A stretch of DNA of 63,757 nucleotides, the filler included. It is 7 parts of 7 records of this genome, joined end to end, with 100 filler letters (N's around TTAATTAATTAA, not from the genome) between each part and the next. Parts side by side here need not be neighbours in the genome. Positions count along the whole stretch, not along the records: positions 51,713 to 56,746 come from SRR31156797_58180; 6 more parts are not named here. The stretch is one strand, 5' to 3'. This document shows positions 1-63,757 of this stretch, one piece after another. Under the pieces are notes generated by a model. That model was not told the origin of the DNA, did no database searches, and worked only from the letters and a program-made list of their open reading frames with translations. How positions within the stretch are numbered: position 1 is the first letter of the stretch; each line of letters starts with the position of its first letter. Position numbers and translations under genes: made by a program.

Positions 1-500
1 GTGAAGCCTGCATTTTTTCTGTTTGTTTTTGGGTTTTTCAGGTCAATTTCTGTATGAGCTACGTTTAGGTCACCGCAGACTATTACATGCTTTTGCGCTT
101 TTAATCCTTGTAAATAATCTTTGAATGCTTCTTCCCATTTCATGCGATAGTTAAGACGTGCCAGCTCCCTTTGAGAATTTGGTGTATAGCAGGTTACAAA
201 GTAGTAATCCTCAAATTCCAGCGTAATCACTCTGCCTTCGTTGTTGTGTTCATCTATCCCAATGCCATATGACACATTTGTTGGTTCAGCTTTTGTGAAT
301 ACTGCTGTGCCGGAGTAACCCTTTTTCTCAGCGGCATTCCAGTACTGGTAATAACCGGGAGTATCTATATCTACCTGTCCTACCTGACATTTCGTTTCCT
401 GTAAGCACAATATATCTGCTTCGGATTCATTGAAAAAATCCATAAATCCCTTTTTTAGTGCGGCACGAATGCCGTTAACATTCCATGATACTAATTTCAT
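1..500 (-). CDS. xth: Exodeoxyribonuclease III (3' end truncated by window edge)
   Basis: Manual translation from ATG at 500: [39 protein letters not shown]... and later [35 protein letters not shown], all ExoIII/APE motifs; not in ORF track because it is open-ended. Confidence 0.93.
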
Positions 501-526
501 AATATTCTCCAAATATTTTGTATTTT

Positions 527-958
527 TTATGTGATGCTATCCATCCAATCGGAAATAGCTTTATTCTGAAAAGCATATGATACCTCGTTGTATCTTATAG
601 AACAGATATTATTTGTAGGGTCTAACAATCGTAGTGTTGATGTAGTACTATTATCATAATAAACTGTAACATGCAATTCCAGCGCAATTATATCTTCTGG
701 TGTATCTGCTAATTCGCTTGCTAATAGCGCCTCTTCCAGCCACTGGATGTCAATATCATCTGAATATCCGATATAATCAACCTCTACATCAATGATATTT
801 TTATGTAGGAGAATATTGAAATCATCCACTTGGCTTTGACTATTTTCATTGGATTTAAGCGAATCACATGCCGATAGTGAAATTATCATTCCAACAATTA
901 CAGAAATAATAAACACCCTCAATATTTTGTTTTTCATTTTATATCTCCTCATATTCAT
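527..958 (-). CDS. Hypothetical lipoprotein
   Basis: Basic N-terminus, hydrophobic stretch and lipobox LSAC. Confidence 0.6.
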
Positions 959-1141
959 TTTTATTATTATAGCATATATGATATTGTAATGCTGTTACTA
1001 AGTTACATTCTAATGGAAATGTATTTTGTAATTATTTTGTAATGTAAATACTAATGATATAATAAATGTAAAATGCAGTAAGGAAGTATCGTGGATAAAG
1101 AATTTTCACATATCAGCTAATCTATAGATTTTTGACGATAA

Positions 1142-1918
1142 ATGCCAACAAATGCTATAATCACTTTGATGATTTTCCAAAATATATTAGATAAAATAGT
1201 ACTTAGCTATACCAATATTCTTGAGAATAATATTGTAGGTATCTATCTTCACGGTTCACTGGCAATGGAGTGCGCTACAAAAAACAGTGATATTGATTTA
1301 CTTGTGATTGTTAATGAGCCATTAGCAGACGGCAGGGCAAGAGAAATGGTTAATACTATTTTGGAGCTTGAGGATATTCCTGCAAAAGGAATAGAGATGA
1401 GTGTAGTATTGAGGGAGTATTGCAATGATATTGTCTATCCAACACCTTTTGAACTTCATTACAGTGATTATCATAAAGAGAAATACCTAAAAGACAGAAC
1501 TTATATTTGCGGTAATGCAGCCGATGAGGATTTAGTATGTCATTTTATGGTGACTAAGCATAGAGGTAAGTGCCTGTATGGCGCACCTATTGACAGTATA
1601 TTTGGCGAAGTGCCAGAAGAACTATATGTCAAATCCATAATGCACGATATTGCTGATGCTAAATCCGATATTGAGGATAATCCGACCTATCATATACTTA
1701 ACCTTTGCAGAACTTGGGCGTATTTAGAGGATAAGAAGGTATTGTCTAAGCTAGAGGGCGGACAGTGGGCAGTTGAACAGCTACCTAATAATTACAAAGA
1801 TATGATTATTAAAGCGATGGATAATTATGCGGATAACATCAATAATTATTTTAACAAAGAATTATTAGATGCATTTGTTCTGTATATGTACGATAAATTT
1901 GACTCTACAGTGAGGTAA
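1142..1918 (+). CDS. Aminoglycoside nucleotidyltransferase-like protein (AadA/ANT(9) family, NTase + DUF4111-type C-terminus); true start may be TTG near 1166
   Basis: GIYLHGSLA...SDIDLLV nucleotidyltransferase motif; ELHYS, DLVCH, ILNLCR and LSKLEGGQW segments typical of the family. Confidence 0.75.
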   Translation: MPTNAIITLMIFQNILDKIVLSYTNILENNIVGIYLHGSLAMECATKNSDIDLLVIVNEPLADGRAREMVNTILELEDIPAKGIEMSVVLREYCNDIVYPTPFELHYSDYHKEKYLKDRTYICGNAADEDLVCHFMVTKHRGKCLYGAPIDSIFGEVPEELYVKSIMHDIADAKSDIEDNPTYHILNLCRTWAYLEDKKVLSKLEGGQWAVEQLPNNYKDMIIKAMDNYADNINNYFNKELLDAFVLYMYDKFDSTVR

Positions 1919-1924
1919 TAGATT

Positions 1925-2188
1925 TTGTGTTTAAATAAATATAGAGATGAAGCAGGCGACTTCCTTTGAAGAATCAATGAACTTGAAGGTGATATTCAAA
2001 GGAAGATAGAGTTTTTAGAAGAGGAATTTGATTTACTAAAAGTGTCTACTAATAACCCTGAAAAATTACAACATCAGATATATGATATGATGTTTATTCT
2101 TTTTGAAATCGCTTATGAAAATAATGCTGATTTGGATGGTGAGTGGGAGAAGGGGAGAACGAAAAAACAAAGAAAGTATATAGAGTAA
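1925..2188 (+). pseudogene. Small MazG-like (NTP pyrophosphohydrolase-type) ORF interrupted by in-frame TGA at 1967-1969
   Basis: GAGGT RBS, TTG start, 88-codon frame MCLNKYRDEAGDFL*RINELEGDIQRKIEFLEEEFDLLK...QIYDMMFILFEIAYENNADLDGEWEKG; helical pattern resembles MazG-like proteins. Confidence 0.45.
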
Positions 2189-2345
2189 TTTATACAAAAG
2201 TTTATTTACTATAGTAGTTATTATTCTTCAATAGTCCTACAACCATCAATTACTATTAACATTATTAGCTACCTATACCCAAACCCTGACCAATATGTTA
2301 TAATCACTTAATAAATCCTTAACATATAAGAATTCAGGGAGTGAT

Positions 2346-3812
2346 TTGATGAACAAACGTGATAAAAATTCACGATATATACAAAATAGAGAAAGAACCA
2401 GCAAAGCTCAGTACAATACGCTGGATGCTGCAGGGCGAATGAATCAAAAGCAGCTGGAGAAGCTGATAGCGAGGCGAAGGAGAATATTTGGTATTACTTC
2501 CTTTATTATTATTCTGCTATCAGTGGTATTTTTGTATCTATTCTACAATTGGGAAGACGTAGTTGCTCTAAAGGATAGCTTCGATGAGCAGGTGATAAAT
2601 ACTCCAACGCCTATACCTACACAGATACCAGCACCAACAGTGAAAGCCACACCTACACCTACACCAGTGCCTGATGTAACGCCTGCACCAGTTGTTACTT
2701 CCACTCCGAAGCCTGCTGTGGTGGAATTTACAATTAGTGTTGTGGGAGATTTATCTTTTTATCAATCACAATTAGCTGATGCATATAATTCTGACGGTAC
2801 ATATGATTTCAGTCACAATTTTGAAGCAGTAAAACCTTACCTAGATGCATCTAATTATGTTATTGCTAATTTTAATTCTGTTTGCATTGGCGACAGGGCG
2901 GCTTATTCTGGCGATCCTAACAATCTGAACACTCCAGAAAGTGTATTTGAGGATATTAAAGAAGCGGGTATTGATGCACTGGTTACAGCCAATGAAAATT
3001 TCTTCAGCCAAGGTTGGATTGGAGTTCAGTATACTAATAACTATATACAAAAGGCAGGTTTGGTTTCGACGGGCACATACCTTAGTGAAGTAGAATACTA
3101 TAAGCCGCTTATAGTAGAGGTTGAGGGTATCAAAATTGGTATTTTGAACTATGCAAATAAGCGAGCAGTGGTTGAGATAGAGCAGTTAATTACAGAGAAA
3201 CAGGCATCTTACGGCATTAAGGTACTGAAAATGTCCAATGTAAGCAGAGATGTAGAGCTTTGCCAGGATTCAGGAGCAGACCTGATATTCGCATATGTCA
3301 ACTGGGGGAATAAGACCTCGTTATCACCGACTAGTGATATTGCATCTTATGCCAGTGCAATGACAGAAGCTGGAGTAGACTGTATCTTCGGTGCGTATCC
3401 GGAAGTTATTCAGCCGATAGTCGCAAAGGCACTAAAGAGAGGCAAAGACGACCCAAGCACAGGTGTAATTGCATATTCCCTAGGTTCATTTATTACATCA
3501 AGACGAACTCAATATCTGGATTGCGCCGCAATATTAAACATTACCTACAGATATGATACAGTAAATGAGACGCTTAATATGGGTGAAATCACATATGTGC
3601 CTACTTATATCAGCGTACAAAATGACGGCGGAGACACAGGCGATTATGATTACAGAATTATTCCCGTGTGGGATTATCTAAACGATGGTGAGCTTTACAA
3701 TACTTTGACTGATGACGGCAAGGAAAGAATTTCAAATGTGTGGAGCGATATTGTAGGTCTGCTGGGAGAAGGGCTTATTTATCCGTTGAAAGGGCTGGAG
3801 GAAACTTCTTAA
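2346..3812 (+). CDS. Membrane-anchored CapA/PgsA-family (metallophosphatase-fold) protein with Pro/Thr linker and degenerate active site
   Basis: One TM helix, PT-rich linker, then VVGDL, EAGIDALVTAN, WG, PEVIQP and AYSLG motifs of the CapA domain. Confidence 0.8.
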   Translation: MMNKRDKNSRYIQNRERTSKAQYNTLDAAGRMNQKQLEKLIARRRRIFGITSFIIILLSVVFLYLFYNWEDVVALKDSFDEQVINTPTPIPTQIPAPTVKATPTPTPVPDVTPAPVVTSTPKPAVVEFTISVVGDLSFYQSQLADAYNSDGTYDFSHNFEAVKPYLDASNYVIANFNSVCIGDRAAYSGDPNNLNTPESVFEDIKEAGIDALVTANENFFSQGWIGVQYTNNYIQKAGLVSTGTYLSEVEYYKPLIVEVEGIKIGILNYANKRAVVEIEQLITEKQASYGIKVLKMSNVSRDVELCQDSGADLIFAYVNWGNKTSLSPTSDIASYASAMTEAGVDCIFGAYPEVIQPIVAKALKRGKDDPSTGVIAYSLGSFITSRRTQYLDCAAILNITYRYDTVNETLNMGEITYVPTYISVQNDGGDTGDYDYRIIPVWDYLNDGELYNTLTDDGKERISNVWSDIVGLLGEGLIYPLKGLEETS

Positions 3813-3912
3813 TAAAAAACAGTTGAAATTTCGTTCAAAATGTAACATAATACAAAGACAATTTCTTTTTAGGAAATTCTTACACTGGTAGGAATCCACA
3901 AGATAAAATATT

Positions 3913-4007
3913 GCAGAGTAGGTACAATGCGTCAAGTGCTGGGGAATGGGATGTTGTCTCCAGACGAAAAGCCTTTTTAGCTTGCGGTACTGTATCGCAT
4001 CCACTGT
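3913..4007 (+). ncRNA. THF (tetrahydrofolate) riboswitch
   Basis: GCAGAGTAG...GCGTCAAGTG...GAATGGGATGTTG...ACGAA...GCGGT...GCATCCACTGT follows the THF aptamer consensus; it lies directly upstream of a folate ECF S-component. Confidence 0.92.
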
Positions 4008-4110
4008 TATTTTTGATATCCTAATTTGCTGCCGAATAATGGGATTATTAGAGGATAATGCTTTGAAGCAATAACTATCTTTGGTTTACTAATAATAATT
4101 TTATTATGAG

Positions 4111-4644
4111 GTGAATATGAACAAAAAATTTAATACGAGAGACTTGGTTATTGCAAGTTTGATGATTGCACTGGCTGTAGTATTTGCCAGACTGCTTTCT
4201 TTTAAGGTATCAGAGGGGCTGCGCATTAGCTTCGGACAGACACCAATAATTATTGCTGGATTGCTTTTAGGACCTGTATGGGGACTAATTGTTGGAATAC
4301 TAGCGGATGTTACAGGATACATTATCCAGCCATTGGGTGCATATCTGCCGGGATTGACTCTATGTTCTGGACTTGTTGGACTTATCCCGGGACTAATCAG
4401 AACAAAGTTTATAAAGACAAAGATAAATTTGGCAGTAATAGTATCTGCAGTAATAGTATGTCTGATTGTAAATGGTTTATTTGCGACGTTCTTTCTGTCC
4501 CTTGCTTATTCCAGCAGAGGGTTCATGGGCTGGCTGGCGGTAAGAATGCCAGTAGAAGTTGTAATGACTTTCGTACAGTCAATAGTAATAATAGCTATTA
4601 TGGCTGTCATTTCAAAGGTTTTACACGTAAAAGTAACTGAATAA
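4111..4644 (+). CDS. folT: Folate-family ECF transporter S component
   Basis: Highly hydrophobic; LMIALAVV...RISFG..PI..AG.LLGP..G...G..AD..G pattern; THF riboswitch upstream. Confidence 0.88.
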   Translation: MNMNKKFNTRDLVIASLMIALAVVFARLLSFKVSEGLRISFGQTPIIIAGLLLGPVWGLIVGILADVTGYIIQPLGAYLPGLTLCSGLVGLIPGLIRTKFIKTKINLAVIVSAVIVCLIVNGLFATFFLSLAYSSRGFMGWLAVRMPVEVVMTFVQSIVIIAIMAVISKVLHVKVTE

Positions 4645-4651
4645 TTTTTAG

Positions 4652-5815
4652 ATGAGGGACTGCAGTATGGAATTTAGTCTAATATCACCACAGAGTATAT
4701 ATTTTGGCAGCGACAAAATTCGCATACTGCCTGACCTTGCAAAAGATTATAAGGGCGATATTTTAATCGTTATATCAAATTCTGCCAGTAAGGTACAATC
4801 AGTTATAGAAATCTTAGCTCAGTTGGAGAGTACTCACAATGTACACTATTTCAAAGGAGTTATAGGCGAACCAACAGTAAAATGCATCAATGAATGTGTA
4901 GAGATTGCCAGATGTAACAATGTAGGATTGGTTATAAGCATTGGCGGCGGTTCAGTAATTGATACAGCAAAGGCCGTAGCAGGCTATTCACCAAACGATG
5001 GAGATTTGATTGATTATATTGAGGGAGTCGGCGAAGGCAGAGTACTTGCTAATGCTCCTATTGACCATATTGCTATACCTACTACGTCGGGCACAGGTTC
5101 TGAGATGACAAAGAATGCAGTTATAATGGGTGATGGTGATTTGATGTTCAAGCGCAGTTTTCGTCATGATAGGATGGTGCCTGTTGCTTCAATTGTTGAC
5201 CCAGAGCTTACGGTATCAGTTCCTCCTGATGTAACCGCATATTCAGGCATGGATGCCTTAACCCAGCTTATTGAATCCTATATCTCAAAGAAATCCAAGC
5301 CAGTAACTGATGCACTTGCATTAGAAGCAATATCTAGACTAGGTACATCACTAATTGATGCCTATGTCGACGGAAGCAATATAAAAGCTCGTACAAATCT
5401 TGCTTATGCCAGTATGATTAGCGGAATATGCTTAGCCAATTCAGGTTTGGGAGCAGTTCACGGTGTAGCAGCAGGAATGGGAGCAGTGTGTCATGCACCA
5501 CACGGTATGGTTTGCGCAATACTTCTAGCTCCAGTATTTAGGAAAAATGCCAAGCATATTTTACCTGAAAAAATTACAAAGCTATGCAAAGCATTAACAG
5601 GGAAAAGTACCAACAGATATGAATCAGATATAGAAGCAATTCTTAACCATATTGATAATCTAATGGAAAAGCTGAATATACCAAAGGATTTTAATTTCTT
5701 AAATATAACACAAGAAACTGCTCATAGCATTTTATCAAGTGTTTCAGGCTCATCCATGAGCGGTAATCCTTATGCTATGAATGATGAAGAAATTTTAGAA
5801 TTAATTAATTTATAA
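4652..5815 (+). CDS. Iron-containing alcohol dehydrogenase
   Basis: GGGSVIDTAKA, PTTSGTGSE, GMDALTQLIESY, GAVHG and PHG motifs. Confidence 0.92.
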   Translation: MRDCSMEFSLISPQSIYFGSDKIRILPDLAKDYKGDILIVISNSASKVQSVIEILAQLESTHNVHYFKGVIGEPTVKCINECVEIARCNNVGLVISIGGGSVIDTAKAVAGYSPNDGDLIDYIEGVGEGRVLANAPIDHIAIPTTSGTGSEMTKNAVIMGDGDLMFKRSFRHDRMVPVASIVDPELTVSVPPDVTAYSGMDALTQLIESYISKKSKPVTDALALEAISRLGTSLIDAYVDGSNIKARTNLAYASMISGICLANSGLGAVHGVAAGMGAVCHAPHGMVCAILLAPVFRKNAKHILPEKITKLCKALTGKSTNRYESDIEAILNHIDNLMEKLNIPKDFNFLNITQETAHSILSSVSGSSMSGNPYAMNDEEILELINL

Positions 5816-5902
5816 CAGTAAAAGTGTAAAAATACTTAAATAATATAAAGATACAAATATTTCTATTACAATATAATTATAATATGTTATAATCCCATCA
5901 GT

Positions 5903-7270
5903 ATGAGTAAAATTATAGTGAAAAAGAATGATAAATTCGTAAAGAGACTAGTAACACTGGGGCTGCCTCTTTTGCTGCAATATTTGGTAATATCCTCTCT
6001 CAATCTGGTTGACAATGTTATGATTGGGAATTTGGGGAAAATCAGCATAAATGCAGTTGCGGTTGGCAATCAGATCTTTTTTCTAGTTAATCTGTTTATA
6101 GTGGGCGTAACAAGCGGCACAGGGATATTCTTTTCCCAATACTGGGGTAAAAGAGATATAAAGAGCATTCATAAGACACTAGGAATCGCATTGATGGTTT
6201 CAATTATTGTAGCCTCTGTTTTTACAATCCTAGCTTTATCTGTTCCAGGGCAGATAGTAGGATTGTATTCAAAGGATGCTGGAGTAATTAATGAGGGTAT
6301 TATTTACTTAAGAGTTGCTGCATTTTCGTATATTCCATTTGCAATTTCAATGGCTATGGTTTTTGCTCTTAGGTCAATTGGTAATGTTAAGCTGCCATTA
6401 ATAGTTTCAATTATTGCTCTTGGAATAAATACATTTCTTAATTACTGCTTGATTTTCGGTAATTTTGGTATGCCGGAATTAGGGGTTAAGGGTGCAGCTA
6501 TTGCGACTGTTACTGCACGCCTTGTAGAGGCAACTTTGATTGTATCAATAGTATACTTAAAGAAATATCCAATAGCAGGTAAAATGCGGGACTTATTCAG
6601 TTTTTCATCTTTTTTCTTCAAAAAAATAATGAATAAAGTAGCATTGGTAATGCTGAATGAGGGCGTATGGGCAATTGGTACTACTGGCTATAGCATAATA
6701 TATGGTCGTATGGGTGTGGATGAACTGGCTGTTATGAGTATATGCATGGCAGTATTTAATATTGGTTTTGTTTTTGCAGAGGGGGTTGGTGTTGCTACAG
6801 GAGTACTGGTAGGCAATAGCCTTGGTGCAGGTGATTTTGAACAAGCAAAATCGGATGCGAAAAAGAGCCTGCCTGCTGCGTTTATCTGCGGCATGATTGT
6901 TTCATTAATTGTTCTGTCGCTGCGAAGTACTATACTATCTTTTTATAATGTTTCTCCGGAGGTGCTTCAGCAGGCTAGCATTGTACTGATAGCAATTATC
7001 GCTTTTCTGCCACTTAACGGAATTGCTTTTACATTGTTCATCGGAGTACTAAGAGCTGGAGGCGATACTAGATTCTGCGCTATAGTTGATATGGTAGCAG
7101 TATGGTGCATAGGGCTTCCATTAGCATGGCTGGGTGCATTTGTCTTTAAGTTTCCTGTCCTTATAGTATTTATATTGGCAAGGATGGAGTCAACGGGACA
7201 TGTTGTAATGTGTTTTATCAGATACAGGTCTCTAAAATGGGTAAATGATTTGACAATTACTATGGAATAG
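5903..7270 (+). CDS. MATE family efflux transporter
   Basis: About 12 TM helices; LVDNVMIG, GVKGAAIAT and GVLRAGGDT motifs. Confidence 0.92.
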   Translation: MSKIIVKKNDKFVKRLVTLGLPLLLQYLVISSLNLVDNVMIGNLGKISINAVAVGNQIFFLVNLFIVGVTSGTGIFFSQYWGKRDIKSIHKTLGIALMVSIIVASVFTILALSVPGQIVGLYSKDAGVINEGIIYLRVAAFSYIPFAISMAMVFALRSIGNVKLPLIVSIIALGINTFLNYCLIFGNFGMPELGVKGAAIATVTARLVEATLIVSIVYLKKYPIAGKMRDLFSFSSFFFKKIMNKVALVMLNEGVWAIGTTGYSIIYGRMGVDELAVMSICMAVFNIGFVFAEGVGVATGVLVGNSLGAGDFEQAKSDAKKSLPAAFICGMIVSLIVLSLRSTILSFYNVSPEVLQQASIVLIAIIAFLPLNGIAFTLFIGVLRAGGDTRFCAIVDMVAVWCIGLPLAWLGAFVFKFPVLIVFILARMESTGHVVMCFIRYRSLKWVNDLTITME

Positions 7271-7485
7271 TTAACTAAGATAGGTTTTATTTAGATTTAA
7301 CTTGATTTAAATACCTGTTTATCTTGAATTTATAGCTTATTAACATCTGTGTGATAAAATCTACACGTACTTTGGATAAAATGTGATAGAATGTATTACA
7401 GATATTGTCACTGAATTATTCTGATATAAATAGTATAATACAAGTAGAGCAGATACAGACAATCAGCTTAAGCGAAAGGTAACAT

Positions 7486-7917
7486 ATGAAGTTAAAAACT
7501 CATTTATATATAGCGGAAACATTGCATGAGGAGTATGAAGGATACATAAACAAGTTTATTTTCAAGGTTGGCAATATACTGCCTGATTTGTGGCTCCCCC
7601 TAAGGCTCCGCTCACATTATGAGGATGGTTCAGGAGAATTTGTTAACAACCTTGTTATGGATTTAATTAATTCACCAAAGGGTATTATAGGCAGGTCGAT
7701 GCAGTTAGGAATAGTGTCTCACTTTGTGACTGACTTCTCCTGTAAGGTACATAAGCCTGATTATTTGTGTGGTACTGTGGAGCATCATAAGTATGAGAAG
7801 ATGCTGTCAGAATCTCATGAAACCGGTCATCCTGATATAGAAGAAGCAATCAATAGAGCAGATACTATTATCTATAGGGTGATTGAAGAAACTGAACCAC
7901 TGGTTACTATGGCATAG
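7486..7917 (+). CDS. Zinc-dependent phospholipase C family protein (short)
   Basis: TH..IA, GNILPD, LG..SHF.TD...H and H..YE zinc-ligand pattern. Confidence 0.7.
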   Translation: MKLKTHLYIAETLHEEYEGYINKFIFKVGNILPDLWLPLRLRSHYEDGSGEFVNNLVMDLINSPKGIIGRSMQLGIVSHFVTDFSCKVHKPDYLCGTVEHHKYEKMLSESHETGHPDIEEAINRADTIIYRVIEETEPLVTMA

Positions 7918-8023
7918 AGTATAGCTCGCAGAATTAAAATTGAAATAAGTCTAATCTAAAAAATTGATATAACAGTACATAGTGGTACATTTTGACAGCT
8001 GTGTGCTGTCTTTTTTATATTTT

Positions 8024-9025
8024 TTATTCGTACATGCTAAAGAATTCCCAAATAATTTCGCTTGCTGATATATCCATATCGTCATATTTAATAGTTGGAT
8101 ACATATGGTACATATTATCAACTGTGATGTACCATACTTGAGTATTATTATTTGGATTGCTGTAAATTGTTTTTTCTACATGCTCAGTGGGAGACGTAGT
8201 TTCTTTTTGAGTACAGCCATTAATTCCAGCCCAGAATTCTATTCCATCCCTAGCAGATGGTCCGCCGCACCAAATCTTTTCGACTGCTTCATCTCTCCCT
8301 GTTCCATCGATGTGAATGAGTTCATCTAAAACACCATGAATATGGCAAATTGGAATGGGGGTATTTACTGGATGCTCCAGCCATGTATCGGCATTGTAAT
8401 TATATGGATTGTAGCTGTACCATGTATATTCACTCATAAGTGCAGAGACTGGAGCAACAGCACGGAATACATCAGGGCGCTCACACGCCAGAGTATAGCT
8501 CATATATCCGCCGTTGGAGAATCCTGTAGCAAATATTCGGCTTTTGTTGAGTGAATATGTATCAGCTATTGAAAGTGCCAAACTAGATAGAAAACCCACA
8601 TCATCTGTCAGTGAATATATAATTCTCGAATTCCAATGAGGCTGATTGTTATAAACATCATTTGTTCCCTGAGGATAGCATACTATGAATTTATGCTCAT
8701 CAGCTACATCATTCCAAGTAGAATACAGCATGAAATCCTTAGCATTTCCAGTGTAGCCATGCATAGCAATTACCAGCGATGCATTATCGGGTAAATCAGA
8801 TGGGATGTACAGGTAGTATATTCGCTCAATATTATTGTGGGTAAATGTTTTGTAAAGAATATTAGACTGTGTGCTGCTTAAATCATTGGCAGTATCTTCT
8901 AATATATCAGTTTCATCTAGCTGATTATTATTACCATGTTGAGAAAACAATGTAAAATATATAATAAAACATAATAAAATAGCAGAAATAACTGATGTAA
9001 TTATTATTCGAGAATGATTTTTCAT
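8024..9025 (-). CDS. Secreted PHB depolymerase/LpqC-type alpha/beta-hydrolase esterase
   Basis: N-terminal TM; MHGYTG, VCYPQG, DDVGF, GFSNGG nucleophile elbow, HG..D and catalytic His region. Confidence 0.85.
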   Translation of the reverse strand: MKNHSRIIITSVISAILLCFIIYFTLFSQHGNNNQLDETDILEDTANDLSSTQSNILYKTFTHNNIERIYYLYIPSDLPDNASLVIAMHGYTGNAKDFMLYSTWNDVADEHKFIVCYPQGTNDVYNNQPHWNSRIIYSLTDDVGFLSSLALSIADTYSLNKSRIFATGFSNGGYMSYTLACERPDVFRAVAPVSALMSEYTWYSYNPYNYNADTWLEHPVNTPIPICHIHGVLDELIHIDGTGRDEAVEKIWCGGPSARDGIEFWAGINGCTQKETTSPTEHVEKTIYSNPNNNTQVWYITVDNMYHMYPTIKYDDMDISASEIIWEFFSMYE

Positions 9026-9215
9026 ACAAAAATTATACTACTTATTAATTATTCTATCAATGCATTTATCCATTAATGAATCTTAAGAATAAAATTCAGC
9101 GAAAGGTAGCTTTTTTAATGTAATAGATATGCGATGCATGTTCTTGACATCATTTTAGTATAGGGTTATCATTATCGTGGATTATGGAGCTTTTATGAAA
9201 CAAAAGCGATGCTGC

Positions 9216-9315
9216 NNNNNNNNNNNNNNNNNNNNNNNNNNNNNNNNNNNNNNNNNNNNTTAATTAATTAANNNNNNNNNNNNNNNNNNNNNNNNNNNNN
9301 NNNNNNNNNNNNNNN
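9216..9315. other. Artificial contig spacer (N run with TTAATTAATTAA)
   Basis: 100-nt N block with all-frame stop linker; GC content jumps across it. Confidence 0.98.
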
Positions 9316-9466
9316 AAGCAGGTCGCCGTAAAGGCGAAACCTTTAGAATAATATCGTTTGCATTTTCACTGCGAATGCACGCACCATCTACCTCAAAATG
9401 AATATCCATTCCCAAAGTATGAAGAGCCTTGTCTCCTCTTCATGAATTCTTTACATTCATTCAATC

Positions 9467-10816
9467 ATGAAAAATCCATACCTCGCCAAATTCGTAAAGA
9501 TGCTCAAATCCCACCTGCTCATGTCAGTCATTATCTATGGTCTGGCCGCAGGCGTTCTGGCCGGCGCCCTCTGGTTCGCCTTCCAATTTGTCGATCCATT
9601 ACCCCCGAACAAAGTAACCATCGTATCCGGTGGTGAAGGTGGCGCGTACTACGGATATGCCAAACAATATGCGGCATTCTTTGCCAAACACGGGTATGAA
9701 CTGGAAATCATTCAAACCAATGGCTCAATGGATAATCTGGCCCGCATCAGCGACCCTGAAGTTGATGTGCAGGCAGCACTCATGCAGGGAGGTATCACCA
9801 CCCCCGAAGAACACCCGACCCTGCAAAGCTTGGGCAGCCTGTATTATGAACCGGTCTGGCTATTCCACAAAAAACGACTCAAAATAAAAACGCTGGCCGA
9901 CCTCAAAGGCCACACCATCGCAGTCGGCTCCAAGGGAAGCGGTACCAATCATCTGGTGACCACCCTTTTAGATGAGAATGAAGTCACCATCGAAGACGCA
10001 AAATTGGTGGAAGCCGGAGCTTCGGCAGCTATCCCCTTGTTGACGAAAGGCAAAATAGATGCGCTGGTCACCATTGCCGGAATTGATTCAAAAGCTGTGA
10101 ATGAACTCATTCATGCCAGAAAAAAGATTGCGCTGTATTCCTTCCAACGAGCCGAAACTTATGCTCGTACCCATCACTATCTAAAAAAACTGACACTGCC
10201 TCAAGGCGGCATTGATCTGGTAGATAATCTGCCAAGTAAGGACATCTCGCTGCTCGCCCCCTCGGCGAACTTGGTAGTGCGGGAAGACCTGCATCCAGCC
10301 ATCAAATATCTGTTCCTGCTGGCCGCTGACTCGGTCCATTCCAAGGGAGACATGTTTGCTCGACCGGACACGTTTCCGAACGATGAATCCGTCCTCTTCC
10401 CACTCAGTAGTGAAGCCGTGAATTTTTATAAATCCGGCCCTCCATTCCTTATGCGTTATCTCCCGTTCCAGCTCGCCATTACCGTGGAGAGACTGAAGAT
10501 TCTGCTTATCCCGTTGCTTACACTACTTTTCCCACTATTCAAGATCACACCACCAGCGTACCGTTGGCAGATCAGACGCCGCATTTTCAAGTGGTACAAG
10601 CATCTCAAAAAGCTGGACATGGAAGCCTATGAAATGAAAAATACTCAGGATGCCCAAAAGATGCTTGCCCAATTGGAACGCATGGATCGTAAGGTTCTGG
10701 AGACCTCGGTTCCTCTCTCGTACACGGATTACATCTATTCCTTACGGCTCCATATCCGAATGATCGAAGACCGATTGAAAAAGGTCATCGAAGAAGATGC
10801 GGAGACTTCCGCCTAA
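9467..10816 (+). CDS. TAXI-family TRAP solute-binding-like protein with C-terminal TM and cytoplasmic tail
   Basis: SGGEGGAYY, TNGSMDNL, YYEPVW and GSKGSGT motifs; extra TM near the C-terminus. Confidence 0.82.
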   Translation: MKNPYLAKFVKMLKSHLLMSVIIYGLAAGVLAGALWFAFQFVDPLPPNKVTIVSGGEGGAYYGYAKQYAAFFAKHGYELEIIQTNGSMDNLARISDPEVDVQAALMQGGITTPEEHPTLQSLGSLYYEPVWLFHKKRLKIKTLADLKGHTIAVGSKGSGTNHLVTTLLDENEVTIEDAKLVEAGASAAIPLLTKGKIDALVTIAGIDSKAVNELIHARKKIALYSFQRAETYARTHHYLKKLTLPQGGIDLVDNLPSKDISLLAPSANLVVREDLHPAIKYLFLLAADSVHSKGDMFARPDTFPNDESVLFPLSSEAVNFYKSGPPFLMRYLPFQLAITVERLKILLIPLLTLLFPLFKITPPAYRWQIRRRIFKWYKHLKKLDMEAYEMKNTQDAQKMLAQLERMDRKVLETSVPLSYTDYIYSLRLHIRMIEDRLKKVIEEDAETSA

Positions 10817-10831
10817 CATCGCATTCCAAAC

Positions 10832-10872
10832 AAAAAGTACGGCGCACCATGAAATCATGGTGCGCCCTTTTT
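10832..10872. terminator. Bidirectional intrinsic terminator
   Basis: GGCGCACCATGA-AA-TCATGGTGCGCC inverted repeat flanked by A and T runs, between convergent genes. Confidence 0.8.
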
Positions 10873-10914
10873 CTGTCTCAATACTGGGAGGGTGTTGAGT
10901 CAGGGGAAATCAGT

Positions 10915-12375
10915 TTACTGTCGGGACCGCCTACCACCGCCGCCTTTGGGAACACAGACTATTCCTTCCGGCATATCCACACAAATACCGGAAAGAGTCC
11001 CACGTGGTGTTTCAACCGTACACCTGTTTCCTGCCGATTTCCCATTGCATGCGTCAAAGGCCTCTTGAGGCGGACTGCCCCGCCTACCTTGTTTCTGAGG
11101 CCTGTTCTGATCCTGCTTCATGGACCGATTGGAATCATTGCCAGCAATTCCCTTCCACTCGGGAATTTGATCGTTTGACGGCTCGTAGTACTCCACGTCC
11201 CCACCGGACACACAGCGAACATAATTATTTATACGGATGTCATCCCCCTGCGGACCGTGGCCCTGCGAATAGCGTGACGGATCACCGGCCTTAGGATCGC
11301 TACGCTGTGCTCCGGCACCGTGCACATCCATCAAATCCTTGTTTGCGCTGGACCTCGGCGGTGCAAAGTACCCCATGGCGCGCCCGAATGCGACATACGC
11401 CGCATGACTGGGCTTTGGCCCATCCAAATGTGTGGTGGAAGACCAAAAATAGGATTCCACCTCTGTCACACCAAATATCGGATCAATTGCTGCTGAACCT
11501 GTTGCGGTAGGACTGCGCGAATAATCAACGATAGACTGCAACTCCTTGATGTTGGGTAAACGCCAGTCATTGTGTCCTGCTAGGGTCAAATTTTCGCAAT
11601 AGGACAACGCCTGTTCCCAATTACGGATCTTACCGTCGTCGGTTTTCTGCCAGACCAATCCCGTGGCCTTATCCGAAATAGTCTCATTCCCATTGTCCAC
11701 AAAATCATTCTTGCCGTAATCCGGATTCCCGCGCACATATCGAATATATTTATCATGGCGGGTGCCGCGATCCATGGTCGGGTATCCCTTGATACGCCCA
11801 TCCGCAAAGTTGACACCAAAGGCAGTCCGACTACCTCCCATGGTCGTTCCCTTATACAAAGTTGACGACCAATCCTGACAGTCGATGATACGAGCACCGG
11901 CTCGAGTATTGCCCCAGGCGAAATCGAAATATCGAGTATCAATGAAAGCAACGGAATCCTGTGCCTTCCCTTGAACCCACCCATTAAAATCCATAAGGGA
12001 ATAAAGTTCCTTGATGGAGGGAGCGCGCCAATCGTCATACCCACCAACTCGACAGACCTGCGCACCATTCACGGCAGTCCGCCAACTCAATTTATATCCT
12101 CGTGCCTTGACCCACATGAGCCCTGTCACAAGGTCGGACACGGTTCCATCGCCATTGTCTCGATAGCGGGCCACGTTCCCTTTATATTGAGAGTCCTGCC
12201 CGTTGAAGGAATCACCCTGTTGCGGACATTTGGTCTGACTCTGTTTGTCAAAACAGCCGTTCTGCCCCGTGTCCACAATCGGATACGCCCCGCCAAAAGC
12301 CGGTCCATTCAAAGCAAACATACACAATAGCGCACTTAAAAATCCGATACGAATCATAAAGGTCTCCTGTCTCAC
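10915..12375 (-). CDS. Secreted tandem DUF1566 (Lcl-type) domain protein with small Cys-rich C-terminal domain
   Basis: Signal peptide; two repeats of DNG.GT..D..TGL.W...W..A...C.....G..DWR.P.IKEL.S. Confidence 0.85.
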   Translation of the reverse strand: MRQETFMIRIGFLSALLCMFALNGPAFGGAYPIVDTGQNGCFDKQSQTKCPQQGDSFNGQDSQYKGNVARYRDNGDGTVSDLVTGLMWVKARGYKLSWRTAVNGAQVCRVGGYDDWRAPSIKELYSLMDFNGWVQGKAQDSVAFIDTRYFDFAWGNTRAGARIIDCQDWSSTLYKGTTMGGSRTAFGVNFADGRIKGYPTMDRGTRHDKYIRYVRGNPDYGKNDFVDNGNETISDKATGLVWQKTDDGKIRNWEQALSYCENLTLAGHNDWRLPNIKELQSIVDYSRSPTATGSAAIDPIFGVTEVESYFWSSTTHLDGPKPSHAAYVAFGRAMGYFAPPRSSANKDLMDVHGAGAQRSDPKAGDPSRYSQGHGPQGDDIRINNYVRCVSGGDVEYYEPSNDQIPEWKGIAGNDSNRSMKQDQNRPQKQGRRGSPPQEAFDACNGKSAGNRCTVETPRGTLSGICVDMPEGIVCVPKGGGGRRSRQ

Positions 12376-12424
12376 TATTATCGCTCAAAACGAACAAACG
12401 GTTACATCGAGACTCTACTACGCT

Positions 12425-12460
12425 AAAAAAAACGCCAGACCGATAACTCGATCTGGCGGT
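12425..12460 (-). terminator. Intrinsic terminator downstream of the multiheme cytochrome gene
   Basis: CGCCAGACCGA/TCGATCTGGCG stem with A8 tract (U tract on the minus strand). Confidence 0.7.
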
Positions 12461-12493
12461 AAAAGGCTGAAGGCATAAACAACTCGCGTTGTC

Positions 12494-13582
12494 TTATTTC
12501 TTGCCCTTCTTTTGCTGTATGTTTTTCTTCAAGGCCATCGTTTCGCGCTTAAAATGAATGAAATCAAGGAGCACGCCTTCCGGGTTCTGATGAAAGGCAT
12601 TGATATACATTCCCATACGCTGTGCATGCATTTTATCCCGTATCAGCCAGAAGTATTCTTTCTGGTTCAACTCCCCCATGGCTTTCAATTCATCGGCTGC
12701 AGAAATTAATCCTGACGCCATCTTGTTGGCCTGAGTAACGACTTTGTCACCTTCTTCCAAATGACCTTTGGCATGGGAGCGGCTGTGGCAATCGGCGCAA
12801 ATATCAAGCATGGCTTCACGACGTTCGTTCCATTGAGCCATATCTGGACGAAAACTGTCCGGCGCAAGCACAGGGCCAAGCATGGATAATGATTTCTTGA
12901 CTTTCTTTTGAATTGCGGCCTGTTTCTTATCAGGCTCCTCACCTCGAATACCAAAGAAACCCCAACTGGTTTTCACCATGTGATCGCCTTTGGACATATG
13001 ACATGTCGCACAGGTTGGTACGGCATCATCAAGTCCACGCGATTTATACAACGCACCGTGTTTCGAAAATCCATAAGCCTCATATTGGGGATGATTCCCC
13101 ATATGGCACGGGAGACAAGCCTCGGGTTTGCGAGCCTCTTCTGCCGAAAAACGATGCCGGGAATGGCACGCATCGCATTGTCCACCACCCTTGCATATTT
13201 CCTGATGACACGTTGCACAGGCGCGTCTGAAAACGACCGGAGCCTGTTTGTTCACCTTCTTGCCCATGGGTGGAATACTGAGAGCTTCCTCAGCTCTTGC
13301 GTGTTTGCCAAGCATGAATTGACTGGCCTGCTTTTCATGGCATTTGGAACATTGCTTAATTGTCGGCAATACGGATTTATCCACATTCGTCGGTCCGTCG
13401 TGTTCCGTGCCGTGGCAATCCTCACAGCCCATACCTTTTTTGGCCATGGCCGAGGATTCCCAGTCCACAACCAATTTCGGATTGTCTTTACCATGGCAAT
13501 CAATGCAGCTTTCATTCGCTGCATGGGCCTGTACGACACAAACGCACAGCACTCCCACTGCCAACAACGTTTTAAATTTCAT
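12494..13582 (-). CDS. Periplasmic octaheme c-type cytochrome, hydroxylamine oxidoreductase (HAO)-like
   Basis: Signal peptide; 8 CxxCH motifs (CIDCH, CEDCH, CSKCH, CATCH, CDACH, CLPCH, CATCH, CADCH); RHRFS.EEARKPE.C..CHMG and SKHG segments typical of the HAO family. Confidence 0.82.
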   Translation of the reverse strand: MKFKTLLAVGVLCVCVVQAHAANESCIDCHGKDNPKLVVDWESSAMAKKGMGCEDCHGTEHDGPTNVDKSVLPTIKQCSKCHEKQASQFMLGKHARAEEALSIPPMGKKVNKQAPVVFRRACATCHQEICKGGGQCDACHSRHRFSAEEARKPEACLPCHMGNHPQYEAYGFSKHGALYKSRGLDDAVPTCATCHMSKGDHMVKTSWGFFGIRGEEPDKKQAAIQKKVKKSLSMLGPVLAPDSFRPDMAQWNERREAMLDICADCHSRSHAKGHLEEGDKVVTQANKMASGLISAADELKAMGELNQKEYFWLIRDKMHAQRMGMYINAFHQNPEGVLLDFIHFKRETMALKKNIQQKKGKK

Positions 13583-13640
13583 GCACATCCTCCATCAACC
13601 GTTGAAAGTGATACCGTTGCAAACTTGAGCTTTTATAAAT

Positions 13641-13659
13641 GAAAATGAAAGTCGTTATC
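13641..13659. promoter_or_regulatory. Putative Fur-family operator upstream of the octaheme cytochrome
   Basis: GAAAATGAAAGTCGTTATC matches 15/19 positions of GATAATGATAATCATTATC. Confidence 0.5.
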
Positions 13660-13763
13660 GCTAATAATTTGGAGGCATCTTCTTGTCAAGATGGAATAAA
13701 AGTATACCTGCCTACTCTATTTTAGACTCACGAATACAATTCACGGCCCCCATTCACTCCAAC

Positions 13764-13800
13764 AAAAAAGCCACCAGACCGATACTTCGGTCTGGTGGCT
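13764..13800 (-). terminator. Intrinsic terminator after nfnB
   Basis: Perfect GCCACCAGACCGA/TCGGTCTGGTGGC stem with A6 tract. Confidence 0.82.
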
Positions 13801-13823
13801 CATACGCGAACTTAGTTAATCGC

Positions 13824-15239
13824 TTACAGCAATCTGCTCGCAATGATCTTGGCTGCACGTCGGCCTGCTCCCATAGCAGAAATAACCGTGGCCGCGCCGG
13901 TAACAATATCGCCACCAGCAAAGACATTGGGGATGGAAGTTTCGCCGGTTTCGGCATCAGCCTCAATGTAGCCCCACTTGTTCAGAGCGAGGTCGGGAGT
14001 CGCTTCCAGCAAGATCGGGTTCGGACGAGTGCCCACGGCGATAATAGCCATATCGCAGGGCACCTGTTCAGTCGCCCCCTCAATGCAGACCGGGGAACAA
14101 CGGCCGGAATCATCCGGTTCGCCAAGTTCCATCTTTTGCACGGTCATGGCCTTAAGCCGTCCCTGATTGTCGCCATGGAAAGAGACCGGGCCGCACAGAC
14201 AGCGAAGCTTGATGCCTTCCTCGATAGCGTGTTCGATTTCTTCACGACGGGCGGGCATTTCGTCCTCGGACCGACGATAAACAATTGACACTTCTTCGGC
14301 TCCCATGCGCAATGCGGTTCGGGCCGCGTCCATGGCCACGTTGCCTGCGCCAAGCACAGCCACACGCCGCGCATTGTAGGCCGGAGTGTCATAATTAGGA
14401 AAATCATAAGCCCGACCAAGATTGACGCGGGTCAGATATTCGTTGGCCGAAAATACGCCGACAAGATTTTCACCCGGTACGTTCAGGAAACGTGGCAGTC
14501 CTGCTCCCACGCCAATGAAGATGGCGTTGTAGCCTTCTTCGAGTAAATCCTGAATGGTGATGGTCTTGCCCCCCACCCAGTTGGTACGGAAGGTCACACC
14601 AAGTTCACGCAGGCCGTCCAATTCACGACCGACTACGGACTTGGGCAAACGAAATTCCGGGATACCGTAAATAAGCACACCGCCCGGTTCGTGCAAGGCT
14701 TCAAAAACATCCACCTTGATGCCACGTCCGGCCAGATATCCGGCCACGGTCAGAGAAGACGGTCCCGCCCCAATACAGGCGACTTTGAGGTCTTCCCGCT
14801 CCAAAGCACAGGTGGACAGATCGGTCACTTCTTCACAGGCGGACTCTGCTGCATAGGTGTCGGCCACGTACCGCTCAAGACGGCCAATGGCCACCGGCTC
14901 ATGCTTCTTGCCGAGAATGCACTTTCCTTCGCACTGGGTTTCCTGCGGGCAGACGCGACCACAGACAGCAGGCAGGGAGTTGGTCTTGCGAATAGTACTG
15001 TAAGCACCTTGCAAATCGTCATCCACCAGTTGAGCGATAAAGCCCTTGATGTCGATATTGACCGGGCACCCTTCCTGACAAAGCGGCTTTTTACATTGCA
15101 GACACCGCTCGGCTTCAATAATGGCCTGCTCACGAGAATACCCAAGGGCTACTTCGTCAAAATTCTTCCCGCGCTGAATTGGGTCCTGATGTGGCATGGG
15201 TGTCCGGGCGCGGACTTTCTTCTTCTTATTTTCCGCCAT
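13824..15239 (-). CDS. nfnB: NfnB / GltD-like NADPH-dependent Fe-S flavoprotein (often annotated homotetrameric glutamate synthase)
   Basis: RCLQCKKPLCQEGCP, CGRVCPQETQCE, GAGP, GAGNVAMDAARTA and FAGGDIVTG motifs; paired with nfnA. Confidence 0.88.
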   Translation of the reverse strand: MAENKKKKVRARTPMPHQDPIQRGKNFDEVALGYSREQAIIEAERCLQCKKPLCQEGCPVNIDIKGFIAQLVDDDLQGAYSTIRKTNSLPAVCGRVCPQETQCEGKCILGKKHEPVAIGRLERYVADTYAAESACEEVTDLSTCALEREDLKVACIGAGPSSLTVAGYLAGRGIKVDVFEALHEPGGVLIYGIPEFRLPKSVVGRELDGLRELGVTFRTNWVGGKTITIQDLLEEGYNAIFIGVGAGLPRFLNVPGENLVGVFSANEYLTRVNLGRAYDFPNYDTPAYNARRVAVLGAGNVAMDAARTALRMGAEEVSIVYRRSEDEMPARREEIEHAIEEGIKLRCLCGPVSFHGDNQGRLKAMTVQKMELGEPDDSGRCSPVCIEGATEQVPCDMAIIAVGTRPNPILLEATPDLALNKWGYIEADAETGETSIPNVFAGGDIVTGAATVISAMGAGRRAAKIIASRLL

Positions 15240-16077
15240 TGCACTGACACTCCCTGCTAAACAATTCCATGGATTCCCCTTCCTGTTCCTTGAACTGCCA
15301 CAAACGGGTTTTCAACTCAGCAAAATCCACTTCATGTCCGTCAAACTCCGGGCCATCCACACAGGCAAACTGTGTCTTGCCGCCCACGGAACAACGACAG
15401 GCACCACACATTCCAATGCCATCCACCATGATAGAATTGAGTGAAACGGTGGTCTTGGTGCCAAAGGGTTTGGTCACATTACAAACCGCTTCCATCATGG
15501 GAACCGGTCCGATAGCGACCACTTCGGCCACGTCGTCTTCGGTTTCGAGAATATCTTTCAGGACTTCGGTGACAAAACCCTTGTGGCCTTCACTGCCATC
15601 ATCCGTGGCAATGCGGACCTCTGGACAAAACGAAGAAAGTTCGGAGCAAAAGAGAAGCAGATTTTTGGAACGTGCGCCAATGATGGCAATGACACGATTC
15701 CCGGCTGCAGCGTGCCCCTTGGCAATATGATGCATGGCGGCGATGCCTGTGCCTCCGCCGACACAGACAACGGTACCGGACTTTTCAATATGCGTGGGCT
15801 TACCAAGCGGCCCGCATACATCCATAAATTCATCGCCCTGATTAAGTGTATTCATCTCGGCAGTGGTTTTCCCCACCACCAGATAAACGATGGTAATCGT
15901 ACCATTCTCCTTATCGCAATCCGCAATGGTCAAAGGAATACGCTCGCCGTTTTCGGCAATCCGAAGCATGACGAAATTGCCGGGTTTGGCTTTTTTGGCG
16001 ACCTGGGGCGCATCAATGACCATCAGGGTGGTCTGTCCCGGGATCAGCTCTTCTTTGACTAAAATCTCGTAACCCAT
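15226..16077 (-). CDS. nfnA: NfnA / PyrK-like FAD- and [2Fe-2S]-binding subunit
   Basis: GERIPLTIAD, GPLG, GGGTG and MVDGIGMCGACRC...CVDGPEFD (Asp replacing one cluster Cys, as in NfnA). Confidence 0.9.
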   Translation of the reverse strand: MGYEILVKEELIPGQTTLMVIDAPQVAKKAKPGNFVMLRIAENGERIPLTIADCDKENGTITIVYLVVGKTTAEMNTLNQGDEFMDVCGPLGKPTHIEKSGTVVCVGGGTGIAAMHHIAKGHAAAGNRVIAIIGARSKNLLLFCSELSSFCPEVRIATDDGSEGHKGFVTEVLKDILETEDDVAEVVAIGPVPMMEAVCNVTKPFGTKTTVSLNSIMVDGIGMCGACRCSVGGKTQFACVDGPEFDGHEVDFAELKTRLWQFKEQEGESMELFSRECQCNGGK

Positions 16078-16227
16078 CTCAAATTTACTCGCGTGTTGAA
16101 GTGACTCTCTGTACCCCTCGCCAAAGCCCGAATGGTATTCGGTGACAGGGTCTTTGCTAGTAGCCCCTTATGGCCGGGGTTGTCAAAAATCAGCCAAGTG
16201 ATTATAGTAATAGTTCGAATGACTGAC

Positions 16228-16322
16228 TGAAGTTTGCCAACTCCCACGGATGGGAAGCGGAAAACCACGGATCCCTCTGGATTGAGCGTGACGAAAGTCA
16301 CAGGGATGGCCGGGCTGCGATG
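16228..16322 (+). ncRNA. Cyclic di-GMP-I (GEMM) riboswitch variant
   Basis: GCCAA-CTCCCA-CGGA-TGGGA-AGCGGAAAACC-ACGGATCCC...GGGATGGCCGGGCTGC follows the deltaproteobacterial GEMM-I layout; overlaps a terminator. Confidence 0.72.
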
Positions 16323-16344
16323 GGAATCGCCACGGCCTTTTTTT
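16308..16344 (+). terminator. Riboswitch expression-platform terminator
   Basis: GGCCG..GCGAT/ATCGC..CGGCC hairpin followed by T7. Confidence 0.7.
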
Positions 16345-16386
16345 GTGCACAAAAAAAGGCTGGCAACCAAGTCGTAGGAGACGATC

Positions 16387-16803
16387 GTGCGCATCACAGG
16401 CCACGCATCAGAACAGTACCGCAAAACATCGGACCTTGCTGACAAGCGGCCCGTAAAAAAGCAGGTGCAGCCACAGGCAACGACGAAAACCACGTCTTTC
16501 GGTTTTCGCCTGGGCAAGTTCGGCTTGGACTATCAGCAGGAAGAAACGGTCTTCGACCCGTCCCTGTCTCGTGACGTACGTCAACAAAATCAAAAAGCCC
16601 GTGCATTTAAAACTGAAGCCGAAGTAGAAGGCCTGCGCGCCAAGGTCGGTGCGGATGGCGCACACTACCGCGAACGGCATCCCGAGACAGTCTCCACCGA
16701 GACCCCGCCCAAGAGCCGTATCAAGGCCGCGCTTTCAGCCTATGCCAAAAGCACAGCACAAATTCTGCCACCGCCGGGAGCCATGTTGGCAAGTGTGGTT
16801 TAG
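16387..16803 (+). CDS. Hypothetical protein downstream of the GEMM riboswitch
   Basis: AGGAGA RBS, GTG start, 138-aa ORF; no recognisable domain. Confidence 0.65.
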   Translation: MRITGHASEQYRKTSDLADKRPVKKQVQPQATTKTTSFGFRLGKFGLDYQQEETVFDPSLSRDVRQQNQKARAFKTEAEVEGLRAKVGADGAHYRERHPETVSTETPPKSRIKAALSAYAKSTAQILPPPGAMLASVV

Positions 16804-16848
16804 GCTTTTCATTGCCTTGAGCGAGCCTTTGCCATAGTCTCGCTCCCC

Positions 16849-19062
16849 ATGTCCTCCCCCACACCTTCCTCCATATCGTCGCCTCGTGAAATACTTTCTT
16901 CCGTCTTCGGATTCACCGACTTTATCGGGTTACAGGAGCCGATCATCGACAACGCCATGCGCGGCGGCGATTCACTGGTACTCATGCCTACAGGCGGCGG
17001 TAAATCGTTGTGCTACCAGATTCCGGCCATGCTGCGTGACGGGGTGGGCATCTGCGTTTCACCGCTCATTGCACTCATGCAGGATCAAGTACAAGGACTG
17101 ACGCAGATGGGGGTAAGGGCAGCCTGCCTCAATTCATCCCTTGATCCGAACATGGCCTATGACATCGAACAGATGCTCGTAAACGGCCAGCTCGACCTGC
17201 TCTATGTAGCCCCGGAACGACTGTGCAAACCCGGATTTCTCGACTTACTGGCCCGGTGCAACCCATGTCTGTTTGCCATTGATGAAGCGCATTGCGTATC
17301 CCAGTGGGGACACGATTTCCGGCCAGAATACATGCAGTTGTCCGTGATCAAGGAACGGTTCCCAAACGTACCGCGTCTGGCCTTGACCGCTACCGCAGAC
17401 GAACCGACGCAGGCGGATATCATCCGCAATCTGCAATTGGAGCAGGCACAGGTCTTTGCCACAGGATTCGACCGCCCCAACATCACATACACGGTGGTGC
17501 CCAAAAAAAACGCCACGTCCATGCTCAAACGATTCATTGAGGAGAACCACCCCAATGACGCAGGCATTGTCTATCGTTTAAGCCGTAAGAAAGTGGATAA
17601 AACAGCAGAATTTCTTCAAAAGAACGGTTTTACAGCCCTGCCGTACCACGCCGGAATGTCTGCCCGAGATCGCGCCCACAATCAAAACCGATTCATGCGC
17701 GAGGAAGGTGTTATTATGGTGGCCACGGTCGCCTTTGGCATGGGAGTGGATAAACCCAACGTACGGTTTGTCTGCCACCTTGAGCCACCCAAATCATTGG
17801 AAGCCTACCATCAGGAAACAGGGCGTGGAGGACGCGACGGGTTGCCCGCCTCGGCGTGGATGTGTTTCGGCATGCAGGATATCGCCGTACTGCGCTCCAT
17901 GATCGACTCAGGTGAAGCCGCCGGGACACGAAAAATGGTCGAACATGCCAAACTCGGCTCTCTGTTCGCCTTTCTGGAAACCGCAACCTGCCGCCGTCAG
18001 GCCCTGCTCGCCTACTTCGGAGAACATATCGAACCGTGCGGCAACTGCGACAACTGCCTGAACCCCGTAGAGACTTGGGACGGCACCGAGGCCGCACAAA
18101 AGGCACTCTCCAACATATTTCGCACCGAACAACGCTTCGGCGTCAACTACCTGTCACAAGTGCTTGTTGGGAAGGAAAGCGACCGCATCACACGATTCGG
18201 ACATCACCGTGTGTCCACCTTCGGCATCGGCACAGAAATGAATCAGGAGCAATGGAAATCCGTGTACCGCCAATTGTTGGCAAGTGGGCTTGTGTCCGTG
18301 GATCTCGAACGATTTAACGCATTGACCTTGAACGACCAGTCTTGGCCAGTACTCAAGGGAGAAAAGGAAGTCCGGCTCCGCACCGACCCGGTTCTGCCTC
18401 GCAAGTCCAAGAAGAAAAAACGCGTGGTCATGGCCGAGGACATCCTCAATACATGGGAAGCCGAAGCCTTGTTCGACGCCTTGCGCGACCTGCGACTCAA
18501 GGTAGCCGAGGAACAGGGAGCACCTCCCTACGCCATTTTCCCGGACAAGACGCTGCTGGAATTCGTGCAATATCGCCCACAGGACCTCGACGAAATCGGC
18601 CTCATGTCAGGCGTTGGTCAGGTTAAACTCGACCGATTCGGCGAACGGTTCCTGTCCGGCCTCAAAATACACGAAGAAGAGCATGGCCGTCCTGCCAATG
18701 TTTCGGAAATCCCGGAAGAGCGGTATGAAAAAAGAGAAAAGAAAAAAGCGAAAAAAAGTGAATTCTCCAACACGGCACAGACATCACTCGACCTGTTCCT
18801 GAAACACCGCGATATCGATCAGGTGGCCGAAGAGCGCGGCCTCAAACCCACTTCCATATGGCGACATCTCATACAGGCCGTGGATTTTGGCAAAATTGAT
18901 TACCGCAAGGTTATCGATTTGCCCGACGACGAAGTTGAAAATATCCGGATCTCCATTAAGGCCTTTGAAAAACAGGGAATAACCTCTCTGACTCCGGTCT
19001 TTGAATCATTGGATAAACAGTATCCCTACGATCTTCTCAGACTTGTCAGAACGGCCAAGTAA
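16849..19062 (+). CDS. recQ: ATP-dependent DNA helicase RecQ
   Basis: [39 protein letters not shown], Zn-binding CRR...CGNCDNC, RQC, HRDC and C-terminal HTH. Confidence 0.97.
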
Positions 19063-19142
19063 GCGAAATTAACATTCCTTCTTGCCAAATTCTCTTTCAA
19101 TGCGCACTATGTGCACCAACCCATTGAGAAGGATTATCAACG

Positions 19143-21629
19143 ATGAAAAAGACTCTGGTACAGATTAACGGAATGCATTGTGCGGCCTGTTCCGGTCGCG
19201 TGGAACGCGTGGTTGGTGACATGGGCGGTGTAGAGTCGGCGAATGTCAATCTGGCCGCTGAAAGCATGGACCTGACATTCGACCCCGAGATTGTGACTGC
19301 TGAAACCATCGGCGATCGCATCAAGGACCTCGGTTTTGAGGCTGTTTTCCCTGTAGAAAACGGATTGACCAATCTCAACCTCGCACTGGGCGGCATGCAC
19401 TGCGCGGCCTGTTCCGGCCGCATAGAGCGCATCGTGGGCAATCTTCCCGGCGTGGATACCGCGACCGTAAATCTGGCTGCCGAGACCGGCTCCTTTTCTT
19501 TTGACTCCGCACAAATTTCCCGCCGAGACATCAGGCAAGCCATTACAGACGCAGGGTTCTCATCGGAAGTCCAGTCTGACACCACCTCTCTTTTCGAATC
19601 TCGTCGCAAAAAGGCCGAAGAAAGACTCGCCACCCAAAAACGCGCACTCATCCCGGCCTTTTTATTCGCTCTGCCACTGTTGATTCTGTCCATGGGACAC
19701 ATGTGGGGAATGCCGCTTCCACAATTTCTTGACCCCATGCATTCGCCGCTCAACTTCGCGCTGGCACAACTACTGCTGACCCTGCCCGTTGTCTGGTCTG
19801 GTCGAAACTTCTATCTCCAAGGCATCCCGGCCCTGCTACGGGGCGGCCCGAACATGGATTCACTCGTTGCCATGGGTACAGGTGCGGCCTTCATATATTC
19901 ATTATGGAACACCATCGCCATTGCCAGCTCCATAGGTGACGTGCACATGCACGCCATGGACCTCTATTATGAATCCGCAGCAGTGCTGATCGCCATGATT
20001 TCCATGGGCAAATATTTCGAAGCACGATCCAAACTTAAAACGTCCGACGCCATCCGTGCGCTCATGCAGTTGACCCCGGACACAGCCACTCTGTTGGTCG
20101 ATGGCGAACAATCATCCATCGCCGTTGAAGAAGTGGAAGCAGGCGACCTGCTCCTGATCAAACCGGGCGAACGTATTCCCGTAGACGGCATCATCACCGA
20201 CGGACGTTCTTCCGTGGATGAATCCATGCTGACCGGCGAACCCATGCCCGTAGGCAAGGACATCGGTGACACTGTGGCCGGCGGAACGCTCAACACCCAC
20301 GGCGCATTGACAATGGAAGTCCAACGCGTAGGCGCAGACACTGTGCTGGCGCGTATCATCAAACTTGTGCAGGAAGCACAAGGCTCCAAGGCTCCCATCG
20401 CCAATCTCGCGGACACCATCAGTTTCTATTTTGTACCAACTGTCATGCTCACAGCTCTGCTGGCTGGCATGGCATGGTACTTCATCGGGGGAGCGGATTT
20501 CCCGTTCAGCCTGCGCATTTTCGTGGCCGTCATGGTCATTGCGTGCCCATGCGCCATGGGACTGGCAACCCCGGTCGCCATCATGGTCGGCACCGGACGC
20601 GGCGCACAACTCGGTGTACTCATCAAATCCGGCCAAGCCTTGCAAGGTGCGGGTAATCTCGACACCGTGATCTTCGACAAGACGGGCACCCTGACCCATG
20701 GGCGACCGGAGCTGGCCGCTATCACCATGGTCCGTGGCACCATGGCCCAGACAGAAGCCATCTATCTGGCTGCGGCCGCAGAGTCCCAATCCGAACACCC
20801 GCTGGCACAGGCTATTGTCCGATACGCAAAGGACAAGGATCTCGAATTCCCGACACCCAACTCCTTTGAAGCCATTCCGGGCAAAGGCATCAAGGCTACC
20901 ATTGATTATCGAGAAGTTCTCATTGGCAACTGGGCCTTCATGCAGGAACACGGTTGCAACTTCGGAGAAGACGGATTCGCGGAAGAAGCCGTCGGTCACT
21001 ATGAGAAACAAGGCGCGACAGTTGTTTACTTCGCTTCCGAAAATAAACTTAACGCCCTGTTTGTTATTGCCGACGAGATACGCGATGAAACTCCTGAAGT
21101 CATCGCCAAACTCAAGGCCAATGGCCTGACCCCGGTCATGCTGACGGGAGACAGCGAAGTTAACGCCAAAGTCATTGCTGAACGGGCCGGTATCGACACC
21201 GTCATCGCGGGCGTCATGCCTGACCGCAAGGCCGAAGAAGTCACCCGACTCCAAAAGGACGGACGCAAGGTTGCCATGGTCGGCGACGGTATCAATGATG
21301 CCCCGGCGCTGGCGCAGGCCGACATCGGTATTGCCATGGGATCAGGTATTGATGTGGCCGTGGAATCCGGTGACGTGGTACTCATGAAATCCGACCTGCA
21401 CGGCATACTGACCGCACTCAAACTTTCACGGGCAACCATGACCAATATCAAGGAAAACCTTTTCTGGGCGTTCGCCTTCAACGTCATCGGCATCCCGGTG
21501 GCCGCAGGTGTCTTGCATATCTTTGGCGGACCAACCCTGAATCCCATGATCGCAGGAACGGCCATGGCACTGAGTTCCGTAACCGTGGTATCCAACTCCT
21601 TACGGCTGAGATTCTTCAAGGGCGAATAA
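19143..21629 (+). CDS. copA: Copper-translocating P1B-type ATPase
   Basis: Two GMHCAAC HMA domains, [19 protein letters not shown] and MALSS motifs. Confidence 0.92.
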
Positions 21630-21718
21630 AAACATCACCTTTTTTATTTGCATATTCGGTTGCGTTATGTATGAACAAATCCTTATTTCGCACATAACGC
21701 AACTTTCTTGGAGCTTTC

Positions 21719-22150
21719 ATGAAAAAGTCCGCACTCGTTCTCACTTTTCTGGCCACTCTCTGCCTCTGTTCCACTGTTCTTGCCGATGAATGGAATCTGA
21801 CCGAACTCAAAATACAGGCCGCAAAGGCTGTCCCTAACGGTCAAGAAATCGGTGCGGCAGCCGATGAAGGCAGCGCGTTTGTCGGCATGCAGGTCGATGG
21901 ACTGAACTATCAGTTTACGTTGGCTTCTGATCAGGAAAGCCAAATGCCCGACGCGCAGGCATTGGAATACAAGGGACACAAAGCTTTTTTCTTCGACCCC
22001 GGCATGCCCGGTTCCGGCGGTCTAATGATCTTGCTTGACTCCAAAAAAAGTCTCACTATCCTGTGCATGGCCGGTTTTGATTCAGACAAGAAAATTTTGT
22101 CCAGTGACATGACCGCTATCGCCGATAAAATGAACCTCGGTGCGCTTTAA
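21719..22150 (+). CDS. Hypothetical exported protein
   Basis: Sec signal peptide ending VLA-D; lies between copA and copZ. Confidence 0.6.
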   Translation: MKKSALVLTFLATLCLCSTVLADEWNLTELKIQAAKAVPNGQEIGAAADEGSAFVGMQVDGLNYQFTLASDQESQMPDAQALEYKGHKAFFFDPGMPGSGGLMILLDSKKSLTILCMAGFDSDKKILSSDMTAIADKMNLGAL

Positions 22151-22193
22151 AAACGCAATCGGGTAATCATCAGTATAAAAAGGGGATCGTTCT

Positions 22194-22391
22194 ATGCCCA
22201 TCGTTAAAGTCAAAGGCATGAGCTGCCAACATTGCATCAAATCCGTCACTGAAGCTATGGAAGCTTTAGGCGCGAAAGACGTAAGTATCGACTTGCTTTC
22301 CGGTGACGTCACTTACTCCGACGAGACTGCCATCGCACCCGAAGCCATTAAGGAGGCCATCACCAAGATCGGCTTCGAAGTGGTCAGTTAG
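22194..22391 (+). CDS. copZ: Copper chaperone (HMA domain)
   Basis: VKGMSCQHC motif, 65 aa, near copA. Confidence 0.88.
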   Translation: MPIVKVKGMSCQHCIKSVTEAMEALGAKDVSIDLLSGDVTYSDETAIAPEAIKEAITKIGFEVVS

Positions 22392-22392
22392 G

Positions 22393-23298
22393 GTGACTCC
22401 AAGCAAAAGCTTCGGCTCACTCTGCGCCCTGTTAGCTACGCTCATCTGGTCAGGCAACTTCATCATTGCACGAGGGCTTGGCGATGTACTCCCGCCCATT
22501 ACCTTGGCAGCCTTGCGCTGGTCCACGGCCACAATAGTACTGCTTCCTTTTGCTGCGCCCATCATCTGGCGTGAACGAGATCGTATCCGCAAACATTGGC
22601 GCCACATGTTGATCTCTGCCATGTTCGGGGTCACGGTCTTCAACACGCTCATCTATCAAGCTGGGCATACAACCGAGGCCTTGAATCTGTCGCTCATCGC
22701 AACAACCACACCAGTTTTCGTGGTTATCCTTTCACGCATATTCCTTGGTGAAGCGATCACCCGCTTTCGGGCTTTCGGACTGATCATTTCCATCACCGGC
22801 ATCGTAATTCTGGTTACACGCGGCCAACTTCAGATATTGCGCGATCTATCATTCCATGTCGGAGATATCTGGATGTTGGGAGCTGGCTTTCTCTGGGCAG
22901 TCTATTCCATCCTGCTCAAGAAAAAACCACAGGAGATCAACCCCTACGCTTATCTCGGCACAACCTTTTTCATAGGAGTGCTGCCACTCATAGCAGGTGC
23001 ACTGATCGAACAATCCCTCGCGCCGCAGTTCAATCCAACCCCCACGATCATTGGTTCTGTCCTGTATATCGGCATCGGTGCATCATTGGTGTCTTATGTT
23101 CTCTGGACCAAGGCTGTCTCCATCATCGGCCCAACCGTGGCCTCATTCATCTATTACACCCTGCCTGTTTTCTGCGCGGTAGAGGCGTATTTCATCTTGA
23201 ACGAATCTGCCACATGGGCACACGGCGCAGGCTTCCTGCTCATCGTTAGCGGGATTCTTCTTGCGACGCACCCACGGTTCAACCGACAAACCTCATAA
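22393..23298 (+). CDS. DMT/EamA family transporter
   Basis: IWSGNFIIAR, about 10 TM helices; GTG start just after the copZ stop. Confidence 0.88.
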   Translation: MTPSKSFGSLCALLATLIWSGNFIIARGLGDVLPPITLAALRWSTATIVLLPFAAPIIWRERDRIRKHWRHMLISAMFGVTVFNTLIYQAGHTTEALNLSLIATTTPVFVVILSRIFLGEAITRFRAFGLIISITGIVILVTRGQLQILRDLSFHVGDIWMLGAGFLWAVYSILLKKKPQEINPYAYLGTTFFIGVLPLIAGALIEQSLAPQFNPTPTIIGSVLYIGIGASLVSYVLWTKAVSIIGPTVASFIYYTLPVFCAVEAYFILNESATWAHGAGFLLIVSGILLATHPRFNRQTS

Positions 23299-23313
23299 CC
23301 TTCATTACCCATT

Positions 23314-23958
23314 ATGTTCCAACAAGACCCGTATACCTGTCCGACTTTCGATTCCTGTGCCCTTATCGTCATTGACATGCAAAATGACTTTGTACAGCCC
23401 AAAGGAACAGCATCAAGCCCCGAGGCTCTCGAAATTCTTCCTAGAACCAATACCCTGGTTGAAGCTTTTCGAAAAACCGACAAACACATTGCCCATGTCA
23501 TGCGTCTTTACGATCAAAACGGACATAAAGCAGAACCATGCCGTCGAACACAGCTTGAAAACGGAACAGAACTCGTTATTCCCGACACATGGGGGGCACA
23601 AATAGCAGACGGTCTGCTTCCGAAAGATGTCGTCGTCAACCATGAAGAACTCCTGTGGGGAACACCCATAAGCATTTCCGCAAAAGAGTGTGTTCTCTAC
23701 AAGCAAAGCTGGAGCGCTTTCTACAAGACACAACTCGAATGGTACCTGCTGGAAGCACCGGCCAAGACAATCATTGTGACGGGGACATGGTTCGCCAATT
23801 GCGTTCGCCAAACCATATACGACGCAATGAGCTGCCACCTGCGAGTAGTGGCCGTCCGCGACTGCATCGCCGGTATCACGGATAAGGACTGTGCTGATCT
23901 GGAAAAAGTAGGATGTTCAGTACTGACGGCGGAAGAAGTCACCGCCCAACTGGGATAA
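23314..23958 (+). CDS. Cysteine hydrolase (isochorismatase family)
   Basis: IDMQNDF, K..WSAF and G....NCV (Asp-Lys-Cys triad). Confidence 0.88.
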   Translation: MFQQDPYTCPTFDSCALIVIDMQNDFVQPKGTASSPEALEILPRTNTLVEAFRKTDKHIAHVMRLYDQNGHKAEPCRRTQLENGTELVIPDTWGAQIADGLLPKDVVVNHEELLWGTPISISAKECVLYKQSWSAFYKTQLEWYLLEAPAKTIIVTGTWFANCVRQTIYDAMSCHLRVVAVRDCIAGITDKDCADLEKVGCSVLTAEEVTAQLG

Positions 23959-23991
23959 CGGGAAAAACCAAATTTTGAATTGAAGTAAAGG

Positions 23992-24276
23992 CTAGGGATC
24001 GTATCGAAGCCAAAAGGGTTTACGGGCATCAAGCACATTCATGCTGAATGCACCTACCGCCGAGACAAACAGCGCGATAGGCAACGTGTGGTCAGATGAA
24101 ATAGTATAGCCAAGGAACAAACCCACCACAAAAAAAGAGACACCAAGCCTCCCTACACGCCTGCGGATACAATAGACAGCCTTGCACCCTGTGCACACAC
24201 TGGCACCGCCCAGAACCGTCGTCCCGCAAAAAGGACAGATCGTATCACATGACAAACTTACATGTTCATGTTTCAT
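23992..24276 (-). CDS. Small zinc-ribbon membrane protein, hypothetical
   Basis: CPFC...CTGC followed by two TM helices; start overlaps the stop of the radical SAM gene. Confidence 0.55.
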   Translation of the reverse strand: MKHEHVSLSCDTICPFCGTTVLGGASVCTGCKAVYCIRRRVGRLGVSFFVVGLFLGYTISSDHTLPIALFVSAVGAFSMNVLDARKPFWLRYDP

Positions 24277-25259
24277 GAGAGCCGTCCTCTCTCAAAGTCT
24301 GGAGAAAACCACTTCGGAGGCCCGTTTTCGGCGCCATTCTTCTTGCCCTGCCAAACGTCATTCTCCTTGAAATACGCACGAATGGCATTATGCATACCGC
24401 GCATGTTGGCGGCCCAATCAGGAGCGAGCAACTCTCCTTTTTGCGGATTTCCGTTAAGGCGATGAATGGCTATTTTCGGATCAAGATGCATGATTGCCTC
24501 GGACAGATTCTCCAAAAATTCCAACTGCGTCATGGGCACATATTGTCCATCTTCAAACCACCGCGCCAACTGCGTTCCCCGGCATACATACACGTTGTGA
24601 AACTTGATGCCATGAACCGGAAGCGCATCGAGATATTTTATGGTTGCCAAAAGCTCTTCCTGCCCCTCGCGACCTTGCGGAGTCGGCAATCCAGCCATGA
24701 CATGAGCCACGACTTTCAACCCTCGCGCAACAGCTGCTTCCGTGGCCTCGGCAAAGACCGCAGCGTCATGCCCGCGATTAATGTGAGTAAGAGTTTCATT
24801 GTTGGAAGACTGCAGTCCGAGTTCCAAAACGACCTCTGCCAAGCCCAACGCCTCTTTTTGCTCGGCCAGAAGGTCAAGTTTTTCCGAATCCACACAGTCA
24901 GGACGTGTCCCAAGGGCGAGGGATTTCAGGCCGGGCAAACCATCAAGCGCGGTTAATGTCTTTGCCAGTTTCTCTAACGGCCCATAGGTGTTGGAATAGG
25001 ATTGCAAATAGGCGGTATAAAGTTCGATTCCATGTGTTCCCAGATGGATATCACGCCAAAAAGCCCATTGTTCGGCGAGAGACAAACCGCGTTCTCGCAT
25101 GCCGGAACCCGACCCGAGAGGGTTGCAAAAGACACACCCCTTTCGTGAAATCGTTCCATCACGATTCGGACACGAGAAGCCCGCGTCCAGAGGAATTTTC
25201 TGAACACGTTGCCCAAACCGTTGGCGCATATATGTGGAGAGTGAAAAGGTACGATGCAT
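24273..25259 (-). CDS. TIGR01212/YhcC-family radical SAM protein
   Basis: DAGFSCPNRDG....GCVFC, GTRPDC, ELGLQS and INRGH motifs. Confidence 0.92.
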   Translation of the reverse strand: MHRTFSLSTYMRQRFGQRVQKIPLDAGFSCPNRDGTISRKGCVFCNPLGSGSGMRERGLSLAEQWAFWRDIHLGTHGIELYTAYLQSYSNTYGPLEKLAKTLTALDGLPGLKSLALGTRPDCVDSEKLDLLAEQKEALGLAEVVLELGLQSSNNETLTHINRGHDAAVFAEATEAAVARGLKVVAHVMAGLPTPQGREGQEELLATIKYLDALPVHGIKFHNVYVCRGTQLARWFEDGQYVPMTQLEFLENLSEAIMHLDPKIAIHRLNGNPQKGELLAPDWAANMRGMHNAIRAYFKENDVWQGKKNGAENGPPKWFSPDFERGRLS

Positions 25260-25363
25260 CTTTTTTTTTAGAAAAAGTTGAGAAAAAGCCGTCAAACCAT
25301 GCTTGGCGTATTGCCTGACTGGGTTTCATTTGGTACGAATCTTCTGTTGAAAACGTACGCTAG

Positions 25364-26482
<1,119 letters not shown>

Positions 26483-26582
26483 CCGGCATCCGGCGTGACC
26501 AAGCCCACAAGTTGTTCACCAGCGCACGGTTGCTTCAATACGGCAACCGTGCGCTTTTTAACTGTTCGATAGGACTCTACGT

Positions 26583-27461
26583 GTGAAAGGCCCAAAAAAA
26601 ATAGCAGTCATCATCTTGGCAGGATTATTCGTATACCTTTCATTGTATACGTGGAACCTGCGCACAGGACATCTCGATGCCCTGTCGAGCTATACCGGGC
26701 TTGATGTCTCCGGTGCTATTTTACGTCCAGGCATATGGGTGACCGATCAGGTCAGCGACTTCTGGTATCGATATATTTATCTAGTCGGTCTGAAACAGGA
26801 AAACGACGATCTTACAGCACAGTCTGCCGAACTCAGGAGAGAGAACATGCTCCTGCACTCTCAGGCACGTTCTGCTGAACGTCTCGAAAAACTGCTTGAA
26901 TTCACACCACCCGACCAATGGGAATATTTCGGCGCACGGGTCATTGCTCATCGAATGGGACCTGCCGGCGCGCTCGACACGATCGCCGTGGACAAAGGTA
27001 GCAGTGCAGATGTGGAAGACGACATGCCCGCAGTGTCTCTCAAAGGAGTAGTAGGTCGAGTCCTCCGCACAGGAGCCGCCACCTCTACCATCCTTCTTCT
27101 TACTGATCCCAACAGCCGCATCGCGGTCATCGGCGCACAACAGCGCTCTCCAGCCATGCTTGCAGGGCAGGGATATGGCAAACAACTTATCTTGCGGTAT
27201 ATCAATCAAAATGCGCCCATTGAGCCAAATGAACTTTTGTTGTCATCCGGCCTGTCGGGTATATTCCCCAAAGGATTGCCTGTTGCCCGTGTGACACGTA
27301 TCCAACGCTCGGATATTTCCCTCTTCCTCACTGTCATGGCGGAACCGCTGGTCGACATGGCCAGTCTGGAAGAAATTCTGCTGCTCAAACGGACACCCGG
27401 CGCGATCCCGGACGTGGCCCCTGTCAGCGAGGAGGGTGCAAACGGTGCCGCTGACCAATAA
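26583..27461 (+). CDS. mreC: Rod shape-determining protein MreC
   Basis: TM plus coiled coil, DKGS, GVVGRV, SGLSGIFPKGLPV; follows mreB. Confidence 0.95.
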   Translation: MKGPKKIAVIILAGLFVYLSLYTWNLRTGHLDALSSYTGLDVSGAILRPGIWVTDQVSDFWYRYIYLVGLKQENDDLTAQSAELRRENMLLHSQARSAERLEKLLEFTPPDQWEYFGARVIAHRMGPAGALDTIAVDKGSSADVEDDMPAVSLKGVVGRVLRTGAATSTILLLTDPNSRIAVIGAQQRSPAMLAGQGYGKQLILRYINQNAPIEPNELLLSSGLSGIFPKGLPVARVTRIQRSDISLFLTVMAEPLVDMASLEEILLLKRTPGAIPDVAPVSEEGANGAADQ

Positions 27462-27933
27462 CGTCCTGACCGTCCTTTGGTGGGGCGGCTACACCATCCT
27501 CGGAATCTGGGGACAAAGAACCATACCTGGCATCGATTTCTTTGCCGCAGGACTCATTCTTTCTTTACAAAAAGAAGAAAGACCTTCGGTCACTATTTCG
27601 TTAATTATCATCTGGATTCTTCTCCTCGAGGGCACAGGGAATTTGCCATTTGGATACGGTCTGGCATGGTATGGCCTTATCACCACACTCTATTTCATGG
27701 GCCAATGGTTATTCGAAGCCCGTTCATTCCTGTTCATGGCACTTCTTGGGCTGGGACTGGGCGTGCTCCACCCGATTCTGATCAACTCCGTATCATCTTT
27801 GGCCAACCTACACGTACCATTTCAGCCTCTTCTTATTGAAGGGGCCATGCAAGCTGGTGGTTTTTTCCTTATCTGGCTGGTCATAGACCATCTTTATCCA
27901 CAAAGGCTGCGGCACAATGTCAAATCTTTATAA
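27436..27933 (+). CDS. mreD: MreD-like membrane protein
   Basis: Hydrophobic 165 aa between mreC and mrdA; called by synteny. Confidence 0.65.
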   Translation: MQTVPLTNNVLTVLWWGGYTILGIWGQRTIPGIDFFAAGLILSLQKEERPSVTISLIIIWILLLEGTGNLPFGYGLAWYGLITTLYFMGQWLFEARSFLFMALLGLGLGVLHPILINSVSSLANLHVPFQPLLIEGAMQAGGFFLIWLVIDHLYPQRLRHNVKSL

Positions 27934-29791
27934 CGAATCCGACCAACAGCCACCCCGCTCCGGCTTGCTGCTGCTCCAGATGCTCATTCTGGGGCTCTTC
28001 TGTCTATTCGCCGTAAGACTCTGGTTCCTCCAAATTCACCATGGCGAAGAATTCGCTCTCAAGGCAAAAGACAACCAGTTACGTCAGGAATCCATTTTTT
28101 CTCCACGAGGATTAATCCGCGATCGCAACGGAGACCTGTTGGCGATCAACGAACCGGCATATGCCCTTGGATTGATCCGAGAAGATTGCCCTGACATTGA
28201 AAAAGCCCTGCATCAGGTTGCCCAATGGACCGGACGGGATTTCACCGAACTTCAGGCTCTCTACAAAAAAAATCGTAAACGGGTAAAACCGTTTGAACCA
28301 CTCATTCTGGTCCCGGACCTCACCTTTGACCAATTGGCCGTCATAGAAACCAACAAACTTCGGTGGCCCGGTCTTGAGATTCAATTTCGTCCACGCCGTC
28401 TGTATTTGTACGGCACCCTTTTGGCGCATGTCCTTGGATATGTGGCTGAAGCTAATGAAAAGGAATTATCGGAAAATCCAGAACTTGCCCTTGGGGATAC
28501 CGTCGGCAAACAGGGCATTGAATTCATGCTTGAGGACCGCATGCGCGGCATCAAGGGGCTGACACAATATGAAGTGGACGTCACAGGCCGTCGGTTACAG
28601 GAACGGGTCCTTAAGCACCCTCGGGCCGGACATGAGATATCCCTCTCTTTAGATCTTGGCCTGCAAAAACTGGCCATGGACTGGTTGGATGAAGAAGCCG
28701 GAGGTGTGGCGGTTATGGATGCGGACACGGGGCAGCTTCTGGCTTTGGCAACCGCGCCATCATATGACTCCAACGACTTTTCCTCAGGCCTGACATCGAA
28801 ACAATGGGCGAAACTTCGAGACAATCCTCTGCATCCCATGCAGAATCGCGTTATCCAGTCGGTCTACCCTCCGGGTTCTGTTTTCAAACACGTCGTGGCC
28901 GGTGCCGGCCTGAGCTATGGTATGCTTGACCCCAAAGAGACCGTACGCTGTACGGGCGAAACTCGTCTTGGCCGTCGAGTCTTTCGCTGCTGGAGAAAGG
29001 GAGGACACGGAATCGTCGATATGGAACGAGCTCTTGTGGAATCCTGTGACGTATATTTCTATAAGATGGGTAAAAAGCTGACAGTGGACCGCATGAGCGA
29101 ATTCGCCAAGGCCGTCGGTTTCGGTGAAAAAACAGGCATCCGCCTGCCCCATGAAAAATCAGGCAATATCCCTACTCGCGCATGGAAACGCAAACGATTC
29201 GGCGAAGGCTGGCAGGGAGGCGACAACCTCAACATGTCCATCGGACAGGGGTTTACATTGGTCACCCCGCTTCAAGTCGTCCGATTCTTTGCCAGCATTC
29301 TTAACGGTGGCAAGCTCCTCAAACCGCTCCTGCTCAAAGACGAAAAAACCGTGGTTCAAAGGGAAATACCTCTCACTCCTGAGCAAGTCGCCCTGCTCAA
29401 AAACGCACTCATACAAACAGTCGACAACAATCGTGGCACATGCCGTCGCCTGCGCACCAAAGGCGTCATTGTGGGTGGCAAAACCGGCACGGCTCAGGTG
29501 GTTCGCCTGACAGACGAACTGAAAGAGTTGAAAGATGATGAAATTCCATACAGATTTCGCGATCATGCATGGATGGCTGCCATTGCGGAGAAAGACGGTC
29601 GCCGTTACGCCATTGCCGTACTCATTGAGCATGGTCTGCACGGTGGCAGTGGTGCCGGCCCCATAATCAAGGCGTGCATCGAGTATTTATTCAACGGAAA
29701 AGTTCACATGAAACCCGAAGCCAGAAAAGCCAAGGCCAGAGCGGTCCGTGCCCTGTCCCTCAAATCCAAGGAGAAGCCCGTTGCCAATTGA
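27917..29791 (+). CDS. mrdA: Penicillin-binding protein 2
   Basis: PRG.I.DRNG, SxxK (GSVFK), SCD and KTGTAQ motifs. Confidence 0.96.
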   Translation: MSNLYNESDQQPPRSGLLLLQMLILGLFCLFAVRLWFLQIHHGEEFALKAKDNQLRQESIFSPRGLIRDRNGDLLAINEPAYALGLIREDCPDIEKALHQVAQWTGRDFTELQALYKKNRKRVKPFEPLILVPDLTFDQLAVIETNKLRWPGLEIQFRPRRLYLYGTLLAHVLGYVAEANEKELSENPELALGDTVGKQGIEFMLEDRMRGIKGLTQYEVDVTGRRLQERVLKHPRAGHEISLSLDLGLQKLAMDWLDEEAGGVAVMDADTGQLLALATAPSYDSNDFSSGLTSKQWAKLRDNPLHPMQNRVIQSVYPPGSVFKHVVAGAGLSYGMLDPKETVRCTGETRLGRRVFRCWRKGGHGIVDMERALVESCDVYFYKMGKKLTVDRMSEFAKAVGFGEKTGIRLPHEKSGNIPTRAWKRKRFGEGWQGGDNLNMSIGQGFTLVTPLQVVRFFASILNGGKLLKPLLLKDEKTVVQREIPLTPEQVALLKNALIQTVDNNRGTCRRLRTKGVIVGGKTGTAQVVRLTDELKELKDDEIPYRFRDHAWMAAIAEKDGRRYAIAVLIEHGLHGGSGAGPIIKACIEYLFNGKVHMKPEARKAKARAVRALSLKSKEKPVAN

Positions 29792-30893
29792 TCGCAGATT
29801 ACTGCTCTACATCAACTGGCCGTTGCTCGGCATAGCCGTCGTCCTTTTTCTGGTGGGCGTTCTCAATCTGTATTCCGCCAGTGGATTCCGACTTGAAGAA
29901 GGCATGAACCTAGCCCCCTATTACCACAAGCAACTCTTGTGGGGAACGGTTGGCCTGCTCGGTATGATCGTGTTCATGTTCTTTGATTACCGCCATCTGA
30001 AAACCATGGCTTGGCCGTTGTTCTGGACCACGGTCATTCTGCTTATTGCCGTCTTTTTCATGGGCAAAACCATCTACGGTGCCCGTCGCTGGCTTGATCT
30101 TGGATTCATGAATTTCCAACCATCGGAACTCGCCAAAATCGCCATACTCATCATCGGCGCACGCATACTTTCCAAGGAGCGAGAACCCCTCGGATTCATC
30201 CGACTTGGCTATGTACTGGGCGTGGGCATGATTCTGGCGGGATTAATCATCAAACAGCCTGACCTCGGTTCAGGCTTGTCCATCCTCCTGATTCTCGGCG
30301 GCATGATCCTTTTCCGCGGCGTGACCCCTAGAGTGTTCAAAACTGCGCTTGTTGCCATTCCGGCTCTGCTCCCGTTGTCGTGGTTTTTTCTGCACGATTA
30401 TCAAAAACAACGAATCATGACATTCCTCGATCCAACCACTGACCCGCTCGGAGCTGGCTACCATATCATCCAATCAGAAATAGCTATCGGTTCCGGTGGA
30501 TTCTGGGGAAAAGGCTTTCTCCAAGGGACACAATCGCAATTACGTTTCTTACCAGAGCGTCACACTGACTTTGCCGTGGCAGTGCTTGGCGAAGAATGGG
30601 GATTTTTCGGAACACTGCTCCTTTTGGCTCTATTTTGCGTATTTTTATATCAAATGGTGGTCATTGCACGGGATGCCCGTGGATTATTCGGCTCCTATCT
30701 GGCTGCCGGTGTGTTCTTCTATTTTTTCTGGCAAATCCTTATTAATACGGGTATGGTCCTCGGGCTTATGCCAGTAGTCGGGATACCGCTTCCGTTCATT
30801 AGTTATGGGGGAAGTGCGACGCTGGTAAATTTTTGTCTAGTCGGGCTTGTGCTAAATGTATCAATGCGTCGGTTCCTGTTCAAACAGAACTAA
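29781..30893 (+). CDS. rodA: Rod shape-determining protein RodA (SEDS)
   Basis: GARRW, FQPSELAK, QPDLG, PERHTDF and PFISYGGS motifs. Confidence 0.96.
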   Translation: MPIDRRLLLYINWPLLGIAVVLFLVGVLNLYSASGFRLEEGMNLAPYYHKQLLWGTVGLLGMIVFMFFDYRHLKTMAWPLFWTTVILLIAVFFMGKTIYGARRWLDLGFMNFQPSELAKIAILIIGARILSKEREPLGFIRLGYVLGVGMILAGLIIKQPDLGSGLSILLILGGMILFRGVTPRVFKTALVAIPALLPLSWFFLHDYQKQRIMTFLDPTTDPLGAGYHIIQSEIAIGSGGFWGKGFLQGTQSQLRFLPERHTDFAVAVLGEEWGFFGTLLLLALFCVFLYQMVVIARDARGLFGSYLAAGVFFYFFWQILINTGMVLGLMPVVGIPLPFISYGGSATLVNFCLVGLVLNVSMRRFLFKQN

Positions 30894-30950
30894 TTCTGAT
30901 ACGGGGCCAGCCCGGTTTTCTTCAAACAGGTTTTGCAGGAGCGGTTTTTC

Positions 30951-31316
30951 ATGGCGAGAGATGAGATAAATGCGTTTTTGGGGGCCGGAACCAACTACCA
31001 GGGGAAATTGCATTTTCAAGGCGCAGTGCGCATTGACGGCAATTTTCAAGGTGAAGTGGTGTCCGAGGGAACGCTCGTTGTCGGCCAGGAAGCCGTCGTG
31101 GAAGGGCTGGTTAAGGTAGGCCAGCTCGTACTTTCCGGCAGACTCAAGGGCGAAGTTGAGGCAAAAAACAAGGTCGTTTTGCACAAGACGGCCAACTTGC
31201 AGGGGAACATCGAGACACCGAGCCTTGTTGTCGAAGAAGGCGCGGTACTTGAAGGCGAGCTTGCCATGGGCAGTCGCGACGTAAATTCGGACGTAAAACC
31301 GAAAAAAGAATCCTAA
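30951..31316 (+). CDS. Bactofilin (polymer-forming cytoskeletal protein)
   Basis: LGAGT..QGKLHF.G.VRIDG.F.GEV beta-helix repeats; VEEGAVLEG. Confidence 0.9.
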   Translation: MARDEINAFLGAGTNYQGKLHFQGAVRIDGNFQGEVVSEGTLVVGQEAVVEGLVKVGQLVLSGRLKGEVEAKNKVVLHKTANLQGNIETPSLVVEEGAVLEGELAMGSRDVNSDVKPKKES

Positions 31317-31410
31317 CAGTTGCAGTCGGTTTTGAAGGTGCACTTTTCAAGGTGTTCAAAGGCAAAAAGCCTTTGACACAACCCTTGAAATTGGGTAATT
31401 CCCAATGACT

Positions 31411-31428
31411 TTGCGCCAAAATTCACAA
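31411..31428. promoter_or_regulatory. Possible Rex operator downstream of a TTGACA-type promoter for the atp operon
   Basis: TTGCGCC-AAAA-TTCACAA: perfect right half-site, degenerate left half; TTGACA at 31373-31378. Confidence 0.35.
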
Positions 31429-31448
31429 CCTCATCGGGGGCATATGGT

Positions 31449-31871
31449 ATGGTATTACCTGACAAAACAATTTTTATCCAAGGCCTGAACTTCTTGGTTA
31501 TGATCTTCTTGCTGAACATCGTGCTCATCAAGCCGATTCGCGAGATCATCAAGAAACGCAAGGGGTTGATGGCTGATCAGCTGGAGAAAATCGAAGGCTT
31601 CAACGAGAACGCTGAGACGAAAGTGGCCGACTATGAGGCCCAGCTCACCGCAGCTCGCAAGGAAGCCGGAGAAATTCGGAGTGCTGCAAAAGACGCAGGC
31701 GTGGTCGAAGAACAGGCCCTGCTGTCTGCTGCTGGCACCGAAGCATCCAGCACCATCCAGGCAGCTCGTACCGAGATTAAATCTCAGGTCAAGGGCGCCA
31801 TGGAACAGCTGACCAAGGACGTGGACAAATACGCTGAGCAGGCTACAGGCAAGATCCTGGGCCAGGCTTAG
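31449..31871 (+). CDS. atpF: ATP synthase F0 subunit b'
   Basis: N-terminal TM, LIKPI, coiled coil; first of two b subunits. Confidence 0.88.
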   Translation: MVLPDKTIFIQGLNFLVMIFLLNIVLIKPIREIIKKRKGLMADQLEKIEGFNENAETKVADYEAQLTAARKEAGEIRSAAKDAGVVEEQALLSAAGTEASSTIQAARTEIKSQVKGAMEQLTKDVDKYAEQATGKILGQA

Positions 31872-31890
31872 ACGAGAGGAGGGTTTCATC

Positions 31891-32465
31891 TTGAAACGGA
31901 TGTATGTGTTTTTTGCGGTCCTGCTGACCGCTTTGGCTGTCTCCTCTGTCGCTTTTGCCAGCGCTGCGGAAGGTCACGCTGTTTTCACGCCTGAAAACGT
32001 GAAGAACTATGGCCTTCGGATGCTCAACTTCGCGATTTTCGCTGCACTGCTTTACAAGTTTGGCGGAGCAAAAATCAAAGACTTCTTCGTGGGGCGCCGC
32101 GACGGTATCAAGCAAGATCTCGATGATCTGCAGTCCCGTCAGGTAGAGGCCGAAAAGAAGCTCAAAGATGTTGAGTCCAGCATAGCCAACATGGCGCAGG
32201 AAAAGCAGCAGATCCTCGAGGATGCCAAGGCGCAGGGCGAGGCTATCAAGGCCGCTATCATCGAAAAGGCCAAGAAGGATGCCGTAGCTCTGACCGAACA
32301 GGCAAAGCGCACCGCTTCCAACGAGGCACAGGCTGCCATCGAAACCATTCGCGGCGAAATGGCCGACATGGTAATCGAAGCTGCCGAGAAGATCGTTGCC
32401 GAGAAGCTGAGCGCCGAAGATCACGACAAGCTCGTGGATGACTATTTAACAAAGGTGGTGCTCAA

Positions 32466-32469
<4 letters not shown>
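31891..32469 (+). CDS. atpF: ATP synthase F0 subunit b
   Basis: NFAIF..LLYKF TM plus coiled coil; precedes delta. Confidence 0.9.
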
Positions 32470-33144
<675 letters not shown>

Positions 33145-33244
33145 NNNNNNNNNNNNNNNNNNNNNNNNNNNNNNNNNNNNNNNNNNNNTTAATTAATTAA
33201 NNNNNNNNNNNNNNNNNNNNNNNNNNNNNNNNNNNNNNNNNNNN
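33145..33244. other. Artificial contig spacer
   Basis: N run with TTAATTAATTAA. Confidence 0.98.
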
Positions 33245-33759
33245 TGGCCGATGAGGGTGGCAAGCCCCTTGAGGAAATCGAGCTCCGATACAACCCCGAT
33301 GGCCTCGAACATCAGCGCCTTGAGTTTGTTGCAGGTCTCGGTCCCGGGCCGGGGTAACCCGAAATGATTGCCCATCACCCCATGGACCAACTCAAAACAG
33401 ATCTCGGTGAAGAGCATGATTCGCTTTTCCCTCTCGATCCCTTCGTTGGCAAGGATGATGTGAAGATTGTCCTTCAGGTACCTGTCGTAATGGGCCATAT
33501 CTTTCTTGTGAATGTAGAGGCAGTCCCAGGCGCTGAGCATACGGGACAGGGTGGTTTCAGGGATGGAGGCTGTGTCCTTGAAAAGGCAACGGAATCGATA
33601 CCCCCCTTTTTCTCCGGACACCTCTAGTTTTTCATAGAGACGGAACAGGGTAAGGTAATTGGGAGTGATAAAGGTCGGAACAATGCCTATGAAGTTCGTT
33701 CCGTCATCGACGAGTTCGTCGTCGATATCGATACCGCCATCCATTGCCATAAATATCAA
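33245..33759 (-). CDS. Partial protein, possibly the N-terminal region of an HD-GYP phosphohydrolase
   Basis: Open frame running into the contig end; LYI......Y..YL..NL..IL pattern resembles such N-termini, but the catalytic part is not visible. Confidence 0.4.
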
Positions 33760-33895
33760 ATTCCCACTACTAAGGTTAAGTGCCTAACTCACCATTTTAA
33801 AATAAGTTCCATCTTTTTTAGTATTCTGCTCATAGGGTGTCAACAAAAAAAGTCCTAACAAGCCATTTTAGCAGCTTTTTTCACCCCCTGAAACA

Positions 33896-35689
33896 TCATT
33901 CCGGATTATCCAGTGCATGGAGACGGTAGTAAAACCCCCTATTTTCCATCAGGGATTCATGGTCCCCCGCCTCGGTCACCCGCCCCTGCCTCAACACGAT
34001 GATCCGGTCCGCCGTTACCGCGGACCGGAGCCTGTGGGCGATGGTGATGGAGGTCCGGTTTTCCTTAAGCCGAGCCGTGGCGCTCCTGATTTTTTCCTCG
34101 GATTCCGTGTCCACGTAGGAAGTGGCTTCGTCAAAGATGATGAGTTCGGGATCGTGGGCAAAGGCCCTGGCAATGGAGATCAGCTGCCGCTCTCCACTGG
34201 AAAGGGAGGCCCCGCCCTGGCTCACCCGGGTGTCGGCCCCCTGGGGAAGCTTGTCAAGGACGGATTTGACGTGGGAGAGCGCCACGATCCGGTCAAACTC
34301 CAGATCCGTCATGGCGCTGCCCGGGGGCAGGATATTCTCCCGGATGGTACCGGAAAAAAGATAGGGATCCTGGGTCACCAGGGCGATCCTGGATCTCAGG
34401 GAGGAGATGGAAAAACTGTCGATCCCCCTGTTGTTGATCAGGATATCCCCCCCTGCCCTTGGGTAAAACTTGACAATAAGATTGATCAGCGAGGTCTTGC
34501 CCGAGCCGGTCGGCCCCAGGATCGCCAGGGACTGGCCGACCTTGACGGAAAAAGACACCCGGTCCAGAACCGGCTTTTCCGGCTGGTAGGCAAAGGAAAC
34601 CTCCCTGAACTCGATGGAATCAATCCGCTCAAGCCCGATGCTTCCTCCCGGATCGGCTTCCTGTTCGTCAAATATCTGCACGATCCTCTCTCCGGACGCC
34701 AGGGCGTTCTGGAGGATGTTGTGCTTTTCGGCAATATCCCTGACAGGGCGGAAAAACATCTTTGAATAGGAAATAAAGGCCACCAGGGTTCCAAGGCTCA
34801 GCTGGTCGGCCACCACCCGGCCGCCACCGTAGAAGATCACGATGGCAAGCACCAGGGAACCGAACAGGTCCACCACTGGCATGAAGAGGCCAAAGAGCTT
34901 TATCTGCCACATGCCGGCCAGATAGTTCTCATGGTTGAGGGCCTTGAACTCCTGTTTGATCCGCTCCTGGCCGGTAAAAAGCTGGATCACCCTGATGCCG
35001 CCGCAGGATTCGGAAAACATGGAGTTGATCTCGGCGATCTTTGCCCGCAGGTTCCTGAACACCTCCCTGGATCTTGTGGAAAAAAGAGACGTGGTCCACA
35101 CCACAAGGGGCAGCACCCCGAAAACGGCAAGGGCAAGCCGTACATCCAGGTAGAGCAGGACAAAAACGATCCCGGCAAGGGTAAAAACATCCTTCATCAC
35201 AAAGGTGATGATGGTGGTAAACATCTCCTGCATGTTCTGGATGTCGTTGGTCACCCGGGTGGAGAGCCGGCCCACGGTGTTTTTGGTGAAAAACGCCATT
35301 GGAAGCCGCTGGATATGTTCATAGATCCGGACGCGAAGATCGTGCATGATCTTCTGGCCCGCAAGCTCCATCACCATGATCTGGGCAAAGCTGGCCACGA
35401 ACCTGGCAACGGCGATGAGGGCCAGCGCCAGGCCCGCCATCATCGCCCCCCTGAGCTGGCGGCTTTCCAGGGCGAGCCCACCGTCCCTGGGAACAATGTA
35501 GAGATCCACGGCCAGCTTTGTGATATACGGCACCGCAATATCGAAAAGAGATAGAAGCAGCATCAGGCCCATGGACAGCACGATCATCCAGCGATTCCGG
35601 GCGAAATAGGGCACAAAGCGCTTCAACAGCCCCAGGTCCTGGCTGGTGCTAACGCCCTCATCGTAACCGCCTCCAATGGTCATCCCCAT
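33896..35689 (-). CDS. ABC exporter, fused permease/ATPase (heterodimer half B)
   Basis: 6 TM helices; GPTGSGKT, LSSGERQ, IFDEATS and IAHRL motifs. Confidence 0.93.
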   Translation of the reverse strand: MGMTIGGGYDEGVSTSQDLGLLKRFVPYFARNRWMIVLSMGLMLLLSLFDIAVPYITKLAVDLYIVPRDGGLALESRQLRGAMMAGLALALIAVARFVASFAQIMVMELAGQKIMHDLRVRIYEHIQRLPMAFFTKNTVGRLSTRVTNDIQNMQEMFTTIITFVMKDVFTLAGIVFVLLYLDVRLALAVFGVLPLVVWTTSLFSTRSREVFRNLRAKIAEINSMFSESCGGIRVIQLFTGQERIKQEFKALNHENYLAGMWQIKLFGLFMPVVDLFGSLVLAIVIFYGGGRVVADQLSLGTLVAFISYSKMFFRPVRDIAEKHNILQNALASGERIVQIFDEQEADPGGSIGLERIDSIEFREVSFAYQPEKPVLDRVSFSVKVGQSLAILGPTGSGKTSLINLIVKFYPRAGGDILINNRGIDSFSISSLRSRIALVTQDPYLFSGTIRENILPPGSAMTDLEFDRIVALSHVKSVLDKLPQGADTRVSQGGASLSSGERQLISIARAFAHDPELIIFDEATSYVDTESEEKIRSATARLKENRTSITIAHRLRSAVTADRIIVLRQGRVTEAGDHESLMENRGFYYRLHALDNPE

Positions 35690-37446
35690 GTTTCCCCCTC
35701 CCCCAGGCCGTTTACGGACTGCATCTCCTGGGCCCTGGCATAGTATCCGCCCTTTTCCACAAGTTCCTCGTGGGTCCCGGACTCGATGATCCGCCCTTGA
35801 TCCAGGACGATGATGGTGTCGGCGTTCCTGAAGGCCTGGAACCTGTGGGAGACAATGATCAGGGTCATGGTCCTGGCAAGGGATTCAATGGTATCGATGA
35901 TGCCCGAGGCGGTCCTGATGTCCACCTGGCTCACGGGATCGTCCAGGATCAGGATGGGGGCCTGCTTGAGAAGCGCCCTTGCAAGGGCGATACGCTGCTT
36001 CTGGCCACCCGAGAGCATCACCCCCTTCTCCCCGATCACGGTGTCGACCCCCTTTGGAAACGACGCAATGGTCCGGGTCAGACCTGCCATTTCAAGGACG
36101 GTGTCGATCCGGTCCATGCCGGCGGCAGGATCCCCGAACCGCAGGTTTTCAAGGATAGTGCCGGAAAACAGGAACGGCTCCTGGGGCATGAAGGAGATCG
36201 CCCCCCTCAGGTGATCCAGGTCCAATCTCCTGATATCCGTGCCGTCGATGGATATGGCCCCGGAATCCGGGTCATAGATCCTTGGAATCAGACTCACCAG
36301 GGTGGTCTTGCCGCTGCCCGGAGGGCCCGCGATGCCGAGGATCCGGCCAGGCCCGATCCCCACGCTCACGCCGTCCAGGATCCGGGGGGCGTCCCCCTGG
36401 CGCCCATGGGTGAAGACCAGGTCACGGATCTCGATATCTCCGGCAATGGCTGCGGGCTTCACCGCATCCACGGGACTCTCGATCTGCCTTGGCACATTGA
36501 GAATGGCATCGATCCTGTCAATGGATGCCTTGCCCCTCTGGATCATGTTCGTAACCCACCCCACGGCCATGACCGGCCAGGTGAGGAGACCGAGGTAGGA
36601 AATGAAGGCCACGAAATCCCCGGGTGAAATGGTGCCAAGGATCACCTTTCGTCCCCCCAGGCCGATGACCACGGCAAGGCTGATGCTGGTCAGGAGAGTG
36701 ACCAATGGAAAGATGAGCCCCCTCATTTTCACCAGGTTCATGTTGGCAGCCACATAGGCTTCGGACTCCCTTGTGACGCACCGGGTCTCTGCTTCCTCAC
36801 GGTTAAAGGCCTTGATGATCCGGATACCGGCAAACCGCTCCCTGGACGACTCCATGAGCCTTGAGAACGATGCCTGGACCTCCATGTAGGCGGAAAAGAG
36901 CCTTTTGCTGAGAATCTTGGTAAAAAGGGCGATAAAAGGCATGGGCACCAGGGCCAGGAGCGTCAATTCCAGGTTGATATACCCCATGAAGAAAACCGAG
37001 GCAAGACCGAGGACGATGGTGTCGGTCATCCCTACCAGCCCCATGCCAAGGGCCATCCTGATGTTGGTGATGTCGTTGGTGGCATGGGCCATGATATCGC
37101 CTGTGCTGGTGGTGTCGAAAAACGGCGCAGGCATGGACATGACATGATTGAAGAGCCGCGCCCGTATGCCTTCTTCCACCCGCCGGGCCGTCCCCATGAT
37201 AAAGTAGCGCCAGCAGAATCTAAAAATGCCGATAAAAATGGCCGCAAGAAGGATGTAACCGCCATAGCAAAGCAGGGTGGTGCCTGTGATGGAAAGGGAT
37301 GCAATCCCGTCAACCGCCCATTTGACGATCCTCGGGATAAAGAGCTGGAGGACATCCACCAGAAGCAGGGAGAAAAGCCCTGCAGCGATATAGAACCGCC
37401 GTTCAACAAAATAGGGTCTGATCAACTCAAACTGTCTCAACACCAC
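35680..37446 (-). CDS. ABC exporter, fused permease/ATPase (heterodimer half A, degenerate Walker B)
   Basis: GPPGSGKT, LSGGQKQR and ILDDPVS (DD instead of DE), typical of MdlA/YheI-type heterodimer halves. Confidence 0.93.
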   Translation of the reverse strand: MVLRQFELIRPYFVERRFYIAAGLFSLLLVDVLQLFIPRIVKWAVDGIASLSITGTTLLCYGGYILLAAIFIGIFRFCWRYFIMGTARRVEEGIRARLFNHVMSMPAPFFDTTSTGDIMAHATNDITNIRMALGMGLVGMTDTIVLGLASVFFMGYINLELTLLALVPMPFIALFTKILSKRLFSAYMEVQASFSRLMESSRERFAGIRIIKAFNREEAETRCVTRESEAYVAANMNLVKMRGLIFPLVTLLTSISLAVVIGLGGRKVILGTISPGDFVAFISYLGLLTWPVMAVGWVTNMIQRGKASIDRIDAILNVPRQIESPVDAVKPAAIAGDIEIRDLVFTHGRQGDAPRILDGVSVGIGPGRILGIAGPPGSGKTTLVSLIPRIYDPDSGAISIDGTDIRRLDLDHLRGAISFMPQEPFLFSGTILENLRFGDPAAGMDRIDTVLEMAGLTRTIASFPKGVDTVIGEKGVMLSGGQKQRIALARALLKQAPILILDDPVSQVDIRTASGIIDTIESLARTMTLIIVSHRFQAFRNADTIIVLDQGRIIESGTHEELVEKGGYYARAQEMQSVNGLGEGETWG

Positions 37447-37563
37447 CTCAACTCGATATAAACCGGTCCACAGCAGAATGTTACCATCTATCCTTGAAGA
37501 TCAGTTTTTGGGAAAAATGTCAAACCCTAAAACAAGGTGGGGCGGAAACAACAGGGGAGACAC

Positions 37564-39006
37564 CTATTGGCCGGAACCGTTTCGCTCGAGGATCCATGTG
37601 ATCACATCACCGGGATCGGGGACCTCCCTGCCGGGGGTATCCCCTTCAACGGTTTCGAACCGGGGCTCATCATCCGGACCGGCAACTTCACTGCCGGAAT
37701 CCCCCCCTTCAACGGTTTCTACCCGAATACTGTCATCCGGGTCCGGGGTATTCTCCAGTGGTGGGGCATCAACCGGAATGGTTTCAGAGATTATTTCGGA
37801 CCGGATCGCGCCATCCGGACCGTGGAGATCTCTACCGGGATCATCCCCTTCAGCGGTTTCGAACCTGTTCCCGTCCCCGAATCCCGGAGAATTGGCAACA
37901 ATCCTGGCCGGCTCAGGCTCAGCCTCCGACGCCTTAAATGGGGCGACTCCCCGGCTCGCCACCGGTTTAAACACCGCCTCAACAACGGCCTTGGCACCTC
38001 CCCGGGAATCGGGAGCAGGAAGGATTTTGGAACCGGATACGGAATACCCCCCAGGTTGCGGGAGCCCGCTGTTGTTGAAGTCATCAAACAGGGGCGCGGG
38101 CACAAGAACCGGGGCAAGGAAAACGGCGAGAGCGCAAACCATGGGCAAGAAGCCCCCCCCCGGAACGGGTATCTCCCCGGTTTCATCTTCCCCAGGGGAA
38201 ACGGGAGCCGGCTCCAGGGGCAGCAGGATCTGCCGGGCCGCGCTCTGTACCAAAGGCTCGTCAACGGTACTGCACCCCTGCCTGTGGGCAAGCACCAGGC
38301 AACGGTCACAGAGGCTATTGATCACCCGGGGATATCCCTTTGAAAAAACAAAAATCCTGTCAAGGGCGGGTTCAAGGAAGACCTCCTCTGGGGCTCCGGC
38401 ATTGGACATCCTGTACCGGACATAGTCGACCGTCTCCTCCCGGTCCAGGGGAGCGAGCACCTTGTGCAGGGCCGTCTTTTCCAGAAAACGCCCGCCATCC
38501 AGGTTGGATAGCACCCCTGCGAACTCATTCTGCCCCACAAGAAACACCGTGAGAGGAAGACGGCCATTGCCCAGGTCCTGCCATGAAAACAGAGTAGTGA
38601 GAAACCTTACGCCAATTCGCTGGGCCTCGTCCACGATCACCAGACAATGCTCCTTTAACGGCATAAGCGTGTCAAGGAACCGGACAAAGGCCCTGTCAAA
38701 CGGTTCATCCCTCTGCAACTCAATCCCCAAATCCTGGGCGATCACGGGATAGAGCTGGTGAAGGCCAAGACAGGGATCCACAATCCTTGCCGTGCGCACA
38801 CGGGACGGAAGCCCCTGGATGATGGTATTGAGAAGGGTGGTCTTGCCGGTTCCCACATCCCCGGTAAGCACCACAACGCCTCCCTTGTCCACGGCCCGGC
38901 CCAGGGCCGACAGCGCCATGCCGTGGCAGTGACCGAGCCACAGAAAATCAGGGTCTGAGCTGATGTTGAATGGCTTTCGTATCAGTTTGAAACGATCCAG
39001 ATACAT
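37564..39006 (-). CDS. ExeA/GspA-family AAA ATPase with acidic repeat tail
   Basis: MYL..F.L...PF....DP.FL, TGDVGTGKTT, IVDEAQ, LVGQ.E and G.PR.IN.LCD..L motifs. Confidence 0.88.
   Translation of the reverse strand: MYLDRFKLIRKPFNISSDPDFLWLGHCHGMALSALGRAVDKGGVVVLTGDVGTGKTTLLNTIIQGLPSRVRTARIVDPCLGLHQLYPVIAQDLGIELQRDEPFDRAFVRFLDTLMPLKEHCLVIVDEAQRIGVRFLTTLFSWQDLGNGRLPLTVFLVGQNEFAGVLSNLDGGRFLEKTALHKVLAPLDREETVDYVRYRMSNAGAPEEVFLEPALDRIFVFSKGYPRVINSLCDRCLVLAHRQGCSTVDEPLVQSAARQILLPLEPAPVSPGEDETGEIPVPGGGFLPMVCALAVFLAPVLVPAPLFDDFNNSGLPQPGGYSVSGSKILPAPDSRGGAKAVVEAVFKPVASRGVAPFKASEAEPEPARIVANSPGFGDGNRFETAEGDDPGRDLHGPDGAIRSEIISETIPVDAPPLENTPDPDDSIRVETVEGGDSGSEVAGPDDEPRFETVEGDTPGREVPDPGDVITWILERNGSGQ
37613..37880 (-). 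repeat. Three imperfect intragenic repeats of about 63 bp (core CCCCTTCARCGGTTTC at 37641, 37704, 37845)
   Basis: Encode R(F/V)ET(V/A)EGxxxGxx(V/L)xxPD units in the ExeA tail. Confidence 0.7.
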
Positions 39007-39013
39007 CCCGGAC

Positions 39014-39991
39014 TCACAACATCTCCTTGATTGCCTTGAGCACGGGATTGGCATCCCCCCTGGCCTGCCCCCCCGTGTCTGAAGGCTTGATATACTTTTT
39101 CACACACCCGTATTGGCTCCAGCCCTTGAGGGGATAATCCAGGTTAACGCTCTTCCACTTGGGATGGCCGTTCTGCCGGAGCCACCCAAGGTTGTTATAG
39201 ACCACTCCGGCAAATTCGCCCACATAGTCGCAGTTGTTTCTCCGGAAATCAAAGGAGGTCAGAACCGCCTTGACGGCAATGGTCCTGACATCTTCCTCCT
39301 GCCAGGCATAGGTTCCGGACGGAATCACGGCATCGGGATAAAACTCCAGGATACTCTTATTAGTGATGGTCACAAGGTGAAGGTTATCCTGTTTGGCGAC
39401 ATGCTCGGAAAATAGCTTCACAGGCACCCCTGCCACATAAAACATGGCATCGATCTTCCCCTGTTTCAACCGGGATAGGGCTTCAAGGGTTCCCACGGTA
39501 ACGGTTGTTTTCGGAGTGACCCCCGAGACCTCAAAAAGCAGCTTTGAGGTCAGAAACGAACCGCTTCCCTCCTTGCCGATGGCCACCCGTTTTCCCTCAA
39601 GATCGTCAAACTCGTTGATGCCGCGGCGTGCCACCAGGTGAACCTCCTCATCATAGAGGGGGAAGACCATCTTTGTCTTCCTGGCGATCCGCTTTAAGGT
39701 GGTATCGGACTTGACCTTGACCACAAAGGCCAGCACATCGGACTGCACGATCCCCATCTGGGTCTTTGGCCGCTTGTACACGGCATAGACATTCTCCACC
39801 GACCCGGTGGAATTGTATACATGGAGATTAAAGCCGTACCGCTTTGCAAGCTCCATCATATTGAGCCCGAACTGGTAGTAGGTCCCTTTTTTGCTGCCGG
39901 TCATCATGCCGAGATCAACAGCAAGCGAAAAATCAGCCAGAAGCAATACCGAAATCAAAACAAAAGAGGATAGGGAGACAACTTTTTTCAT
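39014..39991 (-). CDS. TAXI-family TRAP solute-binding protein
   Basis: Signal peptide; TGSKKGTYY, STGSVEN, VQSDV and GKEGSGS motifs. Confidence 0.88.
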   Translation of the reverse strand: MKKVVSLSSFVLISVLLLADFSLAVDLGMMTGSKKGTYYQFGLNMMELAKRYGFNLHVYNSTGSVENVYAVYKRPKTQMGIVQSDVLAFVVKVKSDTTLKRIARKTKMVFPLYDEEVHLVARRGINEFDDLEGKRVAIGKEGSGSFLTSKLLFEVSGVTPKTTVTVGTLEALSRLKQGKIDAMFYVAGVPVKLFSEHVAKQDNLHLVTITNKSILEFYPDAVIPSGTYAWQEEDVRTIAVKAVLTSFDFRRNNCDYVGEFAGVVYNNLGWLRQNGHPKWKSVNLDYPLKGWSQYGCVKKYIKPSDTGGQARGDANPVLKAIKEML

Positions 39992-40073
39992 GGCAACGAT
40001 CCTTTGGTTAGGTGTTACGACAATATGATTCCAAGAATTGATACGATTCGCATTAAACGTTTTTACGCACTTT

Positions 40074-40173
40074 NNNNNNNNNNNNNNNNNNNNNNNNNNN
40101 NNNNNNNNNNNNNNNNNTTAATTAATTAANNNNNNNNNNNNNNNNNNNNNNNNNNNNNNNNNNNNNNNNNNNN
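40074..40173. other. Artificial contig spacer
   Basis: N run with TTAATTAATTAA. Confidence 0.98.
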
Positions 40174-40214
40174 CTGCTGCCAATAACGGGTTTTATTTCC
40201 AGAACCTGGTCCAC

Positions 40215-41423
40215 TTAACTGTCCAGTCTCCCCAGTATTGAAATCGCGCAAACGTTCTGCGCCGGGAAGCCGCCCAGGTTGTGGGTCAGTCCATAACGGG
40301 GATCTTCCAACTGTCTTTCATCAGCCCGGCCCAGTAGCTGCAGGTACATTTCATATATCATGCGCAGTCCCGAAGCCCCAATGGGATGGCCGAAACACTT
40401 GAGCCCGCCGTCTATCTGGGCCGGCACTTTTCCATCAGCGTTGTAGAAGCCGTCCAGGGCGTCCTTCCAGGCTTCGCCCTTCTCGGAAATGTGCAGGTCT
40501 TCATAAGTGACCAGTTCAGTAATGGAAAAGCAGTCATGCAGTTCCATCATGCTGATTTCCTCGCGCGGATTGGTGATGCCTGCTTCCTTGTAAGCCCTGG
40601 AAGAGCAGATATCCGTGGTCACGAAATGATCGCCGTCCCAATCGTTATAGGAAACTTCCTCGCCGCTGGAAAGGGCCAACTGAAGAGACTTGACCGTAAC
40701 CGGGTTCTTTACACCCATCTCCTTGGCCTTTTCCACCGTTGTGACTATAGCGCAGGCCGAACCGTCGCTGACGCCGCAGCAATCGAAAAGCCCTAAAGGA
40801 GAAGCAATAATCGGAGCGGCCATGACCTGGTCGATGGTTACCTTCTTGCGAAGATGAGCCTTGGGATTAATGACGCCGTTTTCATGGCTTTTTACCGACA
40901 CCTGGGCGATGGCCCGCTTCAGATCCTGGTCCGATACGCCGAATTTGGCCGCATAAGCTGAAGCCAGCTGGGCAAAAGATCCCGGTGCGGTCAGGTTGGG
41001 CCAGTAGAGCCATAGCAAGGAACCGGCCGCCGAACCGCCGCCAGGCAATCCGCCGTAACCAGTATCTTTGAGTTTTTCCACGCCCTGGGCCAGACAGATG
41101 TCATAGGCCCCGGAAGCTACGGCGTAAACCGCTCCCCTGAAGGCTTCCGTACCCGTGGCGCAATAGTTTTCAACACGCGTAACCGGAATGTAAGGCAGGC
41201 GCAAAGTCGTGGAAAGGGGCACAGCCGCCTTGCCCACATTGACTTCATCCATGCACGTTCCAAACCAGGCCGCTTCGATTTCCTTTTTCTCAATACCCGC
41301 ATCATCAAGGCATTCAGTAAAGGCTTCCACTATAAGCTCTTCAGCGCCCATGTCCCAGCGCTCTCCAAACTTGGAACACCCCATGCCTATGATCGCGACT
41401 TTATCTCTAATTCCTGTGGCCAT
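40215..41423 (-). CDS. Acetyl-CoA acetyltransferase, SCP2/archaeal-type thiolase
   Basis: ENYCATG, ELHDCF, GHPIGASG and HNLGG motifs. Confidence 0.92.
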   Translation of the reverse strand: MATGIRDKVAIIGMGCSKFGERWDMGAEELIVEAFTECLDDAGIEKKEIEAAWFGTCMDEVNVGKAAVPLSTTLRLPYIPVTRVENYCATGTEAFRGAVYAVASGAYDICLAQGVEKLKDTGYGGLPGGGSAAGSLLWLYWPNLTAPGSFAQLASAYAAKFGVSDQDLKRAIAQVSVKSHENGVINPKAHLRKKVTIDQVMAAPIIASPLGLFDCCGVSDGSACAIVTTVEKAKEMGVKNPVTVKSLQLALSSGEEVSYNDWDGDHFVTTDICSSRAYKEAGITNPREEISMMELHDCFSITELVTYEDLHISEKGEAWKDALDGFYNADGKVPAQIDGGLKCFGHPIGASGLRMIYEMYLQLLGRADERQLEDPRYGLTHNLGGFPAQNVCAISILGRLDS

Positions 41424-41482
41424 TTCTTTTCCTCCTCGACTCCGGAACGCCTCTGACAGCGTCCCGGAACGATTTTTGACCT

Positions 41483-44215
41483 TTAAATTTTAAATAACTT
41501 TTCAATAAGCTGGGATTTCATTACATCTCCGCCGATCTTCAGCTGTCCGCCTGTGAAGAGCGCCATAGCATTAGCCTCGCCGGTGATCATCTTGATGAAA
41601 TCGTCGTCGCCCATTGTAATCGTAGTCGTAGGACTTGAGTGTTTGCCTTCACATACTTCCAGTTTACCGTCTTTTATGACTTCATACCACGACCCGCCTC
41701 CGGGACCGGAAATGTCAAACTGGAAGACCACGTCCACGCCGGCCGCCGCATCCGCCTGGAAGGCTTCCGGCATGCGGTCGAATATGTCCTTAACGGTCAA
41801 TCCGCCGCCGCCCGAATCACCGGCATCAGCTTTTTTGGGGCTGAAAGCCTCGATCATGGGGGTGAACGCCGCGGTCGCATTGGGTATTTCAATCGCGTCG
41901 GTAAGGTCCTGGATGCCGTCCCAGTTCTGATGAATCTGTTCCAGCGTCGGGGCGCTCGCTCCGTCGCCGACAACAATTCCCTTGCCGGTCAAAACAGCCG
42001 ACCTGTTGACGTAACCCATGCCGGTATTAAAGATCAAGCCGTTATCCGTGCAACGATCCGATCCCATGTACAGGACCAGAGGGGCCACGAAATCAGGATT
42101 CAACTTGGCGAACAGGTCCGGAGGCAGAACATCCTCGGTCAACCTTGTAGCCGCTATCGGGGCCACGGTGTTGATCTTGATGTTATACTTGTCGCCTTCC
42201 TGCTTCAGAGTATTCATGAATCCGACCAGGCCCATTTTGGCTGCCGAATAATTTGTCTGACCAAAGTTGCCGTACAGTCCGGCTGCGGATGTGGTCATAA
42301 TAATGCGGCCGTAGCCCGCTTCGCGCATCTTGACGAACGCGGGACGGGTTACGTTGTACGCGCCCTTGAGGTGCACGTCCATGATAACATCCCAGTTTTC
42401 CGGCTCCATCTTGACAAAGGTCTTGTCGCGCAAAATGCCGGCGTTGTTGACCACTACGTCCACGCGCCCGAATGCATTAATGGCCGTGTCTACAATGTTC
42501 TGACCGCCTTCGGCCGTGGCTACCGAATCGTAATTCGGCACGGCTTCGCCGCCCAGGGCCTTGATCTCTTCCACGACCTTGTCGGCTGCCGCACTGTCGC
42601 CGCCGACGCCGTCCCGGGATCCGCCCAGATCGTTAACCACAACCTTGGCGCCCCGTTTGGCGAATTCAAGCGCGTAATTCCTGCCTAAACCCGCGCCGGC
42701 GCCCGTTACAATCACGACCTGGTCGTCAAAACGGATTTCGTCGCCGGCCTTTTTCGCGGCTTTTTCAACTTTCTGAGGTATGGCTTTCCAGAAATAGCCG
42801 CTGAACCCGCGATCTTCGTCCGTGTAACGCTTGCGGTAGGCCATCTCGACAGGAGCGCCCACAGCCACGTCAGACAATTCGCAATCAGTGAAGTCAGCCA
42901 TGAAGCGTCCGCCGTCGTCAAACTGCACCATGCCGTAAACATGAGGCGGATCAACGGACACGGCCAGCATGTCGCCGGTAAAAGTCTTGACTTTAGCAGG
43001 CAGGTTTGCGAATTCATACGGATCCTGAGAGTCAACCTTGCCGCAGTCCGGATTCACGCAGATTCTCTGTCTCGGTATCTGGGCCGTACCGCATTCGCGG
43101 CACTTGCCGCCTACCAGGCCGGTCAAAAGGTCCCTCTTCCGATATAGGACCGTCATGGCCGTCTGGGTCGGCGCTTCCGCCCTGATGCCCATTTCCGGAT
43201 CGATCAGATCGCGGAATTTTAAGAATTTAAAGTAGTTGTCAGTGGTTTTCTTATTGGCGAGAGAACCGTTGACGCCCTTTCTCGGCGCCAGGTTCTTTAT
43301 TTCATCCGTAACCTTGAAATAAAGCGCATCCGAACCCTGACCAAAACCAGCCACCAGAATGCGGTCGCCCGGCTCGGATTCTTCCAGGGCCTTGACCAGC
43401 ATTAACAAGGCATGGGCCGTGCCGGTTTCGCCGCAGACTTCATGCAGGTTGTCCTGCAGTTTTTCAGGCGCAGCGCCGAGCAACTTGGCTATTTTCTTAT
43501 GTTCAGCCTTGAAAAAGCACGGGAACACAAACTTGTCCACATCGTCCATGGTTATGCCGATTTTATTGAACAAGCCGTTAACCGCTTCGGGAATTATGGT
43601 CGAATAACCCAGGTCGCGAACCCAGCGTTCTTCCCACATGTAATCGAACTTCTTGTTCGATCCTCTGAAGTGATCCACAAAATCCCTGGTCACGGAATAC
43701 GATCCCAGAAATTCGGCGATTACGTTTTCACTGCCCACGGACAGAGAAGCGGCGCCGTCTCCAAACCACATTTCATAAAAATAGGCCGGTTTGGTCAGGC
43801 GCTTGTCCGCGGCCGTAACCAGAACTTCCTTTTTATCCCCGCTCTTGACCGCGGACATGGCCTGGGCCAGCGCGGAAGTCCCCGCCTTCAGAGTCGAAGT
43901 AAAGTCCGCCGCATAAAGGTCGTCCTTTAAATTCAAGGCGGTTTTCAGAACGCCGGCGTTAAGCCGGTCTGAAAACGGCAAGGTCGTCGAACTTAAATAT
44001 ACAGCGTCAATATTGGATTTATCTTTTCCTTTGAGGCAGTCCATGGATGCGGACACGGCCATGGTCAGGCTGTCTTCGTCCCAGTTGCAAAAGGAACGTT
44101 CGCCCTGGGCCACGGCAATAATAGCCGGTGCAAACCAGCCCATGCCCTGAAAAATGCTCATGCGGTTAAGCCTGAGTCTGGGTATATAACCGCCGTAGGA
44201 TGTGATGCCTATCAT
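41483..44215 (-). CDS. Four-domain fusion: HMG-CoA-synthase/KASIII-like + DUF35 (Zn ribbon/OB fold) + MFE2-type SDR + SCP2
   Basis: GITSYGGYIPR.R/DEDSLTMA/GDGAA; CRECG...CVNPDC; VTGAGAGLGR/NNAG/NYSAAK; C-terminal SCP2 (FQFDI.G..GG.W...GQLKIGGD). Confidence 0.85.
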   Translation of the reverse strand: MIGITSYGGYIPRLRLNRMSIFQGMGWFAPAIIAVAQGERSFCNWDEDSLTMAVSASMDCLKGKDKSNIDAVYLSSTTLPFSDRLNAGVLKTALNLKDDLYAADFTSTLKAGTSALAQAMSAVKSGDKKEVLVTAADKRLTKPAYFYEMWFGDGAASLSVGSENVIAEFLGSYSVTRDFVDHFRGSNKKFDYMWEERWVRDLGYSTIIPEAVNGLFNKIGITMDDVDKFVFPCFFKAEHKKIAKLLGAAPEKLQDNLHEVCGETGTAHALLMLVKALEESEPGDRILVAGFGQGSDALYFKVTDEIKNLAPRKGVNGSLANKKTTDNYFKFLKFRDLIDPEMGIRAEAPTQTAMTVLYRKRDLLTGLVGGKCRECGTAQIPRQRICVNPDCGKVDSQDPYEFANLPAKVKTFTGDMLAVSVDPPHVYGMVQFDDGGRFMADFTDCELSDVAVGAPVEMAYRKRYTDEDRGFSGYFWKAIPQKVEKAAKKAGDEIRFDDQVVIVTGAGAGLGRNYALEFAKRGAKVVVNDLGGSRDGVGGDSAAADKVVEEIKALGGEAVPNYDSVATAEGGQNIVDTAINAFGRVDVVVNNAGILRDKTFVKMEPENWDVIMDVHLKGAYNVTRPAFVKMREAGYGRIIMTTSAAGLYGNFGQTNYSAAKMGLVGFMNTLKQEGDKYNIKINTVAPIAATRLTEDVLPPDLFAKLNPDFVAPLVLYMGSDRCTDNGLIFNTGMGYVNRSAVLTGKGIVVGDGASAPTLEQIHQNWDGIQDLTDAIEIPNATAAFTPMIEAFSPKKADAGDSGGGGLTVKDIFDRMPEAFQADAAAGVDVVFQFDISGPGGGSWYEVIKDGKLEVCEGKHSSPTTTITMGDDDFIKMITGEANAMALFTGGQLKIGGDVMKSQLIEKLFKI

Positions 44216-44237
44216 GAGAATATCCTCCTATCGCGGA

Positions 44238-46154
44238 TTAAATCTTGAACAGTTTTTCAATGAGCTGCGATTTCATTACATCTCCGCCAATTTTCAGCTT
44301 TCCGCTGGTGTACGCGCTCATGGCGTTCATTTCACCGCTGAACATCTTGATGAAGTCGTCATCGCTCATTGTAAGGGTAGTTGTAGGGCTGTCATGCGAA
44401 CCTTCTTTAACTTCGCAAGCGCCGTCCTTGATAGCAATATTCCAGGATCCGCCTTTGGGGCCGTTGATGTCATACTGGAATACTACATCGACTCCGGCGG
44501 CTGCGTCCGCCTGGAACGCGCCTTTCATGTTGTCAAACACGCTCTGGACGGTCAATCCGCCCCCGCCGGCCGGGGCCTCTTTTTTGGGATTAAAAGCGTC
44601 CAGCATCGGACCCAAGGCTGCCGTGAGGTTGGGATATTCCTCGCCGCCTTCAAGCGACTTGATCGAATCCATGGCCGCGGCAACATCTTCCGGCGTGGGA
44701 ACTTCACCCGGCGCTCCAGCGATGGCCCCTGGACCGGTGACGATAGCCGCGCGGTTGTAATAGCCCATGCCCGCGTTGTACGCCATACCCGTGACCGGGC
44801 ACTGTTCCGAACACAGGTACAGCACCAGGGGTGAAATAAATTCCGGTTTCAGTTTTTCAAACATTTCAGGAGGCAGAATATCCTCGGTCAAACGCGTGGC
44901 CGCCACCGGCGCAATTGTGTTGACCTTGATGTTGTGTTTCTGCCCTTCTATCTTCATGGTATTCATAAGGCCCAAAAGGCCCATTTTGGCTGCTGAATAA
45001 TTGGTCTGCCCGAAGTTGCCGTACATGCCGGCCGCGGACGTAGTCATGACAATCCGTCCGTAACCGTTTTCACGCATTTTTACGAAAGCGGGGCGGGATA
45101 CGTTGTAAGCGCCTTTTAGATGTACGTCCATTACGGCGTCCCAGTTTTCCGGCTCCATCTTTATAATGGTCTTGTCGCGCAGAATACCCGCGTTATTGAT
45201 GACTATGTCAACCCGGCCGAAATTGTTTACCGCCGTGTCAACAATGGCCTGGCCGCCTTCGGGAGTAGCCACGGAATCGTAGTTGGCCACGGCTTCGCCG
45301 CCGGCCGCCTTGATTTCGTCCACGACCTTGTCCGCGGCTGATGTGCCGCCGCCGGTGCCGTCTCTGGCGCCGCCCAGGTCATTGACCACAACCTTGGCGC
45401 CCCGCGCCGCCAGATCGAGAGCATAACTGCGGCCCAGTCCGGCGCCCGCGCCCGTGACAATGGCCACCTGTCCGTCAAAGTTGATGGCGCCGAGTTTGGC
45501 TTTGCGCTCAAGTTCTTCCTTGGAAAGCCATTCCACAATGCCCTTGTCCAAAACCAAGTCTTCATTTTCAGCATTAACGGTCTTGAATATGGCTTTACCG
45601 TCTTCTAACTTCCAGATCAGGGTTTTAATTCCCTTGCCCGGATAAAGAGTGCGGGAAAAGCGAACCCTGAACCTTGAAATGCGTTCCGGTTCTCCCGGGA
45701 ACAGGTGTTTCATGACCGCGCGGCAGGCATATCCGTGGGTGCACAATCCGTGCATGATCGGCATTTCAAATCCGCTGGCCTTGGCAAAATCCGGGTCAAC
45801 GTGCAAGGCGAAATAATCCCCGGAAAGCCGGTACAACAAAGGCTGATCCCCGGTCGGAGAGTCTTCTTCCACGAAATCAGGCTCGCGATCCGGAAATTCA
45901 ACCGTCTCGGCCGGACCTGCCTCGCCGCCAAAGCCCCCGTCCAACCGGCAGAACAGCTTTATGTAATTTGTAAACAACTTCTGACCGTTGGAATGATAGG
46001 TTTCGGCCTCGGCAGCCACAATGGCCCCCTTGTCCTTGCCCTTGTCATAAATGTCCGTAACAGTCAGCTCACTGGTCAGAGTTCCTTCAGTAGGAATGGG
46101 ATTGTGAAAGATGGTATCCTGCTCGCCGTGAAGAATGCCGGCCAGATTGGCATT
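44238..46154 (-). CDS. MaoC-type (R)-enoyl-CoA hydratase 2 + MFE2-type SDR + SCP2 fusion (5' truncated by contig end)
   Basis: ILHGEQ, YRLSGDYFALHVDP and IMHGLCT hydratase-2 motifs; VTGAGAGLGR, NYSAAK; SCP2 tail; frame stays open to the contig edge. Confidence 0.87.
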   Translation of the reverse strand, partial: NANLAGILHGEQDTIFHNPIPTEGTLTSELTVTDIYDKGKDKGAIVAAEAETYHSNGQKLFTNYIKLFCRLDGGFGGEAGPAETVEFPDREPDFVEEDSPTGDQPLLYRLSGDYFALHVDPDFAKASGFEMPIMHGLCTHGYACRAVMKHLFPGEPERISRFRVRFSRTLYPGKGIKTLIWKLEDGKAIFKTVNAENEDLVLDKGIVEWLSKEELERKAKLGAINFDGQVAIVTGAGAGLGRSYALDLAARGAKVVVNDLGGARDGTGGGTSAADKVVDEIKAAGGEAVANYDSVATPEGGQAIVDTAVNNFGRVDIVINNAGILRDKTIIKMEPENWDAVMDVHLKGAYNVSRPAFVKMRENGYGRIVMTTSAAGMYGNFGQTNYSAAKMGLLGLMNTMKIEGQKHNIKVNTIAPVAATRLTEDILPPEMFEKLKPEFISPLVLYLCSEQCPVTGMAYNAGMGYYNRAAIVTGPGAIAGAPGEVPTPEDVAAAMDSIKSLEGGEEYPNLTAALGPMLDAFNPKKEAPAGGGGLTVQSVFDNMKGAFQADAAAGVDVVFQYDINGPKGGSWNIAIKDGACEVKEGSHDSPTTTLTMSDDDFIKMFSGEMNAMSAYTSGKLKIGGDVMKSQLIEKLFKI

Positions 46155-46254
46155 NNNNNNNNNNNNNNNNNNNNNNNNNNNNNNNNNNNNNNNNNNNNTT
46201 AATTAATTAANNNNNNNNNNNNNNNNNNNNNNNNNNNNNNNNNNNNNNNNNNNN
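46155..46254. other. Artificial contig spacer
   Basis: N run with TTAATTAATTAA. Confidence 0.98.
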
Positions 46255-46542
46255 TGCAATATAAAAAGCTGTATTTTTTCCAGCCTCTGCCTCAAGAAAT
46301 GCAGGTTTTACAATTCAGCTTTGATTGAATGCGATTTTGTGAATACCGATCTTTCGGAAGCCAACCTGTCCAAATCGGATTTTTCAGGCTCCCTCTTCCA
46401 TAATACCAATCTTTTTAAGGCCAATTTGACCAATTGCACCAACTACGTCATCGATCCGCTTAAAAACAATATAAAAAAAGCGAAATTTTCCTTACCGGAA
46501 GCATTAACGTTACTCAATGCTTTTGAGATCAGTGTTCAATAG
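46255..46542 (+). CDS. Pentapeptide repeat protein (5' truncated)
   Basis: CDFVN-TDLSE-ANLSK-SDFSG-SLFHN-TNLFK-ANLTN repeats; IDP..N.IKKAKFS end. Confidence 0.85.
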   Translation, partial: CNIKSCIFSSLCLKKCRFYNSALIECDFVNTDLSEANLSKSDFSGSLFHNTNLFKANLTNCTNYVIDPLKNNIKKAKFSLPEALTLLNAFEISVQ

Positions 46543-46669
46543 AAAAAAGCGAGAATGGAACCCCGTATTGTACGATAATTCTCCCGGCACACGGGGTATG
46601 GCGACTCCAAACAGGCAGCGCCCGGCATGTGAGGGGGACATCCCGCCAGGGCATCCCCCCCCGGGTTCT

Positions 46670-47347
46670 TTAGTTCATGTAGCCCTCATCCTCAAGCATA
46701 TCACCTCCCCCCTGGGCGGCGCCATTTGCCAGATCATCGGCCCTTTCGTTGAGAGGATCTCCGGCATGCCCCTTGACCCATTTAAAGGTCAATTGGGGCA
46801 ACCCTTCGGTGAGTTCAAGCATCCGCTTCCACAGATCAGGATTCAGGGCCGGCTTGCCGTCAGCCTTTTTCCAGCCCTTTTTACGCCAGTTCCTTGCCCA
46901 CCCCTTGGTGATGCCATTGATGGTATACTGGGAGTCGGAATGGACCACGATGGGCCGTTTCCTGTTATCCCCCTTAATCTCCTCCAATGCCGTTATGACA
47001 GCCATCATCTCCATCCGGTTATTGGTGGTATGCCGATACCCCTGGGCAAACTCGGTGTATTCACCGTCTATCATCAAAATGACCCCATATCCCCCGGGTC
47101 CCGGGTTGTTCAGGGCGGAACCGTCGGTGTAAATCCGGATGCCCTCTGACGATGCCCCAACAGGCTTTTTTACGGCGGCGGGTTTCTCTGCTTCGGCAGC
47201 ACCCAGGGGAGGGATCTTTCCGGGCATCCGGTCAAAGACCTGATAGGTGCTCCCGGGATGGTTCTTCTGGTACTCCTTTGCATCCCCGGCATTGGTAAAT
47301 ATGGCGCCATGGCCTGATTTTGATATTGATACGGTATGGTATTTCAT
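46670..47347 (-). CDS. rnhA: Ribonuclease HI with N-terminal extension
   Basis: YTDGSALNNPGPGG, TTNNRME, DSQY and WVKGHAG...NERAD motifs. Confidence 0.95.
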   Translation of the reverse strand: MKYHTVSISKSGHGAIFTNAGDAKEYQKNHPGSTYQVFDRMPGKIPPLGAAEAEKPAAVKKPVGASSEGIRIYTDGSALNNPGPGGYGVILMIDGEYTEFAQGYRHTTNNRMEMMAVITALEEIKGDNRKRPIVVHSDSQYTINGITKGWARNWRKKGWKKADGKPALNPDLWKRMLELTEGLPQLTFKWVKGHAGDPLNERADDLANGAAQGGGDMLEDEGYMN

Positions 47348-47397
47348 ATATTCCCTTGCGTGTTTAAATAATAACGTCGGTTCGTTTTAAAAAAGGC

Positions 47398-48114
47398 TCA
47401 CCCCCTGGATCTGGCCTTGTAGCAATCGAGCACGAATGTAATGTGTTCTTTCATCTCCATATAGGCCTTATGGGGATCCCGCCCCTTGATGGCATCCACG
47501 ATACGCCCATGCTGGAGAAAGATCTGCTCGATGTTGACCATGTCTTCGTACAGAAAGGCAAGGCTCTCCCGGATGCCGTGGGAAAGGTAATCATGGAAGT
47601 TATGCATGATGATCACCTGGAGGGGATTTTTCGCCCCATAGGCAACGGCCATGTGAAAAGAGACATCCGCCTCGGTTCCGAGCCGGCCCGAAGCGATCTC
47701 CTGCTTCATCTCTTCAATGCTCTGCTCCATGGCGGCAAGATCCGCACCATCCGCCCGTTGGGCGGCAAGGGCCGCTGCATTGCACTCGAGGCCCATCCGC
47801 ACCTCGAGAAGATCCTCGATGGAGGCGTCCTGGGCCCTCATGGCCTTGGCAAAGGGATTATCCTCCATGCCGCCGTCATAGGTCTTGACAAAAGTGCCCT
47901 GGCCCTGCTTCTGGACAATCATTCCCATGGCGGCAAGGCGCTGGATGGCATCCCTGATGGTTGTCCGGCTCACGGACATGGCCTCGGCAAGCTCCCGCTC
48001 GGGCATGAGCTTCTCCCCCGGCTTGAGCTTCCCTTTGAAGATGAGCTCCCTGATCTGGTCAAACACCTGGTCCGATATTCGCTTGGGTTTTATTGGTTTT
48101 ATGGGTAAAGTCAT
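47398..48114 (-). CDS. FadR/GntR-family regulator (LldR/PdhR-like)
   Basis: PGEKL.PERELAE...VSR.T.R.A...L...G......G.GT wHTH plus FCD domain. Confidence 0.92.
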   Translation of the reverse strand: MTLPIKPIKPKRISDQVFDQIRELIFKGKLKPGEKLMPERELAEAMSVSRTTIRDAIQRLAAMGMIVQKQGQGTFVKTYDGGMEDNPFAKAMRAQDASIEDLLEVRMGLECNAAALAAQRADGADLAAMEQSIEEMKQEIASGRLGTEADVSFHMAVAYGAKNPLQVIIMHNFHDYLSHGIRESLAFLYEDMVNIEQIFLQHGRIVDAIKGRDPHKAYMEMKEHITFVLDCYKARSRG

Positions 48115-48138
48115 ATTTCTCGCATTCTGGTGATTGTT

Positions 48139-49464
48139 TTAACTCCTCGCATATGAATCGGGTCCATTTTTCAACGACTGGGCATAGATCTCGATGGGAT
48201 GCTTTACGTTCATCTCAACCCCGTTTTTTGCCAGCATGTCGGAGATCTGCATCATGCAGGCGGGACACCCGGTTGCCACGGTTGAGCAACCCGTATCGAC
48301 AATGGCCTGCTGCTTCAGACCACCGATCTTCGAGGAGATGTCATAGTGAAACAGATTGAAGCTGCCGCCCATGCCGCAGCACTTGTCCGCCCCCGCCATC
48401 TCCACCACGGCGTTACCGGCACAGGCAAGGAGTTTTCTTGGTTCCTCGGTCACCCCAAGGGATTTCTTGAGATGGCAGGGATCGTGGTAGGTCACCCGAC
48501 CGCCCTCCCCTGCCGCAGGTTCCGGGTCAAGCCCGATACGGTTCACCAGGAACTCGTTGATATCGTGGGTATTTTCGGAAAGTTCCCGGAGATATTGGGT
48601 CAAGCTGCTGGCCCCGGGCCGGTAAAGGGCCGGCCATAGCTTTTTGACGGTGGAGGTGCAGGTGGCGCAGGCCGTGACAACGGCGTCGACCCGTTCCCGT
48701 CTCAACTGATCGATATTGTGGGCAACCAGGGCCTCAAAGGTTTGGGTGTCCCCGGAGGCGAGGGCCGGGATGCCGCAGCAGCCAAGGGTTTCCGGAATGT
48801 AGACCCCCACCCCGTGATGGTCAAACACCTCCAGGGCGGCAAAGCCGATACCCGGGAAGATCTTGTCAACCAGGCAGCCGGTAAAAAAGGCCACCTTCAG
48901 GCCGGACCTGCCGGGGGCGGTATTGAGTTTTGGCACGACCGTATGGAACGGCTTGTCTGCCATGGGCCGAAAGTGGCGGTCCTTAAGCAGCGGAGAGATC
49001 ACCCGGGCACAGGAAGTCCCCTGGGGATTGTCATCCTTTCTGGTGAAGAGTTCCTGAAAACGGCCCGCCCGCCGGGTAAGCCGGTCAAAGGTGGCGGGCT
49101 TTGCCAGCATTCCCCTGAACACCGCTTTCTTCAAGGGGGAGAGCCCCTGGTATTCCGTGAGAATGGCCCGGGCCCGGATAAAAATCTCCAGGGCATTGAC
49201 GCCACTGGGGCAGTTTGCCGCGCAGGATCCGCAGAGAAGACAGCGGTTGATGCGTTCGGCTACCCCATGGGCATTTTCAAACATGTTCTTTGTGAGGCCG
49301 TCCAGCAAGGCAAGTTTTCCCCTTGCCACATCAGCCTCTTTCCTGGTCTGCTCAAACAAAGGGCAGACAGCCTGGCACATGCCGCAGCGAATGCAGATCA
49401 CAAGCTGCTCTTCAAGTTCGTTCACGCGGCGCGCCAGCGCTTTCATTCCAACCATCCTATCCAA
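48139..49464 (-). CDS. GlcF-like Fe-S/CCG oxidoreductase subunit (D-lactate/glycolate dehydrogenase type)
   Basis: CIRCGMCQAVCP and CLLCGSCAANCP clusters; two CCG domains; YHDPCHL. Confidence 0.88.
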   Translation of the reverse strand: MDRMVGMKALARRVNELEEQLVICIRCGMCQAVCPLFEQTRKEADVARGKLALLDGLTKNMFENAHGVAERINRCLLCGSCAANCPSGVNALEIFIRARAILTEYQGLSPLKKAVFRGMLAKPATFDRLTRRAGRFQELFTRKDDNPQGTSCARVISPLLKDRHFRPMADKPFHTVVPKLNTAPGRSGLKVAFFTGCLVDKIFPGIGFAALEVFDHHGVGVYIPETLGCCGIPALASGDTQTFEALVAHNIDQLRRERVDAVVTACATCTSTVKKLWPALYRPGASSLTQYLRELSENTHDINEFLVNRIGLDPEPAAGEGGRVTYHDPCHLKKSLGVTEEPRKLLACAGNAVVEMAGADKCCGMGGSFNLFHYDISSKIGGLKQQAIVDTGCSTVATGCPACMMQISDMLAKNGVEMNVKHPIEIYAQSLKNGPDSYARS

Positions 49465-49717
49465 CTCCTGTTATCCAACCCCGGGGGTATATATTCTCTG
49501 GGATCACGGGCTTTTCCGGACCTCGTCAACCCGCTTCCATTTCTGATTGATTCCTGCAAAGGGCCGTATGGGAACCATTCTCCTCAACCCAAGGCAGAAC
49601 GCACTCCCACTTCTATAGGAAGAAGGGGTCCCGCGTCAACAGGAACTCCCGTATGGAGGCAACCTTTCTTAATGGAATTACCATTATCACGACTCCCCCC
49701 ATCCGCAGCACTATCAT

Positions 49718-49728
49718 TGGTCGTACCA
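49718..49728. promoter_or_regulatory. FadR/LldR-type operator 1
   Basis: TGGTCGTACCA fits TGGT-N3-ACCA; regulator encoded in the adjacent operon. Confidence 0.6.
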
Positions 49729-49874
49729 TCAACACATCCAGATAAATCCGCCATCGCCCGGTAAGGCCTTTCCATCAAACAGATTGTCATCAATCCAATG
49801 AAATTACAAACACTTTTAATTATTTTTATCATAACAAAACCTCCGCGCTTCTCTACCACGTATCGGCATGACAT

Positions 49875-49885
49875 TGGTATGACCA
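49875..49885. promoter_or_regulatory. FadR/LldR-type operator 2
   Basis: TGGTATGACCA with the same CATTGGT flank as operator 1. Confidence 0.6.
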
Positions 49886-49938
49886 CTGAAATAGCCAACA
49901 GGTTTTCTTGACAACCTTAAACAGCAACAGGTGAGCCA

Positions 49939-50097
49939 TTGAACAACACAAGCGTCACACAACAATTCATTGAAACGGCAGAAGCCATGGGCATCAAGGC
50001 TCACCTGGCGGAGACAGCGGAAAAGGCCAACGAGATCATCGCGGGGATCGCCGGGGACACCGGTTCAAAGACCATGGTCAAGTCCAAGTCCATGACG
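49939..50097 (+). pseudogene. Fragment of a LutB/LldF (LUD domain) lactate utilisation gene
   Basis: QF.E.AEA.G.K.HLAETAE.ANEIIA.IA......MVKSKSMT matches an internal LutB segment; similarity ends right after KSKSMT. Confidence 0.7.
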
Positions 50098-50144
50098 TGT
50101 CGAGAGCCAAGGCAAGGATCTCAAGGTGCTGCATCTTGCCGAGA

Positions 50145-51482
50145 TCATGTCTGACCAGGGGTAGCCGGCGGATGACGGGTGACAGCGCTTGAGATGTTCC
50201 GGCAACGGGTTTCCGTGGTGCACACGGCCCCCATCACCCCGATAATACCGAAAAAGAGCATCATGAACAGTGCGTTCTGGTAGTCGGGCGGGGAGTAGAC
50301 CCGGGCGTTGTTGATCATCTTCCCGTCCCACCCCATGTCCAGAACAAAACCGAACAGGGGTTGCATCAGGCATGTGCCGATGAAAGCCCCTGTATTTACA
50401 ACGCTCACCGCCATACCGGAGAACCGGGGATGGCTCACCTCCTTGGCACAGGCAAAGGTGAGCACAAAGGAAGATCCGGCAAAACCAAGCAGGAAAAAGT
50501 AAAGGTAGATCGCGGACGAGCCGGACCAGGGAAAAGCGATCATGGCAACCCACACAAGGGCATAGACAACGGCGCCGCAGACAAGGATGGGTTTGCGCCG
50601 GCCCATGAGGTCGGACAGCCAGCCAAGGACCAGGCAGCCCACGGCAAAGGCCACCAGCATCAGGCCCAGGTAACGGGCGGCCCAGACCCGGTCAAAGTAG
50701 TACATATCCCGCAGGTAGGGGATGGCCCAGAGTCCCATGAAGGCGTAGAGGCTGCCGATCATCCCGAACTGGACCCAGAAGCCGGGCCAGAGCCTGGGAA
50801 CCGTGACAACCCCCATGAGCTCCCGGATCCAGTGCTGCTTTCTGCGTTCCATGGACCGCCATCCATCCCTCTCCCGCATGGAAGGAAATCCCGCATCCTC
50901 GGGCCGGTTCCGGACAAATAAGAACCCTGCACCGGCAAGGGCGAGGGAGACACCCCCCAGGGTGACAAACACCGACCGCCACACAAAAAGATCCAGCAGG
51001 GAAGCCAGGGGACCCGCCGCCAGCACCGATCCCATATTGCCCACAAAAAGCGTCAGCCCGCTCATGATCCCATAGCGCCGCTCGCTGAACCACATGGCAT
51101 TGCTCTTCATGATGCTTACAAACACCACGGAGACCCCCAGCCCCACAAGCACCCTGCCGCAGCTTGCCATTGTAAAGGTCTGGGCCAGGCCGAAGAGGAT
51201 GGAGCCGACCCCGGCCAGGGTGTTGCCCAGGATAATGGCGACCCGGGTGCCGAGGGTGTCCGCAAGCACCCCGGAAGGAACCTGCATCACGGCGTAGACC
51301 GCAAAATAGGTGGCGGCAAGCACCCCCAGGGCCGCCCCGTCGGCGTCAAAGGCGGCCATGAGTTCATCGGCCATGGTGCCGGGGGACATGCGGTGAAAAT
51401 AGACCAGGATGTACGACAATACGAGGATGATAAAAATGAGCCATCGTGTGAATTCAAAACGCCGGGACGAAAACTGGGTCAT
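50145..51482 (-). CDS. MFS transporter
   Basis: About 12 TM helices; G.LAD.LG.R and GWLSD.MGRRK motifs; AGGAG RBS before ATG at 51482. Confidence 0.92.
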   Translation of the reverse strand: MTQFSSRRFEFTRWLIFIILVLSYILVYFHRMSPGTMADELMAAFDADGAALGVLAATYFAVYAVMQVPSGVLADTLGTRVAIILGNTLAGVGSILFGLAQTFTMASCGRVLVGLGVSVVFVSIMKSNAMWFSERRYGIMSGLTLFVGNMGSVLAAGPLASLLDLFVWRSVFVTLGGVSLALAGAGFLFVRNRPEDAGFPSMRERDGWRSMERRKQHWIRELMGVVTVPRLWPGFWVQFGMIGSLYAFMGLWAIPYLRDMYYFDRVWAARYLGLMLVAFAVGCLVLGWLSDLMGRRKPILVCGAVVYALVWVAMIAFPWSGSSAIYLYFFLLGFAGSSFVLTFACAKEVSHPRFSGMAVSVVNTGAFIGTCLMQPLFGFVLDMGWDGKMINNARVYSPPDYQNALFMMLFFGIIGVMGAVCTTETRCRNISSAVTRHPPATPGQT

Positions 51483-51612
51483 GCAACGATCTCCTGCTTG
51501 TTTTTTAACAGCTGTTCCATACACATGGGTGTTATCAAATACCATATCACCCCATTGGGAGCAACCGCCGCAGACAGATTCATTAGGGTAAACGCATGTA
51601 AATCTGGCAGGA

Positions 51613-51712
51613 NNNNNNNNNNNNNNNNNNNNNNNNNNNNNNNNNNNNNNNNNNNNTTAATTAATTAANNNNNNNNNNNNNNNNNNNNNNNNNNNNNNNN
51701 NNNNNNNNNNNN
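51613..51712. other. Artificial contig spacer
   Basis: N run with TTAATTAATTAA. Confidence 0.98.
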
Positions 51713-51831
51713 TAAACCGCTCCGGTCAAATTTTTTACAACAACCTTATCGCTCGGCAACCTTAGTTGTTTTACCTAAGATCTGTACTGCAAATAGGATT
51801 TAATCATTTTAAACGGACGAATACCAAACGA

Positions 51832-51847
51832 TGGCACCGGAATTGCT
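51832..51847 (+). promoter_or_regulatory. Sigma-54 (-24/-12) promoter of the methylamine operon
   Basis: TGGCAC-CGGAA-TTGCT is an exact match to TGGCAC-N5-TTGCW, oriented toward the operon. Confidence 0.85.
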
Positions 51848-51899
51848 AATTGCTGTTTCGCATTACCATTTCTGTTGCGATGAATACGACATGCGACCG

Positions 51900-52060
51900 T
51901 AGGGTTCGCGCAAGAATAAATACGTAGATTGTCAGCGTTCAGGCGCCTGCTCGGCAAGGCGTGAAAACAAGGGAATACAGGTGTATCCCGTGTTTTCGTA
52001 ACGCAGCTGAGCGGGATGAATCGACGCTGAAAATATGAAATTAATTTTGCGCGAGCCCTA
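51900..52060. mobile_element. 161-nt palindromic MITE/ERIC-like element in the operon leader
   Basis: Terminal IR TAGGGTTCGCGCAAGA / TTTTGCGCGAGCCCTA plus nested stems TCAGCGT/ACGCTGA, CCTGCTCGGC/GCTGAGCGGG, GAAAACA/TGTTTTC and GGGA.TACA/TGTATCCC. Confidence 0.65.
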
Positions 52061-52095
52061 AGTACTGAGAAGAAATAAAAATCAGGAGAAAAACG

Positions 52096-53112
52096 ATGAT
52101 GACCCCCAAAGAAAGAGTGATGGCAGTTTTCCAACATGAAAGTCCAGACCGTATTCCCTGCTTCGGGGCCAACTCCACGGTCAACTATGCCCAAATGGAA
52201 TCGGTTCAGGCTTTCTGGCCCGAAGGCCATGAAAAGGGGGACGTGATGTTCAAACAGGCCCTCGCATCTCATACGGTAGTGGGCTTCGATGCGGTCCGGG
52301 TTCCCTTTTGTCAGACGATGGAGGCTGAAGCCCTGGGTTGCAAAATTAAACCCGGAAAAGGTGTGGACGGCCTTCAAGGGATCCCCGGCATCGACCACCC
52401 GCCTCCATACAAACTGGATGACGACATTGAATTTCCGGGCGACTTTCTCGAAAGAGGCCGTATTCCCGAATTGCTCAAGGCCGTGCGCATGCTCAAGGAG
52501 GAACTCGGCGACGATGTGCCCATCGTGAGCGGGATCATCGGCCCATTCACCATTGCAGGATCCATGCTCGATTCTGTGCCCATACTCAAAGCGTCCTTGA
52601 AGAATCCGGAAAGCCTCCGCCCCTTTCTCGATGTCGCGGAAAAAGCAGGGACCACCCTTGCCAAGGCGCTCATCGAAGCCGGGGCGGATATCATCTCTTG
52701 CGAGGATATGACCGCTTCCCCCCTGATGATTGCCCCCAAAACCTACCGTGACTATGAGTTGGAGTACCAGAAGCGACAGTTTGACGCCATCGACGCGCCC
52801 AAAATCCTGCATATCTGCGGCGATGTGTCCAAAATCATCGAATGGATGGGAGAGACCGGTGCGGATGCCATCAGCCTGGAGCCGAAAACGAACCCGAAAC
52901 TGGCCAGGGAAAAATGCGGACCGGACACGATTCTCATGGGTGGTGTGGACACGGCCACGACATTGTTCATGGGATCCGTAGCTGACGTAAAAAAAGCATG
53001 TGAAGAATCCATCGCCAACGGGATCCAGATTCTCGCTCCGGGATGTGCGGTGGGACCGGGAACCCCCATGGAAAATCTGCTGGCCATGGTCGAAGTGGCT
53101 AAAAACCATTAA
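52096..53112 (+). CDS. MtaA/MtbA/CmuA-family methylcobamide:thiol methyltransferase (URO-D fold)
   Basis: PFC.T.EAEALG, GPFT.A and Zn ligands LHICG...APGC. Confidence 0.88.
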   Translation: MMTPKERVMAVFQHESPDRIPCFGANSTVNYAQMESVQAFWPEGHEKGDVMFKQALASHTVVGFDAVRVPFCQTMEAEALGCKIKPGKGVDGLQGIPGIDHPPPYKLDDDIEFPGDFLERGRIPELLKAVRMLKEELGDDVPIVSGIIGPFTIAGSMLDSVPILKASLKNPESLRPFLDVAEKAGTTLAKALIEAGADIISCEDMTASPLMIAPKTYRDYELEYQKRQFDAIDAPKILHICGDVSKIIEWMGETGADAISLEPKTNPKLAREKCGPDTILMGGVDTATTLFMGSVADVKKACEESIANGIQILAPGCAVGPGTPMENLLAMVEVAKNH

Positions 53113-53121
53113 AGGATCGTC

Positions 53122-54819
53122 ATGAGCAGATTCGGAATTGCGATCGACCTGGGTACATCCGGATTCCGGGCCCAAGCAATGGATCTCGACCGAGACACCG
53201 TTCTCGCAACGGCCGTCACGGCCCGGCATCCTCTGCCCGGTGCCAATGTGATGGACCACCTCCATTTTGCCATCGAGGCCGGAACCCAAACCGCTCACGA
53301 AGTCGTTATCCAGGCGGTCAACCGTCTCATCAAAGAGCTGGGCGTACCGGTAGACCAAATCGTCCGGCTGGCCGTTTGCGGCAACCCCATTCAGGTCTCC
53401 CTTTTTCAGGAGATCGAAATCCGAGACCTGGCCTATGCCGGTGAACGTAAGCGAAAAGCTCTGGGTATCGTCGAACCCGAAAGGAACGCCGCCATCATTC
53501 CCGCCGGAGAAATTCGCGGTCTTTTGCTTCCGGAGGATGCGGAAGTACTGATCCCGCCGGCGGTCCGGCACGAAATCGGCGCTGATGCCCTGGCCATGAT
53601 GATCAAGACCGATATCCTCCAAAAGGAAGAGCCCACCATTGTCACGGACTACGGCACCAATGCCGAAATGGCCCTGGTGGTGAACGGCACGGTCTACACC
53701 GGCTCAACAGCCGCCGGCCCTGCACTGGAAGGCCAGCAGATCTCCAACGGGATGCTGGCACTGCCCGGTGCCATCAGCGATGTAACGTTCAACGGCAATA
53801 AGCTTCAGACACAGGTGTTGGGCGAAAACATGGCCCCCCTGGAAGGCGCCGTGGTCGACCCGCAAAACGGCCGGATTTTCCGACGGGGAGGGGCGGCAAA
53901 AGGAATCACCGGGACCGGCGTTATCGCTCTGATTGCCGAAGCGATGCGAACGGACATAATCCACCTACCCAAAATCCATTGTGCGGACAACGCCTTTCAT
54001 CTTCCGGACGGCCTGGTATTTACGGAAAAGGATCTTACCGAAGCCGGTAAAGCCATCGGCGCCATTCGCGCCGGGCACATTTCCCTTTGCAAAGCCGCCG
54101 GTATCAAAATGGAAGAGATCTGTGCAGCCTACATGGCCGGCGCCTCAGGCACCTACGTGGACGCCGTCAAGGCACGGGATATCGGTCTGGTTCCCGCACT
54201 GGCGGATAAGGTCTACCAGGTGGGCAATACCTCGCTGGCCATGGCCTGCGACATGGTGAAAGAACCGGACGAACTCTGGCGTCTCGAGGCACTGTCCGAA
54301 GAGCTGCGACAGCACCACTGCATGTTCGCCACTTCGGATGCATTCGAAAAGGCCTACATTCTGGAGCTCTCCTACTGGACTGAAGGAATGCCCATGGATC
54401 AATTCCGTGTGTTTCTGCGTCAGTTCCATCTCCCGGACCTTCCGCAACCCGAAACACTGCCCGAAGTAATACGAACTTCGGCCCAGGATATCGCCGAATG
54501 GGGTGTGCGGGGGCTTTCTATCATCGACACTGTGGATGAGAAAAAAAACGCGCTGTTTGCCGGGTGCACAGCCTGCCAAGCATGCGTTGAGGAATGTCCG
54601 GAGACGGCGCTTCGCATCAAAAACACGCAGGAAAATCCACAATTCTCCCTGGATCTTTCACGATGCAACGGGCTGGCCTGTCTTCGTTGCGAGCAAGTCT
54701 GCCCGGAAAACGTATTCGACTACAAAAAAATCGTTTTACAGGGTTCTTCAACGGACACTGTGATGGTGCCGCCGCAACGGTGCGACGGCAACGTAAGCAA
54801 CTCACTTGAAAGGAGGTGA
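53122..54819 (+). CDS. ramA: Methylamine corrinoid protein reductive activase (RamA-type ASKHA ATPase, C-terminal 2x[4Fe-4S])
   Basis: DLGTSGFRAQ, RHPLPGANVMDHL, HEIGADALA, TDYGTNAEMAL, AAGPALEG; CTACQACVEECP and CNGLACLRCEQVCP. Confidence 0.9.
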   Translation: MSRFGIAIDLGTSGFRAQAMDLDRDTVLATAVTARHPLPGANVMDHLHFAIEAGTQTAHEVVIQAVNRLIKELGVPVDQIVRLAVCGNPIQVSLFQEIEIRDLAYAGERKRKALGIVEPERNAAIIPAGEIRGLLLPEDAEVLIPPAVRHEIGADALAMMIKTDILQKEEPTIVTDYGTNAEMALVVNGTVYTGSTAAGPALEGQQISNGMLALPGAISDVTFNGNKLQTQVLGENMAPLEGAVVDPQNGRIFRRGGAAKGITGTGVIALIAEAMRTDIIHLPKIHCADNAFHLPDGLVFTEKDLTEAGKAIGAIRAGHISLCKAAGIKMEEICAAYMAGASGTYVDAVKARDIGLVPALADKVYQVGNTSLAMACDMVKEPDELWRLEALSEELRQHHCMFATSDAFEKAYILELSYWTEGMPMDQFRVFLRQFHLPDLPQPETLPEVIRTSAQDIAEWGVRGLSIIDTVDEKKNALFAGCTACQACVEECPETALRIKNTQENPQFSLDLSRCNGLACLRCEQVCPENVFDYKKIVLQGSSTDTVMVPPQRCDGNVSNSLERR

Positions 54820-54823
54820 ATGG

Positions 54824-55468
54824 ATGGATAAATCAGAATGGTTTGAAAAAGCCGTGGAGAGCATCATGGCCGCGGATGAGGAAACCGCCGTGCAAGTGGC
54901 TCAAGACGCCCTCGCCGAGGGTATTGATCCGCTTGAAATGATCAACAGTGGTTTTTCCGAGGGCATTCGGAAGCTGGGCGACCTCTTCGATACAGGGCAG
55001 GTTTTTTTGCCCACCCTGATCATCGCATCCGAGGCCATGGTCAAAGCCGTGAAGATTCTGGAGGAAGCGCTTCCCCAGTCAGAACAGCCCAAGTCCATGG
55101 GAAAGGTCGTTATTGGAACCATTGAAGGCGATGTCCACGACATCGGCAAGGGCATTGTCGTTACAATGCTTAAGGTTTACGGATTCGAAGTTCACGATCT
55201 GGGAAGAGATGTGCCTGTGCAGGAATTCGTCGACAAGGTCATCGAAATCGACGCTGATTTTGTGGGCTCATCCGCCCTGATGACGACCACCCAAGCGGGG
55301 CAAAAGAAACTTGAAGAGGCCCTCGTTGAGGCTGGTATTCGTGACAAGGTAAAAACGATGGTCGGTGGCGCCGTGGCTACGCAAAGTTGGGCCGATAAAA
55401 TCGGTGCAGATATTTATGCGGAGACCGCAAGTGATGCCGTCATGAAACTCAAAGAAATGGTAAGTTGA
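54824..55468 (+). CDS. mtbC: Methylamine-specific corrinoid protein
   Basis: Cap domain plus GDVHDIGK B12 motif, SALMTTT, MVGGA; directly upstream of mtbB. Confidence 0.85.
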
Positions 55469-55482
55469 GAGGAAATGATGCA

Positions 55483-56746
55483 ATGACCAAGTATTTAACA
55501 CGACGCGGTGACGGCGCATTGATCGAAATGACGGCGGACGAACTCCGTTCGGAAATCGACGCAGGGACTGCCGATGCCGCTGAAATCGGAAAGATACCGG
55601 CACTGTCGGAAGACGATATATCCATGCTGATGGACATCTTCATGGATAAAAACCGTTTCGTCAGTGTCGAACCGGGCAATGAAGTGCCTTTGAGCCACGA
55701 CATCGGTCCATTGCGGCTCATGGGGGATCAGGGGAACAGCGGGGTCGGCATACCGCTGTCCCGGCTCCACGGAATCCAGGTGCACGAACGGGCCTTTTGT
55801 TCGGACACCATGGAACTGGGTCACATCGACTACAGTTTCAAGCCGGTCAAACCGGTGATCGCCATGGAAACCCAGGAGATGGAAAACGCCCTTCTCGCTA
55901 CGGTCCTGCCCTTGTACTACGGCGCCATGCCCAATCTGGGGACCTACTATAAGCCCGACGGACCCTTCGGGAACCCGTCGGACCTTCTCCCAATGGGAAA
56001 GGTGAAGGAAGCCTGGGAAGCGCAGGAAGAGGCTGTGACGCACGCCACACGGGACATGGTCTACATCTGCGAGGCCATGGATCAAGTGGGAGCGGACGGC
56101 ATCAACTTCGACACGACCGGTGCTGCCGGAGACACGGACTTTCTGGCAACACTCAACACAGTTGAGAAGATTAAACAAACGACCAATCTCAGCGTGGAAG
56201 TCGGCATGGCCGGTGAATTCGTTCTGGGCATGCACGGCAACCTGACCTACGATGGACAGCGTCTCGCTGGGCTGTTCTGCCATGACCAGGTCAAATTGGT
56301 AGAGAAGGCCGGGGCCGATATTTTCGGGCCGGTGGTCAACACCAAGCCAGGCAAGTCCATGCCCTGGAACCTGGCCCGGGCGGTGACCTTCGTCAAGGCC
56401 TGCGTTGAGGCTTCAACCATACCGTGTCACGTAAACATGGGAATGGGTGTCGGCGGAACGCCGGTATTCGAGACCCCGCCCATCGATTCGGTATCGAGAG
56501 CTTCGAAGGCCATGGTGGAAATCGCGAAAGTTGACGGGTTGTAGATCGGCGTGGGAGACCCCATGGGAATGCCGATCGCACACAGCGTGGCAGCGGGTAT
56601 TGGTGGAATAAGGACCGCCGGAGATCTGGTGGCCCGCATGCAAATGAACCGCAAGATGCGGATTGCAGAAGCCAAAGCCTATGTCGCAGAAAAGCTGGGT
56701 GTCACACCGGCCGACCTGTCCAATGTACATGTCATGCGCGAGGTCC
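55483..56746 (+). CDS. mtbB: Dimethylamine:corrinoid methyltransferase with pyrrolysine at TAG 56542-56544 (codon 354); 3' truncated
   Basis: MtbB motifs [40 protein letters not shown]; frame continues through TAG as [18 protein letters not shown]...[11 protein letters not shown]. Confidence 0.95.
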
Positions 56747-56846
56747 NNNNNNNNNNNNNNNNNNNNNNNNNNNNNNNNNNNNNNNNNNNNTTAATTAATT
56801 AANNNNNNNNNNNNNNNNNNNNNNNNNNNNNNNNNNNNNNNNNNNN
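56747..56846. other. Artificial contig spacer
   Basis: N run with TTAATTAATTAA. Confidence 0.98.
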
Positions 56847-56879
56847 TAATTAGCGGCAACAGATACAGAAACAAACGAC

Positions 56880-58283
56880 CTATTCACCCGGAAACACAGC
56901 CTGAAAACCGGCGAAATCGACCATGTCAACATCGGCATCCTGATCAAGATCGAAGCACTCACACCCGACAGGCATGCCAGAACCCGGTCCTGTCATGCAT
57001 TGATCGAACTGCGAATAATCCTCAACATCCACGACGCCATTACCATCGCAATCGCATCGACCTCTCTCGAATGCTCCAATATCCACAACAGAGGAAGCAT
57101 CGTAGTCGCCATCGATGATCCGCGACCTGCCGTCATTATCAGTCAGAAGATCACCAGGAACACCTTCATTCAATCCTGCATCAACGCAAGGCGAAGCAAA
57201 CTCCAGCCGGAAGTTATCATCGGATGTGCCCGCAACATCATCTTCCCCATCAGGATCAACAAACAGCGGATCGACATCAATATTGTCACCAACACCAGCG
57301 TACGCTTCGATATTATTTCCGTGGGTATAGTAATCTTTCGCGAAAATGACTTCCGAGTACATGTACACTGTATCCGGATCATTATCCCGAACAATATTGT
57401 TGGACAGCACCGGTTTCGAAAGGAAGTTCAGTACGGCACAGCTTTCGATATACGGGTTTTCCAGATTATGAATACGATTCCTCACGATCGTATTATTCGC
57501 AATAATCGGATAACTGTAAGCACAGTAGATTGCACTGCCATTACCAAAGACATGGTTATCCACAATCAGATTACCAATGATCCGGGGATTCGCATGGCGA
57601 TACAGGAAAATCGCACCACCATAATCCGCAACGTTGTTGCGGAAAACGCAATGATCGACAGTCAGTCCGGCAGTATCGATGACCGACACCGCTCCACCAC
57701 CATAGGGATAATCGCTTGCCCTGGTATCTATTGCTTTGCTGTACTCGAGAATGCACCAGGACAGACGGGAAGGCGCATTGGTCGCCTCAGTATTCTCAAA
57801 TCGAATCCCGTTCCAGCAACCACTGAGAGATGAATCGACCAAAAAATCCTGCGGTTCATCCGTGGTAAAGCGAATCCGCTCGCCAGGCGTCCCGACTGCC
57901 AGCAGCGTCCCGTCAACAGTTAGCGAATAATAGTCCTTGAACTCAACGATCGAACCAGGAGCAATGGTCAGCGTAACATCCTTCTCCACGGAAACATCCC
58001 CGACGACAAGCACCGTATCCGCATCCCATGTCGTATCTGCGGAAATACTGCCCGAGACTTCCAGAACCTCAGAACGATCCCCGAGACGACTGCGTTCAGA
58101 GAAGACCAAATGCTCTTGCGAATCAACTCTTCCAGAAGAAAACGTCTGACACCCATACCCCTCGGCCGGCGATCCCGGCTGAAGACGATAATCCCCATTG
58201 TCCGGATCCACCAGTTCCGGATCGATCCCCGTCACATTGTTAAAAGACGCCGAACCGGCGCTTGCCCAGGCAAAAGGGGCCAC
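56880..58283 (-). CDS. Right-handed beta-helix protein with C-terminal dockerin/EF-hand-like repeats; probably the C-terminal part of a read-through gene starting at 58955
   Basis: GGAV/GGAI and N.I..N repeats, DPLFVD...DFRL...SPCVDAG...DIGAFE, DCDGNGVVD and DLDQDADVD..DF; no signal peptide or RBS of its own. Confidence 0.8.
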   Translation of the reverse strand: MAPFAWASAGSASFNNVTGIDPELVDPDNGDYRLQPGSPAEGYGCQTFSSGRVDSQEHLVFSERSRLGDRSEVLEVSGSISADTTWDADTVLVVGDVSVEKDVTLTIAPGSIVEFKDYYSLTVDGTLLAVGTPGERIRFTTDEPQDFLVDSSLSGCWNGIRFENTEATNAPSRLSWCILEYSKAIDTRASDYPYGGGAVSVIDTAGLTVDHCVFRNNVADYGGAIFLYRHANPRIIGNLIVDNHVFGNGSAIYCAYSYPIIANNTIVRNRIHNLENPYIESCAVLNFLSKPVLSNNIVRDNDPDTVYMYSEVIFAKDYYTHGNNIEAYAGVGDNIDVDPLFVDPDGEDDVAGTSDDNFRLEFASPCVDAGLNEGVPGDLLTDNDGRSRIIDGDYDASSVVDIGAFERGRCDCDGNGVVDVEDYSQFDQCMTGPGSGMPVGCECFDLDQDADVDMVDFAGFQAVFPGE

Positions 58284-58955
58284 TCAGCCATAGTCGCAGA
58301 GAATCGTGAAATGCTGGACCGGATCATTGTTCTTTTCCGGATCGGAATGATACGACCAGTTCGCGAACACGTCATACCGCCCACCATCCAGGCTCAGGGC
58401 AAAGTTTACCCCGGTCGGAAGCCAATCCATCGGCTCACCGCTGAGATACTGGAAGTCATCTCCCGTATCGATTGCATCGACCACGAGATTCCGCTCAAGC
58501 ACGATACCGGAACCGCAGCCGATCAGGCGAACACCATAATCGTGTGGACGATAAAACGTCACGTTTCGGACCGATCCTTGCGGAACCTGGCCGGCTCCTT
58601 CTCCATCGTACCCACGATACCGGATATTTCCGTTCAGAATCACACAATCATCTATATCCAGTTGGCCCGTACAGTACGCAATGCAGATTTCACCACCCTG
58701 CAGATCGAGGATCGCACCGTTACCAACAATCCGGACATCTTCGTTTTTGTTCTCGAAACTCGAAGTAATCCGGTTAAACGTTCCCCCCAGCCAGAGCCCG
58801 CCGGTATAGGTTACTCCCGTCTCAAGCTCAATGTACTTATCGTATCCGGAAGCTGGAGTCGCCAGGTCATACATTTCCTTCAACGAAGTGGCATATACCT
58901 GTGGGCATGCAATGAAAGAGAACCCGAGAACAATAATGAGAACTACAAACCTCAT
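58284..58955 (-). CDS. Secreted beta-strand-rich protein ending ...ILCDYG-TGA, in frame with and abutting the next ORF
   Basis: Signal peptide MRFVVLIIVLGFSFIACPQVYA; TGA at 58286-58284 is followed by 467 open codons in the same frame. Confidence 0.75.
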   Translation of the reverse strand: MRFVVLIIVLGFSFIACPQVYATSLKEMYDLATPASGYDKYIELETGVTYTGGLWLGGTFNRITSSFENKNEDVRIVGNGAILDLQGGEICIAYCTGQLDIDDCVILNGNIRYRGYDGEGAGQVPQGSVRNVTFYRPHDYGVRLIGCGSGIVLERNLVVDAIDTGDDFQYLSGEPMDWLPTGVNFALSLDGGRYDVFANWSYHSDPEKNNDPVQHFTILCDYG

Positions 58956-59238
58956 GCGTCGGAGCTCCTGGTACCGATCTGAACCTGCTCAGGATTGGTC
59001 TTTAAGCTGATTGATTCAGTGTACCAGAACCAGATATCCCATTCAATTCGATATGCCCTCTTCCAAACGTCCGTTTTTCAGTTATCCACTTGTTTTGCAC
59101 GAAAGCCTGTACACCTTCATGCCTGACAGCGCAACAGGAATCCGAACAACAATATGCAATTTTCTGCATGCCCGGGCGTTATACACATGGAGTGACAACC
59201 GAACAGTTGTCTGGAGAAGGATTGCAGGGAGACCTCAC

Positions 59239-60255
59239 GTGTTCGTCGTAATGGAACAAGACTGCCGCGCAGATGACATAAACGCCGTTCTCGAACTGCT
59301 CCCTCGCATCGGAGCCAGGGGGAATCCCGGCTGCGAATCACTGCGATGCGTGATCGAACTGGTCGAAGTCGGACCACAGCTCGACCTGAGCTACCTCAAA
59401 CAACTGCCTGCCGTATCATGCGTGGTCGACACTCCCCAACAGGTTGCCGAAGCATGCGAATCAGAATGCAAAGACACGCTCGAAATTCCACTCGGAACAG
59501 CAACAACCGTTGGAGGCCGCCGCCTTGCCATCATCGCAGGACCCTGCAGCATCGAAGATAATGACAGGTTGCTGACCACTGCACAGTCTATCGAAGCAAG
59601 AGGCGCCGTCGCGCTGCGGGGAGGTGCGTTCAAACCGCGCACGTCTCCATTCTGTTTTCAGGGCCTGGGCGACAAAGGGCTCGAGATTCTACAGCAGGCA
59701 AAACGCGAGACAGGCCTCGCCGTCGTAACGGAAGTGATGTCGATCGAACACATTGAACGGATCGCCGCAGTCGCGGACGTCCTTCAGATCGGCTCGCGAA
59801 ACATGCACAACACGTCACTGCTGAAAGCAGTAGGCCGTCACACAACCCCGGTCCTCCTCAAACGCGGCTGGAGTGCCACGCTGGAAGAGTTCCTCGCCGC
59901 AGCCGACTACATTCGTCAGGCAGGAAATCCCCATGTGATCCTCTGCGAACGCGGTATCCGAACCTTCGAAGATTATGTACGCAACACCCTCGCCCTGGCC
60001 GTGGTCCCGGAGATCAAAAGCCGCAGCAACCTTCCCGTGATCGTGGATCCATCGCACGGAACCGGGAAAGCTCACCTCATCACCCCGATGTGCCGGGCCG
60101 CCATCGCCTGCGGAGCAGACGGCCTGATGATCGAAGTGCATCCTGACCCACAGAAAGCCTGGAGCGATGGAGAACAAACCCTGGGCCTCGATGAATTCCA
60201 GAAACTGATAAACGACATAAAACCGATTGCCGCTGCCTGTGACCGCGAACTCTGA
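59239..60255 (+). CDS. aroF: 3-deoxy-7-phosphoheptulonate (DAHP) synthase, type I-beta with N-terminal regulatory domain
   Basis: IAGPCSIE, RGGAFKPRTSP, QIGSRNM, LLKRG, LCERGIRTFE and DPSHGTG motifs; GGGAG RBS before GTG at 59239. Confidence 0.93.
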   Translation: MFVVMEQDCRADDINAVLELLPRIGARGNPGCESLRCVIELVEVGPQLDLSYLKQLPAVSCVVDTPQQVAEACESECKDTLEIPLGTATTVGGRRLAIIAGPCSIEDNDRLLTTAQSIEARGAVALRGGAFKPRTSPFCFQGLGDKGLEILQQAKRETGLAVVTEVMSIEHIERIAAVADVLQIGSRNMHNTSLLKAVGRHTTPVLLKRGWSATLEEFLAAADYIRQAGNPHVILCERGIRTFEDYVRNTLALAVVPEIKSRSNLPVIVDPSHGTGKAHLITPMCRAAIACGADGLMIEVHPDPQKAWSDGEQTLGLDEFQKLINDIKPIAAACDREL

Positions 60256-60294
60256 CCGGCCAACGTCAGCCACAGGCTCCAACAGGAGAGCATC

Positions 60295-61905
60295 GTGAAG
60301 ATACTACAGATACTACTGACACTCACCATATGTTACGGATCCGTACCAGGGCAACCTCGCCAGGAAACCCCATCCGGGGAATCAACGGAAATCGCAGCCG
60401 TCGCTAACGAGATCGACAGACTGATCCTGGATGACCTGCACAACGCCGGAATCAAACCCGCCAGGCTCTGCTCAGACGAAGTCTTCATCCGACGCGTCTA
60501 CCTGGATACCATAGGAACACTGCCAACGCCAGATGAAGTCCGCAGCTTCCTCGACGACGACAGCAGCAACAAGCGCAGCATCCTGATCGACCAACTGCTC
60601 GAACGCGAAGAGTTCGCAGACTACTGGTCTCTCAAGTGGTGCGATCTGCTTCGTGTTAAATCCGAGTACCCGATCAATCTCTGGCCCAATGCCGTCCAGG
60701 CCTACCACCGCTGGATCAGGGATTCCATCAAAACCAACAAACCATACGACCAGTTCGCCCGGCAGCTCCTGACATCCAGCGGAAGCAATTTCCGGGTTCC
60801 GCCCGTCAATTTCTATCGCGCGATGCCGGACCACGAAACATCAACGATCGCACGAACGGTCGTACTCACCTTCATGGGAGAACGAATCGAACACTGGCCA
60901 GAAGACAAACGCAGCGACCTGGAAAACCTGTTCTCACGGGTTGCTTACAAAAAAACCGCCGAATGGAAAGAAGAAATCGTCTACCCCGACCCGACTGCTT
61001 CCACGGCTCTCAATGCCAGGCTCCACAGCGGCCAGTCCGTCAAGATTCCCCCGGGGGATGATCCCCGCCGCGCATTCGCTGACTGGCTGATCGCCCCGGA
61101 CAACCCGAAATTCACACAACCAGTCGTCAATCGAATCTGGTACTGGCTGTTCGGTATCGGAATCATTCACGAACCTGATGACATCCGACCCGATAACCTG
61201 CCGATCAATCCTCAGCTGCTCGCGTACCTCCAGCAGGAACTGGTGAAATCCGAATATGACCTGAAGCACATCTATCGCCTGATCCTCAACTCAAACACGT
61301 ACCAGCGATCCAGCATCCCCGCCTCGAATAACCCCGAAGCCGAACGAAGATTCGCCAACTATTCCATCCGCCGGCTCGATGCCGAAGTCCTGATCGATGC
61401 CATCTGCAGAATCACGGACACGACCGAGTCCTACTCGAGCCTGATCCCGGAACCGTTCACCTTCATCCCGGGTGAAAACCACTCGATCGCCCTGGCCGAC
61501 GGAAGCATCACGTCACGCTTCCTCGATCTGTTCGGCCGGCCTTCACGCGACTCCGGACTCGCTGCCGAACGCCACAACAACCCGACCGACGCGCAGAAGC
61601 TCCACCTTCTGAACTCGAGTCATATAAATAACAAACTGAAAAACCTGTCGATAGAGTCAGCCAGCCGCTCCAGTGATTCAGAAAAACGAAAAACAAGACG
61701 TTCACGAAGAAACTCAGGCCGGGCAAAACTGTCACCCGAAACCGTAACGGAACTATACCTGTTGGTTCTCTCCCGTTACCCGACAGAAAACGAACTGGCC
61801 ATCATCAAGGACTACGAAAAACACGCTGAAGCCAAAGGCAAAAACGTACTGATCGACATCACCTGGGCACTGATCAACACACCGGAGTTCCTGTACCGAC
61901 ATTAA
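60295..61905 (+). CDS. DUF1549/DUF1553 domain protein (planctomycete-type)
   Basis: N.ID..I, D..FIRRVYLD.IG.LPT, N.PYDQF, VNRIW..LFG.GI, RRL.AE...DAI and WALINT.EF motifs. Confidence 0.9.
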   Translation: MKILQILLTLTICYGSVPGQPRQETPSGESTEIAAVANEIDRLILDDLHNAGIKPARLCSDEVFIRRVYLDTIGTLPTPDEVRSFLDDDSSNKRSILIDQLLEREEFADYWSLKWCDLLRVKSEYPINLWPNAVQAYHRWIRDSIKTNKPYDQFARQLLTSSGSNFRVPPVNFYRAMPDHETSTIARTVVLTFMGERIEHWPEDKRSDLENLFSRVAYKKTAEWKEEIVYPDPTASTALNARLHSGQSVKIPPGDDPRRAFADWLIAPDNPKFTQPVVNRIWYWLFGIGIIHEPDDIRPDNLPINPQLLAYLQQELVKSEYDLKHIYRLILNSNTYQRSSIPASNNPEAERRFANYSIRRLDAEVLIDAICRITDTTESYSSLIPEPFTFIPGENHSIALADGSITSRFLDLFGRPSRDSGLAAERHNNPTDAQKLHLLNSSHINNKLKNLSIESASRSSDSEKRKTRRSRRNSGRAKLSPETVTELYLLVLSRYPTENELAIIKDYEKHAEAKGKNVLIDITWALINTPEFLYRH

Positions 61906-61919
61906 CAGGAGTGTTACCA

Positions 61920-63290
61920 ATGAAAGTAAACAAACACACACCGAATCCGATGAATACGCACCTGACTCGCCGCTCCCTCCTGAAGAGCGGCCTGTACGGT
62001 GCAGCCGGAACAATACTAGGCAGCCACCTGCTCCCATCCGTCATTGCAGCAGGATCATCAGACACCCTGCCCTCCTCGACAGCCAAAGCAAAATCTGTCA
62101 TCCAGATCTGGATGTGGGGCGGCCCATCACAACTCGACACGTTCGACCCGAAACCCGATGCAGGCGATGCCTATACAGGCCCCCTGAACAATCCCATCGA
62201 AACCAACGTCAAGGGAATCCGCATCGGCGAACTGCTGCCCGAAATGGCAAAACAGGCCGACAAGTACTCCATCATCCGAAGCATGACCCACGGCGTCTTC
62301 GCTCACGAAACGGCAGCATACCTGACCCAGACCGGCCGCATGCAGGGCGGAGAAGTCATGTACCCCGCCGTCGGCGCCGTGGCATCCTGGTTCAAAGGAT
62401 ACAACACCGGCTACAAGGGCCTCATCCCCCCGTACATCGTACTGACGAAATCGCAGGGCCGATTCTCCGAAGCAGGCTTTCTGGGTCAGCGGTATATGCC
62501 GTTCGCAACAGGCGGAGACCCATCGAAGGATCCATTCGCAGTCGAAGGAATCATTTGCGAAGGCATCTCCCAGAGAAGACAGAAAGAACGACGCGAACTG
62601 CTCGGTAAACTGGACAGTCTCAGCCAGACGCTTCCCGATCATCCGGAATTCGAAAAGCTGAAGAAAAGCGAAGACAAAGCCTATGACCTGATCCTCGGCG
62701 ACGGGGCAGCCGTCTTTGACCTTTCCAAAGAGCCGGACGAACTGCGCGAACGATACGGCAAAAACAAGTTCGGACAGTCCTGCCTTGCCGCTCGCCGACT
62801 GGTCGAAAACGGCGTCCCCTTCATCACCATCAACTACGAAGGCTGGGACACCCACAAGAACCACTTCCAGACCATGCGACAGAAACTCCCGCAGATGGAC
62901 CAGGGCATCGCAACCCTTCTGCAGGATCTGTCCGATCGCGGCCTGCTCGACAGCACCATCGTCTGGTGGTCAGGCGAGTTCGGACGAACACCGAAGATCC
63001 AGTGGGAACCGCCCTACAATGGCGGACGAGGCCACTGGGGCAGCGTCTTTTCAGCTCTGCTCGCCGGCGGCGGATTCAAAGGTGGCCACGTGGTCGGCAG
63101 TTCGGACGACCGGGGTGAACACGTCAAGGACCGCCCCGTCTACCCGTGCGACCTGATCGCCAGCATCTACACACAGATGGGGATCGACCCGAACGCATAC
63201 TTCCCCCACGAATTCAGCAAAAGAATTCGCGTCACACCTTCCGCAGAAGATGGCGTAAAGATGGGCGGTCACCTTAAGGAAATCATGTAA
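61920..63290 (+). CDS. DUF1501 domain protein (Tat-exported)
   Basis: LTRRSLLK Tat motif; GGPSQLDTFDPKP, LAARRLVE.GV, GWDTH and GEFGRTP motifs. Confidence 0.92.
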   Translation: MKVNKHTPNPMNTHLTRRSLLKSGLYGAAGTILGSHLLPSVIAAGSSDTLPSSTAKAKSVIQIWMWGGPSQLDTFDPKPDAGDAYTGPLNNPIETNVKGIRIGELLPEMAKQADKYSIIRSMTHGVFAHETAAYLTQTGRMQGGEVMYPAVGAVASWFKGYNTGYKGLIPPYIVLTKSQGRFSEAGFLGQRYMPFATGGDPSKDPFAVEGIICEGISQRRQKERRELLGKLDSLSQTLPDHPEFEKLKKSEDKAYDLILGDGAAVFDLSKEPDELRERYGKNKFGQSCLAARRLVENGVPFITINYEGWDTHKNHFQTMRQKLPQMDQGIATLLQDLSDRGLLDSTIVWWSGEFGRTPKIQWEPPYNGGRGHWGSVFSALLAGGGFKGGHVVGSSDDRGEHVKDRPVYPCDLIASIYTQMGIDPNAYFPHEFSKRIRVTPSAEDGVKMGGHLKEIM

Positions 63291-63305
63291 GAAAGAAGGT
63301 TCAGC

Positions 63306-63757
63306 ATGAAACGCCAATACATACTCTCTCTGACATGGATTACATGCCTGGCAATGACACAATTAACCTTTGCTCAAGCCAGAACCCCAAACATCGGCTA
63401 CATCTATCCGGCAGGTGGCCAGCAAGGCTCGACATTCGAAGTACTTCTGGGCGGAACTCACCTGGTTGAACCCGCCACGGCCCACATCTCCGGCGGCGGC
63501 GTGGAAGTGGAAATCATCGAATACATCAAACCTCCCAACCAGGGTGCCTTCAAGGAAATGCAGAACAAGATGGGCGAACTGTTGAAGAAAAAGAGAGCAG
63601 CCGCCCCCGAAGGATGGCGTCCAGGGCGAAGAGCAGCACTGGAAACGTTTTCCAACGAAAACTGGACCGAAGAAAACGAAGCCGAATTCACCGAACTCAG
63701 GCGAAAACTGGCGATGTTTAAACTCAGGCGAACCTCTGCCCCAGCCCTGGCCGAAAC
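63306..63757 (+). CDS. Secreted PPC-domain/peptidase-like partner of DUF1501 clusters (3' truncated)
   Basis: Manual translation: signal peptide then PNIGYIYPAGGQQGSTFEVLLGG; open to window end. Confidence 0.7.
   Translation, partial: MKRQYILSLTWITCLAMTQLTFAQARTPNIGYIYPAGGQQGSTFEVLLGGTHLVEPATAHISGGGVEVEIIEYIKPPNQGAFKEMQNKMGELLKKKRAAAPEGWRPGRRAALETFSNENWTEENEAEFTELRRKLAMFKLRRTSAPALAE

Follow-up and report, generated by a model that had tools for sequence, protein, structure and literature searches.

A probable Desulfobacterales-type, pyrrolysine-dependent dimethylamine methyltransferase operon headed by an MtaA-like zinc enzyme

Organization of the operon

We analysed a 63.7-kb stretch of DNA (the window), in which one short contig encodes, in tight succession, an MtaA-like methyltransferase (MT2), the reductive activase RamA, the corrinoid protein MtbC, and the dimethylamine methyltransferase MtbB (Table 1). 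Since N44-TTAATTAATTAA-N44 linkers flank this contig, the other contigs of the window are not physically linked to the module. The first-pass annotation had described an exact sigma-54 promoter in front of four tightly packed genes, and both were indeed recovered, with intergenic gaps of 9, 4, and 14 nt.

Table 1. Positions of the features of the module in the window
Feature	Position	Strand	Details
Left contig joint	51613..51712	.	N44-TTAATTAATTAA-N44 linker, left edge of module contig
Module contig	51713-56746		5,034 bp; single contig bounded by N linkers
Sigma-54 type -24/-12 element, TGGCAC-N5-TTGC	51832..51846	+	Exact consensus, 250 nt upstream of first gene
Long imperfect hairpin in 5' leader	51900..52060	+	Part of the 51858-52098 fold, -93 kcal/mol, z -8.1
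MT2, MtaA/CmuA-family Zn methyltransferase	52096..53112	+	URO-D fold, 338 aa; Pfam URO-D 229.7 bits
ramA, ATP-dependent reductive activase of corrinoid proteins	53122..54819	+	TIGR04270 776.2 bits, cut-off 500
mtbC	54824..55468 (ATG; listed ORF TTG 54806)	+	B12-binding_2 and B12-binding domains; DVHDIG motif
mtbB, dimethylamine:corrinoid methyltransferase, partial	55483 (listed ORF TTG 55465)..56746	+	TIGR02368
In-frame TAG (pyrrolysine) of mtbB	56542-56544	+	Residue 360 of the listed ORF
PYLIS_2 (Rfam RF02509)	56542..56641	+	Begins at the TAG; 83.1 bits against gathering threshold 36, E 8e-20
Right contig joint	56747..56846	.	N-linker, right edge of module contig

The part of MtbB that precedes the TAG scored 494.5 bits against TIGR02368/PF09505 (cut-off 369), and the frame beyond it continues as positions 357-422 of Dimeth_Pyl, although the contig end at 56746 cuts mtbB short by about 40 residues. 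The first-pass annotation had missed the TAG with its PYLIS element and the truncation of mtbB, as well as the separateness of the module contig. A PYLIS_2 match was also found in a related locus (L011). Furthermore, PylS is encoded in all six genomes of relatives that carry mtbB beside this MT2 and in none of four methanol-only genomes, and one locus (L153) contains a pylSn-D-C-B-Sc cluster. The MtbC-like protein, whose ATG is preceded by AAGGAGG and whose DxHxxG motif lies at residue 109, scored above the domain cut-off of TIGR02370 (pyl_corrinoid; 251.5 against 215.3 bits) and below that of the equivalog NF041607 (238.4 against 350 bits).

RamA combines its family score with the RACo middle and ASKHA Pfam domains and with eight cysteines in two C-terminal ferredoxin-type motifs, C482-x2-C-x2-C-x3-C492 and C515-x4-C-x2-C-x3-C527, which bears out the earlier description of an activase with C-terminal 2x[4Fe-4S] clusters. 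The accompanying idea that this layout is archaeal was not supported, since 27 of 49 Desulfobacterota loci encode an activase of the RamA type; the arrangement is common in this phylum and thus no archaeal hallmark.

The sigma-54 element is the only match to its pattern in the window, where 0.16 matches were expected and 14 of 100 shuffles gave at least one. Sigma-54 control, as first proposed, is plausible, given that 24 of 49 related loci encode enhancer-binding proteins and that mtaB follows a strict promoter in 12 loci. One-mismatch versions occur in the two nearest relatives, 144 nt (L137) and about 280 nt (L091) upstream, whereas, of 45 related loci, only one has the strict motif in the 500 nt before MT2. 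No enhancer-binding protein is encoded on the module contig, and where the four genes stand in this same order in other loci, pairs of a LuxR-type regulator and a kinase take the place of enhancer-binding proteins and such a promoter is missing. The leader hairpin is not conserved in L137, and no further copies were found in the window or the compared loci; the 250-nt leader matched no Rfam family at E values up to 1.

Host of the module

The contigs joined in the window form a mixed set. Contig 2 is Pseudodesulfovibrio-like and near-identical (97-98%, genome against window contigs) to a complete genome (G001) that left contig 1, contig 7, and the module contig unmatched and aligned with contig 5 only over a weak stretch of 64%. 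A search of this genome for mtbB, MT2, and pylS found none of them, and the module is an isolated contig that is possibly mis-binned. A tRNA search of the window was likewise negative.

A mixed set raises the question of whether the contig could be a mis-binned methanogen fragment that carries an ordinary archaeal mtb cluster, the more so as short contigs with such genes are mis-binned elsewhere: a record titled Tissierellaceae (L042) encodes an MtbB that nests in Methanomethylovorans. Here, however, MtbB shares 79% identity with a Ca. Desulfobacula maris record and 51-64% with archaeal ones, and more than 120 proteins are related to MT2 at 69-82% identity, every named one of them bacterial, as against 30-38% identity to methanogen MtaA and MtbA. 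The tetranucleotide profile correlates at 0.84-0.85 with Desulfobacterales loci and at 0.54 with a Methanosarcina locus, and the sigma-54 promoter upstream of the operon also speaks against an archaeal source, which we consider exceedingly improbable. These data agree with the original assignment to a bacterial, Desulfobacterota-like host.

In phylogenetic analyses, MT2 formed a bacterial clade of its own beside the archaeal clade in a quick tree, and MtbB did the same in a FastTree tree of 39 of 87 rows, for which the rows from L016-L090, nearly all of them archaeal, were thinned to one in three, with L042 kept. The recent transfer between domains that had been suggested is not supported by these two trees. 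Judged from their sequences, all four proteins appear to belong to Desulfobacterales-type bacterial clades, outside the methanogen clades. We conclude that the contig almost certainly carries the central part of a Desulfobacterales-type dimethylamine methyltransferase operon that depends on pyrrolysine. The MT2-RamA-MtbC-MtbB module is real and fairly common, being present in many public Desulfobacterota genomes, and its gene order is identical in four loci (L011, L098, L105, and L106).

The MtaA-like methyltransferase

The first gene had been described as a URO-D-fold methyltransferase with intact H-x-C...C zinc ligands, and this stands: H239, C241, and C317 align with the ligands of Methanosarcina mazei MtaA (4AY7, E 5e-67), and all 49 bacterial and all 11 methanogen sequences of the alignment keep the triad unchanged. 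The AF2 model (pLDDT 93) matched MtaA 4AY8 with a Foldseek TM score of 0.94, so that MT2 has both the fold and the zinc site of the soluble MtaA-type coenzyme M (CoM) methyltransferases. The name MtbA had to be dropped, since MT2 falls below the equivalog cut-offs of both MtbA (NF041608; 244.6 bits against 600, with methanogen MtbA controls at 628-666) and methanogen MtaA (NF040654; 302.1 bits against 400, with eight methanogen controls at 429-534). It lies above those of the MtaA/CmuA family TIGR01463 (271.4 against 235.4 bits) and of the PRK06252 subfamily (312.7 against 244 bits). Its nearest relatives come from methanol clusters (82% identity in L137, 76-77% in L091). By sequence and model, MT2 is built like a CoM methylase. 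Six class-specific substitutions set its clade apart from the methanogen CoM methylases, two of which, G283 and A318, lie beside the zinc ligands.

The model also matched MetE, more weakly, and the zinc-thiol chemistry shared with this enzyme would fit homocysteine or sulfide as the acceptor, with methionine or methanethiol as the product of a biosynthetic route or a sink instead of an energy pathway. The accessible text of the mlp preprint proposes methionine or selenium salvage for other MtaA-like clusters. However, the gene content is that of a catabolic methylamine system, with transporters and regulators alongside, and a dead-end product would presumably give a sulfate reducer no reducing power. 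We regard such an acceptor as very unlikely.

Coenzyme M synthesis and tetrahydrofolate enzymes in relatives

The proposal that the methyl group goes to a thiol gained from the finding of CoM biosynthesis genes in some relatives, while the acceptor itself is still unproven. The archaeal type-2 pathway, for which the named genes encode cysteate synthase, an aminotransferase, ComDE, and ComF/MMP16, was found (as cysteate synthase, ComDE, and ComF) in 8 of 121 sampled Desulfobacteraceae genomes. All eight ComF-positive genomes are among the 20 with MtaA-like genes (Fisher p 1.4e-7, a value that takes no account of phylogeny, genome size, or the incompleteness of metagenome-assembled genomes), and they include Desulfospira joergensenii and G002, the closest relative of the window mtbB. 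In G004 (the genome of L103, titled Desulfospira joergensenii), the genes for cysteate synthase, ComDE, ComF, and the aminotransferase are clustered together and adjoin MtrH-like, MtaA-like, corrinoid, and RACo genes, and in G002 an MtrH-like cassette shares a contig with the dimethylamine operon. McrA was found in none of five CoM-synthase-positive relatives.

Among genomes with the exact MT2 subfamily of the window, ComF scored above its cut-off in 2 of 16 and was lacking in 14, which counts against CoM. ComA, ComE, and ComF were all below cut-off in the single-contig genomes G003 and G006, so the MT2 orthologs there cannot use self-made CoM. As a marker, ComA was uninformative because it was missing from both methanogen controls, and ComE was not counted alone because it also serves sulfonate breakdown (in G008 it lies among acyl-CoA genes).

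Of 17 genomes with this MT2 subfamily, 11 contain MtrH-like genes, and the cassette, whose architecture is of the ordinary O-demethylase type, is missing from the other six. The nearby MtrH-like/MtaA-like/corrinoid/RACo cassette could pass the methyl group on to tetrahydrofolate (THF). Pterin-type methyltransferases are present in every genome tested; those of the PRK07535 type belong to the MttB-corrinoid operons of G002, G004, and G008 and lie within 10 kb of this MT2 in only 1 of 49 loci.

These inventories bear on whether MT2 might be an entry enzyme of the MtsA kind, which loads the corrinoid from methylated sulfur compounds and leaves the transfer from MtbC to THF to a pterin- or MtrH-type enzyme elsewhere. 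Candidates for the latter step are present, as described above, and in the accessible sources URO-D methyltransferases act on the substrate side in O-demethylases and CmuA. On the other hand, MT2 heads a tight operon with RamA, MtbC, and MtbB, other loci pair it with MtaC-MtaB, which already supplies the entry enzyme, and its closest characterised relatives are exit enzymes; an entry role is therefore unlikely.

The methyl acceptor

We propose the following scheme for the operon. Transcription would start from the sigma-54 promoter. By family assignment, MtbB, with pyrrolysine at its in-frame TAG, transfers a methyl group from dimethylamine to Co(I)-MtbC, and RamA, drawing on ATP and on its Fe-S clusters, reduces oxidised Co(II)-MtbC back to the Co(I) state. 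MT2, which is predicted to accept the methyl group from a methyl-corrinoid protein, would take it off methyl-Co(III)-MtbC and may pass it to a zinc-activated thiol, CoM where the host synthesises it. From there, a second corrinoid system, for which the MtaA-like paralog, corrinoid protein, MtrH-like pterin methyltransferase, and RACo found near such operons in relatives are candidates, could then deliver it to THF for oxidation by the Wood-Ljungdahl route. We assign a probability of about 45% to this acceptor step, from a zinc-activated thiol (CoM where the host makes it) through a second corrinoid system to THF. A more specific version, in which CoM serves the CoM-synthesising Desulfobacteraceae as a methyl shuttle, with zinc MtaA-like enzymes forming methyl-CoM from dimethylamine, trimethylamine, or methanol and the soluble MtaA-like/corrinoid/MtrH-like/RACo system passing the methyl group to THF, is rather doubtful.

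The main alternative, that the MtaA-like enzyme methylates THF directly with a structural or repurposed zinc site, is the less probable of the two and can be held only tentatively. It is the usual assumption for sulfate reducers, for which THF is taken as the acceptor (PMC8048578), and these bacteria are complete oxidisers of the Wood-Ljungdahl type, which need methyl-THF. The accessible text of two reviews states that MtaA passes the methyl group to THF in acetogens and sulfate reducers (PMC8048578; PMC5770442). The scarcity of CoM synthesis genes in genomes with this subfamily agrees with direct transfer, as does the fact that MT2 is the sole MT2-type gene within 10 kb in most related loci, and the changes beside the zinc ligands could mean a new substrate. 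Nevertheless, the zinc triad shows no variation, for THF these genomes retain methyltransferases of the pterin and MtrH types, and methylation of THF by a URO-D-type enzyme is not reported in the portions of the literature examined. The THF-directed MT2s belong to a different family: as far as the accessible text goes, acetogens use a 29.7-kDa protein as MT2 and show no induction of the URO-D homolog (PMC13391211), and the mlp preprint leaves MtaA-like proteins outside methanogens without an assigned role.

Taken together, the acceptor is unproven, but the thiol idea has been strengthened. Against CoM, besides the lack of ComF in most genomes of the subfamily, stand the class-specific substitutions near the zinc ligands and the restriction of the MtrH-like cassette to part of the genomes. 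The question raised in the first-pass annotation is a real one, as the second methyltransferase is described as uncharacterised in the accessible part of Kivenson 2021 (PMC8318568). Our literature search, whose coverage mostly left out subscription journals, found neither a described acceptor nor CoM synthesis in Desulfobacterota.

Discussion

The operon shares its four protein families with the Methanosarcina dimethylamine:CoM system (MtbB1-MtbC, MtbA, and RamA), including the TAG and PYLIS at the equivalent site of MtbB, the DxHxxG corrinoid protein, the C-terminal 2x[4Fe-4S] clusters of RamA, and the zinc URO-D methyltransferase. It differs in its bacterial host type, its sigma-54 promoter, the collection of the four genes in one operon, the scores of MT2 below the MtbA (245 against 600 bits) and MtaA (302 against 400 bits) cut-offs, the separate bacterial clades of its proteins, and the lack of McrA in the five CoM-synthase-positive relatives. 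The system that Kivenson 2021 (PMC8318568) describes from pyrrolysine-using marine Deltaproteobacteria is likewise Desulfobacula-related, with Pyl machinery, in-frame Pyl trimethylamine and dimethylamine methyltransferases, RamA, and cognate corrinoid proteins, and its accessible text proposes a Wood-Ljungdahl fate for the methyl group. There, however, MtbA is given as absent from the genomes and a MetH-family (pterin) protein is proposed as the second methyltransferase, whereas here an MtaA-like gene heads the operon; the relatives hold both kinds, each tied to different modules.

MtgABC of Desulfitobacterium, MtqA of Eubacterium, and acetogen MtaABC follow the same logic of entry methyltransferase, corrinoid protein, exit methyltransferase, and ATP-dependent activase, but their exit enzyme is pterin-binding (29.7 kDa in the acetogen; PRK07535 in the MttB operons of G002, G004, and G008) and not a zinc URO-D protein. 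The Desulfobacterota methanol clusters (MtaA-like, MtaC, CobW, enhancer-binding protein, MtaB, and RamA) share the MT2 subfamily and RamA with our operon and possess strict sigma-54 promoters with enhancer-binding proteins, while they carry MtaB/MtaC in place of MtbB/MtbC and need no pyrrolysine.

In sulfate-rich sediments, methylamines and methanol are regarded as 'non-competitive' substrates that only methanogens use. This operon and others of its kind show that relatives of sulfate reducers carry the full methanogen-style uptake machinery, including pyrrolysine. Since a cultured strain with all of the parts exists (Desulfospira joergensenii), the acceptor question is directly testable. Were the acceptor a thiol such as CoM, this would provide a new link between methylotrophy and sulfate reduction and would widen bacterial CoM biology beyond alkene metabolism, the sole role listed for bacterial CoM, with the Xanthobacter route as the sole route, in the accessible text of PMC12068725. 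The shuttle, if true, would give bacteria a cytoplasmic equivalent of the Mtr step of methanogens, one that serves sulfate respiration and not methane formation. Were the acceptor THF, MT2 would be the first zinc URO-D enzyme known for that chemistry, and either answer would be new.

Organization of the dimethylamine methyltransferase module

The four-gene module lies wholly within the sixth contig (5,034 bp, GC 0.55). In the alignment of its second methyltransferase, MT2, to M. mazei MtaA, the H-x-C and C zinc ligands were present, and the RamA C-terminus carried two ferredoxin-type Cys motifs, confirming both the activase with C-terminal Fe-S motifs and the URO-D enzyme with intact zinc ligands described in the first-pass annotation. 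That annotation stands in outline, but it overlooked the pyrrolysine codon, the truncation of mtbB and the contig borders. Indeed, the same Pfam family continues in the mtbB frame past the in-frame TAG, at which the Rfam mtbB pyrrolysine insertion element begins (83.1 bits; gathering score 36), and the contig stops before the gene does, at about position 422 of the 463 in the model. The window consists of seven contigs joined by six linkers, and gene neighbourhoods spanning the joints are artefacts; since the module contig is bounded by linkers, it has no physical linkage to the window DNA on its left or right. As read from sequence, the operon and its first three steps are securely identified, at the family level only.

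Features of the window and of the coenzyme M (CoM) gene cluster of G004
Feature	Position	Strand	Score or remark
Contig 1	1-9215		
Start of contig 2	9316-9400		
Contig 4	40174-46154		
Module contig	51713-56746		
Last contig	56847-63757		
N44-TTAATTAATTAA-N44 linkers	9216-9315, 33145-33244, 40074-40173, 46155-46254, 51613-51712, 56747-56846		
Sigma-54 type element	51832-51846	+	TGGCAC-N5-TTGC, exact; sole match in window
Leader hairpin	about 51900-52060		
MtaA/CmuA-family URO-D methyltransferase (MT2)	52096-53112	+	
RamA	53122-54819		TIGR04270, 776 bits
MtbC-type corrinoid protein	probable start ATG 54824		DVHDIG motif
MtbB	probable start ATG 55483		runs into contig end
In-frame TAG of mtbB	56542-56544		
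Cysteate synthase	L156 (G004:C2:215000-233000)		363 bits vs 325
Fused ComDE	L156		223.5 vs 221.5, and 192 vs 148
ComF ('methanogenesis marker 16' protein, MMP16)	L156		511 vs 364
Aminotransferase	L156		

The exact sigma-54 element reported ahead of four packed genes was also verified, with gene gaps of 9, 4 and 14 nt. TGGCAC-N5-TTGC was found once in the window against 0.16 expected, and at least once in 14 of 100 shuffles. Across the 49 loci related to the module, the strict motif TGGCA[CT]-N5-TTGC occurred 35 times against about 3 expected, a calculation that presumes equal base frequencies; 12 of the 35 lay within 170 nt upstream of mtaB and six at 30-730 nt upstream of MT2. The two nearest MT2 relatives had one-mismatch motifs 144 and about 280 nt upstream. 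Given the motif excess and these near versions in the closest relatives, the promoter is probably real. Sigma-54 enhancer-binding proteins were encoded in 24 of the 49 loci; the loci sharing the four-gene order had no such promoter motif, and their regulator type differed. The 250-nt leader between the element and the first gene folds as a long hairpin (-93 kcal/mol, z -8.1), which matched no Rfam family, was not kept in the nearest relative and had no repeat copy elsewhere.

Distribution of the module and identity of MT2

The order MT2-RamA-MtbC-MtbB was shared by four of the 49 related loci (L011, L098, L105 and L106), and a full mtbB lay near MT2 in ten. The module of L105 and L106 lies between an MttC-MttB pair on its 5' side and, downstream, DUF2284, a MoxR-type ATPase, a VWA protein and a LuxR-type regulator/kinase pair. 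Most remaining loci combine the same MT2 subfamily with MtaC, CobW, MtaB and RamA, the methanol system, and this cluster is widespread among the related loci. PylS tracks mtbB, occurring in 6/6 genomes with mtbB beside MT2 versus 0/4 methanol-only genomes. Conserved companion genes across L097-L107 and other loci include a 197-aa protein ('unk197') 3' of RamA (21 loci), CobW (23 loci), DUF2284 (nine loci) and 'unk97'; the MoxR-type ATPase and the VWA protein are situated 3' of mtbB. Of the 49 loci, 27 encode RamA-type activases and six the RACo type with an N-terminal 2Fe-2S domain, so the argument that C-terminal ferredoxin clusters are an archaeal layout fails.

The name MtbA given earlier to the first gene could not be retained: MT2 reached 245 bits with the MtbA model (cut-off 600) and 302 bits with the MtaA model (cut-off 400), whereas eleven methanogen proteins used as a control pass their own models. 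MT2 passes the broader MtaA/CmuA and PRK06252 models. The Zn triad was unchanged in all 49 bacterial and all 11 methanogen sequences, and the predicted model of MT2 (pLDDT 93) superposed on MtaA with a TM of 0.94. At six columns the bacterial clade and the methanogen CoM methylases each have a different fixed residue (N26/T, G44/A, D65/E, L188/Y, G283/N and A318/G), with G283 at a strand end and A318 directly after the Zn ligand C317, so the pocket of MT2 may differ from that of the CoM methylases.

Host and ancestry

A Desulfobacterota-like bacterial host, as first proposed, is upheld by the MtbB and MT2 identities and by bacterial clades in both trees. MtbB was 79% identical to a Ca. Desulfobacula maris record, 76-78% to other Desulfobacterales loci, 51-64% to the listed archaeal records, and 55-56% to one Desulfosporosinus and one Clostridiales record. 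A search with MT2 gave 1,123 relatives with E values of 1e-30 or better; the best 120 were 69-82% identical, all named ones being bacterial. A species-genome scan returned 48 loci, nearly all from Desulfobacterota, the isolate Desulfospira joergensenii among them. A quick IQ-TREE of 60 rows placed MT2 within a 41-row bacterial clade (SH-aLRT 99), separate from the methanogen MtaA (99) and MtbA (100) clades. In a FastTree of 39 of 87 rows, MtbB fell within a seven-row Desulfobacterales clade (99), beside a 26-row, almost all archaeal clade and a second bacterial clade of six rows. The two trees gave no sign of the suspected recent inter-domain transfer; an ancient transfer is possible. That the module contig itself is archaeal, with both proteins inside bacterial clades, is hardly credible.

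Contig 2 matched the complete genome G001 at 97-98% identity, and its PBP2 was 76-85% identical to Pseudodesulfovibrio records. G001 has no mtbB, MtaA-like gene or pylS, and the module contig is thus either a strain-specific island or a foreign contig in the bin; either origin agrees with its tetranucleotide profile (r 0.86 to contig 2, 0.84-0.85 to Desulfobacterales loci). A Desulfobacterales organism co-binned with contig 2 is the more likely source.

Contig 1 is probably from a different organism: its GC is 0.36 against 0.52-0.56 for the remaining contigs, and its tetranucleotide profile is foreign (r 0.10-0.33). It codes for an AadA-like nucleotidyltransferase, a PGA_cap protein, an Fe-alcohol dehydrogenase and a MatE pump. 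The last contig encodes PSCyt2/PSD1 (DUF1549/DUF1553) and DUF1501, a pairing typical of Planctomycetota-like genomes, and a NosD-like protein; it had no match in G001, so the bin appears mixed. Contig 2 opens with 68-87 bases that recur at 38 or more sites in G001 at 77-96% identity, often in pairs some 400 bp apart, as members of a dispersed family of short repeats. Contig 4 carries a gene set resembling one for the beta-oxidation of a side chain on a bulky lipid: a thiolase-like protein and two short-chain dehydrogenases fused to SCP2, of which one also has a MaoC hydratase domain. Among the related loci, four short contigs titled Tissierellaceae, Woesearchaeota or Dehalococcoidales (L042, L116, L128 and L132), whose proteins group within Methanomethylovorans or Desulfobacterota clades, were probably misbinned in public MAGs.

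Exit enzymes and the methyl acceptor

According to Kivenson 2021 (PMC8318568), its Deltaproteobacteria are without MtbA and the bacterial second methyltransferase is uncharacterised, with a MetH-family protein as the candidate. The mlp preprint leaves MtaA-like proteins outside methanogens without an assigned role, and a 2026 Moorella study (PMC13391211) gives the acetogen MT2 as a 29.7-kDa protein, a URO-D homolog being repressed on methanol. Both kinds of exit enzyme, pterin-type and Zn-type, occur together in relatives' genomes. G002 (the closest relative by mtbB), G004 (titled D. joergensenii) and G008 hold an operon of an MttB-family gene, a corrinoid protein and a PRK07535 pterin methyltransferase (333-356 bits, cut-off 259); the operon has pyl genes beside it in G008, sigma-54 activators in G002 and both of these in G004. 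A PRK07535-type gene lay within 10 kb of the Zn MT2 in only one of the 49 loci. That MT2 serves as an entry enzyme is improbable. Such pterin operons at L153, L154 and L155 stand beside pylSn-pylD-pylC-pylB-pylSc and sigma-54 activators; the MttB-family ORF is unbroken in L153 and L155 and split in L154, as a TAG codon would give.

We favour, at a probability of about 0.45, a route in which the Zn MT2 would pass the methyl group to a zinc-activated thiol, CoM where it is made, and an MtrH-like system would then deliver it to THF. On the 2.4-Mb scaffold of G004 (titled D. joergensenii DSM 10085), four CoM-type genes are clustered; by predicted function, this is a complete type-2 methanogen CoM pathway in a cultured sulfate reducer's scaffold. 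The accessible part of Chadwick 2025 (PMC12068725) identifies the last enzyme of that pathway and names the Xanthobacter route alone as a bacterial CoM route. The cluster adjoins genes for a corrinoid protein, an MtrH-like protein (165 bits), an MtaA-like paralog (234 bits), a second corrinoid protein and a RACo activase. ComF exceeded its cut-off in eight of 121 sampled family genomes (Desulfobacteraceae), and MtaA-like genes (PRK06252, E 1e-55 or better) occurred in 20, including all eight with ComF (Fisher p 1.4e-7); the 222-235-bit MtaA-like paralog band was more tightly associated (7/8, p 4e-9), in tests uncorrected for phylogeny, genome size or gaps in MAGs. ComDE neighbours ComF in G034 and G053, with or without cysteate synthase, and in G002 ComF adjoins a regulator/kinase pair 60-65% and 54-56% identical to flankers of methyltransferase clusters. 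McrA was absent from all five ComF genomes tested. ComE exceeded its cut-off in three of 16 genomes with MT2.

Against CoM, ComF was found in only 2 of 16 genomes holding the window's exact MT2 subfamily, and none of ComA (a poor CoM marker), ComE and ComF exceeded its cut-off in the single-contig genomes G003 and G006. Direct methylation of THF by MT2, which a review (PMC8048578) assumes for MtaA in sulfate reducers, is the second most likely reading, with the unchanged zinc triad speaking against it. MtrH-like genes were present in 11 of 17 genomes with MT2 and in seven of the eight with ComF; the cassette lies within 10 kb of a window-type MT2 in L121, L131 and L135, is partial in L117, L096, L097 and L136, and shares one 35.6-kb contig with the dimethylamine operon in G002, where it comprises MtrH-like, MtaA-like, corrinoid and RACo genes. 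Since it has an ordinary O-demethylase make-up, it may serve another substrate.

An HdrD-like CCG protein flanks ComF in G002, G053 and G125 and is encoded within 1-6 kb of it in G090 and G022; this protein may be a CoM-linked membrane thiol/disulfide reductase. The ComF-associated HdrD-like CCG/4Fe-4S proteins of five Desulfobacteraceae genomes (L158, L159, L161, L164 and L165) share 74-84% mutual identity, and that of G002 is encoded 3' of multihaem cytochrome c and cytochrome b genes. An acceptor thiol with a biosynthetic or sink role, which would suit the zinc site, is quite improbable.

D. joergensenii is listed among methanol-growing marine sulfate reducers and is also named as a gram-negative sulfate reducer with mtaB.

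Follow-up and report, generated by a model that had tools for sequence, protein, structure and literature searches.

An in-frame TAG codon, very probably read as pyrrolysine, in the dimethylamine methyltransferase gene of a methylamine-use operon of likely bacterial origin

Genes of the mtbB contig

The stretch of DNA analysed here (the window, positions 1-63757) consists of seven contigs joined via N spacers. The sixth contig (51713-56746; 5034 bp, GC 0.55) carries four genes, the last of which, mtbB, contains an in-frame TAG codon. The features of this contig and the spacers of the window are the following.

52096..53112, plus strand: MtaA/CmuA-family (URO-D fold) corrinoid methyltransferase, candidate MT2; stop codon TAA; PF01208, 229.7 bits
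53122..54819, plus strand: RamA, reductive activase of methylamine corrinoid protein; stop codon TGA; TIGR04270, 776 bits (cut-off 500)
54824..55468, plus strand: cognate corrinoid protein (MtbC-like); stop codon TGA; TIGR02370, 251.5 bits (cut-off 215.3)
55483..56746, plus strand: mtbB, dimethylamine:corrinoid methyltransferase; first 421 codons, cut at the contig end
56542..56544, plus strand: in-frame TAG, codon 354 of mtbB, putative pyrrolysine codon
56747-56846: artificial spacer (a stop-codon linker flanked by runs of N) that parts two unrelated contigs and is not biology
9216-9315, 33145-33244, 40074-40173, 46155-46254, 51613-51712: the other spacers of the window

The genes follow one another in the order MtaA-like gene, ramA, corrinoid protein gene and mtbB, and are tightly packed, with intergenic spacers of 9, 4 and 14 nt, respectively, the genes for RamA and the corrinoid protein lying directly upstream of mtbB (spacers of 4-14 nt). 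Purine-rich ribosome-binding sites are present ahead of three of the four start codons, the clearest being the GGAGG in front of mtbC, and ramA is without a clear site. The start of the corrinoid protein gene was placed at the ATG at 54824, which follows this GGAGG; the longest open reading frame (ORF) opens at a TTG at 54806. RamA displays matches to PF14574, PF17651 and Fer4_7, with a ferredoxin domain for two [4Fe-4S] clusters at its C-terminus. The MtbC-like protein possesses B12-binding and B12-binding_2 domains and scored 238 bits against the MtbC equivalog model NF041607, under the cut-off of 350. An antisense ORF of 615 aa (51775-53622, minus strand) overlaps the MtaA-like and RamA genes and is presumably a by-product of the GC-rich coding sequence on the opposite strand.

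The window evidently mixes contigs of several organisms. GC content is 0.36 for contig 1 versus 0.52-0.56 across the others. Contig 2 (9316-33144) matches the closed 3.7-Mb genome G001 at 97-98% identity and is the sole one of the contigs tested (1, 2, 3, 5, 6 and 7) to match it closely; contig 5 yielded a weak match (64%), and for contigs 1, 3 and 7 as well as for the mtbB contig no match to G001 was found. Contig 7 (60295-63290) contains neighbouring genes for PSCyt2 plus PSD1 (DUF1549/DUF1553) and DUF1501 proteins, a pairing that we take to be typical of Planctomycetes and their relatives, and probably does not come from the mtbB host. Because the window has several source organisms, the mtbB contig has to be judged alone, and genome-wide inference from the 'bin' to which the window belongs is unsafe. 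The mtbB contig was found in one sequencing run only, its probable source, and no RNA run is listed with it. Searches of the Logan contigs returned matches to it of only 18-26 nt, none of which extends over the TAG site.

A separate observation concerns the beginning of contig 2, the first 68-87 bases of which (within 9316-9400) match 38 other sites of G001 at 77-96% identity. Several of the G001 copies are arranged in twos or threes, some 380-410 bp from each other; the contig start and these copies constitute a dispersed family of short repeats.

The in-frame TAG codon of mtbB

The product of the fourth gene matched PF09505 with 688 bits and TIGR02368 with 597.4 bits (cut-off 369.1), the latter match spanning positions 3-423 of a profile of 466, and is confirmed by these profile scores as a genuine dimethylamine methyltransferase MtbB. 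Its start codon (ATG at 55483) and the TAG at codon 354 were both read directly from the sequence. An earlier reading of the window, made from the sequence alone, had noticed that the ORF track splits the gene at the TAG, that the frame nevertheless continues to the end of the contig, and that the other three genes of the operon do not end in TAG. All three observations hold. Translation table 11 gives two ORFs, 55465-56544 and 56551-56802; with the TAG read through, 421 codons without any other stop extend up to the N spacer at 56747, of which 67 lie between the TAG and the contig end. The stop codons seen in the three preceding genes are TAA, TGA and TGA, and with three genes only the absence of a TAG stop has no statistical weight. 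mtbB is without its own terminal stop in the contig, which reflects a limit of the assembly and is not counter-evidence to its family membership. In the copy from the bacterial genome G454 the TAG is followed by 112 residues and then by TAA; from this length, about 45 C-terminal residues appear to be missing from the window copy (421 of ~466 codons).

The sequence-only reading had further placed the TAG at the pyrrolysine (Pyl) column of MtbB, in a DG(I/L)-O-IGVGDP context, and had proposed an alignment with Methanosarcina MtbB as a check. In an alignment with 80 relatives from species-representative genomes (82 alignment pieces), cultured Methanosarcina, Methanolobus and Methanohalophilus included, the TAG at residue 354 falls into the same column as the sole in-frame stop, likewise TAG, of all 80 sequences. 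The surrounding residues in these relatives conform to (V)DG(I/V/L)-TAG-(I/V/L/M)G(V/A)GD. TAG was also present at the aligned position in each of the 30 matched places spanning this residue in nine bacterial genomes. Judged by these alignments, the TAG does not stand at this codon by chance.

Most of the database entries for MtbB are truncated at the same point. Of the 120 best protein matches, 119 end at or before the TAG column and cover at most 84% of the query, and the three such shortened proteins that were inspected end in ...DGL. Standard gene callers evidently cut mtbB at the Pyl codon. In the lone full-length MtbB among the 120 (P0081, 468 aa), the Pyl column is occupied by Q, probably a TAG rendered as Gln by the pipeline or by an alternative genetic code.

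The MtaA-like second methyltransferase

The protein encoded by the first gene passed the cut-offs of the broader subfamily models NF004889 (312.7 bits, cut-off 244) and TIGR01463 (271.4 bits, cut-off 235.4) and scored under those of the two methanogen equivalogs, MtaA (NF040654; 302.1 bits, cut-off 400) and MtbA (NF041608; 244.6 bits, cut-off 600). It could be aligned end to end with the solved MtaA of M. mazei (E = 4.8e-67 to 4ay7), and the two proteins are identical at the H-x-C and A-P-G-C positions, which we take to be the zinc ligands. A copy of the MtaA-like gene with 68% identity is present in the genome G433, which has no MtbB, so that close homologues extend beyond the MtbB-bearing genomes and the enzyme may serve several corrinoid systems. 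Metagenome-assembled genomes (MAGs) labelled as Desulfobacterales contain a great many close homologues (72-82%). Tentatively, and with more doubt than confidence, we suggest that the MtaA-like enzyme, in which the residues aligned with the metal/thiol site of MtaA are kept, takes over the methyl group from the MtbC-like protein and delivers it to an acceptor in the cell that is possibly a thiol and not tetrahydrofolate.

Relatives and probable host

The closest MtbB proteins in the database are 75-89% identical to the window copy and carry no organism labels; for the nearest of them, the identity is 89% across the first 353 residues. A look-up of ten protein clusters returned organism labels from one, that of P0018 (79% identity), whose members are labelled Desulfobacterales bacterium or Desulfobacter sp. 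The organism-labelled MtbB sequences among the 120 best matches are archaeal only, at 61% identity. For the two upstream genes the labels are bacterial throughout: among the 120 best matches to RamA, all six labelled ones are bacterial (Deltaproteobacteria at 76%, followed by Proteobacteria/Pseudomonadota, Desulfobacterales and Desulfobacteraceae), and among those to the MtaA-like protein all seven are labelled Deltaproteobacteria (82%), Deferrisomatales, Desulfobacterales or Proteobacteria/Pseudomonadota. The contigs behind the top RamA match and the top MtaA-like match are both 9244 bp long; this shared length suggests one and the same gene pair of a single MAG.

Word-based scans of the genome and metagenome contig collections (genome_contigs and metagenome_contigs) retrieved relatives of 46-72% identity only; they missed the protein clade with 75-89% identity, which was reached solely through G454. 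This genome contains an mtbC-mtbB pair with 65-76% and 79% identity to the window genes, respectively (78-79% for the MtbB match), and G455, a member of the same genus, an MtaA-like gene (74%) with ramA (59%) directly after it. The partial synteny in the two genomes supports a bacterial placement of the window operon. Two irregularities were seen on the G454 contig (L196, G454:C233; 1616-2225 and 2353-3462): the mtbC homologue aligns as two pieces in different frames, and residues 1-51 of MtbB are unaligned. Frameshifts or assembly errors in this MAG are possible explanations.

In a quick maximum-likelihood tree of 64 rows, including 35 of the 93 loci and 28 of the 120 proteins, hand-picked for spread (midpoint root, quick search, SH-aLRT support), a clade of Methanosarcinales and Methanomassiliicoccales (support 99) is set apart from a group (support 99) with all the copies from bacterial genomes. 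The window MtbB nests inside the bacterial group together with G454:C233 and P0018. The tree also contains two sequences at odds with their labels. P0091, the MtbB of Candidatus Methanohalarchaeum thermophilum, stands on the bacterial side away from the other archaea, which hints at inter-domain transfer of mtbB; given this placement, tree position alone is no proof of a bacterial host. L021, from a 2-kb contig labelled Tissierellaceae bacterium, groups with copies from Methanomethylovorans and Methanosarcinaceae with 100% support; this contig appears to be archaeal and wrongly binned with a bacterial MAG.

These data bear on whether the same Pyl-coding mtbB might come from a methanogenic archaeon of the Methanosarcinales or Methanomassiliicoccales, with the MtaA-like protein acting as a true coenzyme M (CoM) methyltransferase. 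The best word-scan matches among species-representative genomes do belong to Methanosarcinaceae (64%), the candidate MT2 has M. mazei MtaA as a match and exceeds the 'methylcobalamin:coenzyme M methyltransferase' subfamily cut-off, and one archaeal MtbB is placed on the same side of the tree as the bacterial copies. However, far closer relatives exist, those of them with labels being Desulfobacterales, the named close matches of RamA and of the MtaA-like protein are all bacterial, the related gene pairs of G454 and G455 are in bacterial genomes, and MT2 remains under both methanogen equivalog cut-offs. We therefore regard an archaeal origin as improbable. From the Deltaproteobacteria and Desulfobacterales labels of the MtbB, RamA and MtaA-like kin, taken together with the tree position, the host is probably bacterial, most likely a bacterium of deltaproteobacterial type (Desulfobacterota) and not a methanogen.

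Pyrrolysine machinery in the window and in related genomes

In agreement with the sequence-only reading, according to which pylTSBCD are not in the window, neither a pyl gene nor a tRNA was found across its whole length. Verified Pyl proteins of the bacterial genome G400 used as queries gave no match to the window (best E = 0.087), and the same queries recovered pylSc, pylC and pylSn of another genome, G179, with E values of 4e-39 or better; the pylD piece of G179, cut by the edge of the locus, was recovered at 4e-9, and pylB lies outside that locus. G179 possesses pylS and tRNA-Pyl.

G001 was considered as a proxy for a Pyl-free host. No mtbB was found in this genome, nor any PylS or PylB over the cut-off, and at face value such an absence of pyl genes would speak against recoding. 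It is inapplicable here, since G001 matches contig 2 and not the mtbB contig, and the proxy was dropped. Where a 'nearest genome' corresponds to just one contig of such a mixture, the Pyl machinery may thus wrongly seem to be lacking.

Among 401 sampled genomes of the phylum to which G001 belongs, MtbB is present in two only, each with TAG, and in both PylS exceeds the cut-off, its gene sharing a contig with mtbB. Of the 68 genomes in the class of G400, 9 contain MtbB. Within the family f111, MtbB-TAG was found in four of the five genomes, the same four, G454 included, having PylS over the cut-off and the fifth having neither; these genomes are few and kin and do not represent independent cases. 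The complete set of genes is seen in G400, one of these four, on a single contig (C18), in the order mtbB(TAG)-pylSc-mtbC-pylB-pylC-pylD-tRNA-Pyl(CUA)-pylSn-mtbB(TAG), where each protein exceeds its curated NCBIfam cut-off and the tRNA was called by ARAGORN. The G400 proteins are deposited under the label of a Proteobacteria/Pseudomonadota bacterium MAG.

Ten MtbB matches, several of them fragmentary, are spread over contigs C50, C63 and C65 of G408, and one on C50 contains two TGA codons and one TAG. These matches could stem from paralogues in decay or from fragmentation of the assembly. A count of TAG stops based on longest ORFs (four f111 loci and the window contigs) was unreliable and is not used here: real genes lose out to antisense ORFs that are spurious, and fragments of mtbB are counted as TAG-ended.

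The reading frame downstream of the TAG

Mean identity to the 76 full-length relatives is 62.3% after the TAG and 59.2% before it. A comparison of the 67 downstream codons of the window with those of G454:C233 resulted in dN of 0.15, dS of 0.86 and dN/dS of 0.175. Taken together, the identity values and this ratio indicate that the downstream frame is translated and under purifying selection.

If the TAG were instead a true stop, mtbB would be a decaying or split gene, and its host would have lost the Pyl machinery or never possessed it. The lack of visible pyl genes in the window would fit such a scenario, as would the broken mtbB copies known in relatives, for instance that on G408:C50. It is opposed by the downstream frame, which is intact to the contig end and as conserved as the upstream part, by the compact and otherwise intact operon, and by the co-occurrence of MtbB-TAG with PylS in f111, small as that sample of kin is. 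We consider a true stop very improbable. It is hardly conceivable that faulty sequencing or assembly turned a sense codon into this TAG: the contig is a single metagenomic one and the matches in independent re-assemblies did not reach the TAG site, but a chance error hitting exactly the codon that is TAG in 80 of 80 and 30 of 30 relatives is not credible.

A recoding hairpin at the UAG was also considered. Folding of the RNA that begins at the UAG gave z = -2.6, 2 of 200 shuffled sequences being as stable. In 87 loci that yielded 88 segments, a strand filter having removed six others, the pairs of the hairpin are standard in 9 of 88 for pair 9-30, 35 of 88 for pair 6-33 and 86 of 88 for pair 3-36. 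Since the stem is not kept among these segments and is missing from the closest genome copy, that of G454, the hairpin was rejected as incidental. This agrees with the 2007 report, according to which there is no common RNA structure (PMC1976440).

Proposed pathway of dimethylamine use

We thus favour translation of the TAG, and homology together with the genomes of relatives supports the Pyl recoding proposed from the sequence. The explanation as a whole, namely that the 5-kb contig is the 3' part of a bacterial methylamine-use operon and that UAG354 of mtbB is translated as Pyl by machinery located elsewhere in the host genome, appears to us very likely. The codon would be read by tRNA-Pyl(CUA) charged by a split PylSc/PylSn, for which, as for the other pyl genes, we infer a place elsewhere in the genome, and PylBCD would make the pyrrolysine. 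The Pyl side chain of MtbB would bind and activate dimethylamine, one methyl group of which would be transferred to the Co(I) form of the corrinoid protein; RamA would return oxidatively inactivated Co(II) corrinoid to Co(I), and the MtaA-like enzyme would hand the methyl group to a cellular acceptor. We infer this chemistry by analogy with the methanogen enzymes.

The methanogen scheme of Pyl-containing MtbB, corrinoid protein, RamA and second methyltransferase is summarised in section 9 of PMC8318568. A bacterial host that has no methyl-CoM reductase would presumably feed the methyl group into C1 oxidation coupled to anaerobic respiration, a route proposed for trimethylamine in the same 2021 paper (PMC8318568). 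Pyl-dependent dimethylamine methyltransferases let bacteria resembling sulfate reducers compete with methanogens for methylamines.

Comparison with known systems

To our knowledge, there is no CoM pathway in the probable bacterial host. MtaA of M. mazei (4ay7) and the window MT2 have the URO-D fold family in common, and the latter is under the MtaA and MtbA equivalog cut-offs.

Read-through amber codons were reportedly first described in the dimethylamine methyltransferases MtbB1-3 of Methanosarcina barkeri, by Paul et al. in 2000. The window MtbB shares with these proteins the TIGR02368 equivalog, the TAG column and the motif D-G-(I/L)-O-(I/V)-G-V-G-D, and Methanosarcinaceae copies of MtbB are ~60-64% identical to it. 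The systems differ in that, with a probable bacterial host, the methyl groups would not end in methane. The expected decoder is the bacterial split-PylS cassette (pylSc, pylB, pylC, pylD, pylT and pylSn), which adjoins mtbB in G400, a member of the nearest genome-resolved lineage; it was seen there and not in the window.

Bacterial counterparts have been described twice in the literature on which we draw. The delta-1 symbiont of Olavius algarvensis has six Pyl-containing MtbB along with pylT, pylSn, pylSc, pylB, pylC and pylD (Zhang and Gladyshev 2007, PMC1976440), and a dimethylamine methyltransferase with in-frame Pyl is common among marine Deltaproteobacteria of a group with worldwide distribution (Kivenson et al. 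2021, PMC8318568). As far as the descriptions in these sources go, the window system shares with those of Olavius delta-1 and the marine Desulfobacterales the UAG at the Pyl column, a lineage of deltaproteobacterial type, and an adjoining corrinoid protein and RamA. It differs, in a comparison made via the papers' descriptions and not via sequences, in having an MtaA/CmuA-family gene at the head of the operon, whereas the genomes of 2021 are described as being without MtbA, with a MetH-family protein proposed as second methyltransferase (PMC8318568). With its compact mtaA-like/ramA/mtbC/mtbB order, the operon points to a concrete candidate enzyme for the second methyl transfer in bacteria; this MtaA-type MT2 candidate is the sole mildly new element, and the supplementary tables of PMC8318568 may already list such genes. 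The window mtbB itself is a new sequence of a known class, the bacterial Pyl-MtbB of deltaproteobacterial type, and, as this class has been in print since 2007 and again in 2021, the gene is real but ordinary.

Follow-up and report, generated by a model that had tools for sequence, protein, structure and literature searches.

The interval 58955..56880 on the minus strand of the window is very probably one gene, in which the UGA at position 224 serves as a codon for selenocysteine (Sec). Its product is predicted to be a secreted two-module beta-helix selenoprotein. Sequence comparison places it in a previously unannotated family of putative selenoproteins, whose hallmark is a [Cys/Sec]-x-x-x-Sec motif where the first module ends. 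An earlier note, made from the letters of the stretch, had proposed one gene with Sec or regulated read-through. The first proposal is supported by the conserved TGA, the exchange between Cys and Sec, a covarying hairpin and the presence of Sec machinery in the hosts of the homologues; regulated read-through is not favoured.

UGA 224 would be decoded by the ordinary bacterial route, in which tRNA-Sec and SelB act under the direction of a hairpin immediately 3' of the codon. The product would then be exported by means of its N-terminal signal peptide, and the mature protein would combine a pair of right-handed beta-helix modules with a variable tail for surface anchoring.

Organization of the gene and its product

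The window (the whole stretch of DNA analysed, 63,757 nucleotides) is a chain of at least seven unrelated contigs, and the gene occupies the first part of the contig that bears it (56847-63757). The sole interruption of the 691-codon minus-strand frame is the TGA of codon 224, found in the motif C-D-Y-G-TGA. The letters around this codon agree with the reading ATT CTC TGC GAC TAT GGC TGA GTG GCC CCT TTT given in the earlier note. The frame is listed as two ORFs, a TGA-terminated one of 223 aa (58955..58284, minus strand) and one of 467 aa (58283..56880, minus strand) with a GTG start directly 3' of the TGA; the two abut with zero gap in the same frame, as had been described. The translated frame likewise places the UGA at codon 224 of 691, four residues past a Cys (Cys220), and the YG-C recurrence announced about 45 aa further on was found as EGYGC269QTF, 45 residues downstream. 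A signal peptide had been attributed to the upstream part alone, and by eye a hydrophobic N-terminus is present there and absent from the downstream part. The reported lack of a Shine-Dalgarno sequence for the downstream ORF also held, a GGAGG-like stretch being absent before the GTG. Features are listed in Table 1.

Table 1. Coordinates of the gene, its predicted features and the adjoining contig joint in the window
Feature	Position	Strand	Basis or remark
Single gene, 691 codons + TAG stop (56880-56882)	56880..58955	-	Frame read from DNA
Putative signal peptide, residues 1-22, MRFVVLIIVLGFSFIACPQVYA	58890..58955	-	By eye
Beta-helix module 1, residues ~23-275	58131..58889	-	Strand pattern, pLDDT 85-98; predicted Sec site near C-terminal cap
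Cys220 codon TGC, candidate partner position	58296..58298	-	TGA at same codon in 14/63 related loci
TGA, codon 224, probably read as selenocysteine	58284..58286	-	76/77 homologous loci TGA, one TGC
SECIS-like hairpin, stem GCGCCG/CGGCGU, loop GUU	58247..58261	-	dG -8.1 kcal/mol; in minimum-free-energy fold
Cys269 codon, in invariant G-Y-G-C-Q-T-F motif	58149..58151	-	Invariant column in alignments A2 and A5
Variable disordered linker, residues 276-291	58083..58130	-	pLDDT <50; length and sequence differ in alignment A5
Beta-helix module 2, residues ~295-560	57276..58073	-	Pfam Beta_helix; strands 295-523 in model
Choice-of-anchor Q domain, residues 580-631	57063..57218	-	NCBIfam NF041518, 26.4 bits vs cut-off 25
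Dockerin-like C-terminal repeats, residues 635-682	56910..57053	-	Dockerin_1 below cut-off
Artificial contig joint: N run, TTAATTAATTAA, N run	56747..56846	.	

The leader is followed by TSLKE, and family members share a conserved mature end, T-S-L-K-E-M-Y-D; by eye, the homologues have the same hydrophobic leader and then [ST]L[KR]E.Y. The full-length AlphaFold2 model reached a mean pLDDT of 85.7 and a pTM of 0.86. No family in Pfam or NCBIfam covers module 1 or the N-terminal ORF, and a profile search of Protein Data Bank sequences retrieved no solved relative of module 1. Further downstream, Pfam Beta_helix (PF13229) matched residues 375-534 with 37.7 bits, above the cut-off of 25.9. At residues 635-682, Dockerin_1 (PF00404) scored 18.9-19.5 bits, below its cut-off of 22.9; two Asp-rich repeats were seen by eye. 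NosD (PF05048) also remained below cut-off (23.6), with 22.2 bits for the fused protein and 23.0 bits for the downstream ORF. The C-terminal tails differ among homologues, which carry T9SS sorting, FlgD-Ig, dockerin-like repeats or others. Among the residues invariant in the family are His215, Cys220 (or Sec), Sec224 and Cys269, the last of which may be a third member of the predicted Cys/Sec centre.

The in-frame TGA is conserved and exchanges with cysteine codons

The homologous codon was read at 77 loci from Planctomycetota, Cloacimonadota, Eisenbacteria, Acidobacteriota and metagenomes. Results showed TGA at 76 of them and TGC (Cys) at one. TGA was present at the 23 genome-contig loci and the 40 metagenome family loci that reach the codon (23/23 and 40/40), as well as at 13 of the 14 fetched Cloacimonadota loci, the exception (L083) being the TGC locus. 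The protein is conserved on either side of the TGA, with invariant columns on both, and the idea that homologues would keep TGA, or have Cys, between conserved flanks was borne out. Since 76 of the 77 homologous loci share it, the in-frame TGA is no private accident. Neither TAA nor TAG occurs at this column in any of the 77 loci, in which the frame is always kept and the two parts are always linked; Trp, Arg and Gly, which the earlier note had named as signs of a private mutation or error, were not seen either, the single departure from TGA being a Cys codon. In searches of whole genomes, the match contained one or two TGA codons in 3/3 Planctomycetota and in 42 of the 43 Cloacimonadota matches that cover the junction.

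The first column of the motif, the Cys220 position, is TGC or TGT in 49 of 63 loci and TGA in the other 14, which gives U-x-x-x-U forms. A tree of 58 rows requires at least six changes between Cys and TGA at this column, and five of these are forced by well-supported branches. TGG was found at neither column, the sole sense codons seen being Cys codons. TGA is also the terminal stop in 25 of 45 complete family genes, and the DAHP synthase gene next to the window gene (59011-60255) is TGA-terminated as well. No conserved neighbouring genes were found around the family: one cluster recurs, in three closely related loci only.

A covarying hairpin follows the UGA codon

In the window gene, the stem of the SECIS-like hairpin starts 23 nt and its loop 29 nt past the TGA, a distance that differs between clades. 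In the low-GC clade, 95.2% of cells pair, compared with 17-51% when slid, and the covariation score is 0.412 against 0.196±0.036, a value reached by none of 500 shuffles; compensatory changes were observed at pairs 16:32 and 17:31. In the high-GC clade (51 sequences), to which the window gene belongs, 73% of cells pair, whereas sliding gives 38-50%. The two wobble positions that make up pair 27:39 show six pair types, CG, GC, AU, UA, GU and UG.

Taken singly, the 66-nt region of the window folds no better than its shuffles (z = +0.96; 172 of 200 shuffles at least equal). RNAalifold gave no useful consensus for 24 mixed sequences, and no Rfam family matched 58150-58350. Synonymous variation in the 16 codons past the TGA was not significantly lowered relative to elsewhere (p = 0.10 and 0.43), but single codons are nevertheless frozen, namely GTC and AGT throughout the 21 low-GC rows and GCC throughout the 44 high-GC rows. 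An extra near hairpin in U-x-x-x-U genes was considered and rejected, as stability did not differ between the groups (p = 0.65 near and 0.85 far; 14 versus 47 genes).

Selenocysteine machinery in host genomes

In the host genomes of homologues, tRNA-Sec was detected in 4/4, SelB in 9/9, SelA in 5/6 and SelD in 5/5, and SelD has its own in-frame TGA in each of the five. The earlier note had raised the case of TGA-bearing genomes that lack the Sec machinery, which was not encountered among these hosts. The presence of the machinery discriminates little, because it is common in Planctomycetota anyway, SelA being above cut-off in 298 of 401 genomes of this phylum. The source organism of the gene is probably a planctomycete. 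G001, the nearest available genome, was tried as a stand-in host and discarded: it has a weak family match only, and none of the 401 genomes searched from its phylum (G001 included) has the family. Its DNA gave no match to 58956-63757, on the contig of the gene, or to 51713-56746, on the contig beside it.

Possible function of the selenocysteine

From motif logic only, the Sec could be the reactive residue of an extracellular redox centre, in which it would form a selenenylsulfide with Cys220 and act on a substrate held in the beta-helix groove; we consider this a serious candidate, somewhat short of probable. In the U-x-x-x-U forms, a diselenide would take the place of the selenenylsulfide. 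The substrate along the groove would probably be a polymer, or else an insoluble or sulfur-containing compound.

The Sec/Cys swap recurs, at the same column, in a sister family of smaller, single-module proteins: 14 database proteins end in ...DCG, four loci read DCG-TGA, and seven full-length proteins have Cys at the column. The Cys two residues before the Sec is present in every Sec form (the 14 database proteins and the four loci) and is kept in only 2 of the 7 Cys forms. Such a partner Cys, kept in Sec forms and not in most Cys forms, fits a Sec-dependent resolving or protecting thiol and not a fixed pair of metal ligands. The structure model of a single-module relative is poor (pLDDT 47.9).

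A bolder proposal, which we regard as rather doubtful, is that the family could represent an enzyme class without precedent, the extracellular "seleno-beta-helix": a catalyst anchored at the surface, with a selenenylsulfide or diselenide centre, for chemistry that Cys cannot sustain outside the cell. Polysulfide or elemental sulfur, metalloids and modified glycans would be candidate targets of its reductive or nucleophilic attack, and a single SECIS hairpin would serve both UGA codons, 12 nt apart. If true, this proposal would explain why replacement by Cys is nearly absent (1/77) in anaerobes, for instance Cloacimonadota and Planctomycetota from sediment.

The [Cys/Sec]-x-x-x-Sec pair, perhaps together with His215 and Cys269, could instead bind a soft metal, for example Cu, Ni, Hg or Fe, rather than act in redox chemistry. 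The product, still made via Sec decoding, would then be an extracellular metal-binding or metal-delivering protein or a metallo-enzyme. Formate dehydrogenases and [NiFeSe] hydrogenases offer examples of Sec as a metal ligand, these four invariant residues could provide up to four ligands, and the weak NosD-like signal (22.2-23.0 bits) points in this direction. However, the NosD match, which does not reach its cut-off, falls in module 2 and not at the Sec site, and the loss of the partner Cys from five of the seven Cys forms of the sister family would be odd for an obligatory ligand. We therefore hold a metal site to be unlikely.

Other readings of the UGA codon

Recoding of the UGA to an amino acid other than Sec was also considered, either to Trp, by read-through with a near-cognate tRNA, or to Cys, by a UGA-reading tRNA that accepts Cys. 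Insertion of Sec and of Cys at UGA is indistinguishable by sequence alone, and two database proteins (P0014 and P0028) have W at both columns. The DNA of these two proteins did not turn up: a metagenome scan with P0028 alone came back empty, and a search for near-identical loci gave none. Their low-GC relatives, however, have TGA at both columns, from which we infer that the simplest source of the W is gene calling with genetic code 4. Moreover, the sense codons at the two columns are always Cys and never TGG, a covarying hairpin would be superfluous for simple read-through, and the hosts have SelA, SelB, SelD and tRNA-Sec. All this makes recoding to Trp or Cys very unlikely.

Gene callers predict two ORFs almost everywhere in the family, and GTG adjoins the TGA in the window, as would suit a true split gene in which translation stops at the TGA and a coupled restart at the GTG gives two polypeptides. 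Among 64 genes of the family, however, the codon next to the TGA is a start codon in only 8, and in 23 the first 39 codons past it include no start codon at all. The column never holds TAA or TAG, the frame is always kept, the downstream part would have extracellular domains without a signal peptide, and the second TGA four codons upstream (14 loci) would be senseless as a stop. A split gene is thus highly improbable.

A pseudogene lesion, a private nonsense mutation or an assembly error at the TGA, which could be suspected from the low depth (2.5-5) in the sole public run that contains the stretch 58240-58518, is refuted by the comparative data and has next to no probability, given that TGA is shared across several phyla with the protein conserved on either side and that a separate contig is identical at the site. 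This 279-nt contig, from the public run, spans 58240-58518 with zero differences, TGA site included; it is not independent evidence, because it probably comes from the source sample.

Relation to known selenoproteins and beta-helix proteins

The predicted family resembles bacterial selenoproteins of the formate dehydrogenase alpha type (fdhF/FdhA) in its in-frame UGA, conserved among orthologues with Cys in some homologues, in a hairpin with a G/U-containing loop from about 13-23 nt past the UGA, and in the presence of selA, selB, selC and selD in the hosts. Some FdhA enzymes also act outside the cytoplasm. In contrast to this type, the fold of the new family is a right-handed beta-helix; an oxidoreductase or thioredoxin-like fold and a Mo/W cofactor domain are both absent, and a Sec-type signal peptide is combined with surface-anchor tails. 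The family also differs in that Sec is replaced by Cys at only one of the 77 two-module loci, and in that Sec codons may occur as a pair spaced by 12 nt.

Selenoprotein L, one of several proteins with a pair of nearby Sec residues that could form a diselenide, has a UxxU motif in a thioredoxin-like fold and depends on a eukaryotic SECIS in the 3'-UTR. It shares with the new family two nearby Sec residues, a potential diselenide and Cys/Sec variants at one position, whereas the new family would have U-x-x-x-U in an extracellular beta-helix and its hairpin inside a bacterial coding region.

Secreted right-handed beta-helix proteins of solved structure include Rhombotarget A (9cdv), the PL6 alginate lyases (7dmk, 7o7t), the lacto-N-biosidase LnbX (5gqc) and the pectate lyase Pel9A (1ru4), and some PL6 lyases have two beta-helix domains per chain, like the new family. 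The similarity is at the level of the fold only (Foldseek E-values of 9e-6 to 7e-3, TM-score <=0.27, identity 10-14%). To our knowledge, there is no selenoprotein among these proteins. The models for Beta_helix (PF13229), NosD (PF05048) and choice-of-anchor Q (NF041518) cover only the part past the Sec site.

A widespread family hidden in half-proteins

The earlier note knew of no selenoprotein family with a secreted beta-helix architecture, and none was found in the searchable literature. No published description of the family was found in the searchable texts; the supplements of BSepDB (PMC13326102), deep-Sep (PMC12013277) and PMC4807772 (Table S9) could list it as "hypothetical protein". 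Current selenoprotein finders rely on abundant Cys homologues, a limit stated in the deep-Sep article (PMC12013277), and the very rare replacement by Cys in this family would explain the gap and why the family may have been missed.

The family is bacterial, widespread and so far unannotated, and its presence in 43 of 201 sampled Cloacimonadota genomes means that it is no curiosity. Sec, which usually belongs to oxidoreductase folds of the cytoplasm or periplasm, would here be part of a beta-helix protein that is secreted and anchored at the surface. The C/U-x-x-x-U motif of the family would be a naturally occurring example of two Sec codons spaced by 12 nt, with a possible extracellular diselenide. 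Almost every database entry for the family is a half-protein: the representatives P0027, P0161, P0166 and P0221 start precisely at query residue 225, just as P0172 stops precisely at residue 223. It follows that hundreds of genes are mis-called.

Reading frame and domains of the candidate gene

On re-reading the sequence, the minus strand at 56880-58955 was identical to the reading in the earlier note, and the two ORFs described there do adjoin in the same frame. The read-through frame encodes 691 residues, with a single TGA at codon 224 (58284-58286) and a terminal TAG. Cys220 lies four residues upstream of the TGA and a G-Y-G-C269 motif 45 residues downstream, and a signal-peptide-like leader, judged by eye, is found only at the N-terminus, all as previously described. 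Of the extracellular domains proposed for the downstream part, the beta-helix stood (Pfam Beta_helix at residues 375-534, 37.7 bits against a cut-off of 25.9), and Dockerin_1 scored just below its cut-off. NosD was also slightly below its Pfam cut-off, residues 1-223 had no Pfam match, and NCBIfam placed a choice-of-anchor Q domain at 580-631. We consider it very likely that 58955..56880 is one gene whose UGA is decoded as selenocysteine (Sec), which supports the interpretation put forward earlier.

Coordinates of the candidate gene, its surroundings and related genes
Feature	Position	Strand	Remark
Upstream ORF	58955..58284	-	223 aa, ends in TGA
Downstream ORF	58283..56880	-	467 aa, called from the GTG directly 3' of TGA
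Artificial joints	9216-9315, 33145-33244, 40074-40173, 46155-46254, 51613-51712, 56747-56846		N run, TTAATTAATTAA, N run
Last piece	56847-63757		Family gene is its first gene
PSCyt2/PSD1 (DUF1549/DUF1553) gene, then DUF1501 gene	60295-63290	+	
Methylamine gene set	53122-56746	+	Contig before that of the gene
RACo-like activase	53122-54819	+	
Corrinoid B12-binding protein	54806-55468	+	
Dimethylamine methyltransferase		+	Dimeth_Pyl 569.6 bits; truncated at contig end
Sister-family loci	L075:1471-2253, L074:745-1548, L077:830-1672		Single-module examples
selD of host genomes	G002:C1:106186-107121, G003:C5:122644-123585, G004:C42:2210-3136, G809:C6:54567-55487, G811:C171:34389-35315		One in-frame TGA each
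Family paralogues in G811	C181:52355-54472, C135:3-1544		One in-frame TGA each

The in-frame TGA is conserved among homologues

The fused sequence matched 123 proteins in a database search, with nearly all matches restricted to the C-terminal two thirds, and many of the 16 that were fetched start within a few residues past the TGA column. Among representatives in the exhaustive search, residue 1 of four proteins (P0027, P0161, P0166 and P0221) aligns to query residue 225, and the 229-aa protein P0172 ends at query residue 223. At the DNA level, a scan of genome contigs yielded 24 loci. The MAGs they come from carry the labels Planctomycetota (Planctomycetales, Planctomycetaceae, Phycisphaerae), Candidatus Eisenbacteria, Candidatus Cloacimonadota, Acidobacteriota and unclassified bacteria. 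All 23 loci that reach the junction carry an in-frame TGA at the same column, within the motif [LVI]-C-[DE]-[YF]-[GA]-TGA; the remaining one, L025, begins downstream of the junction. Metagenomes provided 52 further loci, 12 of which fall short of the junction or belong to a sister family, and TGA was found in 40/40 of the others. One genome-contig locus (L021:429-2726) translates in its final third to an Arg-rich, nonsense-like sequence, which suggests a frameshift or assembly error in that MAG.

The family was present in 43 of 201 sampled Cloacimonadota genomes and in three of 401 sampled Planctomycetota genomes, the latter with one TGA apiece. The 43 junction-covering Cloacimonadota matches comprised 36 with one TGA, five with two, one with TGA and TAA, and one without a stop. 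Where the codon was read in 14 fetched loci (L079, L081, which is on the same contig as L020, and L083-L094), it was TGA in 13 and TGC in L083. Homologues thus keep TGA wherever the column was read, except in L083. The Cloacimonadota genome containing L020 (G811) has two family paralogues.

Sec and Cys exchange at both motif columns

L083 reads L-C-E-Y-G-C, and because both motif columns carry Cys codons (TGT and TGC), it is a true Cys form. It is identical to a database protein, P0123, which clusters with NCBI proteins labelled Candidatus Cloacimonadota, among others. The first motif column is TGC/TGT in 49 of 63 loci and TGA in the other 14, which then read U-x-x-x-U. A maximum-likelihood tree of 58 rows, computed with the motif columns masked, requires at least six changes at this column, five of them forced by well-supported branches; sister pairs such as L033/L044 and L039/L040 differ there, and the window sequence clusters with a Cys form (L031, 67% identity) and a U-x-x-x-U form (L034). 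P0014 and P0028, both full-length entries in the protein database, have W at both columns (LWEHGW, LWEYGW). The DNA behind them was not found; since TGA stands at both columns in low-GC relatives, they probably result from gene calling under genetic code 4 on low-GC contigs. If so, public protein sets would contain selenoproteins disguised as Trp proteins.

Loci L073-L078 belong to a sister family whose secreted proteins, about 260-280 aa long, have a single beta-helix module and share the N-terminal motif. Fourteen of its database proteins terminate exactly at ...D-C-G, D-C-G-TGA is followed by conserved sequence in four loci, and Cys occupies that column in seven full-length proteins (DLSC, two DWGC, two DCGC and two DYYC). 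A Cys two residues upstream accompanies all Sec forms but only 2/7 Cys forms. The presence of Sec or Cys at the homologous column indicates that the Sec site predates the two-module architecture. The L077 contig holds both a Cys form and a Sec form, and L074 and L075 each have a second copy downstream.

Stop codon use, Sec machinery and RNA structure

Two other explanations of the internal TGA were considered. Two coupled genes with a restart after the TGA would be compatible with the GTG called at this position, but the codon right after the TGA is ATG, GTG or TTG in just 8 of 64 genes, and none of these occurs within 39 codons in 23 of the 64. A reassigned genetic code is argued against by the fact that TGA is the terminator in 25 of the 45 complete genes of the family and in the neighbouring gene 59011-60255.

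In line with decoding as Sec, genomes hosting homologues had tRNA-Sec (4/4, above 69 bits), the SelB winged-helix domain (9/9) and SelD (5/5); SelA was found in 5/6, the exception being the Eisenbacteria MAG G809. Each of the five selD genes bears an in-frame TGA, making SelD itself a selenoprotein in these genomes and an internal positive control; G809 has a second copy without a stop. Because the background rate is high (SelA above cut-off in 298 of 401 Planctomycetota genomes), the machinery is consistent with Sec yet not discriminating.

Downstream of the TGA, the window has a hairpin (GCGCCG-GUU-CGGCGU; stem beginning 23 nt past the TGA; dG -8.1 kcal/mol). In 51 same-length sequences, the high-GC helix (alignment columns 25-31 with 35-41) had 73% of cells paired, against 38-50% with the partner slid, and a covariation score of 0.107 against 0.050+-0.013, a value reached in 0/500 shuffles. 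Pair 27:39, in which each partner is a third codon position, was CG in 13, GC in 10, AU in 4, GU, UA and UG in 2 each, and unpaired in 16; a 24-sequence set agreed with this. For the low-GC clade, RNAalifold predicted a stem of 6 bp (columns 16-21 with 27-32) closed by an AGUUG loop. Here 95.2% of cells were paired against 17-51% when slid, the covariation score was 0.412 against 0.196+-0.036 (0/500 shuffles), and 16:32 and 17:31 showed compensatory changes. Counting against the hairpin, the distance of the helix from the TGA varies by clade. The window's own region folded no better than shuffles, a mixed alignment gave no consensus structure, Rfam gave no match, and the test of synonymous sites did not reach significance.

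Predicted structure and possible function

A confident AlphaFold2 model built from a 28-row alignment of read-through translations (mean pLDDT 85.7, pTM 0.86) has two beta-helix modules separated by a disordered linker (276-291), with the motif immediately past the final strand of module 1. Foldseek against the Protein Data Bank returned only generic beta-helix proteins (TM-score <=0.27), namely Rhombotarget A, PL6 alginate lyases, LnbX, Pel9A and phage tailspikes, a likeness at the level of the fold; module 1 had no sequence relative among Protein Data Bank sequences. Genes neighbouring the family are not conserved.

Cys replaces Sec in only 1 of 77 cases in the two-module family; a vicinal Cys or Sec accompanies every Sec but is dispensable in Cys forms; and surface anchors such as T9SS or FlgD-Ig tails, dockerin-like repeats and choice-of-anchor Q make up the tails. 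On these sequence features we tentatively propose an extracellular redox-active Sec, which might cycle via a selenenylsulfide or diselenide, a reading we regard as plausible rather than probable. Its main rival, that the motif forms a metal site, seems rather unlikely.

The earlier note knew of no selenoprotein family with a secreted beta-helix architecture, and the literature searched holds no contrary report. Full-text searches for selenoproteins with beta-helix or Planctomycetes, selenocysteine with parallel beta-helix, and CXXXU/UXXXU returned nothing relevant. The available text of two reviews (PMC13188914, 2026; PMC9312934, 2022), deep-Sep (PMC12013277) and BSepDB (PMC13326102) does not mention helix, Planctomycetes, or secreted or signal-peptide selenoproteins. 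Planctomycete selenoproteins such as fdhA and fmdB appear in the accessible part of PMC4807772. Compared with these texts, the two-module proteins form a new selenoprotein family, accompanied by a smaller sister family and unusual in fold and location; it may already stand in supplementary family lists as a "hypothetical protein".

Contig setting and likely host

The window contains six copies of TTAATTAATTAA with an N run on either side, against none expected. These artificial joints show that it consists of seven contigs joined end to end (G+C 0.36 to 0.56). Piece 1-9215 has a G+C of 0.36 against 0.52-0.56 elsewhere and a tetranucleotide make-up uncorrelated with the other pieces, so the "genome" behind the window is mixed. 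Besides the family gene, the last piece has genes for a DAHP synthase, a PSCyt2/PSD1 protein and a DUF1501 protein; the latter two genes form a pair typical of Planctomycetota, which suggests that the contig comes from this phylum. The nearest genome searched, G001, is uninformative on the host, since neither this piece nor the neighbouring one with the methylamine genes matches its DNA, it gave only a weak beta-helix match, and the family is absent from all 401 genomes searched in its phylum, itself included. On that neighbouring contig, the dimethylamine methyltransferase gene contains a TAG in frame (56542-56544, VDGL-TAG-IGVGDP), at the position where pyrrolysine is classically encoded.
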